From: Actinomycetes bacterium
Lineage (GTDB): Bacteria > Actinomycetota > Acidimicrobiia > IMCC26256 > PALSA-555
Length of the DNA stretch: 64,000 nucleotides
Assembly: GCA_037142235.1 (NCBI GenBank)
Contig: JBAXBB010000001.1
Location: 7,784 to 71,783, forward strand
Reading direction: 5' to 3'
Part shown: one piece after another, positions 1 to 64,000 of the stretch
Layout: each line of letters opens with the position of its first letter
Position numbering within the stretch: position 1 is the stretch's first letter
Position numbers and translations under genes: made by a program
Notes under the pieces: generated by a model
Told to the model about the DNA's origin: nothing
What the model saw: the letters and a program-made list of their open reading frames with translations, nothing else
Database searches by the model: none

Positions 1-94
1 GGTTGATCGAGAGGAACGCCACGCAGTGCTCGTCGGACCACACGAAGTGGCCGGGGAGCTCGCCGTCGATGATGCGGGTGAAGATCGTGGGCAC
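1..94 (-). CDS. HIT (histidine triad) family protein, N-terminal part only (gene continues beyond window start)
   Basis: Minus-strand translation from GTG at 94 reads VPTIFTRIIDGELPGHFVWSDEHCVAFLSIN. This is a typical HIT/HinT N-terminus. It is absent from the ORF track because the frame is open-ended. TACGAT lies 6 nt upstream of the GTG. Confidence 0.6.
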   Translation of the reverse strand, partial: MPTIFTRIIDGELPGHFVWSDEHCVAFLSIN

Positions 95-100
95 GAGCGG

Positions 101-106
101 ATCGTA
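101..106 (-). promoter_or_regulatory. -10 box TACGAT, 6 nt before the GTG of the HIT gene (leaderless)
   Basis: Forward atcgta at 101-106 is TACGAT on the minus strand. Six nt follow (95-100), then the start codon at 94. Confidence 0.45.
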
Positions 107-142
107 ACCAAGGCCGGGCCGCGACGCTTGGCCCGACGCCGG

Positions 143-976
143 TCAGGCGTCGTCGGCCAGCAGCCGGGGAACGGCCCCGGCGATGGACTCCGGGGTCCAG
201 GCTCGGGTCTCGGGCTCGCCCTCGACGAAGCGGACCGTCCCGAGGGACCGACCCACGACCCGGAAGGTCCGGCCGGTCACGTCGCGAGCGAGGTCGGACG
301 CGAGGTAGACGACGACCGGTGCGACGAGGGCGGGGGCGAGGTCGTCGGGGCCGCCCTCGTCGTCGAGCATCCGCTGAGACATGCGCGTCCGGGCTACGGG
401 ACTGAGGGCGTTGACCCGGACCCCGAGTGGGGCGCCCTCGACCGCGGCGACCCGGGCGAATGCGTACACGCCGGCCTTGGCGCACGCGTACGCGGTGGTG
501 CCCGGCCAGCGCGGGTCGAGGCCCGCCCCTGAGGTGACCAGCACCACCGAACCGCCGCGCGTCATCGACGTGAACGCACCCTGGACGAGACCGATCGCGC
601 CGTGCAGGTGCACGGCCAGATGGGCGCTCACGTGCGCGGTGTCGAGGTCGACGATCGAGGACCGGTGGCTGAAGCCGGCGCTGTGGACGACGGTGTCGAT
701 CCGCCCGAATTCGGCGACGGCCCGTTCGACGAGTGCGCGACCGGCATCGATCGACGCGACGTCGGAGTGGTCGGCGACGGCCGTGCCACCGGCTGCTCGG
801 ATCTCGGCGACGACGGCGTCGGCGGACGACGGGCCTCGCCCGCCACCGTCGATCCCGGCCCCGAGATCGTTCACGACCACGCGCGCTCCCGCGGTTGCGA
901 GCGCGAGCGCGTAGGCGCGGCCGAGCCCGCCCCCTGCTCCGGTGACGAGGCCGACCGTGTCGTCGAGGTGTCCCAT
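143..976 (-). CDS. SDR family oxidoreductase
   Basis: From the internal ATG at 976 the protein reads MGHLDDTVGLVTGAGGGLGRAYA (TGxxxGxG), with HSAG and YACAK (YxxxK). A GAGGGA Shine-Dalgarno lies upstream. The ORF-track start at 1177 adds 67 non-homologous residues. Confidence 0.8.
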   Translation of the reverse strand: MGHLDDTVGLVTGAGGGLGRAYALALATAGARVVVNDLGAGIDGGGRGPSSADAVVAEIRAAGGTAVADHSDVASIDAGRALVERAVAEFGRIDTVVHSAGFSHRSSIVDLDTAHVSAHLAVHLHGAIGLVQGAFTSMTRGGSVVLVTSGAGLDPRWPGTTAYACAKAGVYAFARVAAVEGAPLGVRVNALSPVARTRMSQRMLDDEGGPDDLAPALVAPVVVYLASDLARDVTGRTFRVVGRSLGTVRFVEGEPETRAWTPESIAGAVPRLLADDA

Positions 977-1109
977 CCGTCCCTCTCGTCCCGGGTGCAC
1001 ATCGGACGTGTGGTGCACACGTCCGTCGGTCGCCGGATCTCGGCGAGTCGGGGGATAGCGTGCCACGACCGACCGTTCGGTGCGTCGGATCACGAGTGGA
1101 GGCCACACG

Positions 1110-1889
1110 GTGAGCGACGTCACGATCGAGCAGACCCGCCTGATGCATTCGGTCGCGGGCCGGGTGATCATCGTCACCGGCTCCGGTCAGGGTGTGGGTC
1201 GTGGGATGGCCCACCACCTCGCCAAGGCGGGGGCCTCGATCGTGGTGGCCGACTGGAACGCCGAGAAGATGGCCCGCACTACCGCCGAGGTGGAGTCGAT
1301 CGGGGTTCCCGCCCTCGGGGTGGAGTGCAACATCATGGAACGAGAGACCCTCGAGGCGATGGTCGCGGCCACGATCGACCGGTTCGGCCGGGTCGACGCG
1401 ATCATCAACAACGCGCAGACGTTCCGGGCGAACCAGCCGATGGCCACGGTGAGCACCGACGACGTGGAGACCTTCTACCGCTCGGGGGTGCTCGGCACGC
1501 TGTGGGCGATGCAGGCCGTCTATCCCCACATGAAGGCAGCCGGCTGGGGGCGGATCGTGAACTTCGCCTCTTCGATGGGGATCGTGGGCGGTGCCGGGTT
1601 CGGCGCCTACAACGCTTCGAAGGAGGCGATCCGGGCCCTCACCCGGACCGCGGCCCGGGAATGGGGCATCGACGGCATCGTCGTGAACGCCATCGCCCCG
1701 GCCGCCGCCCCGCCGCGCGCGGTGGGCAGCGAGCACTACGAGGAGTTCATGCGCACCTGCCCGATGGGTCGCAACGGTGATCCGGAGCTCGACGTCGGTG
1801 GGGTGGCCCACTACCTCTGCACCGACGGGTGCCGGTTCGTGACCGGACACACGTTCATGGTCGACGGCGGCAACTTCCTCTGGGCGTGA
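1110..1889 (+). CDS. SDR family oxidoreductase
   Basis: Motifs VTGSGQGVGRG, NNAQ and YNASKEA are present. GTG at 1110 is preceded by GGAGG (1098-1102). Starts at 1080 or 1143 are also possible. Confidence 0.8.
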   Translation: MSDVTIEQTRLMHSVAGRVIIVTGSGQGVGRGMAHHLAKAGASIVVADWNAEKMARTTAEVESIGVPALGVECNIMERETLEAMVAATIDRFGRVDAIINNAQTFRANQPMATVSTDDVETFYRSGVLGTLWAMQAVYPHMKAAGWGRIVNFASSMGIVGGAGFGAYNASKEAIRALTRTAAREWGIDGIVVNAIAPAAAPPRAVGSEHYEEFMRTCPMGRNGDPELDVGGVAHYLCTDGCRFVTGHTFMVDGGNFLWA

Positions 1890-2488
1890 ACGACGACCAC
1901 CCGCCTCGGGAGCGCCGCGGTGATGGCGCCGACTGGCGCGACCCGTGGCCGCCCGTCGGGGTGCGCAGCGACCCACCGTTGCCCTCGGTCGGCCTCGACG
2001 CACTCCGGGCTCAGGGCTACGTGGCGATCTTCGACGTGGATCCGATCGACGCGGACCGCGACGCCTGGCAGGACCACCTCAACAACGCCGCGATGGTCCG
2101 CATGTTCAACGAACTGCGGATGGCCTACAGCGCTCGTCATCTCGCGCCCGACTGGCCCCGGCACCTCCGTCGGAGTGGCGCCATGGTGGTGGTGCGGGAG
2201 CTCCACGTGCGCTACGACCGCGAAGGGTGGATGCACGAGCGGTTCGTGGGGGCGATGCGGGTCGCCGGGCGGCGCGGCCGGGCGGCGATCGTGGAGCAGG
2301 CGCTGGTGGAGGCGGAGTCCGGGGCGTCGTTGGCCGAGGCATGGCTGGTCCAGCTCCTGGTGGGGGCCGACGGCCGGGTGGCGGACTTCCCGGATCTCTA
2401 CTGGGACCGGGTGACCGAGGTGCAGGGAGGTCCGGTCCCGGTGTCTCACGACGACACGAGGATCCCCTGGGGTCCACCGGCCACCTGA
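1886..2488 (+). CDS. Hotdog-fold acyl-CoA thioesterase (4HBT-like)
   Basis: The segment YVAIFDVDPIDADRDAWQDHLNNAAMVRMFNELRMAY resembles the 4HBT/YbgC core. GTG at 1886 overlaps the upstream stop (GTGA). Confidence 0.5.
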   Translation: MNDDHPPRERRGDGADWRDPWPPVGVRSDPPLPSVGLDALRAQGYVAIFDVDPIDADRDAWQDHLNNAAMVRMFNELRMAYSARHLAPDWPRHLRRSGAMVVVRELHVRYDREGWMHERFVGAMRVAGRRGRAAIVEQALVEAESGASLAEAWLVQLLVGADGRVADFPDLYWDRVTEVQGGPVPVSHDDTRIPWGPPAT

Positions 2489-2531
2489 CGGTCGACGCGC
2501 CTACGATCTGGAAATCTCATTGCTGGCCGGA

Positions 2532-2550
2532 CTTCCCGGCCTCCGGGAAG
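2532..2550 (+). terminator. 8-bp stem / 3-nt loop hairpin (CTTCCCGG-cct-CCGGGAAG)
   Basis: Perfect inverted repeat 44 nt after the thioesterase stop and 11 nt before the DUF4236 start. There is no U-tract. It could be a terminator or a translation-control hairpin. Confidence 0.3.
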
Positions 2551-2560
2551 CGAGGGCCGA

Positions 2561-2800
2561 GTGGGCTTCCAGTACCGCAAGCGCATCCGCACGGGGAAGA
2601 ACAGCTGGGTCAACCTGTCGAAGAGCGGGGCGAGCGGCAGTTTCCGCGTCGGGCCGATGACGTTCAACAGTCGAGGCCGCCGGTCGGTCCGGCTGGGCAA
2701 GGGCATGTACTACCGCACGAGCGGCAGCGGCAGCGGGTGCGCGTTGATGGCCTGCGCCCTCGTGGTCGCCGGCCTGGTCGTCGTGGCGCTGGCGCTCTGA
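2561..2800 (+). CDS. DUF4236 domain protein with C-terminal TM helix
   Basis: MGFQYRKRIRTGKNSWVNLSKSGASGSFRVGP matches the DUF4236 signature as I recall it. The C-terminal tail CALMACALVVAGLVVVALAL is hydrophobic. Confidence 0.65.
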   Translation: MGFQYRKRIRTGKNSWVNLSKSGASGSFRVGPMTFNSRGRRSVRLGKGMYYRTSGSGSGCALMACALVVAGLVVVALAL

Positions 2801-2821
2801 GCCGGGCGCCGACGAGCGGGC

Positions 2822-3640
2822 TCAGGCACCGAGCGCCGCGAGCAGGCCGCCCACGTACTCGACCCCGCGGGTCGAGGCGCTGGCGTACCCCTCCTCCTCG
2901 ATCCTCGGGCCGATCATCTCGAGGTCGAAGACCCCGCCGTACCCGGCAGCGAGGAGCTGACCGACGATGCGTCGCATCGGGATGTCGCCGTCGCCGGGGA
3001 CGAGCCGGTTGGGGGTGCTGAGCGTTCCCGTGGCGAAATCGCTCAGCTGGACGATCCGGAGAGTGTCGGCTCCGTCGAGGAGGGTTGCCCCGAGGCCCCG
3101 TTCCGCCCAGCAGGCGTTGATCTCCATGCACACGCCGACGCCGAACTGCCGGGCGAAGTCGACGGCGTCGTGGAGCGAATGGAGGATGCCGATGTCGGTG
3201 CGGAGCGAGTTGGTGTGCTCGAGGGCGATCCGGATGCCGCGGGGGATCGCCTCTTCGACGATCAGGGCACCCATGGCCTCGCCGTAGGCGTCGCGGGCGT
3301 CTTCCCAGGTGAGCCCGCCTCCAGGTCCGGTGGTCATGATCAGGCACTCCGCGCCCAGGGCCTCGGCCGCGTCGAAGGTGTCGCGGACGCGGTCGAGCGG
3401 CTCGGACCAGGCGGAGGGATCGGCGAGGGGGATCGGGGCCAGGGCCACGAGATTGGTGACGCGGTAGCCACCGTCACGGATCCGGTCGACGTAGGGCCGC
3501 CACCCGCCGCACTCGGCGAACTTGCCCCACGACAGGCCGATGGCGGTCACACCCTCGCGGTCGAAGAAGTCGAGGTTCTCCTCGATGGTCCAGTTCCACT
3601 GCGACAAGGTGGACAGGGAGACGCGGGGATGGGTCTGCAT
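2822..3640 (-). CDS. Sugar phosphate isomerase/epimerase (xylose-isomerase-like TIM barrel)
   Basis: From ATG at 3640 the protein reads MQTHPRVSLSTLSQW...IALEHTN...CMEINACW...VQLSDF. The upstream part of the 421-aa ORF is Arg/Pro-rich and overlaps the next gene. Confidence 0.7.
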   Translation of the reverse strand: MQTHPRVSLSTLSQWNWTIEENLDFFDREGVTAIGLSWGKFAECGGWRPYVDRIRDGGYRVTNLVALAPIPLADPSAWSEPLDRVRDTFDAAEALGAECLIMTTGPGGGLTWEDARDAYGEAMGALIVEEAIPRGIRIALEHTNSLRTDIGILHSLHDAVDFARQFGVGVCMEINACWAERGLGATLLDGADTLRIVQLSDFATGTLSTPNRLVPGDGDIPMRRIVGQLLAAGYGGVFDLEMIGPRIEEEGYASASTRGVEYVGGLLAALGA

Positions 3641-3684
3641 CGGTGGCTCCGTTCCGATCGTCGGTCTCGGTCTCGGGGTCGTGA

Positions 3685-4494
3685 TCAGCCGAACGAGGAC
3701 GCGCGGCCGATGCTCGAGCCCCCGTCGAGTTGGAGGTTGATCCCGGTCAGGAACCCCGACTCGCGGCTCGCGAGGTACACCGCCGCGAACGCGGCGTCGC
3801 GGGCGTTGCCCAACCGGGTGAGGTGCATCGCCTCGAGCCGGGCGCGGCGGGCGTCGTCCATCTCGGCGTCGCGACGGTCGTTGATCACGTAGCCCGGGCT
3901 CAGGGTGTTGGCCCGGATGTCGTGGTCGGCGTACTCGACCGCGATCGCACGCGTGAGCGCGTTGAGCCCCCCCTTGCTCGCGGCGTAGGCGGCCAGGCCT
4001 GGGCTGGGGCGCTCGGCCTGGCGGGACGAGACGTTGACGATCGCGCCGTGCCCGGCGGTGAGCATGTGGGGCAGCGCCGCACGACACAGGAGCATCGGTG
4101 CGGTGAGGTTCACGAGGAAGGCCGATTCCCAGTGGGCGAGATCCATGTCGGCGACCCGGGAGTCGCGGCCGTTGGTCGCCCCGACGGCGTTGTTGACCAA
4201 GACGGTCAGTCCGCCCAGGGCGTCGACGGTCCGGGCGATCAGGGCGTCGACGGCCGCGGGGTCGGCGAGGTCGGCGGTGACGAACGTCGCGTCACCCCCG
4301 AGTGAACGGGCTTCGGCGGTGACCGCCTCGCCCCGGGTGGCGTCGCGTCCGTGGACCACGACCCGGGCACCCTCGGCGGCGAACTCGAGGGCGATGGCCC
4401 GACCGATCCCCGACGTGGAGCCGGTGATGAGCGCGAGCTCCCCGACCAGGCGCGGTCGGCGCTCGCCGGTGGGGTCGAGGCTGGGAAGGGTCAT
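3685..4494 (-). CDS. SDR family oxidoreductase
   Basis: Motifs ITGSTSGIGRAIA, NNAVG and YAASKGG are present. The start ATG at 4494 appears leaderless. Confidence 0.85.
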   Translation of the reverse strand: MTLPSLDPTGERRPRLVGELALITGSTSGIGRAIALEFAAEGARVVVHGRDATRGEAVTAEARSLGGDATFVTADLADPAAVDALIARTVDALGGLTVLVNNAVGATNGRDSRVADMDLAHWESAFLVNLTAPMLLCRAALPHMLTAGHGAIVNVSSRQAERPSPGLAAYAASKGGLNALTRAIAVEYADHDIRANTLSPGYVINDRRDAEMDDARRARLEAMHLTRLGNARDAAFAAVYLASRESGFLTGINLQLDGGSSIGRASSFG

Positions 4495-4500
4495 CCCCGG

Positions 4501-4506
4501 ACGCTA
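4501..4506 (-). promoter_or_regulatory. -10 box TAGCGT, 6 nt before the ATG at 4494 (leaderless)
   Basis: Forward acgcta at 4501-4506. Six nt follow (4495-4500), then the start codon. Confidence 0.45.
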
Positions 4507-4520
4507 GACCGGCGACGCGC

Positions 4521-5474
4521 TCAGTGCGTGTGCCCACCACCACCGTGGTCGTGATGGTCGTGATGGTCGTGATGACCGTGATGACCGTGATGACCGTGAT
4601 GGTGCACGTCGTCGTGGTCGTGCCGGGACCGGCCGGCGAGGCGTTGGCGCAGGCCGGTGAGGTTGGTGACCGCGAACACCGCCGCCGCCACGAGGACGAT
4701 CGAACCGCCCGGGGCCAGCCCCCATGCCCGGGCGGCGAAGAGGCCGACGACGACCGCGACGACACCCACCGCGGTCGAGATCACCATGGTCGACCGGAAC
4801 GAACGGGCCAGGACCCGGCCGCTGGCGACGGGGAGGACCATCAGCGCCGCGATGAGCAGGACGCCGACCACCCGCATCGCCGCGACGACGGTCACGGCGG
4901 TGAGGACGGCGACCGCGGAGTTCCCGAGGCGGACCGGGAGTCCGGCGACCCGGGCGGACTCCTCGTCGACCACCACCGCGAACAGCACGCGGCCCAAGAG
5001 CGTGAGCGTCGCGACGATGCCGAGCCCGAGGAGCGCGATCGTCACGACGTCGGAGGCGTCGATGGTCAGGATCGAACCGAAGAGGTAGGGGACGATGGCC
5101 GTTCCCCCACTACCCGCCCGGCCCGCGAGGACCACCCCGGCGGCGATGCCACCGTAGAACCACAACGCCAGGGCGAGGTCACCGGAGGTACGACCCCGCG
5201 AGCGGAGCGCCTCGATGGCCAGGGCGCCGGCCACCGCCGCGATCAGCGCGGTCCACAGCGGCCACACCTCGAGCAGGAGGCCGGCGGCCACCCCGGCGAA
5301 CGCCAGGTGCCCGATGCCGTCGCCCATCAGCGAGAGCCGTTGCTGCACGAGGAAGACGCCGATCAGGGGTGCGCACACACCGACGACGAGACCGGCCGCG
5401 AGGGCGTACTGCATGTAGTCGCGATCGAACGGCCACGGCAGGGGCAACGTGGCGAAGACTCCCATCGCGTGCAT
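4521..5474 (-). CDS. Metal ABC transporter permease (ABC-3 / ZnuB-MntB family) with His-rich C-terminal tail
   Basis: The protein reads MHAMGVFATLPLPWPFDRDYMQYAL...LSLMGDGIGHLAFAGVAAG and is polytopic. The tail is RSRHDHDDVHHHGHHGHHGHHDHHDHHDHGGGGHTH. The start overlaps the ATPase stop (TGATG). Confidence 0.85.
   Translation of the reverse strand: MHAMGVFATLPLPWPFDRDYMQYALAAGLVVGVCAPLIGVFLVQQRLSLMGDGIGHLAFAGVAAGLLLEVWPLWTALIAAVAGALAIEALRSRGRTSGDLALALWFYGGIAAGVVLAGRAGSGGTAIVPYLFGSILTIDASDVVTIALLGLGIVATLTLLGRVLFAVVVDEESARVAGLPVRLGNSAVAVLTAVTVVAAMRVVGVLLIAALMVLPVASGRVLARSFRSTMVISTAVGVVAVVVGLFAARAWGLAPGGSIVLVAAAVFAVTNLTGLRQRLAGRSRHDHDDVHHHGHHGHHGHHDHHDHHDHGGGGHTH
4545..4610 (-). repeat. In-frame 9-bp tandem repeat (GTGATGRYC, about 6 copies) encoding the (H/D/G)-rich tail
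   Basis: gtgatggtc appears twice, then gtgatgacc three times, then gtgatggtg. All lie inside the permease 3' end. Confidence 0.8.
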
Positions 5475-6232
5475 CACGGCGCCAGCTCCTCCAGCCAGCG
5501 GGGCAGGTCGTCGGCGTGCACACCCAGGCTGACGCCGGTCGCGGCGAGTTCGGCCGGTGGTCCGTCGAAGACGACGCGCTGTTTGAGGACGACGACGCGG
5601 TCGAGGTCGTCGGCGACCGCGCCCAACTCGTGGGAGACGAGGAGCACGGCGGTGTCGTGGTGCTCCACGAGGTGGAGCAGGCTGTCGCGAAAGAGCACCT
5701 GCGAGGCCCGGTCGACCCCCGCGATGGGCTCGTCGAGCACGAGGACCGCTGGTTCGCTCACGAGGGCCCGGGCGATCAGGACCCGTTGTTGTTGGCCGCC
5801 CGAGAGTCGGCCGACGGGTCGGCGGCGGAGGTCGCCGAGCGCGACGGCCTCGAGCGCGTGGTCGACCAGGGAGCGGTCGGCCCGGCCGGCGAAGCGCCAC
5901 CAGCCCCGGCGGGCCGTGCGGCCCGAGACGACCACCTCTTCCACGGTGGCGGGGAGGTCGAGGTCGAGGATCCGACGTTGGGGCACGTACCCGATGCGCC
6001 AACGGTCGCGCAGGGTGTTCGGGGCCGCGCCCAAGCACTCGACCCGGCCTGTGTGGGGCGGGAGGAGGCCGAGGAGCAGGCGCAGGAGGGTGGACTTCCC
6101 CGACCCGTTGGGACCCACCAGGGCGACGAACTCCCCAGCACCGATGGCGAGGTCGACGTGGTCGACGGCCCGGGTGTCGCCGTAGGAGTACGACACGTCG
6201 TGGGCGGCCAGCACGGGCGGGATCGAGGTCAC
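5474..6232 (-). CDS. Metal ABC transporter ATP-binding protein (ZnuC-like)
   Basis: Walker A GPNGSGKST, signature LSGGQQQR and Walker B VLVLDEP are present. The start is GTG at 6232. Confidence 0.9.
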   Translation of the reverse strand: MTSIPPVLAAHDVSYSYGDTRAVDHVDLAIGAGEFVALVGPNGSGKSTLLRLLLGLLPPHTGRVECLGAAPNTLRDRWRIGYVPQRRILDLDLPATVEEVVVSGRTARRGWWRFAGRADRSLVDHALEAVALGDLRRRPVGRLSGGQQQRVLIARALVSEPAVLVLDEPIAGVDRASQVLFRDSLLHLVEHHDTAVLLVSHELGAVADDLDRVVVLKQRVVFDGPPAELAATGVSLGVHADDLPRWLEELAP

Positions 6233-6238
6233 CCCCCC

Positions 6239-6244
6239 AGTCTA
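6239..6244 (-). promoter_or_regulatory. -10 box TAGACT, 6 nt before the GTG at 6232 (leaderless)
   Basis: Forward agtcta at 6239-6244. Six C residues follow (6233-6238), then the start codon. Confidence 0.45.
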
Positions 6245-6260
6245 TGAGACTGGTTCTCAT
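6244..6260. promoter_or_regulatory. Candidate Zur/Fur-family operator (ATGAGA-N5-TCTCAT)
   Basis: 17-bp AT-rich palindrome ATGAGACTGGTTCTCAT in a GC-rich background. It abuts the -10 of the metal ABC operon. The core TGAGACTGGTTCTCA matches 11 of 15 positions of the actinobacterial Zur box TGAAAATGATTTTCA as I recall it. Confidence 0.45.
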
Positions 6261-6330
6261 TCCTGCTCGGCTGGTTTCTTTCCCGGCACCATGGGTGTGC
6301 GAGATTGAGCTCCAGACAAAGGACAGACCG

Positions 6331-7857
6331 ATGGACGGCCAGCGACGCACGCGACGACGAGGAGCGGCGATGGCCGCGACGCTCGTGGGCGTCGTGGCGG
6401 TGCTGGGTGCCTTGGTCGTGCCCGTCAGGACGTCGGCCGGAGCGAGCCGGCTCCCGGCACTGGTGACCGACACGACCACTTCGGATCCCGGGGCGACGAC
6501 GACCTCGGATCCCGGGGCGACGACGACGGTGCTGCCCGCGACGACGGTGCTGCCCGCGACGACGACGGTGCTGCCCGCGACGACGACCTCGGATCCCGGG
6601 GCGACGACGACGGTGCTGCCCGCGACGACGACCACGACGCGCCCGCCGGCGACCACGACCACGAGGCCCACCGGCACGACCGTGCCGGCGATCAACTATT
6701 GGCCCGACGTCGCCCCGAAGCCGTTCGTCGGCTCGTCGTCTGCTCCCGGGGTCGGCGCCTTCGGCGACTCGCTGCTCGTCGACATCGCGAGCTCGCTCAC
6801 CACGGGCATCGTGAACCGTTCGTTCAAAGCCTCGGTCACGGCGATGCCCGGCTACGCCACCTACCGCACGCAGTACACCGCCGACCAGCTGGTCAAGGCG
6901 TCACCGCGGATCCTGGTGATCGCGACCGGAACGAACGACCTCCGTGACTGGTCGACGGGGTACCGGACCCTCGACCAGATCCGGACGAGCGTCCGCACCA
7001 TGCTCGACCACACCAAGACGGTCCCGTGCGTCGCGTGGATCGGCGTCAACACCACCAACGGGGTCTGGACGACCCCGGGCTCCATCGGTGACCACACGGT
7101 GGGGGGGCCCACGCTCAACTCCGTCATCACCGACGAGATCGCCCGCTCGGCGCGCGACAAGTCGCGACTGATCTACGGGGACTGGTCCGCCGCGTCCCAG
7201 GGCCACCTCGAGTACTTCAAGGCGCCCGGCGACCCCCACCTCAGTGCCACCGGAAGCGCCGCCTATCAGCAACTGATCCTCGACCAGGTCGACGCCTGCC
7301 AGCGCGCGCTCACGGGCCCCGACGGCCTCTACCCGGTCGTGGACCGGACGACGACGCAGCCCCGGCTCGACGTGCGCTCGTCGACCCTCGTCGCGACGGG
7401 CAACACCTACGCCTACTACGACCTCACCTCGGCATCGCAGGTCGTGATCAAGCCGGGAGATCGCCTGGTCTACGACGTCCAGTGGTTCACGAAGGCCGCT
7501 CGCATCGCCGTCGACCTGCTCACGACCACCTCCGAGAGCCTCCGGGATGCGGGCGCCTACGACCAGAACAACCTCAACGTCCATCCCAACACGCTCCTCG
7601 ACGCCTACGCCGGCGGTCAGTGGTACACGCGGTCGATCCTGCTCCCGGTGTCGTTCCAGAACCAGACGGTCAACCGCTTCCTGGTGGCGGTCGAGGCCGA
7701 CAACGTCAATGCGTACGGTGCCGTCCGCAACGTCCGGATCGAGTCCTCCGCCGGAGCCACCAAGTTCGTGATCTACGGATCGGGCGATCCGAAGCCGGCC
7801 CTCTACATCAATACGCAGGGCACCACCGCGCAGTTCATCCCGGTGGCGGCGGGCTAG
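6331..7857 (+). CDS. Secreted SGNH/GDSL hydrolase with Thr/Pro-rich repeat linker and unknown C-terminal beta-rich domain
   Basis: The signal-like N-terminus reads MDGQRRTRRRGAAMAATLVGVVAVLGALVVPVRTSAGA. SGNH blocks are GAFGDSL, ATGTNDL and GDPHLSATG (DxxH). AAGGA lies upstream of the ATG at 6331. Confidence 0.75.
   Translation: MDGQRRTRRRGAAMAATLVGVVAVLGALVVPVRTSAGASRLPALVTDTTTSDPGATTTSDPGATTTVLPATTVLPATTTVLPATTTSDPGATTTVLPATTTTTRPPATTTTRPTGTTVPAINYWPDVAPKPFVGSSSAPGVGAFGDSLLVDIASSLTTGIVNRSFKASVTAMPGYATYRTQYTADQLVKASPRILVIATGTNDLRDWSTGYRTLDQIRTSVRTMLDHTKTVPCVAWIGVNTTNGVWTTPGSIGDHTVGGPTLNSVITDEIARSARDKSRLIYGDWSAASQGHLEYFKAPGDPHLSATGSAAYQQLILDQVDACQRALTGPDGLYPVVDRTTTQPRLDVRSSTLVATGNTYAYYDLTSASQVVIKPGDRLVYDVQWFTKAARIAVDLLTTTSESLRDAGAYDQNNLNVHPNTLLDAYAGGQWYTRSILLPVSFQNQTVNRFLVAVEADNVNAYGAVRNVRIESSAGATKFVIYGSGDPKPALYINTQGTTAQFIPVAAG
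6472..6680 (+). repeat. Coding tandem repeats (TTSDPGA x3, TTVLPA x4, TTTRP x2)
   Basis: The units acctcggatcccggggcgacgacg and acggtgctgcccgcgacgacg recur in frame within the hydrolase linker. Confidence 0.85.
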
Positions 7858-8917
7858 CCGATCTCCCCGATTCTTGCGTGCTCATTGACCGTCGATCCGA
7901 CACGTGCTGCGCGGCGCCGCCCGCCACCCCGGCCCCGAGTCCGAGGGCGAGTGCGATCATCAGGCGGTCGAGATCGACCGGCAACGTGGTCGGTACCTGC
8001 GACCTGGAGAGCGCCGGGAGGTCGGCGATCCCGATCGCGATCGCGACGAACAATCCGGCGAAGACCAGCACGGGAGCCGCGGCGCGCAGGCCGCGTCGGC
8101 GGAGGCGTACCAGCGCCCCCACGCCGAGCGCCACGGCACCCAGGGTGGGCGCGACGTCGGAGAGGCGGCCGGCGGTGGACGTGGTGCCGGCGTTCCAGGC
8201 GCCGAGCGCGTGCAGGGTGGTGGCCAGGACCGCGATCGCCAGCCCGGTCGCGATCACGACCACGGCCCGGCGGGTCCGTGCCGCCAGGGCCACCGTGACC
8301 GCACCGGCGAGGGCGACCGCGATCCAGGGCCAGGGTGACGGACCCGGGATCCACCAGACGTCGCCGTGCACCCGCGAGGTTCGGCTGCCGCTGCGCAGGG
8401 ACAAGACGAACCGCTGGATCAGGTGGGCGTGGCCGGGGTCGCGCGCCACCACGGGCGGATCGAGCGATCCCATCCAGTGGGCTCGGTGGTCGTGCCAACG
8501 CACGGTGTCGGCCCCGCTCACCTGGTGCCAGTCGGGTGAGGCCGTGGGGTCGGCTCGGCTCGGTGGCGGCGCCGGGTTGCTCAGGACCCGGTCGAGGTAC
8601 GTGGCCGGAGAGTTCAGGTTCTCGTAGGTGCCGCGAGGACCGACCCGGAGGTAGGGCTCGTGGTCGTACCCGACGACGACGACGTCGTGGCGTCCGACGT
8701 TGCGCAACTCGAGCTGATTGCCGTCGTCGACCACTCGCACGGTGACCCCGGGAAGGGGTGTGGTCACCGCCGTGATCCGCGTCCGGAAATTGGTGGCATT
8801 GACGCCGCCGACCGTGTGGGCCGACGCCGGGTTGGCGCCGACCCCCACGAGGGCCGCGGCGCCGAGGGCCACGATCACCACGTGCTGCCAGCGCCGAAGA
8901 CCGCCCGTGCCCACCAC
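7835..8917 (-). CDS. Uncharacterised exported protein: N-terminal extracytoplasmic domain plus C-terminal polytopic membrane domain. Possibly copper-associated.
   Basis: Signal VVGTGGLRRWQHVVIVALGAAALVGVGANPASA, cleaved before HTVGG. It carries the His-rich motif RWHDHRAHWM and 4-5 C-terminal TM helices. It is divergent from copCD. The start GTG at 8917 (or 8914) is inferred. The 3' end overlaps the hydrolase gene by 23 nt in convergent orientation. Confidence 0.6.
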   Translation of the reverse strand: MVGTGGLRRWQHVVIVALGAAALVGVGANPASAHTVGGVNATNFRTRITAVTTPLPGVTVRVVDDGNQLELRNVGRHDVVVVGYDHEPYLRVGPRGTYENLNSPATYLDRVLSNPAPPPSRADPTASPDWHQVSGADTVRWHDHRAHWMGSLDPPVVARDPGHAHLIQRFVLSLRSGSRTSRVHGDVWWIPGPSPWPWIAVALAGAVTVALAARTRRAVVVIATGLAIAVLATTLHALGAWNAGTTSTAGRLSDVAPTLGAVALGVGALVRLRRRGLRAAAPVLVFAGLFVAIAIGIADLPALSRSQVPTTLPVDLDRLMIALALGLGAGVAGGAAQHVSDRRSMSTQESGRSASPPPPG

Positions 8918-8968
8918 TGCGCGGCGACGATACTGGCCACCTCCCGAGTCCCTGGAGCCGACCCTCCG

Positions 8969-10717
8969 ATGTCCGGCGCTCCCCGCCCCTCGTTCCGAGC
9001 CTTCCGCTGGTGCGGTGCGCTCGTGGTGGCGTCGGTGGCCCTCGCGGGGCCGCTCGCCCTCCCGGCCGCCGCTCATGCCGACGTGGTCGAGGTCAGCCCG
9101 GGAGCCGGGGCGGTCCTGACGAACCCTCCGCGTTCCCTCGCCATCCAGTTCACCGAGGGTGTGGCGAAGGTCCGGAACGGCCTGGCGCTCTTCGACGGCG
9201 CAGGCCGACGCGTCCCGGTGGGGCGTCTGCGCCGACCCGGACCCGACCGCCTGGTCCTGGCGGTGCGTGGCGACCTCCCGGACGGCACGTACATCGTCAC
9301 CTGGCGCGCGGTCTCCGACGACACCCACACGGTGGAGGGCACCTGGACGTTCCGGGTCGGCACTGCCGCCGTCGACCCCGGAGCGAGTGCGGTCGCGCGC
9401 ACCCTGCTCGACGCGCAACGGGCCTCGCCGGTCGTGACGGGGGCCTACGGCGTGCTCCGGTGGCTGGCGTTCGCCGCGCTGGCCGTGCTGATCGGGGGCG
9501 CGGTGTCCGCCGCGGTGGTCTGGCCCCCGGCCCGACGGTCCCGAGTGGTCGCGGGGGTGGTGTCCGGCGCCGCCGTGACCCTGGTGCTCGGCTCCCTCGC
9601 GGGGATCGCCGTGTTCGGTGCGTCGGTGCGCGGCGGTGGGGTGTTCGACGTCGTCCGACCCGGAACCTGGCGGGCGGCGTTCGACACGCGCTTCGGGGCG
9701 GTGTGGCTCGCGCGCGCGGTCTTGGCGGCGGGGGCGCTCGTCCTCGGGCGGGTGCTCTTCGACCGGGGTGATCGGGGTGATCCGCCGCGCCCGCTCCCGC
9801 GGTGGTGGTGCACGGTGGCGGTCGTCGTCGGCGTCGGGCTCGTGTGCACCCCGGGTCTCGCCGGGCACGCCGGATCCGACGCCGATCGCCCCCTCGCACT
9901 CGTGCTCGACGCCGTGCACGTCGCGGCCATGGCCGTGTGGGTCGGCGGGTTGGTGGTGCTGCTGATCGTGTTGGGGGGTCCGCGCGGCGACCGTCCGGGG
10001 CGTCGGTCGGGCGACGCGGCTGCGAACCGGGTTCCCCACGGCTGGGAGATGGTCGGTCGGTTCTCCCGGGTCGCGTGGTGGTGTGTCGCTGCCCTGGTCG
10101 CGTCGGGTGCACTCCGGGCGTGGCGGCTGGTCGGTGGTCTCGAGGCGCTGCGCACCACCGACTACGGACGGACGCTCGTGGTGAAGCTCGTGGTCGTGGC
10201 CCTCCTCCTGGCGGTCGCGGTGCGCAGCCGGGACCTGGCGCGTCGGGAGTCCGGTCGCACCGACGCGGTGGCGTTGCGTCGTTCGGTCGGGCTCGAGGTG
10301 GTGCTCGCCGCCGTGGTGCTGGTGGTGACAGCGGTCCTGGTGGAGGCCCCCCCGCCGGCCGGCCGGGTGGGGGCCGTCGGTGCTGCAACCGCCGCGACCA
10401 CGCTGGTCGACCCACGGGCCACCGTCGACCTCACCCTGGTGCCGGGCCGGGTCGGGGTCGACGACCTCCAGGTCGTGGTCACCCGCCGGGGTGCGCCGCT
10501 GGCCGTGGCGGCCGTGGAGGTCACCCTGACGCCCCCGAGCAACGCGGGTGCGCCCATCCTCGTACCGTTGCGGACGTTGGGTCCGGGGCACTCGTTCTCG
10601 CCCGGGCTCGAACTCCCGTTGGCCGGCCGCTGGCGGGTGCTCACGACGGTGGTGATCGGGAGCCCGGACCAACCGGATCGGATCACGCTCACCGGAACCA
10701 TCATCGTCGCTCCCTGA
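8969..10717 (+). CDS. Copper resistance CopC-CopD fusion protein with C-terminal Ig-like domain
   Basis: From ATG at 8969: signal ...LPAAA, cleaved before HADVVEVSPGAGAVL...DGTYIVTWRAVSDDTHTVEG (CopC). A polytopic CopD-like region follows (...LAGHAGS...). Confidence 0.8.
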   Translation: MSGAPRPSFRAFRWCGALVVASVALAGPLALPAAAHADVVEVSPGAGAVLTNPPRSLAIQFTEGVAKVRNGLALFDGAGRRVPVGRLRRPGPDRLVLAVRGDLPDGTYIVTWRAVSDDTHTVEGTWTFRVGTAAVDPGASAVARTLLDAQRASPVVTGAYGVLRWLAFAALAVLIGGAVSAAVVWPPARRSRVVAGVVSGAAVTLVLGSLAGIAVFGASVRGGGVFDVVRPGTWRAAFDTRFGAVWLARAVLAAGALVLGRVLFDRGDRGDPPRPLPRWWCTVAVVVGVGLVCTPGLAGHAGSDADRPLALVLDAVHVAAMAVWVGGLVVLLIVLGGPRGDRPGRRSGDAAANRVPHGWEMVGRFSRVAWWCVAALVASGALRAWRLVGGLEALRTTDYGRTLVVKLVVVALLLAVAVRSRDLARRESGRTDAVALRRSVGLEVVLAAVVLVVTAVLVEAPPPAGRVGAVGAATAATTLVDPRATVDLTLVPGRVGVDDLQVVVTRRGAPLAVAAVEVTLTPPSNAGAPILVPLRTLGPGHSFSPGLELPLAGRWRVLTTVVIGSPDQPDRITLTGTIIVAP

Positions 10718-10748
10718 CGCGACCCGCCCGCCTCCCCGGACCGAACCC

Positions 10749-11390
10749 TTGCGCACCGAACTCGCCGACACCTTCTTCACGATCCTCACGCTCCTCGCCG
10801 ACGCGGGGGTGCTCCTGGCCGTGGTGCTGGTGCTGGGCCGACGGGTGCCGTGGGTCCGCCGGATCGGCGACGCCGCGGTGGAGGCCGTCGGCCCGTCGGC
10901 CCGGCTGACGGCCTGGATGGTGGCCACGGTGGCGACCCTGGGCAGCCTCTACTACTCGGAGGTCGCGCATTACACGCCGTGCCATCTCTGCTGGTACCAG
11001 CGCCTCTGCATGTACCCGCTGGCGTTGATCCTGCTGGTCGGACTCGTCCGGCGCGACCACTTGGTCCGCAGCTACGCGGCGCCGTTCGTGGTGGTGGGGG
11101 CCCCGATCTCGCTGTACCACTGGCTGGTGGAGCGGGTGCACTTCTTCGAGCAGACGAGCTCGTGCTCGGCGTCGGCGCCGTGCAGCGTGCCGTGGTTCCA
11201 GGAACTCGGCTTCGTCACGCTGGCGTTCATGGCGTTGAGTGCCTTCCTCCTCGTCGGGACGTTGCTGCTCACCGACCGGACGTTCGAGCGCCGGAACCCC
11301 GACGGGGTTCGCAGCGACGACCCCACCGACTCCACCGACCCCACCGACCTCGACGCAAGCCCGGCCGCGATCGCGGCGACGGAAGGATGA
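10749..11390 (+). CDS. Disulfide bond formation protein, DsbB/BdbC family
   Basis: TPCHLCWYQRLCMYP (CxxC plus WYQR, as in BdbC) and a second Cys pair SSCSASAPCS are present. The protein has 4-5 TM helices. Confidence 0.75.
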   Translation: MRTELADTFFTILTLLADAGVLLAVVLVLGRRVPWVRRIGDAAVEAVGPSARLTAWMVATVATLGSLYYSEVAHYTPCHLCWYQRLCMYPLALILLVGLVRRDHLVRSYAAPFVVVGAPISLYHWLVERVHFFEQTSSCSASAPCSVPWFQELGFVTLAFMALSAFLLVGTLLLTDRTFERRNPDGVRSDDPTDSTDPTDLDASPAAIAATEG

Positions 11391-12130
11391 CCATGAGCCC
11401 GAAGCGTGCCCCAGTCCCCGCCGGTGGTCGCCGGAACCGATGGGTGTTCCCCGCCGTCATCGGCGTGATCGTGCTCGCCGGCCTGCTGGCCGTGATCCTG
11501 AGCGCGACCGGTGGGTCCGGCGGCGGCTCGGGTGGCGGCACTCCCAAGGCGCGGGTCGAGGTGTCGGCGGAGGTCACGGTCGGGGGCACGGCCCTGCCCC
11601 GGTACACGGCTGCCGCCAAGGATCCGGCGGTCGGTCTCGTGGCCCCCACGCTGGGTTCGGTCGACTTCTCGGGCCACAACGCGACGGCGGGCGGCGCCTC
11701 GGGCCGGCCCACGGTCCTGGCCTTCGTGGCGCACTGGTGTCCGCACTGCCAAGCGGAGATTCCTCGGATCGTGGCCCTGGAGAAGGCGGGCAAGGCGTCC
11801 GGCGTGACGATCGTGGCGATCCCGACCGGCACCGACAAGACCTATCCGAACTACCCGCCGAGCGCCTGGCTGGCGAGTGAGCAGTGGCCGGGCCCGGTCG
11901 TGCTCGACGACGCCCGGCAGAGCGCGGCCCAGGCCTACGGGCTCACCGGCTACCCCTACCTGGTGTTCGTCGACGCCCAGGGCAAGGTCGTGGCGCGCAC
12001 GTCCGGGGAGATCGCCGAAGCCGACCTCGCCCCCATGCTCGCGCAGCTGGCCGCCGGTCAGCCCGTGACGGTTCCGGGTGCGGGCGCGTCGTCCAACTCG
12101 GGGACGGGATCCTCCACCAACGTCGGGTGA
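11387..12130 (+). CDS. Membrane-anchored thioredoxin-fold protein (TlpA/ResA-like redoxin) with CPHC active site
   Basis: N-terminal anchor RWVFPAVIGVIVLAGLLAVIL, active site VLAFVAHWCPHCQAEIP, and GYPYLVFVD. ATG at 11387 overlaps the dsbB stop (ATGA). Confidence 0.8.
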   Translation: MTMSPKRAPVPAGGRRNRWVFPAVIGVIVLAGLLAVILSATGGSGGGSGGGTPKARVEVSAEVTVGGTALPRYTAAAKDPAVGLVAPTLGSVDFSGHNATAGGASGRPTVLAFVAHWCPHCQAEIPRIVALEKAGKASGVTIVAIPTGTDKTYPNYPPSAWLASEQWPGPVVLDDARQSAAQAYGLTGYPYLVFVDAQGKVVARTSGEIAEADLAPMLAQLAAGQPVTVPGAGASSNSGTGSSTNVG

Positions 12131-12133
12131 GGG

Positions 12134-12604
12134 TTATCCGCAGTCTCGGCAGCGGCCGACGAGGTCGATGCGGTGCGCCGTGGTGTGGAAACCCGAGGCG
12201 CGCTCGATCGCCTCGACGGCGTGGTGCAGGGCCCGCTCGATCGCGGCCGATGCCGGTACGTCCTGCACGGCGCCGCACTCGCTGCAGATGAGATGGTGGT
12301 GGTGGTCGCCGGTCAGGTCCTCGGTGAGCTCGAAGCAGGCGAAGCCGCCGTTGGTCACGATGCGGTGCACCACGCCGGCCTGCTCGAGCACGACCAGGTT
12401 CCGGTAGACCGAACTCTGGGCGAACTCCCGGTCGGCGGCCAGGATCTCCGGGATCGTGAGCGGACGACCGCTCCGCCCGAGCACGCCGACGAGGGCGACG
12501 CGCGCCGGCGTGCTTCGTTGTCCGGCAGTCCGCAGTCGATCGGCGGCGGCGTCGAGGAATCGATCGCGACCGACGTCGTGGGCGGAGTGACGTGCCGTCG
12601 CCAT
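12134..12604 (-). CDS. Fur family transcriptional regulator (Zur-like)
   Basis: Winged-helix N-terminus, DHHHHLICSECG plus CRDCG (two CxxC pairs) and an HHHH metal site. It resembles mycobacterial FurB/Zur. Confidence 0.8.
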   Translation of the reverse strand: MATARHSAHDVGRDRFLDAAADRLRTAGQRSTPARVALVGVLGRSGRPLTIPEILAADREFAQSSVYRNLVVLEQAGVVHRIVTNGGFACFELTEDLTGDHHHHLICSECGAVQDVPASAAIERALHHAVEAIERASGFHTTAHRIDLVGRCRDCG

Positions 12605-12610
12605 GGTCGG

Positions 12611-12616
12611 AGTCTA
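12611..12616 (-). promoter_or_regulatory. -10 box TAGACT, 6 nt before the ATG at 12604 (leaderless)
   Basis: Forward agtcta at 12611-12616. Six nt follow (12605-12610), then the start codon. Confidence 0.45.
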
Positions 12617-12678
12617 GGAGTCGGCCCTCCGGGTGCTCGGTGGAGGCACGGGGTGCACCGACGTGCCGGTGGCCGCGC

Positions 12679-12684
12679 TACCGT
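12679..12684 (+). promoter_or_regulatory. -10 box TACCGT, 6 nt before the GTG at 12691 (leaderless)
   Basis: taccgt at 12679-12684, then ccgcgc, then GTG. Confidence 0.4.
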
Positions 12685-12690
12685 CCGCGC

Positions 12691-13368
12691 GTGGACGCAG
12701 ACCTCACGGCCCGGTTCGTCGAACTCGTCCAGCGGTCCGACGACGACGTCCCCCTCGACGAAGCCGCCCTGCTCATCGCGGCCCACGACCACGCCGTCGA
12801 CGTGGAGGCCGGGTTGGCGGCACTCGACGCGCTCGCCCTCGAGGTGGCCGCCACCGACGCCGCCGGCCTGGCGCGGGGCCTCTTCGTGGACCTCGGGTTC
12901 GCCGGCGACGTCGTCGAGTACGACGACCCGCGCAACTCCTTCCTCGACGAGGTGCTGGCCCGGCGGCTCGGGATGCCGATCACCCTGGCCGTGGTGATGA
13001 TCGAGGTCGGTCGGCGCTGCGGGGTGTCGTGCGTGGGCATCGGCATGCCCGGCCACTTCCTCGTCGGGACCGACGACGGGTACGTCGACGCGTTCGCGGC
13101 GGGAACGTTCCTCGACGCGGCGGGCGCCCGGGCGCGGTTCGAGCGCGCGCAGCCGATGGCACCGTTCTCCCCGCGCTACCTCGAGCCCGTGGGCAGCCGG
13201 GCGATCCTGGCGCGCATCCTCGCCAACCTGGTGAACTCACTGGCGGTCCGAGCGCCCCTGACCGCGACCTGGGCGTTGCGCCTGCGCCTGGCGATCCCGG
13301 GCCTGCCGCCGGCGGAGCGTCGGGGCGGCGAGGCGGTCCTCGCCCGGCTCCTCGCCCGGTCCAACTGA
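12691..13368 (+). CDS. SirB1-like / transglutaminase-like plus TPR protein (UPF0162 family)
   Basis: VDADLTARFVELV...YDDPRNSFLDEVLARRLGMPITLAVVMIEVGRRCGV...GMPGHFLV is the typical SirB1 N-domain core. Confidence 0.6.
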   Translation: MDADLTARFVELVQRSDDDVPLDEAALLIAAHDHAVDVEAGLAALDALALEVAATDAAGLARGLFVDLGFAGDVVEYDDPRNSFLDEVLARRLGMPITLAVVMIEVGRRCGVSCVGIGMPGHFLVGTDDGYVDAFAAGTFLDAAGARARFERAQPMAPFSPRYLEPVGSRAILARILANLVNSLAVRAPLTATWALRLRLAIPGLPPAERRGGEAVLARLLARSN

Positions 13369-13378
13369 AGGGCACCAG

Positions 13379-14008
13379 ATGGACGGAGCGACGCTGCCGA
13401 TGTTCCCGCTCGGATCGGTGCTGTTCCCGTACGCAGTGCTCCCGCTCCACGTGTTCGAGCCCCGCTATCGCGAACTCGTCGAGGCCGCCCTGGCGTCCGA
13501 CGCCTGCTTCGGCGTCGTCCTCATCGAACGGGGCAGCGAGGTGGGCGGTGGCGACACGCGCTTCTCGGTGGGGACGGTCGCACGGATCGTGCAGGCCCGT
13601 CCGAGCCCCGACGGCCGGTGGTGGTTGGCCACCGTCGGCACCCAGAGGATCCGGGTCGAGGAATGGCTCCCCGACGATCCCTACCCGCGAGCACGCGTCG
13701 TGACCCTCGACGACGCGGCCGGGGACGTCGGGCCCGACGGGGTCGACGGGGTGCTCGCCGAAGTGCGGACCCGGCTGCGGCGGGTGCACGCCCTGCGATC
13801 CGAGTTGGGCCTGCCGGCGCTCGACGGCGACCCGCCGATCGCGGCGGACCCCGTCCGGGCTTCGTTCGAGGCGGCGGCCCTCGCGCCGCTCGGCCCCCTC
13901 GACGCGCAGGGTCTGCTCGAGTTCGACGACGCCGTCTCCCGGCTCGCGCACCTGCGCGACGCCCTCGACGCCGAGATCGAGGTCTGCACGTTCCGGCTGT
14001 CGGGCTGA
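13379..14008 (+). CDS. LON N-terminal (substrate-binding) domain protein
   Basis: LPMFPLGSVLFPYAVLPLHVFEPRYRELV matches the Lon N-domain signature. Confidence 0.75.
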   Translation: MDGATLPMFPLGSVLFPYAVLPLHVFEPRYRELVEAALASDACFGVVLIERGSEVGGGDTRFSVGTVARIVQARPSPDGRWWLATVGTQRIRVEEWLPDDPYPRARVVTLDDAAGDVGPDGVDGVLAEVRTRLRRVHALRSELGLPALDGDPPIAADPVRASFEAAALAPLGPLDAQGLLEFDDAVSRLAHLRDALDAEIEVCTFRLSG

Positions 14009-14016
14009 ACGCGGCC

Positions 14017-14022
14017 TACATT
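14017..14022 (+). promoter_or_regulatory. -10 box TACATT, 6 nt before the ATG at 14029 (leaderless)
   Basis: tacatt at 14017-14022, then cgctcc, then ATG. Confidence 0.45.
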
Positions 14023-14028
14023 CGCTCC

Positions 14029-14193
14029 ATGGAGTCCGTGCCCGCACCCAGCCCAGGAGCCTCGGAGGTTCCGTCGGAGGTTCCGTCGGCACCGTCCACG
14101 GAGGAGCTCGCTGCCCTCGAGGAGGAGTTGGCCACGCTCGAGGCCGACCTCGGGGCACTCGAGGACGCCACCGACTCGGGAGCCGGGGACTGA
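14029..14193 (+). CDS. Small acidic coiled-coil protein (54 aa), hypothetical
   Basis: The protein reads MESVPAPSPGASEVPSEVPSAPSTEELAALEEELATLEADLGALEDATDSGAGD. Support comes from the exact leaderless promoter geometry and from tight coupling to the downstream genes. Confidence 0.45.
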   Translation: MESVPAPSPGASEVPSEVPSAPSTEELAALEEELATLEADLGALEDATDSGAGD

Positions 14194-14468
14194 GCACCGT
14201 CCGGATCCGGCTGTTCGCCGCCGCCCGGGAGGCCGCCGGCCGGCGTGACGACGTGGTCGAACTCGCGGCGGCGTCCACACTCTCCGAACTCGAGCAGGTC
14301 TTGCGCGAACGGTACGGACCGGCGTTCTCGGCGGTGCTCGACGCGTCGCGGACCTGGGTCAACGGCGACGAGCCGGCCGACGGTGCCGCCACGGTGCTCG
14401 TCGACGACGACGAGGTGGCGGTGCTGCCGCCGGTGAGCGGCGGGGCCGCTGGTACCGTCCCGTCGTGA
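14190..14468 (+). CDS. MoaD/ThiS-family ubiquitin-like beta-grasp protein (start codon uncertain)
   Basis: The frame reads (L)STVRIRLFAAAREAAGRRDDVVELAAAST...DEVAVLPPVSGGAAGTVPS. The conserved N-terminal strand lies upstream of the first canonical start (GTG 14253). CTG at 14190 overlaps the upstream stop (CTGA). Confidence 0.55.
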   Translation: MSTVRIRLFAAAREAAGRRDDVVELAAASTLSELEQVLRERYGPAFSAVLDASRTWVNGDEPADGAATVLVDDDEVAVLPPVSGGAAGTVPS

Positions 14469-14974
14469 CCGGCGTACCCCGGCGGATCGACGTCGTCCTG
14501 GAACCGGGCTACCTCGACGGACTCGCCGAGCGCCCGCTCACCACCCTGCAGGCGCTCCACGACGAGTGCACGGAGGTCGAGACCGAGGTCTCCTACGTCC
14601 GGCGGCTCGCGCAGGCTCGCCTCGAGATCCTGCGGGCCGAGCAGGATCGCCGGGCCCGGGGGGGCAGCGTGGCCGAACTCGTCGCCGCGCTGCCGCGGAT
14701 CCTCGCCGACGCCGGACCGCGTCCGGCTCCGTCGGTCAGCCGGGTCGTGACCCGGTTCGCGCCGGATCCGGCGATCGAGTGGTCGAGGGGTCGGGAGTCG
14801 TTGATCACCGACGACACCCTGGCCACCCTGCCCGATCTCACCGATGCGCAACTGCTCGAACGGCTCGACGGGCTCGGGGCGCTCGAGCGCGAGACCTCCG
14901 ACACCCGGCGGGCCCTGCACCGGGTGATCGACGTCATCGACGTCGAGCTCGCCCGCCGTCAGATGCCTGCCTGA
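14465..14974 (+). CDS. RsiG-like protein (putative c-di-GMP-binding anti-sigma factor family)
   Basis: There are two copies of the RsiG c-di-GMP motif E-x3-S-x2-R-x3-Q-x3-D. The first is E39-TEV-S-YV-R-RLA-Q-ARL-E54. The second is E141-RET-S-DT-R-RAL-H-RVI-D156. GTG overlaps the upstream stop (GTGA). Confidence 0.5.
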   Translation: MTGVPRRIDVVLEPGYLDGLAERPLTTLQALHDECTEVETEVSYVRRLAQARLEILRAEQDRRARGGSVAELVAALPRILADAGPRPAPSVSRVVTRFAPDPAIEWSRGRESLITDDTLATLPDLTDAQLLERLDGLGALERETSDTRRALHRVIDVIDVELARRQMPA

Positions 14975-14975
14975 G

Positions 14976-15383
14976 GTGCCTGACTCCGTCGAGCAGCGGC
15001 TGCGCGACCTGGGTGATTTCATCCGGGTCCAGCGTGAGCAGGCCCGGCTGTCGTTGCGCGGGCTGAGCGATCTCGCCGGGATCTCCAACCCGTACCTCAG
15101 TCAGATCGAGCGCGGGCTGCGCAAGCCGAGCGCGGAGATCCTCCAGCAGATCGCCCGGGGTCTGGCGATCTCCGCCGAGTCCCTCTACGAGCGGGCCGGG
15201 ATCCTCGATCCCCGGCCGCCCGGGCCGGGCCCCGACCTCGTGGCTGCCGTCCGGGCCACCCCCGACCTCGACGACCGCCACAAGCAGGTGCTGATCGACC
15301 TCTACCTGACGCTCCGCCGTCCGGAAGGTCCCGAGCCCGGTGCCGAGCCCGGTGCCGAGCCCGGTGGCCCGGGTCGGGCCTGA
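14976..15383 (+). CDS. XRE-family helix-turn-helix transcriptional regulator
   Basis: The HTH reads LSLRGLSDLAGISNPYLSQIERGLRKPSAEILQQIARGL. GTG lies 1 nt after the upstream stop. Confidence 0.8.
   Translation: MPDSVEQRLRDLGDFIRVQREQARLSLRGLSDLAGISNPYLSQIERGLRKPSAEILQQIARGLAISAESLYERAGILDPRPPGPGPDLVAAVRATPDLDDRHKQVLIDLYLTLRRPEGPEPGAEPGAEPGGPGRA
15333..15369 (+). repeat. 12-bp coding tandem repeat (gagcccggtgcc, about 3 copies) encoding EPGAEPGAEPG
   Basis: Direct repeats at the 3' end of the XRE gene. Confidence 0.7.
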
Positions 15384-15445
15384 GCCGGGCCGGGGAGGCG
15401 CTTCCCGGGGGAATGTTCCCGGGGGTCGGTAGGCTTTGCCCCGGT

Positions 15446-16663
15446 ATGGTCAGGCGAGCAGCGGTCTTCTCCCTGCACACATCACCCCTCGCCCAGCCCG
15501 GCCGGGGCGACGGTGGCGGTATGAACGTCTACGTGCGGTCGTACGCGTCCGCCCTGGCGTCGGCGGGCTTCGAGTGCGACCTGTTGACCCTGGCCCCGCA
15601 GCCGGGGGGAGCAACGCCCGAGGTCGTGGAGGTCGAGCCGGGGGTCCGGGTCGTCCACCTCCCGATCGGCGTCGCCGGGGTCCGCAAGGAAGCCCTCCTC
15701 GACCACCACGACGCCCTAGCCGACGCGGCCGAGCGCTGGCTCACCACCGATGGCGTCGCCGACGTCCTGCACGCCCATTACTGGGTGTCGGGCGCCGTGG
15801 CCCACACGCTCAAGCACCGGATCGGGCTGCCGTTGGTCACCACCTTCCACACGCTCGCCCGCGCCAAGCAGGACGCCGGGATCCACGACGATCCTGACCA
15901 CCGCTTCGAGGTCGAGGCCGCGGTCGTGCGTTGCTCCGACGGGCTGGTGGTCTCCACCACCGAGGAGCGCGACCTGCTCGTGGGGGCGTACGACGCCGAT
16001 CCGGGTCGGATCGAGGTCATCCCGCCGGGGGTCGATCACGCGGTGTTCACCCCCGGTGACCGCACCGTGTTACGGAAGCGACTGGGCCTCGGCGGAGCCC
16101 CGATGCTGCTGTTCGTCGGTCGGATCCAGCCGCTCAAGGGCCTCGACGTCGCGGTGCGGGCGCTCGCGGCGCTCGGCCGACCCGACGCCCACCTCGTGGT
16201 GGTCGGTGGTCCGAGCGGCGCCGAAGGCGACGCCGAGCTGGCCCGGGTGCACGGCCTGGTGGCCGAGCTCGGACTCGGCGCCCGGGTGCACTTCGAGGAG
16301 CCCCAGGAGCACGAGCGCCTGGCCGAGTACTACCGCGCCGCCGACGTGGTGCTCGTCCCGTCGCGCACGGAGTCGTTCGGCCTGGTCGCGCTCGAGGCGG
16401 CGGCGTGCGGCGTGCCGGTGGTGGCTGCCGCGGTGGGGGGCCTCCCGTCGATCGTGGAACACGGCGTCAGTGGATTCCTGGTGCCCGAGCGTGATCCGGA
16501 CGCCTACGCCGAGCGGGTCGCCGCAGTGCTTGCCGATCCCGACGGCTCGCTGCGCGTGCGAGCGGCCGAGCGTGCCGACCGCTTCACCTGGGGACTGGCG
16601 GCGGCGCGTCTGCGGCGCCTCTACCTCGACGTGCCGGCGCGCGAACTCGTGCAGTGCACGTAG
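15446..16663 (+). CDS. mshA: D-inositol-3-phosphate glycosyltransferase (mycothiol biosynthesis)
   Basis: MVRRAAVFSLHTSPLAQPGRGDGGGMNVYV is the characteristic MshA N-terminus. A GT4 C-terminal E...E motif region is present. The adjacent YbjN gene matches the Mycobacterium arrangement. Confidence 0.85.
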   Translation: MVRRAAVFSLHTSPLAQPGRGDGGGMNVYVRSYASALASAGFECDLLTLAPQPGGATPEVVEVEPGVRVVHLPIGVAGVRKEALLDHHDALADAAERWLTTDGVADVLHAHYWVSGAVAHTLKHRIGLPLVTTFHTLARAKQDAGIHDDPDHRFEVEAAVVRCSDGLVVSTTEERDLLVGAYDADPGRIEVIPPGVDHAVFTPGDRTVLRKRLGLGGAPMLLFVGRIQPLKGLDVAVRALAALGRPDAHLVVVGGPSGAEGDAELARVHGLVAELGLGARVHFEEPQEHERLAEYYRAADVVLVPSRTESFGLVALEAAACGVPVVAAAVGGLPSIVEHGVSGFLVPERDPDAYAERVAAVLADPDGSLRVRAAERADRFTWGLAAARLRRLYLDVPARELVQCT

Positions 16664-17109
16664 ACGACCTCGCCGACCGGTACGCCGCGGCGTTCGAACT
16701 CTGCCAGCACCACCTCGAAGGCTCGGTGGCGGCCGAGCCGTGGATCCAGACGGTGGAGTTCGAGGCGGAGATCCCGCGGTGGTACGTCCGGTTCGGCTGC
16801 GACGGCCGCGACGCCGCGACGATCTACTTCGACCTCCACCAGCGGTCGCTGCACTACGAGATCTACTTCCTGCCCGACCCGCCGGGGCAGCCGTTGGCGC
16901 TCTACCGGTTCCTGCTCGAACGCAACCACTCGCTCTACGGCGCGCACTTCTCGCTCGGACCCGACGGTGACCTCTACCTCACGGGTCGGGTGCTGCTGGA
17001 GCACCTCGACGAAGACGAGCTCGATCGCATCATCGGGGTGTGTTACGAGGTCACCGAGCGCTGGTTCCCGACGGTGGTCCGACTCGCGTACGGACCGCCC
17101 CGCCCCTGA
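16654..17109 (+). CDS. YbjN domain protein
   Basis: WYVRFGCDGRDAATIYFDLHQRSLHYEIYF...LYLTGRV fits the YbjN-like pattern. It is syntenic with the mshA neighbour in mycobacteria. Confidence 0.6.
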   Translation: MHVDDLADRYAAAFELCQHHLEGSVAAEPWIQTVEFEAEIPRWYVRFGCDGRDAATIYFDLHQRSLHYEIYFLPDPPGQPLALYRFLLERNHSLYGAHFSLGPDGDLYLTGRVLLEHLDEDELDRIIGVCYEVTERWFPTVVRLAYGPPRP

Positions 17110-17360
17110 TCGGCCCGGTGAGCCCCTGGCGGTGCGAGTGGCCTCGCCCCGGGGACGGCGAGGTGGCCGACGAACCGCGTCCGGTGGCCCGCGGTGTCGG
17201 TCGTCGCCGGACGCGTGGTCGCCACGAGGATCTCGGCCGGAGGTCACGTTCGCCGGCACGGCGGTCCTGTGCGTTCGGCACCCGGGGGGCCGGGGCCGGG
17301 TGCGTTCGGGGAAGTGCGCACCGGGCCGGAAGTTCCCCGGGTGCCGCCGCATCGCGCCGG

Positions 17361-17366
17361 TAGCCT
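17361..17366 (+). promoter_or_regulatory. -10 box TAGCCT, 6 nt before the GTG at 17373 (leaderless)
   Basis: tagcct at 17361-17366, then cgacgg, then GTG. Confidence 0.45.
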
Positions 17367-17372
17367 CGACGG

Positions 17373-18182
17373 GTGACCCGGTTGGCCCTCCTGGGCGGTG
17401 GACGGATGGGTGAGGCCCTGCTCGGTGGGCTGGTCGACGCCGGCTGGGACCCTGGGTCCTTGAGCGTGGCCGAGCCCGACGCCGATCGGCGCCGGGCCCT
17501 CGAGGCCGCCTTTCCCTCCGCCCGGGTCGTGCCGTCGCCGGCCTGGGCCGTCCCCGACGCCGCCGTGGTGGTCGTGGCGGTCAAGCCCCACCACGTGGCC
17601 GAGGCGCTCGAGCAGGCCGGTCCGGCCCTCGCCGACGGCGCCCTGGTGCTCTCCATCGCCGCTGGCGTGACCCTGGCCGCCCTCGAGGCGTGCTCGCCGG
17701 GGCGCCCGGTCGTGCGGGCGATGCCCAACACGCCGGCGTTGGTGCGCAAGGGGGTTTCGGCGATAGCAGGCGGAACCCACGCCACCGCCGGTGACCTCGA
17801 CCTCGCCGAGCGGGTCCTCGGCTCAGTGGGCGTGGTGGTGCGCGTGCCCGAGGGTCAACTCGACGCAGTCACGGGGCTGTCGGGCTCCGGCCCGGCCTAC
17901 GTGTTCCTCGTGGCCGAGGCGCTGATCGAGGCCGGGGTGCTGGTCGGTCTACCGCGTGACGTCGCCCGGACCCTCGTGGCCCAGACCCTGGTGGGCTCGG
18001 CGGCCCTCCTCGCCGCTGGCGACGAGACCCCGGAGGCCCTGCGCGCCGCCGTCACCTCACCGGGCGGTACCACCGCCGCCGGTCTGGCGGCTCTCGAGGC
18101 CCATGGCGTGCGGGCCGCGCTCCTCGACGCGGTGCGGGCCGCAACCGACCGCTCTCGCGAACTCGGGCGTCCCCCGAGCTGA
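17373..18182 (+). CDS. proC: Pyrroline-5-carboxylate reductase
   Basis: N-terminal Rossmann LALLGGGRMGEALLGG and SPGGTTAAGL, the ProC signature. Confidence 0.9.
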   Translation: MTRLALLGGGRMGEALLGGLVDAGWDPGSLSVAEPDADRRRALEAAFPSARVVPSPAWAVPDAAVVVVAVKPHHVAEALEQAGPALADGALVLSIAAGVTLAALEACSPGRPVVRAMPNTPALVRKGVSAIAGGTHATAGDLDLAERVLGSVGVVVRVPEGQLDAVTGLSGSGPAYVFLVAEALIEAGVLVGLPRDVARTLVAQTLVGSAALLAAGDETPEALRAAVTSPGGTTAAGLAALEAHGVRAALLDAVRAATDRSRELGRPPS

Positions 18183-18184
18183 AC

Positions 18185-18201
18185 CGGCCGCCGGGCGGCC
18201 G
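18185..18201. terminator. GC hairpin (CGGCCGC-cgg-GCGGCCG) between convergent proC and the reductase gene
   Basis: 7-bp perfect stem with a 3-nt loop and no U-tract. Confidence 0.3.
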
Positions 18202-18220
18202 CCGACCCGGGCAGCCGGAT

Positions 18221-19483
18221 TCAGGCGGCGCGGGGTTCGGGCGTGACCTTCACGATGGCGGCGACCATCTTGTAGACGGTCTCCGCTCCCCCTCGTTCTT
18301 CGGGACGCATGAGGTTGGCCATGATCCGCAGGACCCACTCCATGAGGGTTCGGGACCGGAACCCGACCCGGGTGAGTTCGCGCATCACCGCCGGGTTCCC
18401 GATGGCGCGGACGAAGGTCCGGGCGACCTTGTAGTAGAGGCCGTAGGTCTCCTCGAGCCGAGCCGGGTAGCGCTCGAGCGCTCGGGCGTCGCCGGTGCGC
18501 AGGGCCTGGTCCAGGACGTCGGCGGCGATGCGGCCGGTTTCGTAGGCCAGGGAGATGCCCTCGCCGTTGAACGGATTGACCGATCCGAGGGCGTCGCCGG
18601 CGGTGAGCCATCCGGGCCCGACCGACGGCTTCACCGAGAGCCCGGTCGGGAGCCGGCCCCCCGTGGGGGCGCCACAGGAGGTGTCGGCGGAGATGCCCCA
18701 CGAACGCGGCGCCGACGCGCAGAACGCTTCCATGAGGTGTGAGGTGTTGATGTCCTTCCAGCCCCGGAAGGTCGAGAGGAGCCCCACCCCGACGTTGACC
18801 GTGCCGTCTCCCACCGGGAAGATCCAGCCGTATCCCGGAAGCGATTCGCCGTTCTTGTCGCGGATGTCCAGGTGTGACTCGATCCACGGGTCGTCGTGGA
18901 GCGGGCTGGTGAAGTAGCCCCGCACGGCCATTCCGAGGGGGTAGGAGCGGTCGCGGCGGGTGCCCAGGGCGCGTCCGAAACGCGAGTTGGCTCCGTCGGC
19001 GACCAGCACGTAGCGGGCCCGGACCTCCTCGGTGACCCCGGAGTCCTTCCGCAGGACCCGGGCCCCGATCACCGCCCCGGCCTCGACGACCGGCTCCACG
19101 GCCTCGGTCCCGGTCCAGAGCGTGGCTCCGGCCGCCACCGCCCGGTCGGCGACCATCTCGTCGAGGTCCCGACGCCGCACCACGTAGCCGTGGGACGGAA
19201 AGTCAGGGTGGTCGGGCCAGGTCAACTCGAGGGTCACCCCGTGGCCCATCGAGCGCAGCCCGTCGTAGCGATGGAACCCGGCCAAGCGCTCCTCGAGACC
19301 CATGGCGGTGAGCTGGGCCACCGCCCGGGGGGTCAGGCCGTCTCCGCAGGTCTTCTCCCGCGGGAACCGCTTGCGCTCGACCACGAGCACCCGGTGCCCC
19401 TGCTCGGCCAGCCAGTAGGCGGCGCTGGCGCCCGCCGGTCCGGCGCCGACCACCACTACGTCCCAGTGTTCCACGCCCGCCAT
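18221..19483 (-). CDS. Geranylgeranyl reductase family flavoprotein (MenJ-like menaquinone reductase candidate)
   Basis: From ATG at 19483: MAGVEHWDVVVVGAGPAGASAAYWLAEQGHRVLVVERKRFPREKTCGDGLTP. GGAGG lies 8 nt upstream. Confidence 0.8.
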   Translation of the reverse strand: MAGVEHWDVVVVGAGPAGASAAYWLAEQGHRVLVVERKRFPREKTCGDGLTPRAVAQLTAMGLEERLAGFHRYDGLRSMGHGVTLELTWPDHPDFPSHGYVVRRRDLDEMVADRAVAAGATLWTGTEAVEPVVEAGAVIGARVLRKDSGVTEEVRARYVLVADGANSRFGRALGTRRDRSYPLGMAVRGYFTSPLHDDPWIESHLDIRDKNGESLPGYGWIFPVGDGTVNVGVGLLSTFRGWKDINTSHLMEAFCASAPRSWGISADTSCGAPTGGRLPTGLSVKPSVGPGWLTAGDALGSVNPFNGEGISLAYETGRIAADVLDQALRTGDARALERYPARLEETYGLYYKVARTFVRAIGNPAVMRELTRVGFRSRTLMEWVLRIMANLMRPEERGGAETVYKMVAAIVKVTPEPRAA

Positions 19484-19610
19484 CGTCGCGCCTCCGTTCC
19501 AGGGTTCCCAACCCGGGACCGGCCCCCCGGATTCCTCGCCCGGAGACCCGGCCCCGGATGCAAACCGGGCCCCAGGGCCGGGGTAGCGTGGGCGGCACCA
19601 ACTGCACACC

Positions 19611-19656
19611 GGACCAGGGGGTCCAGGGACCTTCCGGACCGTACGGTCCGCTGGAC
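19611..19656. promoter_or_regulatory. Array of six GGWCC pentamers including a perfect 16-bp palindrome CGGACCGTACGGTCCG (19635-19650)
   Basis: The sequence is GGACC-n4-GGTCC-n2-GGACC-n4-GGACC-GTAC-GGTCC-n3-GGAC. It lies 20-65 nt upstream of the first gene of the bc cluster, in the divergent intergenic region. Confidence 0.4.
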
Positions 19657-19675
19657 GTGGGAGGAGAACGGCCCG

Positions 19676-20383
19676 ATGCCCAACTTGCTGCCCGACTGGC
19701 TGCCATGGATCCAGCCGGCGGGCCGGCTGATCTGGTCGAGCATTCTGCTGGTCGTCGGGGTGAGCTTCGTGGTCGCCCTGATGAAGCCGCCCGTGCTCAA
19801 GCGTCCGTTCCCCAACGTGGTGGGCTACTCGCTCTACCTCGTGGTGCCGGTGCTGGGCTGGGTCGTCGCCGTGCTCCTGCCGGACACGCTGGCGATCGCC
19901 GGCTGGGAGGTCGACGCGATCATCGTCGACCTCGTGCTGGTCTTCTTCGCCGCGCACACGCACCTGCTCATCGCCAGCCGTACGCCGCGGCCCGAGGGGT
20001 ACAAGGCCACCTGGGCCGAGTGCTACCTGGGTGCCGTCGGGGCCTTCGCACTGCTGGCCCTCGCCTACGGCGTCGTCCCGCACGAGTGGATGACCTTCGC
20101 CAACGGCTACCTGCGCTGGGGTGACACTTCCCAGTTCCTCTGGCGCTCCGGCCAGGACATGCTCTTCTTCCCGTGGCACTGGCCGTTCAACCTCGACTAC
20201 CCGGCGTTGCGCGACATCGCCGTGTCGGGTCTCTACGGGGTGCTGCTCGGCCTCAACATCGCGCTGTTCGCCCAGTGGCAGAAGCGCAACCAGGTCGTCG
20301 AGGCCCCGGCCGCGGACTCCACCCCGACCAAGCGCTCGCGCTTCGGTCGCCCGCTGCGGCGCGCGGCCGCCGGAGAGGTCTGA
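19676..20383 (+). CDS. Polytopic membrane protein, unknown function (first gene of the bc-type cluster)
   Basis: From ATG at 19676, preceded by GGGAGGAG. About 5 TM helices. I recognise no family. Confidence 0.6.
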   Translation: MPNLLPDWLPWIQPAGRLIWSSILLVVGVSFVVALMKPPVLKRPFPNVVGYSLYLVVPVLGWVVAVLLPDTLAIAGWEVDAIIVDLVLVFFAAHTHLLIASRTPRPEGYKATWAECYLGAVGAFALLALAYGVVPHEWMTFANGYLRWGDTSQFLWRSGQDMLFFPWHWPFNLDYPALRDIAVSGLYGVLLGLNIALFAQWQKRNQVVEAPAADSTPTKRSRFGRPLRRAAAGEV

Positions 20384-20387
20384 TCCG

Positions 20388-20804
20388 ATGGCGCGCACGG
20401 ATGCCAATCCGCCGATGCCGGAGTTCGTCACCGACTACCGGTTGCAGGAGGTCGACCCCTCCTACCTGACCGCGTCGGTCAAGCCGAAGCAGTTCCTCCA
20501 CATCGACCAAGAGGAGTGCATCCTCTGCGAGGGCTGCGTCGACATCTGCCCGTGGAAGTGCATCCACATGCTCTCGGTCTCCGCGATCAGCGATGCCGTG
20601 GGCACCGAGCTCCCGGGCGAGATCGACCCCCGGGACCACGTCGCCTTCGTCGTCGACGAAGACGTCTGCACGCGGTGCGCCCTGTGCGTCGACCGCTGCC
20701 CCACCGGAGTCATCGTCCTCGGCAAGATCAGTCCCGACGTCGCCGACGGCGACCCTCACACCCGGACCTCTCGGAACGGCTACGCCTACGGCGTGCGGTT
20801 CTGA
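20388..20804 (+). CDS. 2x[4Fe-4S] ferredoxin-domain protein
   Basis: CILCEGCVDICP and CTRCALCVDRCP are two CxxCxxCxxxCP motifs. No TM helix. The start is 4 nt after the upstream stop. Confidence 0.8.
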   Translation: MARTDANPPMPEFVTDYRLQEVDPSYLTASVKPKQFLHIDQEECILCEGCVDICPWKCIHMLSVSAISDAVGTELPGEIDPRDHVAFVVDEDVCTRCALCVDRCPTGVIVLGKISPDVADGDPHTRTSRNGYAYGVRF

Positions 20805-20833
20805 GCAGAATCACGGATCAGGAGCGAAGTCCC

Positions 20834-21622
20834 GTGGCGAACGGAAATGGATCAGGAGGCGCTGGCGACAAGCTGTCGGTCGTCCTCGACAAGACCGACG
20901 AGAAGATCCGCGGCTCGCAGGCGTGGAACGCCATCTTCCGTCCGGGCTCGGTCTACCGCCGGGGCTACACCGACAGCCCCCGCAACCGGTCCTACGTGAT
21001 CATGAACAACGTGCTGTACCACCTTCACCCGGTGAAGGTGAAGCGGCACGCCGTGAAGGTGTCGTACACGCTGTGCCTCGGCGGACTCTCGTTCTTCTTG
21101 TTCATGCTCCTCACCGTCACCGGCATCTTCTTGATGTTCTTCTACCGGCCGACCGCCGTCTCGGCCTGGGACGACATCAAGACGCTCGAGACGGCCGTCA
21201 CCTTCGGGTCCCTCGTGCGCAACATGCACCGATGGGCGGCGCACCTCATGGTGCTCTCCGTCTTCTTGCACATGTGTCGCGTCTTCTACCACGGGGCCTA
21301 CAAGGCGCCGCGTGAGTTCAACTGGGTCATCGGCGTGATCCTGCTCACGCTCACCCTGCTCCTCTCCTTCACCGGGTACCTCCTCCCCTGGGACCAGCTC
21401 GCGCTCTGGGCCGTCACCGTCGGGACCAACATGATGGGATACACACCGGTGTTCGGGAGCAGCGTGAAGTACGTGCTCCTCGGATCCAAGGAGATCGGCA
21501 GCGACACCTTGCTGCGTTGGTACGTGCTCCATGTGCTCTTGTTTCCGTTCGTCACCGTCATCTTCATGGCCGTCCACTTCTGGCGGGTCCGGAAGGACGG
21601 CGGCATCTCGGGTCCGCTCTAG
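20834..21622 (+). CDS. qcrB: Cytochrome b, short b6/Firmicute QcrB type (4 TM)
   Basis: Helix B His pair MHRWAAHLMVLSVFLH. Helix D pair LHVLLFPFVTVIFMAVH (b6-type spacing). TLCLGG aligns with the heme-ci Cys of b6/QcrB. The protein ends RKDGGISGPL, like Bacillus QcrB. Confidence 0.85.
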   Translation: MANGNGSGGAGDKLSVVLDKTDEKIRGSQAWNAIFRPGSVYRRGYTDSPRNRSYVIMNNVLYHLHPVKVKRHAVKVSYTLCLGGLSFFLFMLLTVTGIFLMFFYRPTAVSAWDDIKTLETAVTFGSLVRNMHRWAAHLMVLSVFLHMCRVFYHGAYKAPREFNWVIGVILLTLTLLLSFTGYLLPWDQLALWAVTVGTNMMGYTPVFGSSVKYVLLGSKEIGSDTLLRWYVLHVLLFPFVTVIFMAVHFWRVRKDGGISGPL

Positions 21623-21640
21623 GCCGAGGAGGATCGATCC

Positions 21641-22477
21641 ATGGCTGAAGTCCCCGAACACCTGTTGCGAAGGTCGGCCGAGCGCCGTAAGGCTCTCGGC
21701 GGCGAAGGCGGAGACGGCGGCGAAGGCGCGCCTGCAGCCGACGCCTCCGCACCCGACGCCGCGCCGGTCGTGGCCGAGGCGGCTCCCGCCGCGGCCACGA
21801 GCAGCGAGCCCATGGCCGACGTCGAGACCGCAAGCGGCGCCAAGATCCCGGCGCACCTGCTCGAGCGGGCGCAGCGCCGCAAGGCTGCGGTCGCGGGCGG
21901 CGAGGCCGGCGCGGCCGGCGTCGTCGCGGCGGCGGCCACGGCCACGATCGCACCGCCGTCGGCCGGGGTCACCGGGCCGGGCGGGCACACCCAGCGCCTG
22001 CTGACCGTCGTCAAGTCTGGCTCGATCCAGCAGACCAAGGCCGAGGCCCAGGACAAGGTCCACACCTGGCCCCACCTGCTCGTGGTCGAGTTGGGCTCGA
22101 TCTTGATCGTGCTGGCCACCGTCACGATGTTCTCCGCACTGGTGCGGGCGCCCCTGCTCGCGCTGGCCGACTTCAACAAGACGCCGAACCCGTCGAAGGC
22201 ACCCTGGTACTTCCTGGGCCTCCAGGAGCTCCTCACCATGTTCCACCCGATGGTGGCCGGCGTGACGATCCCGGGCGTGGCGCTCGGGCTCGCAGCCCTC
22301 GCACCGTTCTACGACAAGAACCCGTCGAACAAGCCCGACGACCGGCGGTTCGCGATCGCCATCTTCACCCTGTTCATCATGTTGTGGGCGGTGCTCGTCG
22401 TGATCGGTTCGTTCTTCCGGGGGCCGGGATTCAACTTCGTCTTCCCCTGGAAGGACGGCATCTTCTTCGAGCTGTAG
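21641..22477 (+). CDS. Cytochrome b C-terminal / subunit IV-like protein with duplicated N-terminal extension
   Basis: APWYFLGLQELL sits at the PEWY (Qo) position, followed by 3 TM helices. About 120 aa of Ala/Gly-rich N-terminal extension carry two PxHLLxR-x3-RRKA motifs. Confidence 0.8.
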   Translation: MAEVPEHLLRRSAERRKALGGEGGDGGEGAPAADASAPDAAPVVAEAAPAAATSSEPMADVETASGAKIPAHLLERAQRRKAAVAGGEAGAAGVVAAAATATIAPPSAGVTGPGGHTQRLLTVVKSGSIQQTKAEAQDKVHTWPHLLVVELGSILIVLATVTMFSALVRAPLLALADFNKTPNPSKAPWYFLGLQELLTMFHPMVAGVTIPGVALGLAALAPFYDKNPSNKPDDRRFAIAIFTLFIMLWAVLVVIGSFFRGPGFNFVFPWKDGIFFEL

Positions 22478-22522
22478 CGGTTGATCGGTAGACGGAAGCA
22501 TTCGGGAACGTAGGAGCAAGTC

Positions 22523-23359
22523 GTGGCAATCATCATCGTCGCCATCGTGGTCGTCCTGGTCGGAGCACTCGTGTTCCTGCTCGCCACCGGTCGTCGTCGC
22601 GCGACCACTGGCCGACTGAGCCGTGAGACCCGTCAGCGTGACGCCGGAACCCCGACCACCGACCTCGTCTCCACGGCGGACGCCACCGTCGAGGCCCGGG
22701 CCCGGGCCGACGAGTCCCGCGACTCGGCCGGAGGCACCGTGGCCAAGCGCTCGGGCTCCGGGGTGGTCCGCTACGAGCCGGTCGACCCCGAAGAGCTCGG
22801 GGTCACCCGGCGTCAGTTCTTCAACCGGGGGATCCTCACCGGGATCGGTCTCGGCGTGGGTGGGTTCGGCGCCGCGGCGTTGGCCTTCCTCTGGCCCACG
22901 GCCTCGAGCGGTTTCGGCGGCAAGATCACCGTCGGCACGGTGAGCGACGCCGACACTTCCTTCCAGAAGAAGGAGCCCTTCTACAACGCCAGCGCCAAGG
23001 TCTACATCCAGCCCTACCCGAAGGCCGACCTGTCGAAGGCCAAGAAGGTCTACGGCACCGAGCCGGGCGTGTTCGCCGGCATGGAGGCCGGATACGTGGC
23101 GCTCTACCAGAAGTGCGTCCACCTCGGCTGTCGGGTGCCGTGGTGTTCCACCTCGCAGTGGTTCGAGTGCCCGTGCCACGGCTCGAAGTACAACCGGGTC
23201 GGCGAGAAGAAGGGTGGCCCCGCCCCCCGCGGGCTCGACCGCTTCGCCGTGGAGATCTCCGGTTCCAACATCGTCGTCGACACCGCAGTGGTGGTGCAGG
23301 GTCCCCCCATCGGCACCGACACCACCGGACAGGGCCAGGAGGGCGCAGCGTGCGTCTGA
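22523..23359 (+). CDS. qcrA: Rieske [2Fe-2S] protein
   Basis: CVHLGC...CPCHGS. There is an N-terminal TM helix plus an internal twin-arginine-like TRRQFFNRGILTGIGLG anchor. Confidence 0.85.
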   Translation: MAIIIVAIVVVLVGALVFLLATGRRRATTGRLSRETRQRDAGTPTTDLVSTADATVEARARADESRDSAGGTVAKRSGSGVVRYEPVDPEELGVTRRQFFNRGILTGIGLGVGGFGAAALAFLWPTASSGFGGKITVGTVSDADTSFQKKEPFYNASAKVYIQPYPKADLSKAKKVYGTEPGVFAGMEAGYVALYQKCVHLGCRVPWCSTSQWFECPCHGSKYNRVGEKKGGPAPRGLDRFAVEISGSNIVVDTAVVVQGPPIGTDTTGQGQEGAACV

Positions 23360-23411
23360 CCCGGGCCAACCACATCCACGTCCGCCCCTCGCTCTGCCAG
23401 GGAGGTCTCTC

Positions 23412-24641
23412 ATGAACTTCCGTTCCACGCTCATCCTGATCAACGTCGTCGCCTTCGCGCTGATCGCCACCTACCTGGTGTGGAGGGTGATCAGCGTTCG
23501 CCGCAACCCCGACACCAAGGTCGCCGAGAACCTCGGGCCGGGCATGACCGACACGGAACTCGAGGGTCCGCGGCTCGAGCGCGCCTTGGGAACGTCGTTG
23601 ATCTTCGTGCTCGTGGTGGCCCTCGCCCTGCCCCTGTACTTCATCTTCGAGCCCGACCGGAAGGTCCGGGCGCTCGAAGGCTTCGACGAGCGCGCGGCCG
23701 CCCGCGGCGCGGTGCTGTTCTCCAACAACCAGATGCCGCAGTATGACCCCACCAAGTCGTTGCTGTGCGCCAACTGTCACGGCGTCGACGCCCAGGGTGG
23801 GAACGCCCCGTTCGTCATCCAGCCCGAGCTCGACAAGTGCACCGACACCGAGAACAAGTCGAACCTCGCGGTGCCCGAGTGCCTGCCCCAGCAAGTGGCC
23901 TGGGCGGCGCCCCCGCTCGACACCGTGCTCCTCCGCTTCGACGAGTCGCAGGTCTACAACATCCTCACCTGGGGCCGTCCGGGGTCTCCGATGCCCGCCT
24001 GGGGAGTGGAGAGCGGGAAGGGCGTGCTCAACAGTCAGAGCATCAACGACCTGATCGCGTACCTCAAGAGCATCCAGATCAGTTCGACTGCGGCGAAGGA
24101 CCGGAGCACCAAGAACGCGGTCGACTACCGCCAGAACTCGGCCAAGAACGCGACCGACCAGCAGACGGCCCTCACCGCCGCCCAGGCGGCCCTGGTCAAG
24201 GCGAGGGCGGGTGGCAACTCGGCCGCCTTGGTGGCCGCCCAGCTCAAGGTCGACCAGCAGACGGCGGTCGTGGCCAAGGCCCAGGCCTGGGCCGACCAGG
24301 TGTCGAAGATGAGCGAGGGGGAGGTGCTGTTCCGCACCAACTGCGCCCGCTGCCATACCAAGGGCGCCTCGTACTTCGACCCCAACGACCTGCGGCTCGC
24401 CGGGAAGGAAGTGCCTGCGGGGAGTGGCGCCTTCGGGCCCAGCTTGCGCGCGGGGGCGACCCTCGAGCAGTTCCCGGGTCTGGCCGGTGAGCAGCTCCAA
24501 TACAACTGGATCGCCCTGAGCGCTCCGGTCAACGAGGGCTACGGCGTGCGCGGCATCTCCTCGGGTCAGATGCCGCACTTCCTGCACCTCTTGAGCAACG
24601 ACCAGATCAAGGCGATCGTCGCGTACGAGCGCAGTCTCTAG
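23412..24641 (+). CDS. Membrane-anchored diheme c-type cytochrome
   Basis: Two CxxCH motifs (CANCH, CARCH), two N-terminal TM helices and an Ala/Gln-rich helical linker between the heme domains. GGAGG precedes the ATG at 23412. Confidence 0.85.
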   Translation: MNFRSTLILINVVAFALIATYLVWRVISVRRNPDTKVAENLGPGMTDTELEGPRLERALGTSLIFVLVVALALPLYFIFEPDRKVRALEGFDERAAARGAVLFSNNQMPQYDPTKSLLCANCHGVDAQGGNAPFVIQPELDKCTDTENKSNLAVPECLPQQVAWAAPPLDTVLLRFDESQVYNILTWGRPGSPMPAWGVESGKGVLNSQSINDLIAYLKSIQISSTAAKDRSTKNAVDYRQNSAKNATDQQTALTAAQAALVKARAGGNSAALVAAQLKVDQQTAVVAKAQAWADQVSKMSEGEVLFRTNCARCHTKGASYFDPNDLRLAGKEVPAGSGAFGPSLRAGATLEQFPGLAGEQLQYNWIALSAPVNEGYGVRGISSGQMPHFLHLLSNDQIKAIVAYERSL

Positions 24642-24658
24642 TCGGAGAAGGACCTCTC

Positions 24659-25522
24659 TTGACCAGCATCCCCCCCGCCGTGATCACGCTCGGCACCGAA
24701 GCGATCCATCGCACCCTCTGGTACCCGACCATCCTCGGCGTGCTCGTCGTGGTGGCTGCGGCGGTGCTCTTCGTGGGATCGATCTACCTCATGCTCGGCA
24801 CCAACATGGGTGCCCGCCTCGCCTTCCTGGCCGTCTTCTCGGGTCTCACCGGGTTCATGGTCGTCCTGACGACGCTCTGGATGACCACGGCATCCCCGCT
24901 GAACACGATCAAGGGGTCGATCCCCAAGTGGGAGGTCAAGGAGGTCGTCGACAACCCGGCGAAGTCCAAGATCGACACCATCCGCCAGATCGAGTCCAAG
25001 GGGACCACCGTTCCGGCCATCGAAGCGGCCAACGTGAAGGCTGCGGTCGACGAAGCCCTGATCACCAAGGTCAACACCGCGATCGAGAAGTTCACGCCGG
25101 CCGACAACAAGTACGCGCTGTTCGACGTCGTGACCCAGTACCAGGGGGTCACGACGTGGGAGGTCGGCGGGTCCAAGCCGAGCTTCCTCGACTTCCAGTT
25201 CACCCACGCCCCGAAGTACGCGGTCGTGCAGTTCTGTGGGAACTCGCCCAACACGCAGCCCTTCGGTGTGGCCCCCGACGTGCCGAAGTGCGCGCCGGTC
25301 GGCACGCCCGAGGCGGCCCACAACGGTTACGTGGTGCTGGAGTACAACCTGGGTGACCTGCGGCAGCCGCCGATGGTGGCCTTCCTCAGTTCGGCGATCC
25401 TGTTCGCGATCAGCCTGGCGCTGTTCAACTGGTTCGAGAAGGACCGGCGGGCCGCCCAGGAGGCCGAGAAGGCCGGAGCACCCGTCAACACCGCTCGCGC
25501 GCGCGAGTCGGTCGGGGTCTGA
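24659..25522 (+). CDS. Membrane protein with large extracytoplasmic domain, unknown function
   Basis: TTG start with a GGAGAAGG Shine-Dalgarno. Two N-terminal TM helices and one C-terminal TM helix flank a soluble domain of about 170 aa. I recognise no family. Confidence 0.6.
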   Translation: MTSIPPAVITLGTEAIHRTLWYPTILGVLVVVAAAVLFVGSIYLMLGTNMGARLAFLAVFSGLTGFMVVLTTLWMTTASPLNTIKGSIPKWEVKEVVDNPAKSKIDTIRQIESKGTTVPAIEAANVKAAVDEALITKVNTAIEKFTPADNKYALFDVVTQYQGVTTWEVGGSKPSFLDFQFTHAPKYAVVQFCGNSPNTQPFGVAPDVPKCAPVGTPEAAHNGYVVLEYNLGDLRQPPMVAFLSSAILFAISLALFNWFEKDRRAAQEAEKAGAPVNTARARESVGV

Positions 25523-25540
25523 GGCGGGGGAGGACAACGG

Positions 25541-25705
25541 ATGGTCGTGTTCGGACAGCAGGTCGTCGACGCCAGCGGTGAGAACGGGGCAGGCGGTCTC
25601 GCCTTCGTGATCCTCGTCCTGGTGGTGTGCATCATCTGGGGTTCGCTCTTCTTCATGGACCGGGTCCGGAAGCGGGCGATGGAGCGCGACGAGCAGTCGA
25701 ACTGA
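25541..25705 (+). CDS. Small single-TM protein (54 aa), hypothetical
   Basis: MVVFGQQVVDASGENGAGGLAFVILVLVVCIIWGSLFFMDRVRKRAMERDEQSN. GGGGGAGGA lies 7 nt upstream of the ATG. It is not in the ORF track (under 60 aa). Confidence 0.45.
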   Translation: MVVFGQQVVDASGENGAGGLAFVILVLVVCIIWGSLFFMDRVRKRAMERDEQSN

Positions 25706-25741
25706 CGGCTAGGCCCTGAGGGCTCAGCCCACTCGGTCCAC

Positions 25742-27016
25742 TTAGTCGGTCGCGGCCTCGGCCGCCGCCTCGTACGCGAGCTCGACGGTGCGGGCGAGGT
25801 CGGCGTCGGTGTGGGCCAGGCTCGGGAACATCGCCTCGAAGGCGCTCGGCGCGATGTACACCCCTCGCGCCAGCAGCGCGTGGAAGAACCGCGCGTAACG
25901 GGCGGTGTCGGCGGCCTTGGCGTCGTCGTAGGTGCGGACCGGTGCCTCGGCGAGGAAGACGCCGCACAGGGTCCAGGCCCGCGGCGCGGTATTGGGGATC
26001 CCGGCGGCGCTGAGGGCGCCGTGGAGTCCGGCTGCGAGCGTGGTGGCCTTCGCCTCGAGGGTCTCGTACGCGTCGGGGGTGAGCTCGGCGAGCACGGCGA
26101 GGCCGGCGGCGGTGGCGAGGGGGTTCCCGGAGAGCGTCCCGGCCTGGTAGACGCCGCCGAGCGGCGCGAGGTGATCCATGACCGCGGCCGGGCCACCGAG
26201 GGCCGCGAGCGGGAGACCACCGCCCACGACCTTGCCGAAGATCGACAGGTCGGGCGTCACCCCTGAGCGACCTTGAGCCCCCTCAGGTCCGACGCGGAAC
26301 CCGGTGATCACCTCGTCGAAGACGAGCAGCGTTCCAGCCGACGTGGCCCGAGCCCGGAGGTGCTCGAGAAAGCCCGGATCGGGTTGAACCAGGCCCATGT
26401 TGGCGGCGACCGGCTCCACCAGGACGGCGGCGATCTGGTCGCGGTAGCGCTCGAACGCGGCGTCGACGCCCGCGACGTCGTTGAAGTCGACGACGATGGT
26501 GTCGACGACCGTGCCGGCGGTGACGCCGGCCGACCCGGGCAGCCCGAGGGTGGCGAGGCCGCTGCCGGCCGCCACCAGGAGGGCGTCGAGGTGCCCGTGG
26601 TAGCACCCGGCGAACTTCACGACCTTGTCGCGTCCGGTGGCTCCGCGCGCCAGGCGGACGGCCGTCATCGCGGCCTCGGTGCCCGACGACACGAGGCGGA
26701 CCTTCTCCACCGAGGAGACCCGGTCGGCGATGGCCTCGGCGAGCTCGACCTCCCGGGTCGTGGGGGCTCCGAACGAGGTGCCGTCCGCGGCAGCCCGCTG
26801 GACGGCCTCGACCACCTTCGGATGGGCGTGGCCGAGGATCGACGCTCCCCACGACTGCACATAGTCGAGGAAGCAGCGACCGTCGGTGGCGTAGAGGTGC
26901 GCGCCTTCCCCGCGAGCCACGAAGAATGGCTCACCCCCGACCGAGCCGAAGGCGCGAACCGGTGAGTTGACCCCGCCGGGGATGCGCGCCTGCGCCCGTT
27001 CGAAGAGGTCGCTCAC
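25742..27016 (-). CDS. hemL: Glutamate-1-semialdehyde 2,1-aminomutase
   Basis: The full-length pattern matches HemL (IPGGVNSPVRAF..., class-III aminotransferase). Confidence 0.95.
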   Translation of the reverse strand: MSDLFERAQARIPGGVNSPVRAFGSVGGEPFFVARGEGAHLYATDGRCFLDYVQSWGASILGHAHPKVVEAVQRAAADGTSFGAPTTREVELAEAIADRVSSVEKVRLVSSGTEAAMTAVRLARGATGRDKVVKFAGCYHGHLDALLVAAGSGLATLGLPGSAGVTAGTVVDTIVVDFNDVAGVDAAFERYRDQIAAVLVEPVAANMGLVQPDPGFLEHLRARATSAGTLLVFDEVITGFRVGPEGAQGRSGVTPDLSIFGKVVGGGLPLAALGGPAAVMDHLAPLGGVYQAGTLSGNPLATAAGLAVLAELTPDAYETLEAKATTLAAGLHGALSAAGIPNTAPRAWTLCGVFLAEAPVRTYDDAKAADTARYARFFHALLARGVYIAPSAFEAMFPSLAHTDADLARTVELAYEAAAEAATD

Positions 27017-27996
27017 CGGTCGAGCAGTCGTTCGGCGAGCTCGCGGGCGAAGTAGGTGAGCACGAAGTCGGCGCCTGCCCGCTTGATCGCGGTCACGTGC
27101 TCACGGGCCACGGCGTCGCCGTCGATCCAACCGTTGCGCGCGGCGGCGATCACCATCGCGTACTCGGCGCTCACGTGGTAGGCGCCCACCGGAGCATCGG
27201 TGGCCGAACGGACCGAAGCGATGATGTCGAGGTACGCCAGCGCGGGCTTGACCATCACCATGTCGGCACCCTCGGACAGGTCGAGGCCGACCTCCTCGAG
27301 GGCCTCCCGGGCATTGGGAGGGTCCATCTGGTACGACCTCCGGTCCCCGAACGCGGGCGCGCACTCGGCGGCGTCGCGGAACGGGCCGTAGAGCGCCGAG
27401 GCGTACTTGGCTGCGTAGGCGAGGATCGGGACGTCGGGGTGGCCCGCGTCGTCGAGTCCGTTGCGGATGGCGCCGACCTGACCGTCCATCATCCCGGACG
27501 GGGCCACGACGTGGGCCCCGGCCTCGGCCTGCGCCACCGCCGCCAGGGCGTAGCGCTCGAGGGTGGCGTCGTTGTCGACCTGGCCGGCGGCGTCGAGGAT
27601 GCCGCAGTGCCCGTGGTCGGTGTACTCGTCGAGGCACGTGTCGGCCATCAGGACGACGTCGTCGCCGACGGCGCCGCGCAGTTCGCGCAGTGCCCGCTGG
27701 ACGATGCCGTCGGGATCGTCGGCGCCGGATCCCCGGGCGTCCTTGACGGCCGGGATCCCGAACACGATGACCGCAGGGACGCCGAGGTCGCGCAGGGTCC
27801 GGACCTCGGCGGTGAGGCTCGGGATCGTGTGTTGGACCACGCCGGGCATCGAGGCCACGGGGTCGGGCTCGGAGATCCCCTCTTTCACGAACAGGGGAGC
27901 CACGAGGTCGTCGACGGAGACCCGGGTCTGGGCCACCAGGCGGCGCAGGGCCGGGGTGCGACGCAGGCGCCGCGGTCGCTGGTCGGGGAACGACAT
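27013..27996 (-). CDS. hemB: Porphobilinogen synthase (delta-aminolevulinate dehydratase)
   Basis: RPRRLRRTPALRRLV..., YHVSAEYAM and MVKPA, the typical HemB motifs. Confidence 0.95.
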   Translation of the reverse strand: MSFPDQRPRRLRRTPALRRLVAQTRVSVDDLVAPLFVKEGISEPDPVASMPGVVQHTIPSLTAEVRTLRDLGVPAVIVFGIPAVKDARGSGADDPDGIVQRALRELRGAVGDDVVLMADTCLDEYTDHGHCGILDAAGQVDNDATLERYALAAVAQAEAGAHVVAPSGMMDGQVGAIRNGLDDAGHPDVPILAYAAKYASALYGPFRDAAECAPAFGDRRSYQMDPPNAREALEEVGLDLSEGADMVMVKPALAYLDIIASVRSATDAPVGAYHVSAEYAMVIAAARNGWIDGDAVAREHVTAIKRAGADFVLTYFARELAERLLDR

Positions 27997-28045
27997 GGCA
28001 TTCGATCGTAGTGGCCGTCGCGCGGCGGTTCTCCGGGGGTGGGGT

Positions 28046-29506
28046 TCAGCGCGCCAGGAGGGCGAGGACGGCGCCGACCACCCCGTCGACGGTGTGGTCG
28101 GTGGCCTCCGAGGCGACCGTCAGGCCCAGTTCGCGGGCCGTGGCGGAGGTCACCGGGCCGATCGACACCACGGCTGGGGCCGGATCGAGTGGGCCGACGA
28201 GGTCGACGAAGTTGCGCACCGTCGACGACGACGTGAACGTCACGGCGTCGGTCGCGCCCGTGCGCACGAGGTCGAGGGCGGCGGGATCGGGGTCGGCGGT
28301 GACCGTGCGGTAGACGGGCAGGACCTCCACGGCGTACCCCCGCTCGCCCAGGCCGGCGGGCAGGACGTCGCGCGCTTCTCGGGCTCGCGCGATCAGGACC
28401 CGTTCGCCGGGAGCGCCCGGACCGGGGAAGGCGTCGAGGAGCGCCTCGGCCACGAACCGCTCGGGCACGAGGTCGACCCGGAGGCCGTGGCGGGCGAGGG
28501 CGCCTGCCGTGCCGGGGCCGATGGCGGCGACCCGGGTGCCCGCCAGCGCCCGGGCGTCGAGACCAGCGGGTGCGAGCCCGCGGTCGAAGAATGCGTGCAC
28601 CCCGTTGACCGAGGTGAAGACCACCCAGGAGAATCCGGACAGGTCGGGGATGGCGAAGTCGATCGGCTCGACCGCGATCGACGGCAGCTCCACGACGCCG
28701 GCCCCGAGGTGCTCGAGGCGCTGGCGCAGCCCGCTGACCTGCTCGCGCGCCCGGGTCACGATGATGGTCCGACCGAACAGCGGGCGCTGCTCGAACCACC
28801 CGAGTTCGAGCCCCGCCACGGCGCCGACGACGACGGCCGACGGTGCCCGGATCCCGGCGACGGCCACGGTGCCCAAGGTGGCGCGCACGGTCGACTGATC
28901 GGGGCGGGTGCCGTTGCGAACCGCGGCCACTGGGGTCTCGGGGGGGAGCCCGCCGGCCATCAGACGTTGGGCGATGCCGGCGATGCGCGCGGCGCCCATG
29001 AGGATCACGATGGTGCCGCCGACCTTGGACAGGGCCTCCCAGTCCACGTCGGTGCGCCCCTTGTCGGGATCCTCGTTGCCGGTGACCACGGTGAAGTGGG
29101 TCGAGAGACCCCGGTGGGTGACGGGGATCCCTGCGTACGACGGTGCGCCGATGGCGCTCGTGATGCCCGGGACGACCTCGAACGCGACGCCCGCCGCGGC
29201 GAGCGCCTCAGCCTCCTCGCCACCGCGCCCGAAGACGTAGGGGTCACCGCCCTTGAGTCGTACGACCTCGAGTCCGGCGCGCCCCTTCTCGACCAGGACC
29301 GCGTTGATCTCGTCCTGGGTGAGGTCGACCTTGCCGGGGGCCTTGCCGGCCGTGATCATCTCGGCGTCGGGTCGGGCCAAGGCCAGCAGGTCGGCGGTGC
29401 CGAGCCGGTCGTGCACCACCACGTCGGCGCGTGCCAGGAGCTCGCCGCCTCGCCGGGTCAGCAGTCCGGGGTCGCCGGGTCCGGCGCCCACGAGGTAGAC
29501 GGTCAC
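28046..29506 (-). CDS. hemD: Uroporphyrinogen-III C-methyltransferase / uroporphyrinogen-III synthase fusion
   Basis: From GTG at 29506: VYLVGAGPGDPGLLT...LKGGDPYVFGRGGEE (CobA/SUMT), then a HemD-like C-terminal half. The start overlaps the hemC stop (GTGA). Confidence 0.9.
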   Translation of the reverse strand: MTVYLVGAGPGDPGLLTRRGGELLARADVVVHDRLGTADLLALARPDAEMITAGKAPGKVDLTQDEINAVLVEKGRAGLEVVRLKGGDPYVFGRGGEEAEALAAAGVAFEVVPGITSAIGAPSYAGIPVTHRGLSTHFTVVTGNEDPDKGRTDVDWEALSKVGGTIVILMGAARIAGIAQRLMAGGLPPETPVAAVRNGTRPDQSTVRATLGTVAVAGIRAPSAVVVGAVAGLELGWFEQRPLFGRTIIVTRAREQVSGLRQRLEHLGAGVVELPSIAVEPIDFAIPDLSGFSWVVFTSVNGVHAFFDRGLAPAGLDARALAGTRVAAIGPGTAGALARHGLRVDLVPERFVAEALLDAFPGPGAPGERVLIARAREARDVLPAGLGERGYAVEVLPVYRTVTADPDPAALDLVRTGATDAVTFTSSSTVRNFVDLVGPLDPAPAVVSIGPVTSATARELGLTVASEATDHTVDGVVGAVLALLAR

Positions 29507-30393
29507 GCGACCTCCTCGAGTAGGGCCCGCCCGCCGGCGTCGTCGAGGAGACGGCGCGCCGCCTCGTCGCCGGTGGACACGGGGTCGGCGCCGACGCACG
29601 ACGCCCGCACGACGGTCACGCCGTCGAGGGAGGCCAGGAGCACGTCGAGGGTCGTCGCGCCGTCGGGGCCGACCCGGGCGTAGGCCCCCACGGGCAGGTC
29701 GCACCCGCCGCCGAGGTGGGCCAGGAACGCCCGCTCGGCGGTGACGGCGGTGTGGGCAACGACGTCGTCGACGGCGGCGAGCGCGCTGAGCGTGGAGCCG
29801 TCGTCGGACCGGCACTCCACGGCGATCGCGCCCTGGCCGACCTGCGGGAGGACGACGTCGACGCCGAGTCGTTCGGCGATGCGGCCGGTGAGACCGAGCC
29901 GCTCGAGCGCCACGGCTGCGACCACCACGGCGTTGAAGTCGGCCGACCGGTCGAGCCGCGTGGCGATGTTGCCCCGGATCTCCCCGAAGGTCAGATCGGG
30001 CCGGGCGTGGGCGAGTTGGGCCCGGCGGCGCACCGCACCCGTGCCCACGCGTGCTCCCAGGGCCAGGCCGGCGAGCGTGGATCCGACGAGCGCGTCGCGC
30101 GGGTCGCCTCGCTCGGGCACGGCCGCGATGGTGAGACCGGTGGTGGGCTGCGACGGCAGGTCCTTGGCCGAGTGCACGGCGAAGTCGGCGTCACCGGCGA
30201 GCACGGCCTCCTGGACCTCCTTGACGAAGACCCCGGTCCCCCCGAGGGAGTGGATGGGGACGTCGGTGCGACGGTCACCGGTGGTGCTCACCACGACGAC
30301 GTCGACCTCGATCCCGAGCCGGGCCACCACGGAGTCGGTCTGGCGACGGGCCAGGTCACTGCCGCGTGTGGCGACGCGCAAGCGCGGCGCCAT
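29503..30393 (-). CDS. hemC: Hydroxymethylbilane synthase (porphobilinogen deaminase)
   Basis: LRVATRGSDLARRQT...RGNIATRL..., the HemC pattern. Confidence 0.95.
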   Translation of the reverse strand: MAPRLRVATRGSDLARRQTDSVVARLGIEVDVVVVSTTGDRRTDVPIHSLGGTGVFVKEVQEAVLAGDADFAVHSAKDLPSQPTTGLTIAAVPERGDPRDALVGSTLAGLALGARVGTGAVRRRAQLAHARPDLTFGEIRGNIATRLDRSADFNAVVVAAVALERLGLTGRIAERLGVDVVLPQVGQGAIAVECRSDDGSTLSALAAVDDVVAHTAVTAERAFLAHLGGGCDLPVGAYARVGPDGATTLDVLLASLDGVTVVRASCVGADPVSTGDEAARRLLDDAGGRALLEEVA

Positions 30394-31667
30394 CAGCCGT
30401 CGCTGCTGGGCGGCGCGAGTGCGAACAGCTCGGCGAGGGTGTCGGCGTAGGTCTCGCCGAGGGACGAGCCGGCGGCGTCGCGGAGCCGGACGGTGGGTTC
30501 GTGCAGCAACTTGTTGACGAGTCCGCGGGTGATGGACTCCACGATCTCGCGGACTGCGGGGTCGTCGATCGCCGCGCGGCGGCGTTCGATCTCGGCCGTG
30601 CGGATCGCCTCGGCGCGCTCGCGCAGCGCGGTGATGAGGGGTGCGACCTCACGCGCCGAACGCTCCGCCCGGTACCGGTCGATCTCGTCGGCGATGATCT
30701 CGCGCACCCGACCGACCTCGGCTCGGCGTTGCTGGAGGGAATGCTCGCCCAGCGCGCGCAGGGCGTCGATGTCGAGGAGGGTCACCCCGAACACCTGGGC
30801 CACGCCGGGATCGATGTCTCGGGGCACCGCCACATCGATGAGGAGCATGGCCCGGTCGTGGCGGGCGCGCATGGCGGCCTCGATGTCGGTGCGGGTCACG
30901 AGCACCTCGTCGGCCCCGGTGCACGAGAGGAGCACGTCGGTGGTGACCATCGTCTCGGCGATCTGCTCGAGGCCGATCGCCCGGCCCCCGACCCGCTCGG
31001 CCACGGCCTGCGCCCGTTCGGGGGTGCGGTTGGCCACGACGATCTCGCCGACGCCGGCCCCGGAGAGGGCCACCGCAGTCTGCTCACCCATCTTCCCGGC
31101 GCCGATCACCAGCACCCGTCGACCTTCGAGGGACCCGAGCCGATCGGCGGCGAGGGTCACCGCCGCCGACGACACCGACACGGCGTAGCGCCCGATGCCG
31201 GTCTCGGTGCGGGCCCGCTTGCCGACCTCGATCGCCTGGCGGAACGTCCGCGAGAGCAGCGGTCCGGTGGTGTGCTCGTCCTCGGCGACGCGCCACGCCT
31301 CGCGCACCTGGCCCTGGATCTCGTGCTCCCCGATGATCATGGAGTCGAGGCCGGCGGTGACCGCGAACAGGTGCGCGACGGCGGCTTCGTCGTGGTAGGC
31401 GTAGATGAGTTCGGCGAGCGTCTCCGGGTCGATGCCGCCGACCTCGGCGAGGAAGTGCCGGACGTCGTCGACGCCCGGGTGGAAGAGGGTGGCGCGGACG
31501 TAGACCTCGGTCCGGTTGCAGGTGGAGACGAGCACCGCTTCGGCGACGTGCTCACGCGAGACGAGGTCGTGAAGGGCCTTGGGCAGCGCCCGACCCGACA
31601 CCGACACCTGCTCCAGCAGGCCCACCGGAGCGTTGCGATGGTTCAGGCCGACGACGACGAGAGACAC
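30393..31667 (-). CDS. hemA: Glutamyl-tRNA reductase
   Basis: From GTG at 31667: VSLVVVGLNHRNAPVGLLEQ...STCNRTEVY, with an NADPH-binding region VIGAGKMGE. It overlaps the sirC-like stop by 25 nt. Confidence 0.9.
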   Translation of the reverse strand: MSLVVVGLNHRNAPVGLLEQVSVSGRALPKALHDLVSREHVAEAVLVSTCNRTEVYVRATLFHPGVDDVRHFLAEVGGIDPETLAELIYAYHDEAAVAHLFAVTAGLDSMIIGEHEIQGQVREAWRVAEDEHTTGPLLSRTFRQAIEVGKRARTETGIGRYAVSVSSAAVTLAADRLGSLEGRRVLVIGAGKMGEQTAVALSGAGVGEIVVANRTPERAQAVAERVGGRAIGLEQIAETMVTTDVLLSCTGADEVLVTRTDIEAAMRARHDRAMLLIDVAVPRDIDPGVAQVFGVTLLDIDALRALGEHSLQQRRAEVGRVREIIADEIDRYRAERSAREVAPLITALRERAEAIRTAEIERRRAAIDDPAVREIVESITRGLVNKLLHEPTVRLRDAAGSSLGETYADTLAELFALAPPSSDG

Positions 31668-32320
31668 GTCTGGAGGAGCTCCTTGGCCTCGGCCAGTCGG
31701 CCGGATCGGATGAGCCCGAGGATGCCGGAATCGATGGCGCGCTGCCAATCGGCGTCCTCGGTCGGTCGCCCGGTGGCCCGCATCGCCTCCCGGGCCTCGG
31801 AAAGCAGGTCGAGCAGGACCGAGTACTCGGGCCCGAGCTCTTCCTGCACGTGGTTGCGCAGCCAGGTGGCCAGTGCCGGGCTCCGGCCGCCGGTGCCGAT
31901 GGTCACGACGAGGTCCCCCTGGCGCACCGTCGACATCCGGGTGAAGCTTCCCGTGTCGTCGGCGGCGTTCATCCAGATCCGGCGGGCCTCGGCGGCCTCG
32001 GCGACGGCCCGGTCGACGACGGCCACGGCGGTGGCCGAGGTGGCTAGCCAGGCTCCGTCGAGATCGGTGGGCACGAAGGTCCGCAGGTGCAGCGTCAGGC
32101 GGCCCTCGTCGGCCCAGGCCCGGACGGCACCGTCGGCCGCGGGCGCCACCACGTGGACGTCGGCACCGGCCTCGAGGAGCCCGGAGATCTTGCGGGTGGC
32201 GATGCGGCCGGCACCGACCACCACACAACGGCGCCCGGCTACCAGCAGGTTGACGGGATACCCGCCCAGCCCGGGCCGGCCTGGGGGCGCAGGGTCGGCG
32301 TTGCCGGGGTCGGCGCTCAC
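31643..32320 (-). CDS. Precorrin-2 dehydrogenase / sirohydrochlorin ferrochelatase (SirC / CysG N-domain-like)
   Basis: YPVNLLVAGRRCVVVGAGRIATRKISGLLEAGADVHVVAP is the Rossmann region typical of the siroheme synthase N-terminus. Confidence 0.75.
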   Translation of the reverse strand: MSADPGNADPAPPGRPGLGGYPVNLLVAGRRCVVVGAGRIATRKISGLLEAGADVHVVAPAADGAVRAWADEGRLTLHLRTFVPTDLDGAWLATSATAVAVVDRAVAEAAEARRIWMNAADDTGSFTRMSTVRQGDLVVTIGTGGRSPALATWLRNHVQEELGPEYSVLLDLLSEAREAMRATGRPTEDADWQRAIDSGILGLIRSGRLAEAKELLQTCLSSSSA

Positions 32321-32326
32321 GGGCCC

Positions 32327-32332
32327 AGGCTA
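32327..32332 (-). promoter_or_regulatory. -10 box TAGCCT, 6 nt before the GTG at 32320 (leaderless hem operon)
   Basis: Forward aggcta at 32327-32332. gggccc follows (32321-32326), then the start codon. Confidence 0.45.
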
Positions 32333-32362
32333 GACGGGGGTGAACGCGTAGCCTCCGGGACC

Positions 32363-33064
32363 GTGGTCTTCGCCCTCGCCACCCTGGCGACCCTCCTGTC
32401 GTCGTGGTTCGCCATGGCGACCGGACAGCGGGCGGCGGCCGGGCGGGGCCCCCACCAGGCGGCCTGGACCGTGGCCCTGGTGCTGTTCGCCCTGGCGTCG
32501 CTGGCCTTGGCGATCGGGTCCTCGACCGGCTTCGACCCGGGCACCTACCGCGTCTTCTACACCGCCGGCGCGGTGTGCAGCGTGCCCTGGTTGGCCCTCG
32601 GGACGGTGTTCCTCCTGCTGGGCGGCCGGCGCGGCCGGGTGGTGCGCGCGGGTCTCCTGGTCTTCACCGGCATGGCGGTCGGGACGGTGTTCAGTACCCC
32701 GCTGCGGGCGGTCTCGGGCACGGCGGTGCCGGTGGGTCAGGACGTGTTCGTCGGCGCGGGCCCCCGAGTCCTGGCGGCGATCGGGAGTGGGTTGGGAGCG
32801 ACCGTGATCGTGGTGGGCGCCCTGGTCTCGATGGTCCGGCTCCTCGCCGACCGCCAGGCCCCGGGCCGGGGGCGCCTGGCGGCGTCCAACGCGCTCGTCG
32901 CGCTCGGCACGCTCGTGCTCTCGAGCGGTGGACTCGTGCAGGGATTCCTGGGCCACGACGAGGCGTTCGCGGCGAGCCTGGCGTTGGGGATCGCGGTGAT
33001 CTACTCCGGGTTCCTCGTCGCCGACGGCGTGCGGCGACGGCCGGTGGCCGTCCTGGTCGCCTGA
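32363..33064 (+). CDS. Polytopic membrane protein, unknown function
   Basis: From GTG at 32363, about 7 hydrophobic helices. TAGCCT (32349-32354) lies 8 nt upstream. Confidence 0.5.
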   Translation: MVFALATLATLLSSWFAMATGQRAAAGRGPHQAAWTVALVLFALASLALAIGSSTGFDPGTYRVFYTAGAVCSVPWLALGTVFLLLGGRRGRVVRAGLLVFTGMAVGTVFSTPLRAVSGTAVPVGQDVFVGAGPRVLAAIGSGLGATVIVVGALVSMVRLLADRQAPGRGRLAASNALVALGTLVLSSGGLVQGFLGHDEAFAASLALGIAVIYSGFLVADGVRRRPVAVLVA

Positions 33065-33089
33065 TCGCCTGTTCGACGGCCCACTGGCC

Positions 33090-33182
33090 TCAGGGGCCGA
33101 GGTGCAGCACGAACTGGGCGAAGGCGGCGGCGAAGATCAGCACGAGCAGGGCCACGATGGCGATCGTCGTCGGTTGGCGCAC
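33090..33182 (-). CDS. Possible 30-aa hydrophobic peptide
   Basis: GTG preceded by GGAG with a 5-nt spacer. The peptide is VRQPTTIAIVALLVLIFAAAFAQFVLHLGP. It lies in a 178-nt gap between convergent genes. Speculative. Confidence 0.25.
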   Translation of the reverse strand: MRQPTTIAIVALLVLIFAAAFAQFVLHLGP

Positions 33183-33242
33183 GGGGTCTCCGGTGTCTTC
33201 GGTCGGCTTCGAGTGGTCGGGGTTGGTGCGGCGGCGCGATTC

Positions 33243-34058
33243 TCAGTGCGGGTCGGGCGGCACGAGGGTGACGGCGGCGCCGAAGCGCAGGCCGAGCTCG
33301 TCGGCAGCGGAGCGTCGGTCCAGCGCCAACGAGACCATTCCGCTGCCGTCGACCACGATCACCAGCTCCGAGGGCTTGGCCTCGGCGTAGGTGTGGACCC
33401 AACGGGCGGCGCGCACGGTCTCACCGGCGTGGACCTCCACCCGCTCGCCGGGCCGGGTGCGCAAGGCCGCCGGATCGACGTTGAGCTGGACGTTCCCGAA
33501 TCGGTCGATCCACCAGACGTTGGCGTCGATCGCGCCGGTCTCGGTGACGTTGGCCTCGGGCACGATCCCGGGCACCAGCCCGGCGGGGTCGATCTCGGTG
33601 CCGAGCTCGAAGAGCGCGACCCCGGCGGCGTGGTGGGCCACGGCCGGGGCGAGCACGTCACGGCCGGCGAAGGTCGCACCCTCGGCGTGGAGGTGGTAGT
33701 CGGAGTTGGTCAACTCGAACACCCGTCGGGCGCCGTCGAGCATGGCGACGGCCGGGGCGAGGAGCCCGTTGTCGGGTCCGAAGAGGGTGGCGGGCTCGCA
33801 CTCGACCGCGATGAGCCGGCGGTCGGTGCCGACTCCGGGATCGACGACCGCGAGGACCAGCACTCCCTCGGGCAAGTAGCGGACCGAACGGGCGAGGGCC
33901 AGGGCGCCGGCGGCGACGTCGTGGGGCGGCAGCTCGTGGACGAGGTCGATCACCGTGGCGTCGGGGGCGAAGGCGGCGATGACGCCCTTGCAGACCCCGA
34001 CGAACTCGTCGCGCAGCCCGTAGTCGGAGCAAAAGGCGACGAAGCGTGGCGTGGCCAC
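33243..34058 (-). CDS. SAM hydrolase / SAM-dependent halogenase family protein (DUF62, S-adenosyl-L-methionine hydroxide adenosyltransferase-like)
   Basis: FCSDYGLRDEFVGVCKGVI, VVDPGVGTDRR, TFAGRDVLAP and WIDRFGN are characteristic DUF62 blocks. Confidence 0.75.
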   Translation of the reverse strand: MATPRFVAFCSDYGLRDEFVGVCKGVIAAFAPDATVIDLVHELPPHDVAAGALALARSVRYLPEGVLVLAVVDPGVGTDRRLIAVECEPATLFGPDNGLLAPAVAMLDGARRVFELTNSDYHLHAEGATFAGRDVLAPAVAHHAAGVALFELGTEIDPAGLVPGIVPEANVTETGAIDANVWWIDRFGNVQLNVDPAALRTRPGERVEVHAGETVRAARWVHTYAEAKPSELVIVVDGSGMVSLALDRRSAADELGLRFGAAVTLVPPDPH

Positions 34059-34063
34059 GCCCG

Positions 34064-34267
34064 TCAGCCCGCCTGGGTGTATCGCGACGCCAGGTAGGTG
34101 TTGACGTCGGCGTCGCTGACCCGGAACGAGCGACCGACGCGCACGGCGGAGAGGTCACCGGCCTTGATCAGCCGGTAGACGGTCATGGACGACACCCGCA
34201 TGAGGTCGGCCACCTCCTGCACGGTGAGGAACTTGGCCTTGGAGAACTGAGGACCGGACTCGGACAC
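34064..34267 (-). CDS. Small excisionase-family (MerR-like) HTH DNA-binding protein
   Basis: LTVQEVADLMRVSSMTVYRLIKAGDLSAVRVGRSFRV. GGGAGGG Shine-Dalgarno. The position relative to proC and the hem genes resembles mycobacterial Rv0500A. Confidence 0.75.
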   Translation of the reverse strand: MSESGPQFSKAKFLTVQEVADLMRVSSMTVYRLIKAGDLSAVRVGRSFRVSDADVNTYLASRYTQAG

Positions 34268-34376
34268 GACGACACCCTCCCACTCCGCCGGGGACCGATG
34301 AGCGTAGGCGAACGGGGCCGGAGTTGACCAATGTGGCCACGGTGGCCGTTGTGGGGAGCGCGGCGGGTCGCGATCC

Positions 34377-35660
34377 TCAGTAGCGGGCCACCATCGTCAC
34401 GAAGTCGCGCTCGCCGGGCACGAGGTAGCGATCGTTGGTCCGCGACATCGTGGGCAGGAGCTTGTTGCCGGTGATCGAGGCCGGGTTGTTCGGGTCGGTC
34501 TGCTCGAAGGTGAAGGCGGTGACCCAGTCCTGGTTGATGTCGAGCTCCATCGCCCGGACGGCACCCGCCCGCAGGAACAGCTCGGCGAGCTGGTTCACGG
34601 AGAGCCCGGGGCCGCCGATGTAGATGACCCCGCCGTTGCGGTCGACCCCGACTCCGGAACGCCAGACCAGGACCTTGTTGCCCACCGTGGCGCCCCACTT
34701 GGTGGTGGCCTCGGAGTCGAGGCCCGCCGCCGACTGGCCGTTGTCGACGAGCAGGGCCAGGTTCTGACGGACCTGGGCGACGTTGGCGTCGATCTGGCGG
34801 TCGCGGCCCCACTGCACCACGTCGAGGCTGCCGTCTTTGTTCACGACCATCGAGGCCAGCCCGTCGACGAGCCTGCGGACCTCCGTCCCGTCGTCGTAGA
34901 AGCCCCCTCGGGAGTCGTCGAGGCGGAACGCCGAGTTGAACGCCGCCACGGCCGAGGCCCGGAGGTCGTCGGGGACGTTCGCGCCGTACTTCGGGGGTGC
35001 GCCGGCGGGCTCTTTGAGCCCCGGCACGTGGACGGCCTTGAGGAGCTTCGGGTCCATCCACATGAAGCCCGTCACCAGGCTGGTGTGGATGGGGTCGGGC
35101 CGCATGAAGGACGTGTAGACGGCCGGCAGGCCACCGACCGACCGCCCCGTGGGCGCCCACACCCCTTCGTCGGGGAGGGGCGTACTCACGAAGGGCGCCA
35201 TGTCGACGGGCGGCGGGGTCCGGGGGAGGAGGGCGTCCTTGGTCGACCCCATGAGGAGGGCGTAGTCGGTGGGGATCTGGCCCACGGCCGCGGCGGTGAC
35301 CTTCTTCGAGGTGGGTAGGCCGCCTTCCGGGGTGCCGCCCTTGGGTGGCGCGTGCTGGGAGAACCAGTAGCGCTCGACCTCATTGACGGTCGGGCCGAAC
35401 CCATGGTCGCGCAGCCACTCGACCGTCCGGGCGCTGAGGGTGTCGGTGCCAGGAGCCGTCAGCGCCTGGACCAGGCTGACCGCGGCCGGAACCAGGGCCA
35501 GCACCAGGACGGCCGCCACGACCGCCGCGACGAGGTTCCGGCGGCGGCGGTGGACCCGGGAGCGCCGGTCCCGGCGGGTGGCGACGGGGACGGCAACGGG
35601 CGATACCGGGGCGGTGGGTCCGGTCGGCGACTGCGGTTCGATCGGCGTCTGGCCCTGCAC
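34377..35660 (-). CDS. Phosphodiester glycosidase family protein (DUF2233-like), membrane-anchored
   Basis: The C-terminal region [41 protein letters not shown] is present, with an N-terminal TM helix. The start GTG at 35660 was chosen because GGGAG lies 5 nt upstream. The ORF-track start at 35867 would overlap nuoA. Confidence 0.55.
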
Positions 35661-35821
35661 GTTCGCTCCCGGTCGGACCGGCGGTCGGGCCCCGCGCCCA
35701 CTGCGTCGGGGAGGCCCCCGCAGGGTAGTCAAGGCGGGCCCGCCGGTCGGGTCGGGGTGGGGTCCGGCGCTCCGAGCATTCAGATCGGGTCCCGCATTGT
35801 CCGTGGCCCACCCACCGCGGA

Positions 35822-35827
35822 TAGATT
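35822..35827 (+). promoter_or_regulatory. -10 box TAGATT, 6 nt before the GTG at 35834 (leaderless nuo operon 1)
   Basis: tagatt at 35822-35827, then ccggcc, then GTG. Confidence 0.45.
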
Positions 35828-35833
35828 CCGGCC

Positions 35834-36313
35834 GTGGCTCTCGAGCAGTACCTGCCGTTCTTCTCACTTCTCGCGCTCGCGTTCCTCTTCGCGAGCCTGA
35901 GCTTCCTGGCGTCGAAGCTGCTCGGTCCGAGCCGCCCGACCGCCGCGAAGCGGGCTCCCTACGAGTGCGGGATCGTTCCGGAGGAGGAACCCTCCGAGCG
36001 ATTTCCGGTGAAGTTCTACCTCGTGGCGATGGCCTTCATCGTTCTCGACGTCGAGATCGTCTTCCTCTACCCCTTCACCGTGGTCCTGAGGGATCTCGCC
36101 GCCTACGGCCTGGCCGCGATGGGGGTCTTCCTCCTCGTGGCGTTGGTCCCGTTCGGATACCTCCTCTCCACCGGTGCCCTCGAGTGGGGTCCGGTGCGTA
36201 CCGTCGTGATCGAGTTCTCCACCCGGGTGCTGCGGGCGGCGGGCATGCCTGGACGCGAGGGCCTCGACCCGGCGCTCATCGGGAGCTCCGCCCCCCGGGA
36301 GGATGCGGCCTGA
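35834..36313 (+). CDS. nuoA: NADH-quinone oxidoreductase subunit A (about 40-aa C-terminal extension)
   Basis: [38 protein letters not shown]. Confidence 0.9.
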
Positions 36314-36867
36314 TGGGTCTGGAAGCGATCTCCCACAATTTCCTCACCGGTCGGCTCGAGGACCTCGTCCGCTGGGCTCGTCGCAACTCGGTGTGGCCCG
36401 CCACCTTCGGTCTGGCGTGCTGCGCGATCGAGATGATGGCGAGCGGTGCGGCGCACTACGACACCGCCCGTTTCGGCATGGAGGTGTTCCGCGCCAGCCC
36501 GCGTCAGGCCGACCTGATGATCGTCGCCGGCCGGGTGAGCCAGAAGATGGCGCCCGTGCTGCGCCAGGTCTACGACCAGATGGTCGAGCCCAAGTGGGTC
36601 ATCTCCATGGGTGTCTGCGCCAGTTCCGGGGGGATGTTCAACAACTACGCGATCGTCCAGGGCGTCGACCAGATCGTCCCGGTCGACGTCTACGTGCCGG
36701 GCTGCCCGCCAGGACCCGAGACCCTGCTGCACGGGATTCTCACGCTGCACGAGCTCATCCGCACTGGAGAGATCATGAAGCGTCGTGAGGCCACCGGCGC
36801 GGGTGCCGGCCTCGAGGTCGCGCAGCGCGACGGCGTTCCGGTGACCCTCTCCGGGGTGAAGGGCTGA
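36313..36867 (+). CDS. nuoB: NADH-quinone oxidoreductase subunit B
   Basis: [10 protein letters not shown]...GVCASSGG...VPGCPP (N2 cluster ligands). Confidence 0.95.
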
Positions 36868-36869
36868 CC

Positions 36870-37421
36870 GTGGCCGACGTCGAGACCGAAGTCGCTGACA
36901 CCGCCGACGAGATCGTGCTCGAGCCGGTCGCCGCGGCATTGGTGGCGCGCTTCCCGGGTTCGGTGGGGATGGTGTCGCACGGTCAGTCGGTCGTCCACGT
37001 CGACCGCGCGTCATGGCGCGCCGCCTCCCTCTTCCTCCGCGACGAGGAGCGGTTCACGCAGTGCGTCGACCTCACCGCCGTCGACCACCTCACCGATGTC
37101 GAACGCCCCCCGGTCGCCGGTGTCACCTTCGAGCGCTTCGAGGTGGTGGCCAACTTCCTCTCGCACCCGCGCAATCTCCGGGTGCGACTGATCGCGCAGG
37201 TGCCCGTCGCCGCCCCCCGCGTCGAGAGCCTCACCTCCGAGTTCCCGGGCGTCGGGTTCGCCGAGCGTGAGGTCTTCGATCTCCTGGGCATCGAGTTCGA
37301 GGGTCACCCTGACCTCACCCGGATCCTCATGCCCGACGACTGGGTGGGTCATCCGTTGCGCAAGGACGACGCCGACGCGCGGATTCCCGTCACGTTCAAG
37401 GGGGACCCGGGCCCGCGATGA
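36870..37421 (+). CDS. nuoC: NADH-quinone oxidoreductase subunit C
   Basis: [11 protein letters not shown]...[36 protein letters not shown]. Confidence 0.9.
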
Positions 37422-38728
37422 GCACCTCGATGCACGATCCTGAACTCGAGGCCCAGCGGCTCGGCCGCCAAACCGACGAGGGAGCCCAGGTCCTCCGCCG
37501 TGACACTCCGGCGCAGCCGGGGACGCACGAGGTCGTCGTCACCGGGGGCATCTGGCCCGAGGACGACGGCACCATGATCATCAACATGGGTCCGCAGCAC
37601 CCGTCGACCCACGGCGTGCTGCGGATGATGATGGAGCTCGACGGCGAGACGGTCCTGCGCGCCAAGCCGGTCATCGGGTACCTGCACACCGGGATGGAGA
37701 AGCAGGCCGAGCACCTCACCTACGTGCAGGGCGGCACCAACGTCACCCGCATGGACTACCTGTCGTGCATGTCGAACGAGCTGGTCTTCGCCCTCGCGGT
37801 CGAGAACCTTCTCGACCTCGAGCTCCCCGAGCGGGCGGTGTGGGCTCGCATGTACCTCGTGGAGCTGCAGCGCATGGCGTCGCACCTGCTCTTCCAGGCC
37901 ACCAACGGCATGGACATGGGTGCGCTCTCGATGATGATCTACGGCTGGCGCGAGCGCGAAGAGGTGCTCCGACTCATCGAGGCGATCACCGGTCTGCGGA
38001 TGAACAACAACTTCATCCGGGTCGGCGGCATCGCAGCCGACCTCCCCGACGGCTGGCGCGAGCACACCCTCGAGGTCTGCGCCCTGGTCGAGTCCGGGGT
38101 CGCGCAGTACGAGGCCCTCCTGCTCGAGAACCCCATCTGGCAGGAGCGCACGATGGGGATCGGCACGATCACCACCGACGATGCACTGGCGCTGGGCATC
38201 ACGGGCCCGATCCTGCGCTCGACCGGCTTCCCCTGGGACCTGCGCAAGGCCCAGCCCTACCTGGCCTACGACCAGGTGCAGTTCGACGTCTGCTACGGCC
38301 GCAACGGCGACTGCTACGACCGCTTCCTCATCCGTCTCTACGAGATCCTCGAGTCGGTGAAGATCGTCCGGCAGTGCGTCGAGCGCATGCCCGACGGCGA
38401 TTACCGCATCCAGGACCGCAAGGTCACGCCGCCGCCGCGGGCCCGCATCGACGAGTCGATGGAGGCGTTGATCCACCACTTCAAGCTCTTCACCGAGGGC
38501 TTCAAGGTGCCGGCGGGCGAGACGTACGTGCCCATCGAGTCGGCGCGCGGTGAGATCGGTTGCTACATCGTTTCCGATGGCACCCCGAAGCCGGTGCGCA
38601 TGCACATCCGCGGGCCGTCGTTCTACAACCTGCAGTCAATGGCCGCGATGGCTCCCGGGACCTTCGTGGCCGACTCCATCGCGATCCTCTCCAGCATCGA
38701 CCCGATCCTCGGTGAGGTGGACCGCTGA
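37418..38728 (+). CDS. nuoD: NADH-quinone oxidoreductase subunit D
   Basis: [23 protein letters not shown]...; ends ILGEVDR. Confidence 0.95.
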
Positions 38729-39228
38729 TGGGCTTCTCGACCACCGACCGACGGCGCGCCGAGGCGATCGCGGCGAAGTACCCGCAGGCGCGCTCCGCCA
38801 CCCTGCCGCTGCTCTTCTACGTCCAGGACCGTGACGGCTGGGTCTCGCCCCAGGGCATCGAAGACGTCGCGGAGTTCCTCAAGCTCACGCCGGCCCAGGT
38901 CCTCGGGACGTGCTCCTTCTACACGATGTTCAAGACCGAGCCCGTCGGAGCGCTCGTGGTGTCGGTGTGTACCAACGTGGCGTGTCTCGTGCAGGGCGGG
39001 CCCGAACTCCACGAGCAGCTGCGGCGTCGCTACGCCGAGGACGACAGCGTGTTCGTCGAGGAGGTCGAGTGCCTGGCGCACTGCGACCGGGCCCCCGCGC
39101 TGCAGGTGAACTACGACTTCCATGGCCCGCACACGACCGACTCGGCAGTCGACCTCGTCGAGCAATATCGGTCGGGCGCCATCCCCGCCCGCACCATCTC
39201 GGGCACGGCTGCAGGAGGTGACCGATGA
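38728..39228 (+). CDS. nuoE: NADH-quinone oxidoreductase subunit E
   Basis: [2Fe-2S] ligands SVCTNVAC and ECLAHC. Confidence 0.9.
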   Translation: MGFSTTDRRRAEAIAAKYPQARSATLPLLFYVQDRDGWVSPQGIEDVAEFLKLTPAQVLGTCSFYTMFKTEPVGALVVSVCTNVACLVQGGPELHEQLRRRYAEDDSVFVEEVECLAHCDRAPALQVNYDFHGPHTTDSAVDLVEQYRSGAIPARTISGTAAGGDR

Positions 39229-40550
39229 CCGCCACGGAGACGCGCATCGTCTCGAAGTTCCTGCGTGATCGTCCCGACGATTCCTGGACCTACGAAGCCG
39301 CCCGGGCCTACAACGGCGCGTACACCCGGCTCGAGCAGGCGTTCGCCATGGCGCCCGAGCAGATCGTCGAGGAGGTGCAGAAGTCGGGGCTGCGCGGCAA
39401 GGGCGGTGCCGGCTTCGGCACTGGGCAGAAGTGGTCGTTCCTGCCCAAGGGCGTGTTCCCGCGCTACCTCTGCATCAACGGCGACGAGGGTGAGCCCTGC
39501 ACGTTCAAGGATCACATGCTCGTCGAGCGCGACCCCCACCAGATCGTCGAAGGCGCGATCATCACCGCCTACGCGATCCAGGCGAACCACGCGTTCATCT
39601 ACCTGCGCGGCGAGTTCGCCCTCGGCGGTGAGCGGCTGGCGCAGGCCATCGACGACGCCTACCGCAACGGGTTCCTCGGCAAGAACATCGGTGGCACCGG
39701 CTTCGACCTCGAACTGGTGCTGCACCGCGGCGCGGGCTGCTACATCGCCGGCGACGAGACGGGCCTGCTCTCGAGCCTCGAGGGCGAGCGCGCCATGCCG
39801 CGCATCAAGCCGCCGTTCCCGGCGGCCCAGGGGCTCTACGCGGCTCCGACCGTCGTCAACAACCTCGAGACGATCTCCACGATCCCCCACATCATCGCCA
39901 ACGGCGGTGAGTGGTACGCGTCGATGGGCGTCAACCGGTCCACCGGTACGCGCCTCTTCAGCGTGTCGGGCCACGTGGAGCGGCCGGGCAACTACGAGAT
40001 CGAATTGGGCATGACGTTCCGCGAGCTCATCGAAGGGCTCGCCGGCGGAGTCCGCGACGGCAAGCAGATGAAGTTCTTCATCCCCGGTGGCGCCTCGGCG
40101 CCCTGGCTGCTCCCGGAGCACCTCGACTCGCCCCTCGACCTGGACTTCGCGGGCGCTGAGCTGCGCACGATGCTCGGCTCCGGCGCCATCACGATCTTCG
40201 ACGAGACCACCGATCCGCTGCTCGTCTCCTGGCGGCTGGCGAAGTTCTACGCGCACGAGTCGTGTGGCAAGTGCACGCCATGCCGCGAGGGCTCGTCGTG
40301 GATCGAGAAGGTGCTGTACCGCATGGTCAAGGGCCAGGGCCGCCCCGAAGACCTCGACCTCCTGCTCTCGTTCGGGAGCACGATCGTGCCCGGGCTGAAC
40401 GCTCCGTTCGCCCAGACCACCATCTGCGCGCTCGGTCCGAGCACGATGAGCCACGTGGTCAGCCTCGACCGCTGGTTCCGCGACGAGATCGTGGAGCGGC
40501 TCACCCACGACGCCGACCTTCGGCGCCGTCTCGAAGTCACGAGCGCCTGA
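39225..40550 (+). CDS. nuoF: NADH-quinone oxidoreductase subunit F
   Basis: GLRGKGGAGFGTGQKW (FMN site) and ESCGKCTPCREG (N3 cluster). Confidence 0.95.
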   Translation: MTATETRIVSKFLRDRPDDSWTYEAARAYNGAYTRLEQAFAMAPEQIVEEVQKSGLRGKGGAGFGTGQKWSFLPKGVFPRYLCINGDEGEPCTFKDHMLVERDPHQIVEGAIITAYAIQANHAFIYLRGEFALGGERLAQAIDDAYRNGFLGKNIGGTGFDLELVLHRGAGCYIAGDETGLLSSLEGERAMPRIKPPFPAAQGLYAAPTVVNNLETISTIPHIIANGGEWYASMGVNRSTGTRLFSVSGHVERPGNYEIELGMTFRELIEGLAGGVRDGKQMKFFIPGGASAPWLLPEHLDSPLDLDFAGAELRTMLGSGAITIFDETTDPLLVSWRLAKFYAHESCGKCTPCREGSSWIEKVLYRMVKGQGRPEDLDLLLSFGSTIVPGLNAPFAQTTICALGPSTMSHVVSLDRWFRDEIVERLTHDADLRRRLEVTSA

Positions 40551-40557
40551 GGACGAC

Positions 40558-43224
40558 ATGAGTACCGACGCCGTCTCCATGAGCCAGTGGCCCTCCGACC
40601 AGCGTTACGTGATCCCCGTCGCGCCCGGTCCCGACCTGGCGACCATCACCATCGACGGGAAGGAGGTGCAGGTACCGCGTGGCGAGTTGCTGATCAAGGT
40701 CGCCCAGGAGCACGGCACCTACATCCCTCGGTTCTGTTGGCACGAGCGCATGAAGCCCGTCGGCATGTGTCGCATGTGCCTGGTCGAGGTCGAGGGCATG
40801 CGCGGCCTCCAGATCTCGTGCGCGACCCCCGTCACCGACGGCATGATCGTCAACACCCAGAGCGACGCGGTCAAGTCCGCCCAGGACGGCGTGCTCGAAC
40901 TGCTCCTCGTGAACCATCCGCTCGACTGCCCGGTCTGTGACCGGGGTGGTGAGTGCCCGCTCCAGGACCAGACGCTGGCCTTCGGCCCGGGCGAGTCGCG
41001 CTTCGTCGAGGAGAAGCGCCACTTCGAGAAGCCGATCGCCATCTCCGACACCGTCCTGCTCGACCGTGAACGTTGCATCCAGTGCGGGCGCTGCACCCGG
41101 TTCGCCGCCGAGGTGGCCGGCGACGCCCTGATCGCCTTCGGCGGTCGGGGTTCGAACACCGAGGTCATCGCCTTCCCCGACGAGCCGTTCTCGTCGTACT
41201 TCTCGGGCAACACCGTGCAGATCTGCCCGGTGGGTGCCCTCACCGCCAAGCCCTACCGGTTCCGGGCCCGCCCCTGGGACCTCGCCAGCGTCGAGACGTC
41301 GTGCCAGCAGTGCGCGGTCGGTTGCCGCGGCGCGCTGGAGTCCACCTCCGATCGCCTGGTCCGCCTGCTCGGTGTCGACCTCGACCCCGTCAACCAGGGT
41401 TGGCTGTGCGACCGGGGTCGTTACGCCTACGAGTGGGTGCACAGCGACGACCGGGTGGTGAACCCGGCCCTTCGACGCGGCGCGGCGCTCGAGGGCGTGT
41501 CCTGGCCCGAGGCTCTCGACGCCGCGGCCGAGGTGTTGCGCGCTGCGCTCGACGCCGGTGGTCCCGACACGATCGGCGTGATCGGTGGTGCCCGGGGCAC
41601 CAACGAGGATGCCTACGCCTGGGCCCGCCTGGCCAAGGGTGTGCTCGGCACCGACAACGTCGACGCGCAGCTCGCCGACGGGCTGCCCGCCGAGGTCGTG
41701 CTGGGTCTGCCGCGCGCCACCATCGACGACCTCGACCGGGCGGCTGCGATCGTCGTGCTCGGGGTCGACGTCAAGGAGACCCTGCCGGTCCTGTACCTGC
41801 GGGCGCGTACCGCGGCCGAGGAGGGTCGGGTCCCGCTCGTCGACGTGGCCGTCCGCGATCACGGCCTCACGCCCTACGCCACGTCCGTCCACCGGCACCT
41901 GCCGGGTGAGGTCGGCAGCGCGGCTGCCCGCGTGGTGGCCGAGCTCCCGGCGCTGGTGGGCGACCGCACCGGTCCGGTCGTCGTGCTGGCCGGTCGTCCG
42001 TCGCAGGCCGAGCCCGCCACCGCCACGATCCACGCACTCTCCGCGCTCGCGGCGGTTCCGGGGGTTCGCTTCCTTTCTGCCCTGCACCGGGGCAACGTCC
42101 ACGGCGCGCTCGACCTCGGTCTCGCGCCGGGGCTCCTGCCGGGTCGGGTCACCCTCGACGCCGGTGGGGCTCACGTCGCCCGCCGTTGGGGGAGCATCCC
42201 GGCCGCGACCGGTCTCGACACTGCCGGCATGTTGACCGAGGCGGCTGCCGGGCGTCTGCGCGTCCTCGTCCTGCTCGGCGCCGAGCCGCTGGTCGACTTC
42301 CCCGACCGGGCCCTCGCCGCGGCGGCCCTCGCCGCCGTCGACCACGTGATCGTCGTGGGGGCCTTCGCCTCCGACGGCGGTGACGCCGCGACGGTCGTGC
42401 TGCCCACCACGGTCTGGGGCGAGCAGTCCGGCACGACCTCCAACCTCGAGGGCCGGGTGCTGCGCCTGGCCCGCAAGGTCACCCCGGTGGGCGCGGCCAT
42501 GGAGGGATGGCGCATCGCCGGCGAGCTTGCACTGCGCCTCGGCGCCGACTTCGACCTGGCCACGGTGGCCGAGGTCCAGGACGAGATCGCCGACGTCGCC
42601 CCGGCGTTCGCCGGCGTCGACGCTGCCCTGATCGCCCAGGCCCGCGACGGCGTCGTGCTGCCGCTTGCCGAGCACGCCGAATCGCTGGTGCTCGGTCCCG
42701 CTCCGCTCGGTGCGGGGGTCTCGTGGGAGCCCATTCCGGCCGGTACCGACGCCGAGCCACCCGCCTCGGTGGACCCGGCGACCGTGACCGCCGTCGAGGC
42801 CGAGCCGGTCGAGGCCGCCGCCCCGGCGATCCCGGCTCCGTCGGTCGAACTCCTGATCTGGGATCGCGCCGCGGCGCCGGCACCGACGGTGCCCGTCGAC
42901 GCCTACGCCCTGCGCCTGGTCGCGGCCCGCACGCTCTACGGGGCCGACCGCGCCGTGCGCGAGTCGGCGGCGCTGGTGGCGCATGCCCCGCTCGAGAGCG
43001 TCTTGCTGGTGAACCCCACCGACCGCGAGCGCATCGGCGTGGCCGACGGTGAGCACGTCCGGGTCACCTCGGCCTGCGGCCAGATCGAGGTCGCGGTGGC
43101 GGCCGATGCCGGCACGCCGATGGGAACCGCATTCCTGGCGGCGAACCGGAGCGCACCGGGCGCTGCCGATCTCGTCGACCTCGGTGAGGCGGTCACCGAG
43201 CTGCGGGTGGAGACGCTGCGGTGA
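40558..43224 (+). CDS. nuoG: NADH-quinone oxidoreductase subunit G
   Basis: N-terminal 2Fe-2S/4Fe-4S motifs (CWHERMKPVGMCRMC, HPLDCPVCDRGGEC, CIQCGRCTR) followed by a molybdopterin-like domain. Confidence 0.95.
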   Translation: MSTDAVSMSQWPSDQRYVIPVAPGPDLATITIDGKEVQVPRGELLIKVAQEHGTYIPRFCWHERMKPVGMCRMCLVEVEGMRGLQISCATPVTDGMIVNTQSDAVKSAQDGVLELLLVNHPLDCPVCDRGGECPLQDQTLAFGPGESRFVEEKRHFEKPIAISDTVLLDRERCIQCGRCTRFAAEVAGDALIAFGGRGSNTEVIAFPDEPFSSYFSGNTVQICPVGALTAKPYRFRARPWDLASVETSCQQCAVGCRGALESTSDRLVRLLGVDLDPVNQGWLCDRGRYAYEWVHSDDRVVNPALRRGAALEGVSWPEALDAAAEVLRAALDAGGPDTIGVIGGARGTNEDAYAWARLAKGVLGTDNVDAQLADGLPAEVVLGLPRATIDDLDRAAAIVVLGVDVKETLPVLYLRARTAAEEGRVPLVDVAVRDHGLTPYATSVHRHLPGEVGSAAARVVAELPALVGDRTGPVVVLAGRPSQAEPATATIHALSALAAVPGVRFLSALHRGNVHGALDLGLAPGLLPGRVTLDAGGAHVARRWGSIPAATGLDTAGMLTEAAAGRLRVLVLLGAEPLVDFPDRALAAAALAAVDHVIVVGAFASDGGDAATVVLPTTVWGEQSGTTSNLEGRVLRLARKVTPVGAAMEGWRIAGELALRLGADFDLATVAEVQDEIADVAPAFAGVDAALIAQARDGVVLPLAEHAESLVLGPAPLGAGVSWEPIPAGTDAEPPASVDPATVTAVEAEPVEAAAPAIPAPSVELLIWDRAAAPAPTVPVDAYALRLVAARTLYGADRAVRESAALVAHAPLESVLLVNPTDRERIGVADGEHVRVTSACGQIEVAVAADAGTPMGTAFLAANRSAPGAADLVDLGEAVTELRVETLR

Positions 43225-44423
43225 TTCCGTTCGCGGCCGATCCGCTCTTCGCTCACGGCATCGACCTCACTGTCGTGGTGATCCTGATCGTCAAGACCGT
43301 CGCGGTCTTCGCGGTGATGATGATCGCGGTCCTGTTCTACGTGTGGTTCATGCGCAAGGTCATCGCCGACATGCAGAACCGCATCGGCCCGCAGCGAGCG
43401 GGTCCCTTCGGTGTGCTCCAGGCCCTGGCCGACGGCACCAAGCTGTTCTTCAAAGAGCAGTCGACGCCGGACTCCGCCGACCCGGCGGTGTTCCGCCTTG
43501 CGCCCTACCTGGCGATCATCCCGGCCTTCATGGCCTTCGCGATCGTGCCGATCGGTGGACTGGTCACGGTCGCCGGCCACCGCACCTACCTGCAGCTGGC
43601 CGATCCCTCCATCGGGATCCTCTGGCTGCTGATGATGTCGGGAATCGGTCTCTACGGCGTGATGCTCGCCGGCTGGTCCTCCGGCTCGAAGTACCCGCTG
43701 CTCGGCTCGGTCCGCGCCTCGGCCCAGCTCCTCAGCTACGAGGCCGCGCTGGGGCTCGCGGTCATCGGCGTGCTGATCCACTCGGGCACGTTGTCCACCC
43801 GTGGCATCGTGAACCAGCAGCCGTGGACCAACTGGCACTCGTTCGTCAGCGACTGGTTCTGGCTCCCGGCGATCGGCGCCTTCATCATCTTCGTCATTGC
43901 GGCCTTCGCCGAGACCAACCACCCGCCGTTCGACCTCGTCGAGGCCGAGCAGGAGCTGGTCGGTGGTTTTCACACCGAGTACACGGGGATCCGCTTCGCG
44001 ATCTTCTTCCTGGCGGAGTTCATGAACCTCGTCACGATGTGCGCGATCGCCGCCACGCTCTTCCTGGGCGGGCCATCGGGTCCTGCCCTGGGCTTCCTGG
44101 CCGCCGGCAACTGGGTCAACGTCTGGATCATGCCGGTGTTCTGGTTCGTCCTGAAGGTGGTCGTGCTGCTCTACGCCACGGTGTGGGTCCGGGCCACGCT
44201 GCCCCGGATGCGCTATGACCAGTTGATGTCGTTCGGCTGGAAGTACCTCATCGAACTCGCCTTCGTGTGGGCGATGATCACCGGAGTCGTCGTGGTGGGC
44301 GCGAACGAGGGTTGGAACCGCTGGGTCACCGTGCCCGCCGCGATCGCGGGTGCGGCGATGCTCCTCGGTGTGCTGTGGCTCTGTCTGCCCAAGCAGGGTG
44401 AAGCCGTGGAGGAGATCCGCTGA
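43221..44423 (+). CDS. nuoH: NADH-quinone oxidoreductase subunit H
   Basis: [35 protein letters not shown]...[24 protein letters not shown]. Confidence 0.95.
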
Positions 44424-45100
44424 TGGGCCGGTTCAGTGGCTTTCGCGTGACGATCGGCCAGGTCGGCAAGGTCGTCACCACCAACTACCCCGACGAGAAG
44501 CGCCCGAAGCCCACCCGCTTCCACGGTCGGCACGTCCTCAACCGCTACGAGGACGGCATGGAGAAGTGCATCGGCTGTGAGCTGTGCGCAGGCGTTTGCC
44601 CGGCCCGGTGCATCTACGTGCGGGGCGCCGACAACCCCCCTGACTCCCCGGTCTCACCCGGTGAGCGCTTCGGCTTCGTCTACGAGATCAACTACCTCCG
44701 GTGCATCCACTGCGACCTGTGCGTGGAGGCGTGCCCCACGGGCGCGATCACCGAGACGAAGTTGTTCGAGTTCTCGTTCACGAACCGCTCCGACGCCATC
44801 TACACGAAGTCGGAGCTGCTCGTCGACGACGACGGCCGGGCCCGGCGCCAGCCGTGGGAGTTGTGGCTCGGCGGCGAGGACGACGAGACCAGCGCCTGGA
44901 TGCGGGCGACCTCCCCCGCCGGTCAGGCCGCCTTCGAGGGTCGGGTCGGCTGGTCGGGCGAACTCGGATTCGGCGTGCGCCCCCCGGAGCAGGGTCAGAC
45001 CGCGGTTCTCGAGCCCGAGCCGGTGCACGACCACGCACACGAAACGCACGCACACGGGGGGCACGGCCACGACGCGCAGGACGCGGGGGAACACCATTGA
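44423..45100 (+). CDS. nuoI: NADH-quinone oxidoreductase subunit I with His-rich C-terminal tail
   Basis: [12 protein letters not shown] and [12 protein letters not shown]. The tail reads [25 protein letters not shown]. Confidence 0.95.
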
Positions 45101-45645
45101 TCGCGTTCGTCTTCTTCCTCGCGGCCGCCGCGGCGCTCGCCGGCGCACTCGGCGTCGTGCTGGCGCGCAACCCGGTCCACTCGGCCCTGTTCCTCGTGAT
45201 GACCCTCATCAGCGTGGCCGTGCTGTTCCTGCTCCAGGATGCCGAACTGCTCGCCGCGGTCCAGGTGATCGTCTACGCGAGCGCGATCGTCGTGCTGTTC
45301 CTCTTCGTGATCATGCTCCTCGGCGTCGATCGGGAGGAGTCGACCGAGGATCCGATCCCCTACCAGCGGCCCGCCACCTTCGCGCTCGGGTTGATCCTCC
45401 TCGCCGAACTGGTCTTCCTCAGTGGTCACGTCTGGGCCACCGGCCAGCACACGGCTCGGGGCGTCCCGGTCACCGGCGGCGGGTTCGGCAACAACGTCGA
45501 GCGGATCGCCCGGGTGCTCTTCACGGACTTCCTCTGGACCTTCGAGATCACGGCGGTCCTGCTGGTGATCGCGGTCGTCGGTGCCGTCGTACTCGCGCGT
45601 CGCAGCGGACAGCGTCACGACGCCGACGACGAGGTGCTGGCATGA
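45097..45645 (+). CDS. nuoJ: NADH-quinone oxidoreductase subunit J
   Basis: TTG at 45097 overlaps the nuoI stop (TTGA). [24 protein letters not shown]...[18 protein letters not shown]. Confidence 0.85.
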
Positions 45646-45962
45646 CCTTCGCCACCTACACGATCACCGACACCTACTACCTGGTGCTGGCGGCGATGCT
45701 CTTCACCATCGGCGCCGTGGGGGTCCTCACCCGCCGCAACGTCCTCGTGATGTTCATGTGCGTCGAGTTGATGCTCAACGCCGTCAACCTCACGTTCGTG
45801 GCCTTCGCCCACACCTTGAACGACGTCGCCGGGCAGGTCATCGTGTTCTTCACGCTGGTCGTCGCCGCCGCCGAGGTGGCGGTGGGTCTGGCCATCATCG
45901 TCGTCATCTTCCGTCGCCGTCGACACGCCACCGCCGACGACCTCGCGGCCTTGAAGGGCTGA
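45642..45962 (+). CDS. nuoK: NADH-quinone oxidoreductase subunit K
   Basis: [17 protein letters not shown]...[17 protein letters not shown] overlaps the nuoJ stop (ATGA). Confidence 0.9.
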
Positions 45963-45987
45963 CCGTCATGCCGACCGGAGCCCGCCC

Positions 45988-48057
45988 GTGAACTCCCGCG
46001 ACGTCCTCGACCTGATCTGGATCGTCCCCGTCCTCCCGTTGCTGGGGTCGGCGGTCCTGTTGCTCTTCGGCCGCCGCCTCGGTGAGCCCCGGGCCGGGTG
46101 GTTGGCATCGGCGCTCATGGTCGCCGCCTTCGCGATGTCGTGCTGGATGCTCGGCGCACTGCTCGGGCTCCCGGCTGACGGTCGGCTGGAGGTGCACCGA
46201 CTCTTCACCTGGCTGCCGGCCGGTTCGTTCAGTGTGAACGTCGGGACTCAGGCCGATCCGTTGTCGGTGATCTGGATCCTCCTCGTCACCGGGGTGGGCA
46301 GCCTGATCCACATCTACTCGCTCGGGTACATGCGCGGAGACCGCCTCTACACGCGGTTCTTCGCGTACCTCAACCTCTTCGCGGCGATGATGCTCATCCT
46401 GGTCCTCGCCGACAACTTCCTCCTGACCTTTCTGGGCTGGGAGGGGGTCGGGCTGGCCTCGTACCTGCTCATCTCGTTCTGGTACGAGCGCACCTCGGCG
46501 GCGGTCGCCGGCAAGAAGGCGTTCATCACCAACCGGGTGGGCGACGTCGGCTTCTTGATCGCGATGTTCTTGATGATCTCCACCTACGGCACGCTGAGCT
46601 ACACCGCGACCGGTCCGGCGGCCAAGGTGATCGGGAGCGGGGTCGCCACGGCGATCGGCCTGTTGCTCTTCGTCGGCGCGATGGGCAAGAGCGCGCAGAT
46701 CCCGCTGCACGTCTGGCTCACCGACGCCATGGAGGGTCCGACTCCCGTGTCGGCCCTGATCCACGCCGCCACGATGGTCACGGCGGGCGTCTTTTTGATG
46801 TGCCGGTCGCACGTCTTCCTGGAGGCGGGATCGGGTACCTCGACGGTGATCGCCTGGGTGGGTGCGGCGACGGCGTTGCTGGCCGGTCTGGTGGCAGTCA
46901 CGCAACCCGACATCAAACGCGTCCTCGCCTACTCGACGATCAGTCAGCTGGGCTACATGTTCCTCGCCATCGGCGTGCACGCCTACGTGGCGGCGGTGTT
47001 CATGGTGCTGTGCCACGCCTTCTACAAGGGCTGCCTCTTCCTCGGTGCCGGATCGGTGATCCACGGCAACGCCGAGAACCAGGACCTGCGGATCATGGGC
47101 GCGTTCAAGAAGTTCATGCCCTTCACGGCGGCCTTCATGACCGTCGCCTGGCTGGCCATCGCCGGGCTCCCGCCGTTCGCGGGGTTCTGGTCGAAGGACG
47201 ACATCTTGGTGAACGCCTTCGGGTCCCACAGCTACGGCGTCTGGGCGGTCGGCACCGTCGCCGCGATCGTCACCGGCATCTACATGACCCGGTTGATCCT
47301 GCTCACCTTCTACGGCAACTCCCGGTCGGGCGCCGAGATCACCGTCCTGCCCGTGGTGGCCGGCGGCTCCGACGACGGTCACGACCACCCCGACCACACC
47401 CACCACGCCGACCACGGCGACCACGGCTTCGATCCCGATTACCTCCCGACCGTCCAGTTCGGCGAGACGCCGCGGGAGTCCCGTCTGCACGGACACGCTC
47501 CCCACGAGAGCCCGGTCGTCATGCTGTTCCCGTTGGGGATCCTCGCCCTGCTCGCCGCCGTGGGCGGACTGCTCAACCTGCCCATCGGCAACCTCGACTT
47601 CCTCGGCCGGTTCCTCGAGCCAGTGTTCTCCTCGGTGCACGAGACCACCGTCTCGACCGGGACCCAGCTCACGGTCGAGGCGATCTCGGTGGTCTGCGCA
47701 CTGGCGGGGGTCCTCGTGGCGTTCCGCTTCTACCGGCGGGGTCTCGCCGCTCCGGGCCACGACCCCATCGTCGACGGGCTGGCACCCGCCACCAAGGTGG
47801 CCGGCCACGCGTTCTACCTCGACGAGGGGATCGCGAAGCTCGTCGACGGGCCGGGTCGCGCCGGGGCCTCCTGGCTCGACCGGGTCTTCGACCAGAAGAT
47901 CATCGACGGTGCCGTCAACGGCACCGGTTGGCTCTTCCAGTGGAAGGCCCGCGTGCTCTCGAAGGCCGAGGACGGGTTCGTGCGGCGCTACGCGCTCGCG
48001 ATCATCCTGGGCACGACCGCGATCCTCCTCTTCCTCCTCCTGTGGGCAGGTCGGTGA
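45988..48057 (+). CDS. nuoL: NADH-quinone oxidoreductase subunit L (His/Asp-rich insertion)
   Basis: GWEGVGLASYLLISFWYE...GKSAQIPLHVWLTDAMEGPTPVSALIHAATMVTAGV. The insertion reads GGSDDGHDHPDHTHHADHGDHGFDPD. Confidence 0.95.
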   Translation: MNSRDVLDLIWIVPVLPLLGSAVLLLFGRRLGEPRAGWLASALMVAAFAMSCWMLGALLGLPADGRLEVHRLFTWLPAGSFSVNVGTQADPLSVIWILLVTGVGSLIHIYSLGYMRGDRLYTRFFAYLNLFAAMMLILVLADNFLLTFLGWEGVGLASYLLISFWYERTSAAVAGKKAFITNRVGDVGFLIAMFLMISTYGTLSYTATGPAAKVIGSGVATAIGLLLFVGAMGKSAQIPLHVWLTDAMEGPTPVSALIHAATMVTAGVFLMCRSHVFLEAGSGTSTVIAWVGAATALLAGLVAVTQPDIKRVLAYSTISQLGYMFLAIGVHAYVAAVFMVLCHAFYKGCLFLGAGSVIHGNAENQDLRIMGAFKKFMPFTAAFMTVAWLAIAGLPPFAGFWSKDDILVNAFGSHSYGVWAVGTVAAIVTGIYMTRLILLTFYGNSRSGAEITVLPVVAGGSDDGHDHPDHTHHADHGDHGFDPDYLPTVQFGETPRESRLHGHAPHESPVVMLFPLGILALLAAVGGLLNLPIGNLDFLGRFLEPVFSSVHETTVSTGTQLTVEAISVVCALAGVLVAFRFYRRGLAAPGHDPIVDGLAPATKVAGHAFYLDEGIAKLVDGPGRAGASWLDRVFDQKIIDGAVNGTGWLFQWKARVLSKAEDGFVRRYALAIILGTTAILLFLLLWAGR

Positions 48058-48059
48058 CC

Positions 48060-49634
48060 ATGGACTTCCCCCTCCTGCTCGCGATCCTGGCCATCCCCGC
48101 GCTCGGGGGGATCGTCGTGGCGCTCCTACCTGCGCACCGCCCGGAGATCGCCAAGGCGCTCGGCTACGCGTTCTCGTTCGCCACCGCGGCGTTGAGCGTC
48201 TACATGCTCTGCAGGTTCCACACGCACAAGGCCGGCTTCCAGTTCGTCTGGGACAAGCCGTGGATCCCCGGTCTCGGGGTGCGGTTCATCCTCGGGGTCG
48301 ACGGCATCAGCCTGTTCATGATCGTGGCGACGGCCGTGCTCTTCCCGATCGGTCTGCTCGCCTCCGAGAAGTACATCCAGGTGCGGGTCAAGGCCTACGT
48401 CGCCTGGTTCTTGCTCCTCGAGGTGGCGATCCTCGGCATCTTCCTCTCGCTGGACCTCATCCAGTTCTTCGTGTTCTGGGAGCTCCTGCTCGTCCCGATG
48501 TACTTCCTCATCCTGGGCTGGGGATCAGAACGCCGGAAGTACGCCGCCACGAAGTTCTTCATCTACACGGCGGTCGGTTCGGCCTTCATGCTGGCCTCCA
48601 CGCTGGTGCTCGGTTTCTTGCACCAGTCGGCCACCGGCAAGCTGACCTTCGACTTCCGCGCCCTCGCCGCCTGGAACGGGTTGTCCGGGACGGCCGAGGT
48701 GCTCCTGTTCATCGGGTTCATGCTCGCCTTCGCCATCAAGGCGCCGTTGTTCCCGTTCCACACCTGGCTCCCCGACGTCCACACCGAGGCGCCCACCGCC
48801 GGCTCGGTCGTCCTGGCGGGCGTGATCATCAAGATGGGCGCCTACGGGTTCATCCGCTTCTCGTTCGAACTCTTTCCGCAGGCGAGTGTCGATCTCGCCC
48901 CGATCATCCTTGTGCTCGCCGTGATCGGGATCATCTACGGGGCCGTTGTCGCCGCGATGCAGACCGATCTCAAGCGCGTCATCGCCTATTCGTCGGTGGC
49001 TCACATGGGCTTCGTGATCCTGGGCATCTTCTCGCTCACGATCATCGGGCTCGACGGCGCGGTCTTCACCATGGTGAGCCACCCGCTCACGACCGGTGCG
49101 CTGTTCTTGGTGCTCGGGATGTTCTACGAGCGCCTGCACACGCGCGAGATCGGTGAGATGGGCGGCCTCTGGCGCCCGGCCCCGGTCCTCACCGGCCTCT
49201 TCCTGGTGTCCATGTTCGCCGGAATCGGCCTGCCCGGCTTCTCGGGCTTCATCGGCGAGTTCCTCTCGATGCTCGGAGCCTTCGTCTACGACCGCCCCTT
49301 CGCCATCGTGGCCGCGATCGGGGTGATCTTCGCCGCCGTCTACATGTTGTGGGCGTTCCAACGGGCGTTCACCGGGAAGGTCCGGGCCAGCGCCGCCAAG
49401 ATCCGCGACGCCAGCTTCCGCGAGGTCGTGGTCGTGGTGCCGCTGCTCGCGCTGTCGCTCTTCCTGGGCATCTACCCGAAGCCGGTCCTCGACCGGATCG
49501 AGCCGGCGACGCACCGGTACGTCACCATCTTCGAGAAGAAGACCGACTTCCGGAGCCCGGAGCACTCCCGTGACCGGCTTGCGAAGATCGCGAAGGTGGC
49601 GCGCAGCGCCGCGCAGCAGCGGGGTGGCAAGTGA
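48060..49634 (+). CDS. nuoM: NADH-quinone oxidoreductase subunit M
   Basis: FFVFWELLLVPMYFLILGWG...KAPLFPFHTWLPDVHTEAPTAGSVVLAGV. Confidence 0.95.
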   Translation: MDFPLLLAILAIPALGGIVVALLPAHRPEIAKALGYAFSFATAALSVYMLCRFHTHKAGFQFVWDKPWIPGLGVRFILGVDGISLFMIVATAVLFPIGLLASEKYIQVRVKAYVAWFLLLEVAILGIFLSLDLIQFFVFWELLLVPMYFLILGWGSERRKYAATKFFIYTAVGSAFMLASTLVLGFLHQSATGKLTFDFRALAAWNGLSGTAEVLLFIGFMLAFAIKAPLFPFHTWLPDVHTEAPTAGSVVLAGVIIKMGAYGFIRFSFELFPQASVDLAPIILVLAVIGIIYGAVVAAMQTDLKRVIAYSSVAHMGFVILGIFSLTIIGLDGAVFTMVSHPLTTGALFLVLGMFYERLHTREIGEMGGLWRPAPVLTGLFLVSMFAGIGLPGFSGFIGEFLSMLGAFVYDRPFAIVAAIGVIFAAVYMLWAFQRAFTGKVRASAAKIRDASFREVVVVVPLLALSLFLGIYPKPVLDRIEPATHRYVTIFEKKTDFRSPEHSRDRLAKIAKVARSAAQQRGGK

Positions 49635-51136
49635 TCGCAGTGACCGTTCCCATCGAGACCCCCACGGTCAACCTGTGGGCGCTCGCGCCGATCGTCGCCC
49701 TCGTGGGCGGTGGGGTCGGCGTGGTCCTGCTGCGAGCCCTGCTCCGCCGACACCGGGCGGTCACGCCGCTCTCCTTCGCGCTCGCGTTGGTGAGCGTCGC
49801 GGTCTCGGGCGGCTTCCTCTACCGCCAGTGGCACCTCGTCCGCGACCACGGGGCGATCACGACGATGGCCGGGATGGTTCGCGTCGATCCCTTCGCCGTG
49901 TTCATCGGGATCGTGATCGGTGCCGCGACCGCCATGGGTCTGCTGATCGCCTACTCCTACCTCAAGCGGGAGGGTCTCGAGGGGCCCGAGTACCTGGCCC
50001 TCGTGCTCCTGTCGGCGTCCGGCATGGTGATGATGTCGGTCGCCAACGACCTGGTCGCGGTGTTCGTCGCCCTCGAGGTGCTCTCCATCCCGCTCTACGT
50101 GCTCGCGGCCTTCGACCGCCGCCGCCTCACGTCGCAGGAGGCGGGCCTCAAGTACTTCGTCCTGGGAGCGTTCTCGTCGGCGATCTTCCTCTACGGCATC
50201 GCGTTGGTCTACGGCGGGACGGGCACGACCTCGCTCACCGGCATCGCCGACTTCCTGGCCAAGAACACGCTGTTCGAGCAGGGGACCCTTCTCGCGGGAA
50301 TCGGCCTGTTGATCGTCGGGCTCGGTTTCAAGGTCGCCGCGGTCCCGTTCCACATGTGGACTCCGGACGTCTACGAGGGTGCCCCCACGCCGGTCACGGC
50401 CTTCATGTCGACCGCCACCAAGGCGGCCGCCTTCGCCGCCCTCCTGCGTATCGTCACCGTGGCGTTCCCGCAGCTCCGCGACGACTGGCGTCCGGTGATC
50501 TGGGTCCTGGCCGCACTCTCCCTGCTGGTGGGGAGCATCGCCGCCATCGCGCAGAACGACATCAAGCGCATCCTGGCGTACTCATCGATCGCACACGCGG
50601 GGTACATCCTCATGGCGGTCTACGCGAGCAGCTCGCGGGGTCGTGAAGCGGCCGTGCTCTACCTGCTCGTCTACACGTTCATGTCGATCGGGGCTTTCTC
50701 GATCGTCATGGTCCTGAGCCACCACGGCGACGCCGAGCACACCCTCGACGGGTACCGCGGCCTCGCGCTGCGCCGCCCCCTGCTGGGTGGGCTCCTCATC
50801 TTCTTCGTGCTGGCCCAGGCGGGCATTCCCCTGACGAGCGGCTTCGTCGGGAAGCTCGAGATCTTCGCCTCGGTCGCACAGGCGAAGTCCTACGTGCTGC
50901 TCGTGATCGGCGTGGTCTCGGCCGTGATCGCGACGTTCTTCTACCTGCGGATCGCGCTGACGCTGGTGTCGGCCCCCGACGACGACACGGCGGTGGAGGC
51001 GAGCCTCGCCGTGCCGCGACGGGTCGACGGGTGGACCGGGGTGGTCATCGCGGCCGCGGCCGTGGTCACCCTGTTCATCGGAGTCGCCCCGGGCCTGTTC
51101 ATCCACTTCGCTCGCGACGCGGTCTTTTTCCTCTGA
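49631..51136 (+). CDS. nuoN: NADH-quinone oxidoreductase subunit N
   Basis: FKVAAVPFHMWTPDVYEGAPTPVTAFMSTATKAAAF...ILAYSSIAHAGY. Confidence 0.95.
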   Translation: MIAVTVPIETPTVNLWALAPIVALVGGGVGVVLLRALLRRHRAVTPLSFALALVSVAVSGGFLYRQWHLVRDHGAITTMAGMVRVDPFAVFIGIVIGAATAMGLLIAYSYLKREGLEGPEYLALVLLSASGMVMMSVANDLVAVFVALEVLSIPLYVLAAFDRRRLTSQEAGLKYFVLGAFSSAIFLYGIALVYGGTGTTSLTGIADFLAKNTLFEQGTLLAGIGLLIVGLGFKVAAVPFHMWTPDVYEGAPTPVTAFMSTATKAAAFAALLRIVTVAFPQLRDDWRPVIWVLAALSLLVGSIAAIAQNDIKRILAYSSIAHAGYILMAVYASSSRGREAAVLYLLVYTFMSIGAFSIVMVLSHHGDAEHTLDGYRGLALRRPLLGGLLIFFVLAQAGIPLTSGFVGKLEIFASVAQAKSYVLLVIGVVSAVIATFFYLRIALTLVSAPDDDTAVEASLAVPRRVDGWTGVVIAAAAVVTLFIGVAPGLFIHFARDAVFFL

Positions 51137-51170
51137 TCCCGGCCCGGCTGGTGCCGGACTCCGCCGTCGG

Positions 51171-52004
51171 TCAGAGGCCGAAGAGTTGCCGGGCGTTGCC
51201 ACCGAGGATTCGGGCCTGGTCGTCGTGGGAGAGCGACGACTCGAGGATCTGGGGCACCAGGTGACTGATCCGGCGCCCGAGTGGTGGCGAGTAGAGGTCG
51301 GTCCCGAAGACCACACGCTCCGCTCCGAACTGCTGGGCGAAGCGCTCGAGGAAGTCGAAGTTGTACGACAGGCTCGTGTCGAACAACAGGTTCGGACAGC
51401 GCTCGGCGACGGTGAAGGCCTCGCGGGTGCCCTCGAACGACGAGAAGGCGTCGAGCACCAGCATCGGGAGGTCGGGGAACGCGCGGGCGACGTCGGCGGT
51501 CTTCCACAGCGCCTCGTCGGACGATTCGGTCAGAGCGTGCAGCACGGGGACGAGCCCGAGCCCCCCCATCCGCTCGACGCAGCGGTGCACCCACGGGCTG
51601 TCCATCGACACGCCCTGGAAGCGGGCGTGGAAGCTGATCCCGCGCAGTCCGAGGTCGGTGACGCACCGGTCGAGCTCCGGGAGGCACGCCTCCTCGAACA
51701 TGGGCTCGACCACGCCGACGGCCACGGGAAATCGGGCGGGCCGGGCGTCGCGGTAGGCGGCGATGCGGTCGTTGAGCGCCCGCGTGTCGGCGGCTCCGTT
51801 GGCGCGCGGGTAGGCGTGGCCGGGGATCACCACGGCCTGGGCGACTCCGCCGGCGTCCATGATCGCCAGGCGGGCCTCCTGCTCGGCGGTGACCGCCGCT
51901 CCCGGGGCATCGTCGTCGCCCGTGAGGGGCATGAACGACCGGACGTCGCCGACGTGGTGGTGACAGTCGAGGATCTCGATCGGGGCGGCCATGGACCCGG
52001 ACAC
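51171..52004 (-). CDS. Amidohydrolase family (TIM-barrel metal-dependent hydrolase)
   Basis: ILDCHHHVG near the N-terminus, ...FHARFQG..., ...VFGTDLY. The start could be GTG at 52004 or ATG at 51992. Confidence 0.7.
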   Translation of the reverse strand: MSGSMAAPIEILDCHHHVGDVRSFMPLTGDDDAPGAAVTAEQEARLAIMDAGGVAQAVVIPGHAYPRANGAADTRALNDRIAAYRDARPARFPVAVGVVEPMFEEACLPELDRCVTDLGLRGISFHARFQGVSMDSPWVHRCVERMGGLGLVPVLHALTESSDEALWKTADVARAFPDLPMLVLDAFSSFEGTREAFTVAERCPNLLFDTSLSYNFDFLERFAQQFGAERVVFGTDLYSPPLGRRISHLVPQILESSLSHDDQARILGGNARQLFGL

Positions 52005-52019
52005 TACGACCGCCGGACC

Positions 52020-52025
52020 TAGGCT
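52020..52025 (+). promoter_or_regulatory. -10 box TAGGCT, 6 nt before the in-frame GTG at 52032 (leaderless rpiA)
   Basis: taggct at 52020-52025, then gtgggc, then GTG. Confidence 0.4.
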
Positions 52026-52031
52026 GTGGGC

Positions 52032-52694
52032 GTGTCGGCAGCGCTCGATCCACAGACGGCCCAGAAGAAGGCGGCTGCTGAACGGGCGGTCGAGTGGGTC
52101 CGGTCGGGCATGACCGTCGGGCTCGGCACCGGGTCCACGGCGATCTGGGCGATCCGGGGTATCGGCGCGGCGTTGGCCGACGGCTCGCTGCGCGACGTCG
52201 TGTGCATCCCGACGTCGGAGGTGAGCGCGGCGGCGGCCCGAGAGCTCGACATCCCGTTGGTCACGTTCGACGACCGGACGGTGATCGACCTCACGATCGA
52301 CGGCGCCGACGAGGTCGATCCGGCGCTCGACCTCGTCAAGGGCTACGGGGGGGCGCTCCTCCGGGAGAAGGTCGTCGCCCAGGCGACCCGGCGCCAGGTG
52401 ATCGTGGTCGACGCCTCGAAGCCGTCACCCCGGCTGGGCACCCGGTGCCACGTTCCCGTGGAGGTGTTCGCGCTCGGCGCGCAGGTCGTGCTCCGATCCG
52501 TCGGCGCCGACCCGTTCCTCACCGACGAGGGCAACTGGATCCTCGACGCCGACTTCGGTCCGATCGACGACGTGCCCCGGTTGGCGGCGCTCCTCCAGGC
52601 CCGGGCCGGGATCGTGGAGCACGGGCTCTTCGTGGGTCTCACCCACGATCTCCTGATCGCCGGACCCGACGGGGTCGAGCACCGGACCCTCTAG
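52032..52694 (+). CDS. rpiA: Ribose-5-phosphate isomerase A
   Basis: GMTVGLGTGSTA, IDGADEVD and KGYGGALLREK. The start at 52032 is chosen from the promoter geometry. The ORF-track start is 52026. Confidence 0.9.
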   Translation: MSAALDPQTAQKKAAAERAVEWVRSGMTVGLGTGSTAIWAIRGIGAALADGSLRDVVCIPTSEVSAAAARELDIPLVTFDDRTVIDLTIDGADEVDPALDLVKGYGGALLREKVVAQATRRQVIVVDASKPSPRLGTRCHVPVEVFALGAQVVLRSVGADPFLTDEGNWILDADFGPIDDVPRLAALLQARAGIVEHGLFVGLTHDLLIAGPDGVEHRTL

Positions 52695-52711
52695 GTCGGC
52701 GGCTCGTGGGC

Positions 52712-53677
52712 TCAGGCCCGCCGTCGCCACCAGCGCCGGAGTCGTTGGCGGTTCGGGCGCAGCTCGTGGTCGTCGAGGGCGCGGTGGGCCAGGGCCATGG
52801 CCTGGTCGATCAGCGGCCGGCCGCCGCCGAAGTCGAAGAACTCCCGGTCGTCGGGGGGAGGGGGGAGGACGACGAGTTCGACGTCGGGCGGGACCCACTG
52901 GAGCTCGAGGTCGAAGCGCTGGTCGCGGGAGATCGCCATGGCCCGGACGACCACGTCGAGGGGGGAGCGCAAGGGGCGCTCCCCCATGGGGTCGCTGACG
53001 TCGAGGACGAAGATCCGGTCGACGGGTCCGGCGAGGGCGTGGGAGATCGGCACCAGGTTCACCACCGCCCCGTCGACCAGGGTGCCGCCGCCGTGGGGCA
53101 CCGGGGGGAAGATGCCGGGCAGGGCCGAACTGGCCAGGAGGGCCGGCCGCAGCGGGCCCGAGGCGAACACCATTTCCGACCCGGAGTCGAGGTCGGCGGT
53201 CACGACCCGGAGGGGCACCGCGAGGTCGGAGAAGGCGTCGGGCACGAGCGCATTCTCGATCAGGGCCCGCATCCCCGAGTTGGGGATCAGGTGGTCGTCC
53301 CGGCGGAGGAGGTTCCAGGCCCGGCGCAGGGTCCCTCCGGGGAAGATCGCCTCGCTGGTCAGGCGGGTCCAGACCTCCTCAAGGTGGTCGATTTGGTGTA
53401 TTTCGGGCAAAGTAGCCACCACGGCACCGTTCAGGGCACCGACCGACGTCCCCACGACCACGTCGGGTCGGATCCCCCGCTCGAGCAGGGCGCGCAGCAT
53501 CCCGACCTGGCTCACCCCCTGGTTGCCACCCCCCGAGAGCACGAAGGCCGTCCGGGACTCCCGGACCCGTGGGGTCGTCACCTTGGTCACGCCCCCATGG
53601 TCGCAGGTCGAGGGCCGATCCCGGGGCGCGGAGGTGGGCCCTTCGGCCCGCGGGAACCGCGAGAACTCCGGGCGCAC
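52712..53677 (-). CDS. Patatin-like phospholipase family protein
   Basis: FVLSGGGNQG (oxyanion GGxxG) and GTSVGALNG (GxSxG). The start is uncertain (GTG at 53677 or GTG at 53590). Confidence 0.8.
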   Translation of the reverse strand: MRPEFSRFPRAEGPTSAPRDRPSTCDHGGVTKVTTPRVRESRTAFVLSGGGNQGVSQVGMLRALLERGIRPDVVVGTSVGALNGAVVATLPEIHQIDHLEEVWTRLTSEAIFPGGTLRRAWNLLRRDDHLIPNSGMRALIENALVPDAFSDLAVPLRVVTADLDSGSEMVFASGPLRPALLASSALPGIFPPVPHGGGTLVDGAVVNLVPISHALAGPVDRIFVLDVSDPMGERPLRSPLDVVVRAMAISRDQRFDLELQWVPPDVELVVLPPPPDDREFFDFGGGRPLIDQAMALAHRALDDHELRPNRQRLRRWWRRRA

Positions 53678-53754
53678 GGTTTGAGCGTGGGGAAACGCCG
53701 ATGCCTAGACTGCCGTCGCCGGCCCAGTGGGGGGCTGCGAGCGAAAGGCCGCGG

Positions 53755-54117
53755 GTGACGGAGTTCTATCGGGAGTACCTCGCCGTGGCAGTGCTGATGG
53801 GCGCGGCGATCCTCATGGTCTCGGCGATGCTGGGTCTGGGCCGGTTCGTCCGTCCCAAGCGGCCCCAGCCCGAGAAGTACATCTCCTACGAGGCCGGTTC
53901 CGACCCCACCAGTGCCTTCGGGCAGTCCAACGTCCGGTATTACGTCTTCGCCCTCCTCTTCGTCCTCTTCGACGTCGAAGCCGTGTTCGTGTTCCCCTGG
54001 GCGGTCAACCTCGAGCGGCTCGGGTGGTTCGGGCTGGTCGAGATGGTGGTCTTCATCGCGATCCTCGCCTTCGGGCTGTTCTACGCCTGGCGCAAGGGAG
54101 TCCTGCGGTGGGTCTGA
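53755..54117 (+). CDS. nuoA: Complex I-like subunit A (operon 2)
   Basis: [41 protein letters not shown] at 53755 gives a typical 120-aa NuoA. TAGACT at 53706-53711 would place the TSS downstream of the alternative ATG at 53701. Confidence 0.85.
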
Positions 54118-54680
54118 TCGACAAGGGGCGGATGCCCAAGCCGCTCACCTGGCTCCTCAACTACAGCCGCAAGTACTCGCTCTGGTGCTTCCAGTGGGGC
54201 CTGGCGTGCTGCGCCATCGAGATGGGTGCGGCCTTCGCGAGCCCGCGGTACGACGTCATGCGCCTCGGGGTCATCCCGTTCCCGGCCAGCCCGCGCCAGG
54301 CCGACCTCGTCGTGATCTCGGGCACCGTCACCGACAAGATGGCCCCGGCGATCCGCCGGCTCTACGAGCAGATGCCCGACCCGAAGTACGTGATCTCGAT
54401 GGGTTCCTGCGCCAACTGCGGTGGCCCCTACTGGGACTCGTACTCGGTCACCAAGGGTGTCGACCAGATCATCCCCGTCGACGTCTACGTGCCCGGGTGT
54501 CCGCCCCGACCCGAGGCGCTGCTCCAGGGCATCGTGATGCTGCAGGAACGAATCCAGAACGAAGGCATCGGCAACGACGACCTCCAGAAGCGCTGGCGCG
54601 GTGAGCCCATCGTCGTACGCGAGGAGCCGGTGCGGGTCGAACTCTCCACCAAGCCCGGAGCGGCGGTGACCGGTGTCTGA
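54108..54680 (+). CDS. nuoB: Complex I-like subunit B (operon 2)
   Basis: [10 protein letters not shown]...MGSCANCGG...VPGCPP. Confidence 0.9.
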
Positions 54681-55386
54681 CGAGACGACCGAGCCGACCG
54701 AGCCGACCGAGGTCCCCGAGGTCCCCGAGGTTGCGGAGACGCCGACGAGCGCGCCCGACCCCGACCCCGTGCACGTCGAGCTGCTCGCCCGCATCGACGC
54801 CGCGCTCGGCGACGCCGTGATCGAGTCGGCCGACGCCCTCGGTGGGCTCGTGGTGCGCGTGCGCACCGACGCCTGGGGGCGGGTCGCGGAGATCGCGCGC
54901 GACGCCCTCGAGTGCGACTACCTGTCGTTCGTGGCCGGCATCGACTGGATGCCCGCTCCCCCCGAAGGCGACGGCGAGAGCGCCGACACGTCGTCGCCCG
55001 TGCAACCGACCACCATGACCTATGGGGCCGCGGGCTCGGCGGGCCGCTTCCAGGTCTTCGGAATCGTGCAGTCCACGAGCCGACACTGGGGGGTCACCTT
55101 CAAGGCCGACGTCGACGAGAGCGACCCGGTGGTGGCCTCGTGGGTCGGGGTCTACCCGGGTGCCGACTGGCACGAGCGTGAATGCTGGGAGATGTACGGC
55201 ATCCGCTTCGTCGGGCATCCGGCGCTACGCCGCCTCTACCTCCCGTCGGAGTTCGAGGGCTACCCCCTGCGCAAGGACTTCCCGCTCCTGGCCCGCGTCG
55301 TGAAGCCGTGGCCGGGCCTGGTCGACGTCGAGGGCATGCCCGGCGACGAGCCGGCCGCCGTCGCCGCCGCTGGAGGTGAGGAATGA
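54673..55386 (+). CDS. nuoC: Complex I-like subunit C (operon 2) with acidic repeat N-terminus and internal insertion
   Basis: [38 protein letters not shown]. The N-terminus reads [15 protein letters not shown]. Confidence 0.9.
54688..54732 (+). repeat. 9-bp coding tandem repeats (accgagccg x2, gaggtcccc x2)
   Basis: Direct repeats encoding [15 protein letters not shown] at the 5' end of nuoC (operon 2). Confidence 0.75.
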
Positions 55387-56573
55387 GCACCACCGAGAGC
55401 CCTACGAACGCGCCCGGCTTCGAGGTCGACCGCAACGCGATCCGCCAGCTGGCCGACGCGCAGATCAACGTCGAGCTCGACACCGGCGACATGATCATCA
55501 ACCTCGGACCGCAACACCCCGCCACGCACGGCACCCTGCGACTCGTCGCCCGCCTCGACGGCGAGCGTGTCTTGGCCGCCGATCCGGTGATCGGCTACAT
55601 GCACCGCGGGTACGAGAAGCTCTCGGAGTTCCGCACCTATCCCCAGGTCACGACGCTGATCAATCGCATCGACTGGCTGTCGAGCTTCGCCAACGAGGTG
55701 CCGTTCGTCGACGCCGCCGAGCGCCTGATGGGCGTCGAGGCGCCGCCGCGGGCGGTGTGGATCCGGACCATCCTCACCGAGTTGTCGCGGATCGCGACCT
55801 TCGTCCTCTTCCTCGGCGAGATGGGCCTGCAGGTCGGCGCCCTCACCCCCGCGTTCTACGGGTTCCGCGATCGCGAGCACGTGCTCAACCTCATCGAAGC
55901 GGCGACCGGTGGGCGTTTCCACCCGAACTTCAACCGCATCGGCGGGCTCAAGGACGACCTGCCGTGGGGCTGGATCGCCGAGACCCGTTCGGCGATGAAG
56001 ACCATCCTCGACGCCTGCGACGTCTTCGAGGACCTCGTCGCCGGCAACGAGATCTTCTTGTCCCGGACGCGGGGCATCGGCGTGATCCCCGGCGACATCG
56101 GCACCTCGTACGGCGTGTCGGGCTCGAACCTGCGGGCTTCGGGCGTCGACTGGGACCTCCGTCGCGACGGTCGCCCCTACCTCGCCTACCCCGACCTCGA
56201 CTTCCAGGTCTGGACCCACCCCGACGGAGACTCGTTCTCGCGCTACTGGGTGCGCCTCCAGGAGACGCGCGAGTCGGTCCGCATGGTGCTCCAACTCCTC
56301 GACGGGCTGCCCGCCGGGCCGGTCATGGCCAAGGTGCCGCGCATCATCAAGGTCCCCGAGGGCGAGGTCTGGGTCGAGACCGAGAACCCGCTCGGCCAGA
56401 TGGGCTACTACGTGGTGTCCAAGGGCGCGACGGGGCCTTTCCGCGTGAAGATCCGGTCGGCGTCGTTCAGCAACGTCTCGATCCTGCCCTGGCTGCTCAA
56501 GGGCGTGTACGTCCCCGACATCGTCACCATCCTGGCGTCGCTCTACTTCATCCTCGGGGACATCGACCGGTGA
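55383..56573 (+). CDS. nuoD: Complex I-like subunit D (operon 2)
   Basis: INLGPQHPATHGTLRLVARLDGE...; ends ILGDIDR. There are no NiFe-type CxxC motifs. Confidence 0.95.
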   Translation: MSTTESPTNAPGFEVDRNAIRQLADAQINVELDTGDMIINLGPQHPATHGTLRLVARLDGERVLAADPVIGYMHRGYEKLSEFRTYPQVTTLINRIDWLSSFANEVPFVDAAERLMGVEAPPRAVWIRTILTELSRIATFVLFLGEMGLQVGALTPAFYGFRDREHVLNLIEAATGGRFHPNFNRIGGLKDDLPWGWIAETRSAMKTILDACDVFEDLVAGNEIFLSRTRGIGVIPGDIGTSYGVSGSNLRASGVDWDLRRDGRPYLAYPDLDFQVWTHPDGDSFSRYWVRLQETRESVRMVLQLLDGLPAGPVMAKVPRIIKVPEGEVWVETENPLGQMGYYVVSKGATGPFRVKIRSASFSNVSILPWLLKGVYVPDIVTILASLYFILGDIDR

Positions 56574-57601
56574 ACGTCGTCCTCGCGCTCCAGATCGGGT
56601 GGGGGACCACGCTCGCGATCAAGACGCTCGTGGTGCTCGCGATCATCCCGTTGGGAGCGCTCGTCCTCGGTTACGTCTTCCTCTTGAAGATGATGAGCCA
56701 TATGCAGAGTCGGCTCGGGCCCATGGACCCCGGAGGCTTCCACGGCTGGTTCCAGCTGGTGGGAGACGGAATGAAGTTCCTCCAGAAGGAGGACATCATC
56801 CCCGACGAGGCCGATCGCCGGGTCTTCGCCGCGGCGCCAGCCGTGGTGGTCATCTCGACCTTCCTGGTCTTCCTTGTGATCCCGATGGGCCCCGACCTCG
56901 TGGTCAAGAACCTCGACGTCGGCGTCTTCTACGCCCTGGCCGTCTCCAGCCTGTCGGTGATCGGCGTGCTGATGGCCGGTTGGGCGAGCGCCAACAAGTA
57001 CGCCCTCCTGGGGGCCCTGCGGGCCGCGGGCCAGCTGATCGCGTACGAGCTCCCGCTCCTGCTCGCCGTGACCGGTGTGGTCGTCCAGGCCAACACCATG
57101 AGCCTCCAAGGCATCGTCTACGCCCAGCAGAACGGCTCGATCTTCGGCTGGCACGGGGTCGGCAACCCGTTCATCCTCACCCAGTTCGTGGGCTTTGCCC
57201 TCTTCCTGGTCGCCTCCCAGGCCGAACTCACCCAGACGCCCTTCGACATGCCCGTCGCCGAGAGCGAGCTCGTCGCCGGCTACATGGTCGAGTACACCGG
57301 CTTCCGGTTCCTCTTCTTCTTCATCGGGGAGTTCGGCACGGCCACCGCCTTCGCGGCACTGGCGGCCACGATGTTCCTGGGCGGTTGGTCGCTGCCGTGG
57401 GTCCATGGGGGCATCGCCAACTGGATCGGCCCGTTCGTGCTCTTCGCCAAGTTGATGTTCGTGGCGTTCTTGATGTTCTGGGCGCGGTTCACCTATCCCC
57501 GTCTCCGTGAGGACCAGCTCCAGGCGCTCGCCTGGAAGGTGCTGATCCCCATCGGGCTGCTCAACCTGCTGATCACCGGCGTGTTCAAGGTGGCGTTCTG
57601 A
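56570..57601 (+). CDS. nuoH: Complex I-like subunit H (operon 2)
   Basis: GTG overlaps the nuoD stop (GTGA). MSHMQSRLGPMDPGGFHGWFQLVGDGMKFLQKE...ELTQTPFDMPVAESELVAGYMVEY. Confidence 0.95.
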   Translation: MNVVLALQIGWGTTLAIKTLVVLAIIPLGALVLGYVFLLKMMSHMQSRLGPMDPGGFHGWFQLVGDGMKFLQKEDIIPDEADRRVFAAAPAVVVISTFLVFLVIPMGPDLVVKNLDVGVFYALAVSSLSVIGVLMAGWASANKYALLGALRAAGQLIAYELPLLLAVTGVVVQANTMSLQGIVYAQQNGSIFGWHGVGNPFILTQFVGFALFLVASQAELTQTPFDMPVAESELVAGYMVEYTGFRFLFFFIGEFGTATAFAALAATMFLGGWSLPWVHGGIANWIGPFVLFAKLMFVAFLMFWARFTYPRLREDQLQALAWKVLIPIGLLNLLITGVFKVAF

Positions 57602-58089
57602 TGGCGCGTATGAAGCTTCCCGGCATGATCGGCGGTCTGGGCATCACCTTCAAGGAGATGCTCACACCTTCCGTCACCGTGCAGTACCCGCACGAGAAGG
57701 AGGAACCGCCGACGCGGGCCCGCGGGGTGATCGCGCTTCAGGAGGAGAACTGCACGGTCTGCATGCTGTGCGCGCGTTCCTGCCCCGACTGGTGCATCTA
57801 CATCGAAGGCCACAAGGAGAAGCGTCCGCCGCGCCGCGAGGGCGGACGTGACCGCACCGTCAGTGTCCTCGACCGTTTCGACATCGACTACGCCCTCTGC
57901 ATGTACTGCGGGATCTGCGTGGAGGTGTGCCCGTTCGACGCCATCCACTGGAGCCCGGAGTACGAGTACTCCGAGCCCAACATCTCCACGCTGCTCCACG
58001 ACAAGGTGAAGCTCGGGGAGTGGATGCCGTCGGTGCCCGAGGCCGAGCCGCTCGAGATCGGTGCCGAGCAGGGGAAGAAGAAGAAGTGA
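57601..58089 (+). CDS. nuoI: Complex I-like subunit I (operon 2)
   Basis: CTVCMLCARSCP and CMYCGICVEVCP. Confidence 0.95.
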   Translation: MARMKLPGMIGGLGITFKEMLTPSVTVQYPHEKEEPPTRARGVIALQEENCTVCMLCARSCPDWCIYIEGHKEKRPPRREGGRDRTVSVLDRFDIDYALCMYCGICVEVCPFDAIHWSPEYEYSEPNISTLLHDKVKLGEWMPSVPEAEPLEIGAEQGKKKK

Positions 58090-58111
58090 GCGCGCAGGAG
58101 GGGCTCCGCTG

Positions 58112-58618
58112 ATGTGGGCCCAGGAGGTCGCGTTCTGGATCATCGCGGTGGCCATGGGGCTATCCGCGATCGGAGTCGTGCGCTCGCGCAACGTCGTGCA
58201 CGCTGCACTGTTCCTCGTAGTGGTGCTCGCCGGGTCGGCGGCTGTCTACATCCTCTTGCTGGCCGAGTTCGTCGCCTGGGTCCAGGTGCTCGTCTACATC
58301 GGCGCCATCGTGGTGTTGTTCCTCTTCGGCATCATGTTGACCCGGGCTCCGATGCGTGACGACGCCAAGAAGCTCGACAACGATCAGCGGCTCATGTCGG
58401 CGGTCGTCGGCCTGTTCCTGTTCGGCGTCCTGACCGTGTTCCTGGTCGACGCCTTCGGCAGCCAGAAGATCCGCTTCACGAACTCGTTGGTCCCGCTGGG
58501 TAGCACCGCGTCGGTCGGCTCCGACATCTTCCACCAGTACGTGATCCCGTTCGAAGTTGTCTCGATGCTGCTGCTGGCGGCGCTCGTCGGTGCCGTGGTC
58601 CTGGCCCGGAAGGACTGA
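58112..58618 (+). CDS. nuoJ: Complex I-like subunit J (operon 2)
   Basis: SRNVVHAALFLVVVLAGSAAVYILL...[27 protein letters not shown] Shine-Dalgarno. Confidence 0.9.
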   Translation: MWAQEVAFWIIAVAMGLSAIGVVRSRNVVHAALFLVVVLAGSAAVYILLLAEFVAWVQVLVYIGAIVVLFLFGIMLTRAPMRDDAKKLDNDQRLMSAVVGLFLFGVLTVFLVDAFGSQKIRFTNSLVPLGSTASVGSDIFHQYVIPFEVVSMLLLAALVGAVVLARKD

Positions 58619-58621
58619 CGG

Positions 58622-58921
58622 ATGCCGATTAACTACTTCCTCGTCCTCAGTGCCTTCCTTTTCTGTGCCGGGGCGTACGGTGTTCTCGCCCGGCGCAACT
58701 CGGTGCTGGTCCTCATGAGCGTCGAGCTCATGCTCAATGCCGTCAACATCAACCTGGTCGCGTTCTCCGCCGGACTCCACGACGTCTCGGGCCAGGTGTT
58801 CGCGCTGTTCGTGATCACGATCGCGGCGGCGGAGGTCGGGATCGGCCTCGCCATCGTGTTGCTCATCTTCCGTAACCTCCGGAGCGCCGACCTGGACCAG
58901 GTCGAGCAGTTGAAGGGCTGA
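58622..58921 (+). CDS. nuoK: Complex I-like subunit K (operon 2)
   Basis: [17 protein letters not shown]...[14 protein letters not shown]. Confidence 0.95.
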
Positions 58922-58929
58922 CGCGAACG

Positions 58930-61002
58930 ATGCTCGACCACGTCTGGATCATCCCCCTCATTCCTGCCGTCTCCTTCGTCCTCATCTTGTTGTTCGGGAA
59001 GCGGATGCCGTTCAAGGGTGCCGAGATCGGCATCACCTCCATCGCCTCGTCGTTCGTGCTGGCGATCGTCGTGGCCGTCCAGTGGATCACGCGGGTCGAG
59101 AACGTCACCGGCAAGGCGCAGGGGCTGGCGGCACTCGGCAAGGGCGTCCTGTCGATTCCCGAAGGCGGCAAGAAGACCGAGGTGGCCCCCATCATCCACG
59201 GGTTCACTTGGTGGCAGAACGGCGCCGCGAAGTTCGTCGTGGGAGCCCGGGTCGACGGGCTCGTGGTGATGATGCTGATCGTCGTCACGACGATCTCGCT
59301 GCTCGTGCACGTCTACTCGACCGCCTACATGCACGGCGACCGTCGCTACACCTACTTCTATGCAGCGCTCTCCCTCTTCTCGGCCTCAATGCTGCTACTC
59401 GTGGTCTCGAGCAACCTGCTCCAGCTGCTCGTCGGGTGGGAGCTCGTCGGTCTGTGTTCGTTCATGCTGATCGGTCACTGGTGGGAGGAGAAGCCGAACT
59501 CCAACGCCGCACTCAAGGCGTTCCTCACCACCCGGACCGGCGACGTGGGGCTGATGATCGGCGTGATCATCTGCTTCTTCGCCGCCAACACCTTCGACAT
59601 CAGCGGCATCAACTCCTACGCCCTGGGCGCCCACGCAGATCACGGCCTGCTGCTGGTGGCGGCGATCGCGCTCATGTTCGGGATCATGGGCAAGAGCGGG
59701 CAGTTCTTCTTGCATACCTGGCTCCCCGATGCCATGGCCGGTCCCACGCCCGTGTCGGCGCTCATCCACGCGGCCACCATGGTGGTCGCCGGCGTGTATC
59801 TCGGCGCCCGCGTCTACCCGGTGTTCTGGAACGGCTTCAGCATTGGCGGCGGCGGATTCAACATGATGGCCGTGGTGGGTGGCGTCACGATCATCGTCGG
59901 TGCGTTGCTGGCTTTCGCCCAGGACGACATCAAGAAGGTGCTCGCCTATTCCACGATCAGCCAGCTCGGCTACATGGTGATGGCGCTCGGAGTCGGTGCC
60001 TGGGGCGCGGCGATCTTCCACCTCTTCACGCACGCCTTCTTCAAGGCGCTGCTGTTCCTCGGTGCGGGGGCCATCAGCCACGCAGCCACGCACCACTCCT
60101 TCGACATGAAGAAGGAGATGGGCGGTCTGCGGAAGTTCATGCCGATCACCTTCTGGACCTTCATGATCGGCACGCTCGCCCTGGCGGGCATCTTTCCCCT
60201 GGCCGGATTCTGGTCGAAGGACGAGATCCTGGCGACGGCCGGTCAGTCCGACTTCAAAGTCTTCATGGTCGTGGGTCTCGTCGGGGCCGGGCTCACGGCG
60301 GCCTACATGACCCGCTGCGTGTACCTCACGTTCTTCGGGCACTATCGCGGCCATCATCACCCGCACGAGGCCGAACCTGCCATCACCATCCCGCTGGTGA
60401 TCCTCGCGGTCCTGTCGGTCGTCGCCGGCCTGTTGAACGCCGCGCCCTTCCACATCGAGAAGTTCGGCAAGTGGGTCGAGCAGGTCGGGGCCTTCCCGGA
60501 GCTCCTCCACCCCAAGTTTGACTACGTTTTGGCTGCGACCTCCGTCTCGATCGTCGTGATCCTCATCGGCGGGGCTACGTTCTTCTGGTTCCGGCGTGAG
60601 GAGATCGGTGCGCTGCACGATCTCACGAAGCGCAACCGGCTCGCCCACGCCGGATTCACCTTCCTGGAGCGGAAGTACTTCCTCGACGATCTGTACGAGG
60701 GAGTCATCGTGGCCGGCATCAAGGGCCCGATCGCCCAGGCGTCCTACTGGGTCAACCAGAACGTCATCGACGGATTCGTCAAGGGTACGGGGCGCACGGC
60801 AGTGAAGGTCGGCCAGTTCACCTACACCGCCATCGACCGGAAGGTCGTCGACGCGGCGATCACCGGTCTCGCGAAGGAAACCGGCGCCGCCGGTGGAGAG
60901 TTGTCCAAGGTCCAGTCGGGCAAGGTGCAGCGATACGCGTTGCTCCTGCTCGCCGCGGTCGGCCTCATCGGGCTCGCCGTGTACATCTACAACGTTGTCT
61001 AG
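58930..61002 (+). CDS. nuoL: Complex I-like subunit L (operon 2)
   Basis: GWELVGLCSFMLIGHWWE...GKSGQFFLHTWLPDAMAGPTPVSALIHAATMVVAGV. Confidence 0.95.
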   Translation: MLDHVWIIPLIPAVSFVLILLFGKRMPFKGAEIGITSIASSFVLAIVVAVQWITRVENVTGKAQGLAALGKGVLSIPEGGKKTEVAPIIHGFTWWQNGAAKFVVGARVDGLVVMMLIVVTTISLLVHVYSTAYMHGDRRYTYFYAALSLFSASMLLLVVSSNLLQLLVGWELVGLCSFMLIGHWWEEKPNSNAALKAFLTTRTGDVGLMIGVIICFFAANTFDISGINSYALGAHADHGLLLVAAIALMFGIMGKSGQFFLHTWLPDAMAGPTPVSALIHAATMVVAGVYLGARVYPVFWNGFSIGGGGFNMMAVVGGVTIIVGALLAFAQDDIKKVLAYSTISQLGYMVMALGVGAWGAAIFHLFTHAFFKALLFLGAGAISHAATHHSFDMKKEMGGLRKFMPITFWTFMIGTLALAGIFPLAGFWSKDEILATAGQSDFKVFMVVGLVGAGLTAAYMTRCVYLTFFGHYRGHHHPHEAEPAITIPLVILAVLSVVAGLLNAAPFHIEKFGKWVEQVGAFPELLHPKFDYVLAATSVSIVVILIGGATFFWFRREEIGALHDLTKRNRLAHAGFTFLERKYFLDDLYEGVIVAGIKGPIAQASYWVNQNVIDGFVKGTGRTAVKVGQFTYTAIDRKVVDAAITGLAKETGAAGGELSKVQSGKVQRYALLLLAAVGLIGLAVYIYNVV

Positions 61003-61020
61003 CGGAGGGGAACGCACCGC

Positions 61021-62571
61021 ATGAGCTGGTTCGATGACTGGGCGCTGACCCTCGCGGTCTTCATCCCACTCGTCGGTATGGCGATCGTCATGCTGATCCC
61101 GAGTGCCGAGGAGCAAGCCATCAAGACGGTGGCACTGCTGGCTTCGCTCGTCACCCTGGCGGTCGGTATCGGCGTCCTGGCCGACTTCAACTACCAGAAG
61201 ACCTCGACGCTGCAGTTCCAGGTCGACAAGTCGTGGATCAGCCTCATTCACGCCCGGTACCACCTGGGCGTGGACGGCATCTCGCTGCCGATGATCATCT
61301 TGACCATGGTGATCGTGCCGTTGTGCATCATCTACTCCTGGGACCACTTCCCGGAGCCGCACAACCCGAAGGCCTTCCTGGCGCTGATCCTGCTCCTCGA
61401 AGTCGGCATGATCGGGACCTTCGTCTCGCTCGACCTCGTCCTGTTCTTCATCTTCTTCGAGGTCGTCCTCCTGCCGATGTTCTTCATGATCGGCGTGTGG
61501 GGGGGCCCGAACCGCGAGTACGCCTCGATCAAGTTCTTCCTGTTCACCCTGTTCGGGTCCGCGCTCATGCTGGTGAGCTTCCTGGCGATCTACTTCCTCT
61601 CGAAGCAGCCCACCTTCGACATCGTCCACCTGTCGCAGTTCGCCGGATCGGGCATCGGGCGGGGAACTCAGATCCTGCTGTTCGCGGGCCTCTTCCTCGG
61701 CTTCGCCATCAAGGTGCCGATGTTCCCGTTCCACACCTGGCTCCCCGACGCCCACACGGAAGCCCCCACGGTCGGTTCAGTCATCCTGGCGGCGGTGCTC
61801 CTGAAGCTCGGGACCTACGGGTTCATCCGGATCGCGCTGCCGATTCTCCCGCAGGGGGCGCAGGTCTGGGCGCCTTGGATCGGCGTGCTCGCCGTGATCG
61901 GCATCATCTATGGCGCCTTGTGCTGCCTGGCCCAGACCGACATGAAGCGCCTGATCGCCTTCTCGTCGGTCTCGCACATGGGTTTCGTGATGCTGGGCAT
62001 CGCGTCCCTCACCACGTTCGGGATCAACGCCGCCGTGTTCGGCATGGTGGCGCACGGTCTGATCACCGGCCTGCTCTTCTTCGTCGCCGGGTCGATGCAG
62101 CACCGCTACCACACCCGTGAGATGTCGCGGCTCGGTGGTCTGCTGATCTCGGCCCCCAAGATGGGCTGGATCCTCGGGTTCGCGGCCATGGCCTCACTCG
62201 GCCTGCCCGGATTGGCCGGCTTCTGGGGCGAGTTCCCCGCCGTCCTCTCGGCGTTCGACCCGTCGAAGGTCGCCAACGGTCTGCTCGGGAACACTCATTC
62301 GGCGCTCCCGACCTTCCGGACCTTCATGGTCATCGCGGCGGTCGGTACCGTCCTCGCTGCCGGTTACCTCCTCTGGATGTACCAGCGGGTCGCGATGGGC
62401 ACGCCGAAGGAAGAGTTCGAGCACGCCCACCTCCACGACGTCTCCACGTCGGAGTGGATCGCCTGGTTGCCGCTGATCCTCGGCACCGTGGTCTTCGGCC
62501 TGTTCCCGAACCTCATCTTCTCCATCACCAACGGCGCCGCCGAGCACGTCACCAAGGTCTTCGGGGGCTAG
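61021..62571 (+). CDS. nuoM: Complex I-like subunit M (operon 2)
   Basis: FFIFFEVVLLPMFFMIGVWG...KVPMFPFHTWLPDAHTEAPTVGSVILAAV. Confidence 0.95.
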   Translation: MSWFDDWALTLAVFIPLVGMAIVMLIPSAEEQAIKTVALLASLVTLAVGIGVLADFNYQKTSTLQFQVDKSWISLIHARYHLGVDGISLPMIILTMVIVPLCIIYSWDHFPEPHNPKAFLALILLLEVGMIGTFVSLDLVLFFIFFEVVLLPMFFMIGVWGGPNREYASIKFFLFTLFGSALMLVSFLAIYFLSKQPTFDIVHLSQFAGSGIGRGTQILLFAGLFLGFAIKVPMFPFHTWLPDAHTEAPTVGSVILAAVLLKLGTYGFIRIALPILPQGAQVWAPWIGVLAVIGIIYGALCCLAQTDMKRLIAFSSVSHMGFVMLGIASLTTFGINAAVFGMVAHGLITGLLFFVAGSMQHRYHTREMSRLGGLLISAPKMGWILGFAAMASLGLPGLAGFWGEFPAVLSAFDPSKVANGLLGNTHSALPTFRTFMVIAAVGTVLAAGYLLWMYQRVAMGTPKEEFEHAHLHDVSTSEWIAWLPLILGTVVFGLFPNLIFSITNGAAEHVTKVFGG

Positions 62572-62581
62572 GGGGCGACCG

Positions 62582-64000
62582 GTGACTCCGTACCTCGACT
62601 ACCACGGGCTGGCTCCGGAGATCGTCCTCACGGCGGTCATCCTGATCGCGCTCGTCGTCGACCTCGTCTGGAAGGAAGCGGCACGATCGGTCGTGCCGCA
62701 GATCGCCGGGGTGGGTCTCCTCGGCACCCTGGTCCCGATCGCGACGCTCGCCGCCGACGGCCACACCCGCACGATGTTCGGCGGCGCTTTCGTCGTCGAC
62801 AACTACTCGTTGGCGTTCGCCGCCTTCTTCGTGGTGGTCGGCTACGTCTCGCTGCTGCTGTCCTACGACTACATCGCCGACGGCGACTACTACCAGGGTG
62901 AGTACTACGTCCTCCTGCTCACTTCGGTGCTCGGCATGGTGGTCCTGGCCTCGTCGCGTGACCTCATCACGATCTTCGTGGCGCTCGAGACGGTGACCCT
63001 GCCCTCCTTCGTGCTGGCCGGATGGCGCAAACACGACACGCGCTCGAACGAAGCGGCGATCAAGTACTTCCTGATCGGCGTGCTCTCGACCGCGGTGATG
63101 CTCTACGGGATGTCGATCGTCTACGGCATGAGCGGGACGACGCTCCTGGCGGGCATCGCGGCAGCCGCCGCAGCCCACCAGGCCCCGCTGTTCGCGGTGG
63201 CGATCGCCCTGGTCCTCGGCGGCTTTGCCTTCAAGGTCTCGGCGGTGCCGTTCCACTTCTGGACCCCGGACACCTACGAGGGCGCCCCCACTCCGGTGAC
63301 GGCGTTCCTCTCGGTCGCCTCCAAGGCGGCCGGGTTCGTGGGGCTCTTGACGGTAGTGCGGTTCGCCTTCTTCCCGTCCCACCTCTCGTGGCAGCCGGTG
63401 CTGTGGGGTCTGGCGGCCGCGTCGATCGTGGTCGGCAACCTGGCGGCGCTCCGTCAGACCAACGTCGTGCGGATGCTCGCCTATTCGTCGATCGCCCAGG
63501 GAGGTTTCATTCTGGTCCCGTTGGCGGTCGCGGGCAGCGGATCCTCGGCCAAGGTCGGCTACGAGGGCGTCTTCATCTACCTCCTGGTGTACGCCGCCAT
63601 GAACCTCGGCGCGTTCGCCTGCGTGATCGCCAACGCGCGCCGCACCCGGTCGGGTGAGATCACCTCGTTCGCCGGGCTGGGCCGGACCAACCCCGCCCTG
63701 GCGGTCGTCTTCTCGATCTTCCTCTTCTCGCTGGCCGGAGTTCCCCCGTTCGCGGGTTGGTTCGCCAAGTTCGTCATGTTCCGGGCGGTCCTCGAGAACG
63801 GGTCGACGGGTGCGGTGATCCTCGGCGTGATCGCGGCGGTCTTCTCGGTCGTGGCGTTCTTCTATTACGCAGGAGTCGTCCGCCAGATCTGGTTCCACGA
63901 CCCGGCCGACCTCGGTGCCGACACTGCGTCGAAGCTGCCGGTGGCCCTCACTGCGGCGCTGTCGATCACGCTGGCCGTGGTCCTCGTGATCGGCGTCTAC
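62582..64000 (+). CDS. nuoN: Complex I-like subunit N (operon 2), 3'-truncated by the window end
   Basis: My own translation from GTG at 62582 gives VTPYLDYHGLAPEIV...FKVSAVPFHFWTPDTYEGAPTPVTAFLSVASKAAGF...MLAYSSIAQGGF. It is absent from the ORF track because there is no stop codon in the window. Confidence 0.9.
   Translation, partial: MTPYLDYHGLAPEIVLTAVILIALVVDLVWKEAARSVVPQIAGVGLLGTLVPIATLAADGHTRTMFGGAFVVDNYSLAFAAFFVVVGYVSLLLSYDYIADGDYYQGEYYVLLLTSVLGMVVLASSRDLITIFVALETVTLPSFVLAGWRKHDTRSNEAAIKYFLIGVLSTAVMLYGMSIVYGMSGTTLLAGIAAAAAAHQAPLFAVAIALVLGGFAFKVSAVPFHFWTPDTYEGAPTPVTAFLSVASKAAGFVGLLTVVRFAFFPSHLSWQPVLWGLAAASIVVGNLAALRQTNVVRMLAYSSIAQGGFILVPLAVAGSGSSAKVGYEGVFIYLLVYAAMNLGAFACVIANARRTRSGEITSFAGLGRTNPALAVVFSIFLFSLAGVPPFAGWFAKFVMFRAVLENGSTGAVILGVIAAVFSVVAFFYYAGVVRQIWFHDPADLGADTASKLPVALTAALSITLAVVLVIGVY

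Follow-up and report, generated by a model that had tools for sequence, protein, structure and literature searches.

The window examined here, a 64,000-nucleotide stretch of contig JBAXBB010000001.1 from an uncultured member of the Acidimicrobiia, carries two complex I operons, the second of which lacks nuoE, nuoF and nuoG. This raises the question of whether the second operon specifies a functional enzyme or the scar of a deletion, and of what would deliver electrons to such an enzyme in the place of NADH. The donor question for bacterial 11-subunit complex I-like enzymes dates from at least 2011, and it is not answered by this locus. The host belongs to an abundant freshwater lineage and appears to be an aerobic heterotroph. 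The relevant features, in window coordinates, are the following.

35834-51136, + strand: operon 1, a complete 14-gene nuoA-N set with Pfam matches for all 14 genes
53678-53754, no strand: intergenic region between the divergent patatin gene (- strand) and nuoA2
53755-54117, + strand: nuoA2, 120 aa; PF00507 and NCBIfam NuoA models (best E 1.5e-37)
54108-54680, + strand: nuoB2, 190 aa, carrier of cluster N2; NF005012 NuoB, 222 bits vs cut-off 116
54673-55386, + strand: nuoC2, 237 aa; PF00329 and TIGR01961 NuoC_fam (E 2.6e-27)
55383-56573, + strand: nuoD2, 396 aa, short form; best end-to-end NCBIfam match is NF008974 (NuoD, 366 aa), and FpoD also aligns over its full length
56570-57601, + strand: nuoH2, 343 aa; GTG start
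57601-58089, + strand: nuoI2, 162 aa, two [4Fe-4S] motifs; Fer4 families and TIGR01971
58112-58618, + strand: nuoJ2, 168 aa, in an ORF that opens at 58061; PF00499 and NF005168 (E 9e-36)
58622-58921, + strand: nuoK2, 99 aa; NF004320, 120 bits vs cut-off 57
58930-61002, + strand: nuoL2, 690 aa; NF005141, 585 bits vs cut-off 556
61021-62571, + strand: nuoM2, 516 aa; TIGR01972, 562 bits
62582-64000, + strand: nuoN2, cut by the window end; 488 aa when complete, in the identical contig L001

The eleven genes of operon 2 (53755-64000) follow each other on the + strand in the order nuoA2-B2-C2-D2-H2-I2-J2-K2-L2-M2-N2, as the earlier note had described them, and each product belongs to the expected Nuo subunit family by NCBIfam and Pfam models. 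Packing is tight, with neighbours overlapping or spaced by at most 22 nt, and the nuoD-nuoH overlap reported earlier is real: the GTGA at 56570-56573 joins the start of nuoH2 to the stop of nuoD2. The products form a Q-module (NuoB2/C2/D2/I2), a NuoH2/A2/J2/K2 group and the antiporter-like NuoL2/M2/N2. An alternative upstream start of nuoA2 at 53701 is favoured by one gene caller, and NuoC2 has an acidic, Pro/Glu/Thr-rich N-terminus as well as an insertion within the protein. Contigs L001 and L002, identical to the window from about 52950 and 52470 on, respectively, allowed us to follow the earlier suggestion that the genes past the window be inspected. Here nuoN2 is complete 48 nt beyond the window end and is followed by genes for a PF02636 methyltransferase, acetyl-CoA synthetase (Acs), YajQ and a GNAT acetyltransferase, with neither nuoEFG nor FpoF among them.

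Operon 1 is the complete A-N set that had been claimed, and it contains the only N-module in view, namely NuoE (2Fe-2S_thioredx), NuoF (Complex1_51K) and NuoG. The patatin, rpiA and amidohydrolase genes previously placed upstream of operon 2 do lie between the two operons, which are separated in this genome by oppositely oriented genes. Operon 2 thus adjoins operon 1 but is predicted to be transcribed apart from it, presumably from its own promoter in the intergenic region 53678-53754; a consensus scan of that region found no sigma-70-like site, such a scan being uninformative for an actinobacterium of 70% G+C. The sizes given earlier for the paralogues are correct (436 vs 396 aa for NuoD and 400 vs 343 aa for NuoH, operon 1 vs operon 2), and the strong divergence noted then corresponds to 33–55% identity. 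Because of this divergence, and because NuoD2 is a short form in which residues 315-336 of Thermus thermophilus Nqo4 are missing (a 22-residue deletion), operon 2 is not a recent copy of operon 1.

The absence of nuoE, nuoF and nuoG, which had been interpreted as integral rather than as a scar, proved to be a general property of these loci. None of the three genes is found between nuoD2 and nuoH2 or in the flanks to about 5 kb downstream, and none of 80 related genome loci, all apparently from Acidimicrobiia, has a NuoE/F/G homologue within 10 kb (two of the 80 are titled as unrelated organisms and are probably mislabelled bins). The full A2-N2 set is present with all 11 reading frames intact in 57 species-level loci, these being all that cover the operon; the D2-H2 junction is conserved across loci with a median gap of 14 nt, and close homologues in metagenomes number in the thousands. 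For all ten operon 2 genes tested, dN/dS values of 0.06–0.33 indicate purifying selection.

Alignment to the E. coli K-12 subunits showed that the residues required for electron transfer and pumping are also retained. NuoB2 keeps all four N2 cysteines (E. coli C63, C64, C129 and C158), with Pro in place of R87, both CxxCxxCxxxCP motifs of NuoI2 are intact, and NuoD2 is devoid of the NiFe-binding cysteine pairs of group 4 hydrogenases, RIDWLSS and SLYFILGDIDR replacing the CxxC motifs; on all three points the earlier reading holds. In the membrane arm NuoA2 retains D79 and E81, NuoH2 E157, D213, E220 and E228, NuoK2 E36 and E72, NuoL2 E144, K229, H334, H338, K399 and D400, NuoM2 E144, K234, K265 and E407, and NuoN2 E133, K217, K247 and K395. 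The lack of E/F/G alone might suggest that a nuo operon, once duplicated, lost nuoEFG and is now decaying and without function. Against this stand the 11 intact frames in 57 loci, the dN/dS values, the retention of all cofactor ligands and pump residues, the conserved D2-H2 junction and the abundance of metagenome homologues; the probability of decay is negligible, and we consider it ruled out by the conservation data. The intact frames, purifying selection and retained Fe-S ligands and pump residues instead point to a functional enzyme. As judged from its sequence, operon 2 encodes a redox-driven proton pump of the complex I type that is complete with 11 subunits and maintained by selection.

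Two features escaped the earlier note, a conserved NDUFAF7-like gene downstream and a rebuilt quinone pocket in NuoD2. The first is a twelfth gene that is always attached to the operon and encodes an NDUFAF7/MidA-family SAM-dependent methyltransferase. It starts 40 nt after the nuoN2 stop, outside the window; its product matches PF02636 with 146.7 bits (cut-off 23.3), shows homology to the NDUFAF7 of Dictyostelium (5ztz, E 9e-15) as well as to COG1565 structures from bacteria, and has the motifs ExGxGxG (ExGAGxG), DFxTSPE and ANELLDNLP, which are invariant or nearly so in 59 orthologues. The gene follows nuoN2 in 62/62 genome loci, and nuoN2 precedes its relatives in 61/61 metagenome loci. This synteny could in part be inherited gene order, as Acs is conserved beside the methyltransferase too.

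Mitochondrial NDUFAF7, a factor for complex I assembly, dimethylates NDUFS2 at Arg85. At the site equivalent to bovine Arg85, NuoD2 has GYMHRGYEK and NuoD1 GYLHTGMEK, a comparison that concerns the presence of the residue. The target position, Arg75 of NuoD2, is Arg in 65/65 and 120/120 NuoD2 sequences, whereas 120/120 NuoD1-like sequences have Thr there. This Arg is dimethylated in the bovine, human, Pichia and Paracoccus enzymes, is present but unmodified in E. coli, and is replaced by Thr in Thermus (PMC3750175). The operon-linked methyltransferase would, by homology, dimethylate NuoD2 Arg75, next to cluster N2, and since NuoD1 has Thr at the methylation position it would serve complex 2 only.

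The second feature emerges when NuoD2 is aligned with Nqo4, whose numbering is used for the pocket: T64 is replaced by R, Y87 by W (Trp98 of NuoD2), T135 by E, D139 by Q, F146 by A and D401 by Y. Neither 38 orthologues nor 120 close homologues show any variation in these substitutions; Tyr87 to Trp is invariant across the class, and Asp139 to Gln, Asp401 to Tyr and Thr135 to Glu are invariant in this clade. NuoD2 keeps His38, but not the full complement of canonical quinone head-group ligands, Tyr87 and the His38-Asp139 set, whereas NuoD1 is canonical and keeps Tyr87, Asp139 and Asp401; the NuoD of Bacillus probably keeps Tyr87. In a sample of 150 diverse NuoD representatives the canonical Tyr/Asp pair prevails, and Trp is hardly ever combined with Asp139. 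A site-directed Tyr87 to Trp mutation severely lowers decylubiquinone reduction and is associated with inhibitor resistance (PMC4758237), and short-chain quinones are still reduced by Tyr87 mutants. Given the effect of this mutation, quinone reduction by complex 2 is an assumption in what follows.

With respect to the donor, we propose with lower confidence that NuoI2 is fed not by NADH but by a soluble one-electron carrier of low potential, of the kind of a ferredoxin or flavodoxin. Electrons would pass through its two clusters to N2 and on to membrane (mena)quinone in the non-canonical Trp/Gln pocket, and their flow would drive proton translocation via the fully conserved Lys/Glu/His channels. 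Indirect evidence for such a donor comes from the C-terminal tail of NuoI2, which is conserved in 77/77 orthologues and ends in a lysine cluster (..PEAEPLEIGAEQGKKKK). There is precedent for ferredoxin use in cyanobacterial NDH-1; ferredoxin has also been proposed as the electron source of the FpoF-less Fpo of Methanothrix/Methanomassiliicoccales and as donor of the Desulfitobacterium 11-subunit enzyme. By analogy with these systems ferredoxin is our best guess for complex 2. No donor protein is encoded in operon 2 or its flanks, in agreement with the earlier statement that no input partner is visible there. The "ferredoxin at 20388" formerly suggested as a candidate carrier does not hold up: it is a 2x[4Fe-4S] protein whose gene is a subunit gene within a cytochrome b / Rieske / cytochrome c operon, and we rejected it as a free carrier on that account. 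A source of reduced ferredoxin would moreover be required in a freshwater heterotroph that is apparently aerobic, which counts against this donor. Taken jointly, an 11-subunit pump, methylation of NuoD2 Arg75 and a ferredoxin/flavodoxin-type donor at NuoI2 form a reading that we regard as somewhat more probable than its negation.

Other sources of electrons have to be weighed against a soluble carrier. Complex 2 might borrow NuoE/F/G from operon 1, giving two isoforms of NADH:quinone oxidoreductase whose quinone and pump modules differ; the quinone site of one might, for instance, be insensitive to inhibitors or tuned differently. Such sharing was suggested by Spero et al. for Syntrophobacter, where a single nuoEFG set stands beside duplicate sets of the remaining genes; the inhibitor resistance tied to Tyr87 to Trp would fit it, as would the position of nuo1 directly upstream of nuo2 in 47/52 loci with at least 3 kb of upstream sequence. 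However, nuo1 is out of reach in the other 5/52, oppositely oriented genes intervene in the present genome, and the subunits that would dock NuoG (I2, C2, D2 and B2) are only 36–52% identical to those of operon 1 and belong to a short-form lineage; furthermore, the NuoE/F-like proteins of Desulfitobacterium do not co-vary with its 11-subunit enzyme according to the literature. We consider this sharing unlikely. An F420H2:quinone oxidoreductase of the Fpo/Fqo type, with an FpoF/FqoF-like input subunit encoded elsewhere, has been proposed for the orthologous cluster of Ca. Actinomarinales, on the grounds that identity to Methanosarcina Fpo reaches 35% and that F420 is widespread in the phylum. 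A distant Trp-type NuoCD homologue in another organism (L090) adjoins a Fer4+FrhB/FpoF-like gene, but that cluster has no membrane subunits and represents a different system. FpoF, FqoF and FpoO were not found in the operon or within about 5–10 kb of it at any locus, and on operon 2 products the NCBIfam models for FpoC, D, H, I, J, K and L each score far under their cut-offs and below the Nuo models (FpoD 336 bits vs 600), so that F420H2 is an improbable donor.

It is conceivable, at an equally low probability, that complex 2 is no ordinary quinone reductase and either runs in reverse, using quinol and a proton-motive force (e.g. from rhodopsins) to reduce a low-potential carrier, or serves another membrane acceptor. 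This would account for pocket substitutions that are invariant while NuoD1 is canonical, and for the rarity of Trp paired with Asp139; the Ca. Actinomarinales operon is moreover fused to a heliorhodopsin gene unit. Yet the pump apparatus in its entirety, His38 and the E-channel residues of NuoH show the conservation of forward-running enzymes, short-chain quinones continue to be reduced when Tyr87 is mutated, no alternative acceptor is indicated, and the window contains no heliorhodopsin.

Returning to the proposed methylated, carrier-fed pump, a wider though doubtful generalization is that complex 2 of the Acidimicrobiia constitutes a distinct subclass of complex I-like pumps. Its marks would jointly be an acceptor pocket with Trp instead of the otherwise universal Tyr87 and, in this clade, with Gln instead of Asp139; a dedicated NDUFAF7 homologue that methylates the Arg next to N2; and a lysine-tailed NuoI that docks a soluble low-potential carrier. 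If so, this would be the first case in which the 'mitochondrial' NDUFAF7 step is tied by gene linkage to a bacterial enzyme, and moreover to only one of the two complexes that share the cell, and quinone chemistry, inhibitor sensitivity or directionality may differ from every characterised family member. The methylatable Arg, paired with a dedicated NDUFAF7-like gene, and the loss of the canonical quinone Tyr are each peculiar to the EFG-less complex. With both complexes side by side in one abundant freshwater lineage, the locus offers a comparative test bed for the tuning of cluster N2 and of the quinone site within the complex I family, and for what NDUFAF7 homologues do in bacteria.

Among known systems, cyanobacterial and chloroplast NDH-1 shares the same 11 core subunits, the lack of NuoEFG and a proton-pumping architecture, and among proteins of solved structure NdhH ranks second in similarity to NuoD2 (320 bits). 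The ferredoxin site of NDH-1 involves additional oxygenic-photosynthesis-specific subunits, NdhS/V/O and others, whereas no extra genes for these docking subunits occur within or adjoining operon 2 (largest internal gap 22 nt); NdhH is also a long form, and NuoI2 resembles mitochondrial TYKY at least as closely as it does cyanobacterial NdhI. Fpo/Fqo likewise has an 11-subunit core and a short-form FpoD, and differs in the input subunits and profile matches discussed above. In the pocket it shows the opposite pattern, since Fpo keeps Tyr87 and is devoid of His38 and Asp139 (Degli Esposti 2015), while NuoD2 has His38 and not Tyr87. The bacterial 'ancestral' (NUO11) enzymes of Bacillus cereus and Desulfitobacterium hafniense (Moparthi & Hagerhall 2011; Willemin et al. 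2024) have the same 11 genes, a short-form NuoD, no N-module and no known dedicated partner protein; they differ from the present case, in which a canonical complex I adjoins, the host is apparently aerobic, an NDUFAF7 homologue is operon-linked, and Tyr87 and Asp139 are absent. As for the methyltransferase, it shares the Pfam family and motifs of NDUFAF7/MidA, together with the equivalent Arg in NuoD2, but is a bacterial protein of putative activity linked to an N-module-less enzyme, and its resemblance to bacterial COG1565 proteins without known function (4f3n, 1zkd) exceeds that to NDUFAF7.

The arrangement itself is not new, having been published for Ca. Actinomarinales of the same class, for Streptomyces and for actinobacteria in general. 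Streptomyces has nuoA2, B2, H2, I2, K2, L2, M2 and N2 and a separate nuoD2 beside a full nuoA-N operon (PMC8388888). This second actinobacterial set without E/F/G is analogous to operon 2 in gene content; it is, however, partial or dispersed, with nuoD2 at another place and no nuoC2 listed, whereas the operon described here is complete and contiguous. Operon 2 is the orthologue of the second, nuoEFG-less cluster of Ca. Actinomarinales, where an NDUFAF7 (PF02636) gene comes after nuoABCDHIJKLMN and a complete 14-gene nuo operon lies close by (Lopez-Perez et al. 2020, PMC7771536; Bulzu et al. 2021, bioRxiv 10.1101/2021.02.01.429150), so that class, gene order, the gene after nuoN and the neighbouring operon all agree. 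The surroundings differ: heliorhodopsin and an Fe3+ ABC transporter lie between the operons there, in place of patatin, rpiA and amidohydrolase, and htpX and pspE lie downstream in place of Acs, YajQ and GNAT. A heliorhodopsin-linked 11-gene cluster of that type in our set (L093), itself only a candidate member of the order, encodes a NuoD 55% identical to NuoD2 that retains Glu at the Asp139 position and Asp401, where this clade has Gln and Tyr, but shares with NuoD2 the Arg at the methylation site and the Trp in place of Tyr87.

Eleven nuo genes run in one direction, close-packed, from 53755 to the end of the window, as judged by ORF listing and translation, and searches with NCBIfam and Pfam models identified each product as the expected Nuo subunit. 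This bears out the 11-gene operon without nuoE, nuoF and nuoG (operon 2 or nuo2, encoding complex 2) that an earlier note had read from the sequence alone, including the GTGA overlap where the stop codon of nuoD2 runs into the start of nuoH2.

Genes of operon 2 (ORF with Pfam and NCBIfam support)
53755-54117, plus strand: nuoA2
54108-54680, plus strand: nuoB2
54673-55386, plus strand: nuoC2
55383-56573, plus strand: nuoD2
56570-57601, plus strand: nuoH2
57601-58089, plus strand: nuoI2
58112-58618, plus strand: nuoJ2
58622-58921, plus strand: nuoK2
58930-61002, plus strand: nuoL2
61021-62571, plus strand: nuoM2
from 62582, past the window end, plus strand: nuoN2

Operon 1 (nuo1) is the full 14-gene set the note had described, with NuoE, NuoF and NuoG domains found within 35834-51136. 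The paralogue sizes given there were also right (NuoD, 436 versus 396 aa; NuoH, 400 versus 343 aa), and paralogue pairs of the two operons share 33-55% identity. NuoC2 begins with an acidic low-complexity stretch rich in Pro, Glu and Thr (window 54673-54770) and, compared with NuoC1, is extended at the C-terminus and carries an internal insertion; NuoC extensions also occur in the 11-subunit enzymes of Bacillus (Moparthi and Hagerhall). NuoI1 (225 aa), unlike NuoI2, carries a long C-terminal extension whose histidine-rich tail (window 45020-45100) looks like a metal-binding motif. A promoter and terminator consensus scan of operon 2 and its flanks gave nothing above shuffled expectation, and is thus uninformative on transcription units; an Rfam scan of the entire 64-kb window returned zero matches.

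The sequence beyond the window was obtained from two metagenome contigs, L001 and L002, found by exact look-up of NuoM2, which match the window base for base, starting at about 52.5-52.9 kb and continuing to the window end. The complete nuoN2 encodes 488 aa, its stop lying 48 nt beyond the window, and is followed after 40 nt by a gene for a 386-aa PF02636 protein (146.7 bits), the family of the NDUFAF7/MidA methyltransferases. An acetyl-CoA synthetase (Acs) gene lies 47 nt past the methyltransferase gene on the same strand, and YajQ and GNAT acetyltransferase genes follow on the opposite strand (L001 13069-17428, extrapolated window positions 64089-68448, outside the window). Neither nuoEFG nor an FpoF-like gene is among the genes after nuoN2 on these contigs, so that the nuoEFG-like genes which, according to the note, would have told against its reading are absent there. 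Acs is conserved beside the methyltransferase (57 matches over 80 genome loci), though no functional link with complex 2 is evident.

To assess conservation, NuoL2 was used to scan one genome per GTDB species, giving 558 relatives, the best 80 loci of which (NuoL2 identity 85-51%) were mapped for synteny by tblastn. Among these 80 are strain IMCC26256, as a complete genome, and a MAG of Ca. Microthrix; their labels read Acidimicrobiia, Actinomycetota or similar, save for two odd record titles. The two, GenBank MAGs titled 'Bordetella parapertussis' (L025, CALQAT020000053.1) and 'Bifidobacterium breve' (L028, CAMDSG010000031.1), contain typical Acidimicrobiia nuo2-methyltransferase-Acs loci at 65% NuoL2 identity, and are probably mislabelled bins. 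Among the best 80 loci the full A2-N2 set is found in 57, NuoE/F/G homologues in none, and nuoD2 and nuoH2 are separated by a median of 14 nt. Upstream sequence reaches 3 kb or more in 52 loci, and in 47 of these nuo2 is preceded by nuoN1 from the full operon. All ten genes tested gave dN/dS values of 0.06-0.33 against three relatives. Alignment to E. coli shows all four N2 cysteines kept in NuoB2, and key residues are likewise retained in NuoL2 (E144, K229, H334, H338, K399, D400), NuoM2 (E144, K234, K265, E407), NuoN2 (E133, K217, K247, K395), NuoK2 (E36, E72), NuoH2 (E157, D213, E220, E228) and NuoA2 (D79, E81). Taken together, the synteny, dN/dS values, cysteines and key residues argue that operon 2 encodes an old, functional, class-wide enzyme. 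A decaying or pseudogene operon is ruled out by the retained residues, the dN/dS values and the intact sets across loci, and the conservation data support the proposal that the absence of E/F/G is integral rather than a deletion scar.

In an Acidimicrobiales MAG (L074) the operon is interrupted only by 2.2 kb inserted between nuoD2 and nuoH2 (5604-7660). By eye, the insert comprises an enoyl-CoA hydratase-like ORF (5604-6296) followed by some 1.3 kb without a clear gene; as no redox protein was seen in it, it was rejected as an electron-input module. The nuo1-nuo2 spacer (window 51021-52945; amidohydrolase, rpiA and patatin) shows indels relative to L001 and L002 from the same population, and across species is empty or holds patatin alone or patatin and rpiA; it is a variable insertion spot.

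The two operons belong, by their NuoD sequences, to different complex I lineages, a placement based on a short-form indel and on NCBIfam model and PDB rankings. NuoD2 aligns end to end with a 366-aa NuoD model and with FpoD, whereas the standard NuoD model matches it in two pieces only, and it lacks a counterpart of residues 315-336 of T. thermophilus Nqo4. Among solved structures, NuoD1 is closest to its Mycobacterium smegmatis counterpart; for NuoD2 Thermus ranks first and cyanobacterial NdhH second, and the mycobacterial protein comes much further down.

The PF02636 protein shows homology to NDUFAF7 of Dictyostelium (5ztz, E 9e-15) and to COG1565 structures from bacteria, and 59 orthologues keep both its SAM motif (ExGAGxG) and the motifs of the family (DFxTSPE, ANELLDNLP). 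Its gene lies 3' of nuoN2 on the same strand in all 62 genome loci whose sequence extends far enough, mostly at a spacing of 3-85 nt. Conversely, in an independent sample of metagenome loci retrieved with the methyltransferase itself as query, a nuoN2-like gene lies 5' of it in 61 of 61. At the NDUFAF7 target position NuoD2 has Arg (GYMHRGYEK; 65/65 loci and 120/120 homologues), whereas NuoD1 has Thr (GYLHTGMEK; 120/120). Given this difference, the methyltransferase would modify NuoD2 only, making NuoD2 alone its predicted substrate.

Alignment to Nqo4, whose numbering is used here, shows that NuoD2 keeps His38 and departs at six other positions (Tyr87 to Trp, Thr135 to Glu, Asp139 to Gln, Phe146 to Ala, Asp401 to Tyr and Pro402 to Phe); all six changes are invariant in 38 full-length orthologues, whereas NuoD1-like sequences are canonical. 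NuoB2 has Pro at the position of E. coli Arg87. The Tyr/Asp pair is dominant across NuoD diversity as sampled by its 150 best representatives, in which Trp almost never occurs together with Asp139. The quinone pocket of complex 2 is thus non-canonical in sequence. Y87W is found in piericidin-producing Streptomyces, and as a site-directed mutation causes severe loss of decylubiquinone activity and inhibitor resistance, while short-chain quinones still react (Degli Esposti, PMC4758237); apart from that case, our literature search found no natural Tyr-to-Trp change in Fpo or 11-subunit enzymes. As the invariant Trp equals these activity-impairing mutations, quinone reduction by complex 2 is an assumption.

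Distant Trp87-type NuoD relatives occur as stand-alone genes (P0164, P0124, P0188) or in a soluble NuoB-NuoCD-FrhB-like-FAD/CCG cluster (P0142). Those on L091, L092 and the P0124 contig, which have no nuo neighbours, recall the separate nuoD2 of Streptomyces (PMC8388888). The soluble cluster, in an unrelated assembly (L090, 3956-10341), has no membrane subunits and encodes a NuoB-like protein, a Trp87-type NuoCD fusion, an FpoF-like Fer4 and FrhB/FdhB protein and an FAD-oxidase/CCG-domain protein; it may be an F420-linked module that works in solution and derives its parts from the Q-module of complex I. These distant relatives carry nothing direct on operon 2.

No donor module genes are present in operon 2 or its flanks. 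The C-terminal tail of NuoI2 is conserved, with 2-4 terminal lysines in 77 of 77 orthologues. A comparable lysine-rich FpoI extension has reportedly been discussed for the ferredoxin-dependent Fpo of Methanothrix, which offers a lead only. The top PDB matches of NuoI2 are mitochondrial and alphaproteobacterial TYKY/NuoI, a comparison that does not discriminate for a ferredoxin-accepting NdhI. For other relatives without the N-module, ferredoxin has been demonstrated or proposed as the donor, F420H2 has been suggested for the Actinomarinales orthologue (Lopez-Perez et al., PMC7771536), and sharing of a single NuoEFG set between complexes for Syntrophobacter (Spero et al.). We would accordingly rank a ferredoxin-type input first and module sharing second, followed by F420, reverse or other modes; the locus alone brings the donor question no closer. 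While the observation in the earlier note is confirmed and its interpretation supported, its comparison with a ferredoxin at 20388 does not hold: this gene stands second in an operon, ahead of genes for a split cytochrome b, Rieske and cytochrome c, which argues against a free carrier, and its product is most likely a subunit of a cytochrome bc-type complex.

Neighbouring clusters in the window
19676-25705, plus strand: cytochrome bc-type complex operon of unusual make-up (unknown 235-aa protein; 138-aa protein with two [4Fe-4S] clusters, 20388-20804; split cytochrome b, N part 20834-21622, then C part; Rieske; c-type cytochrome; two unknown ORFs)
about 25742-32400, minus strand: heme biosynthesis genes clustered between nuo1 and the bc operon (hemL-like aminotransferase, ALAD, uroporphyrinogen methyltransferase/HEM4 fusion, porphobilinogen deaminase, glutamyl-tRNA reductase, siroheme-synthase-like NAD_binding_7 gene)

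Operon 2 belongs to an already described kind of EFG-less nuo cluster. Actinobacteria are among the known holders of 11-subunit enzymes, for which no partner protein was found (Moparthi and Hagerhall), and nuo2 genes are also present in streptomycetes (PMC8388888). Ca. Actinomarinales have two nuo clusters, one without EFG, 'like other actinobacteria' (Lopez-Perez et al., PMC7771536), in the arrangement heliorhodopsin-nuoABCDHIJKLMN-NDUFAF7 with a 14-subunit operon close by (Bulzu et al., bioRxiv 10.1101/2021.02.01.429150). To these descriptions we add the downstream context of nuoN2, the class-wide reciprocal linkage of nuo2 and the NDUFAF7 homologue, the contrast of Arg in NuoD2 with Thr in NuoD1, the invariant changes to the pocket of NuoD2 and the conserved NuoI2 tail. 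The nearest outgroup is a heliorhodopsin-linked locus of the Actinomarinales arrangement (L093, P0121), whose NuoD is 55% identical to NuoD2 and likewise has the Arg and Trp; the genes immediately upstream of its nuoA2 include heliorhodopsin and ABC-transporter genes, unlike the patatin/rpiA/amidohydrolase spacer found here.
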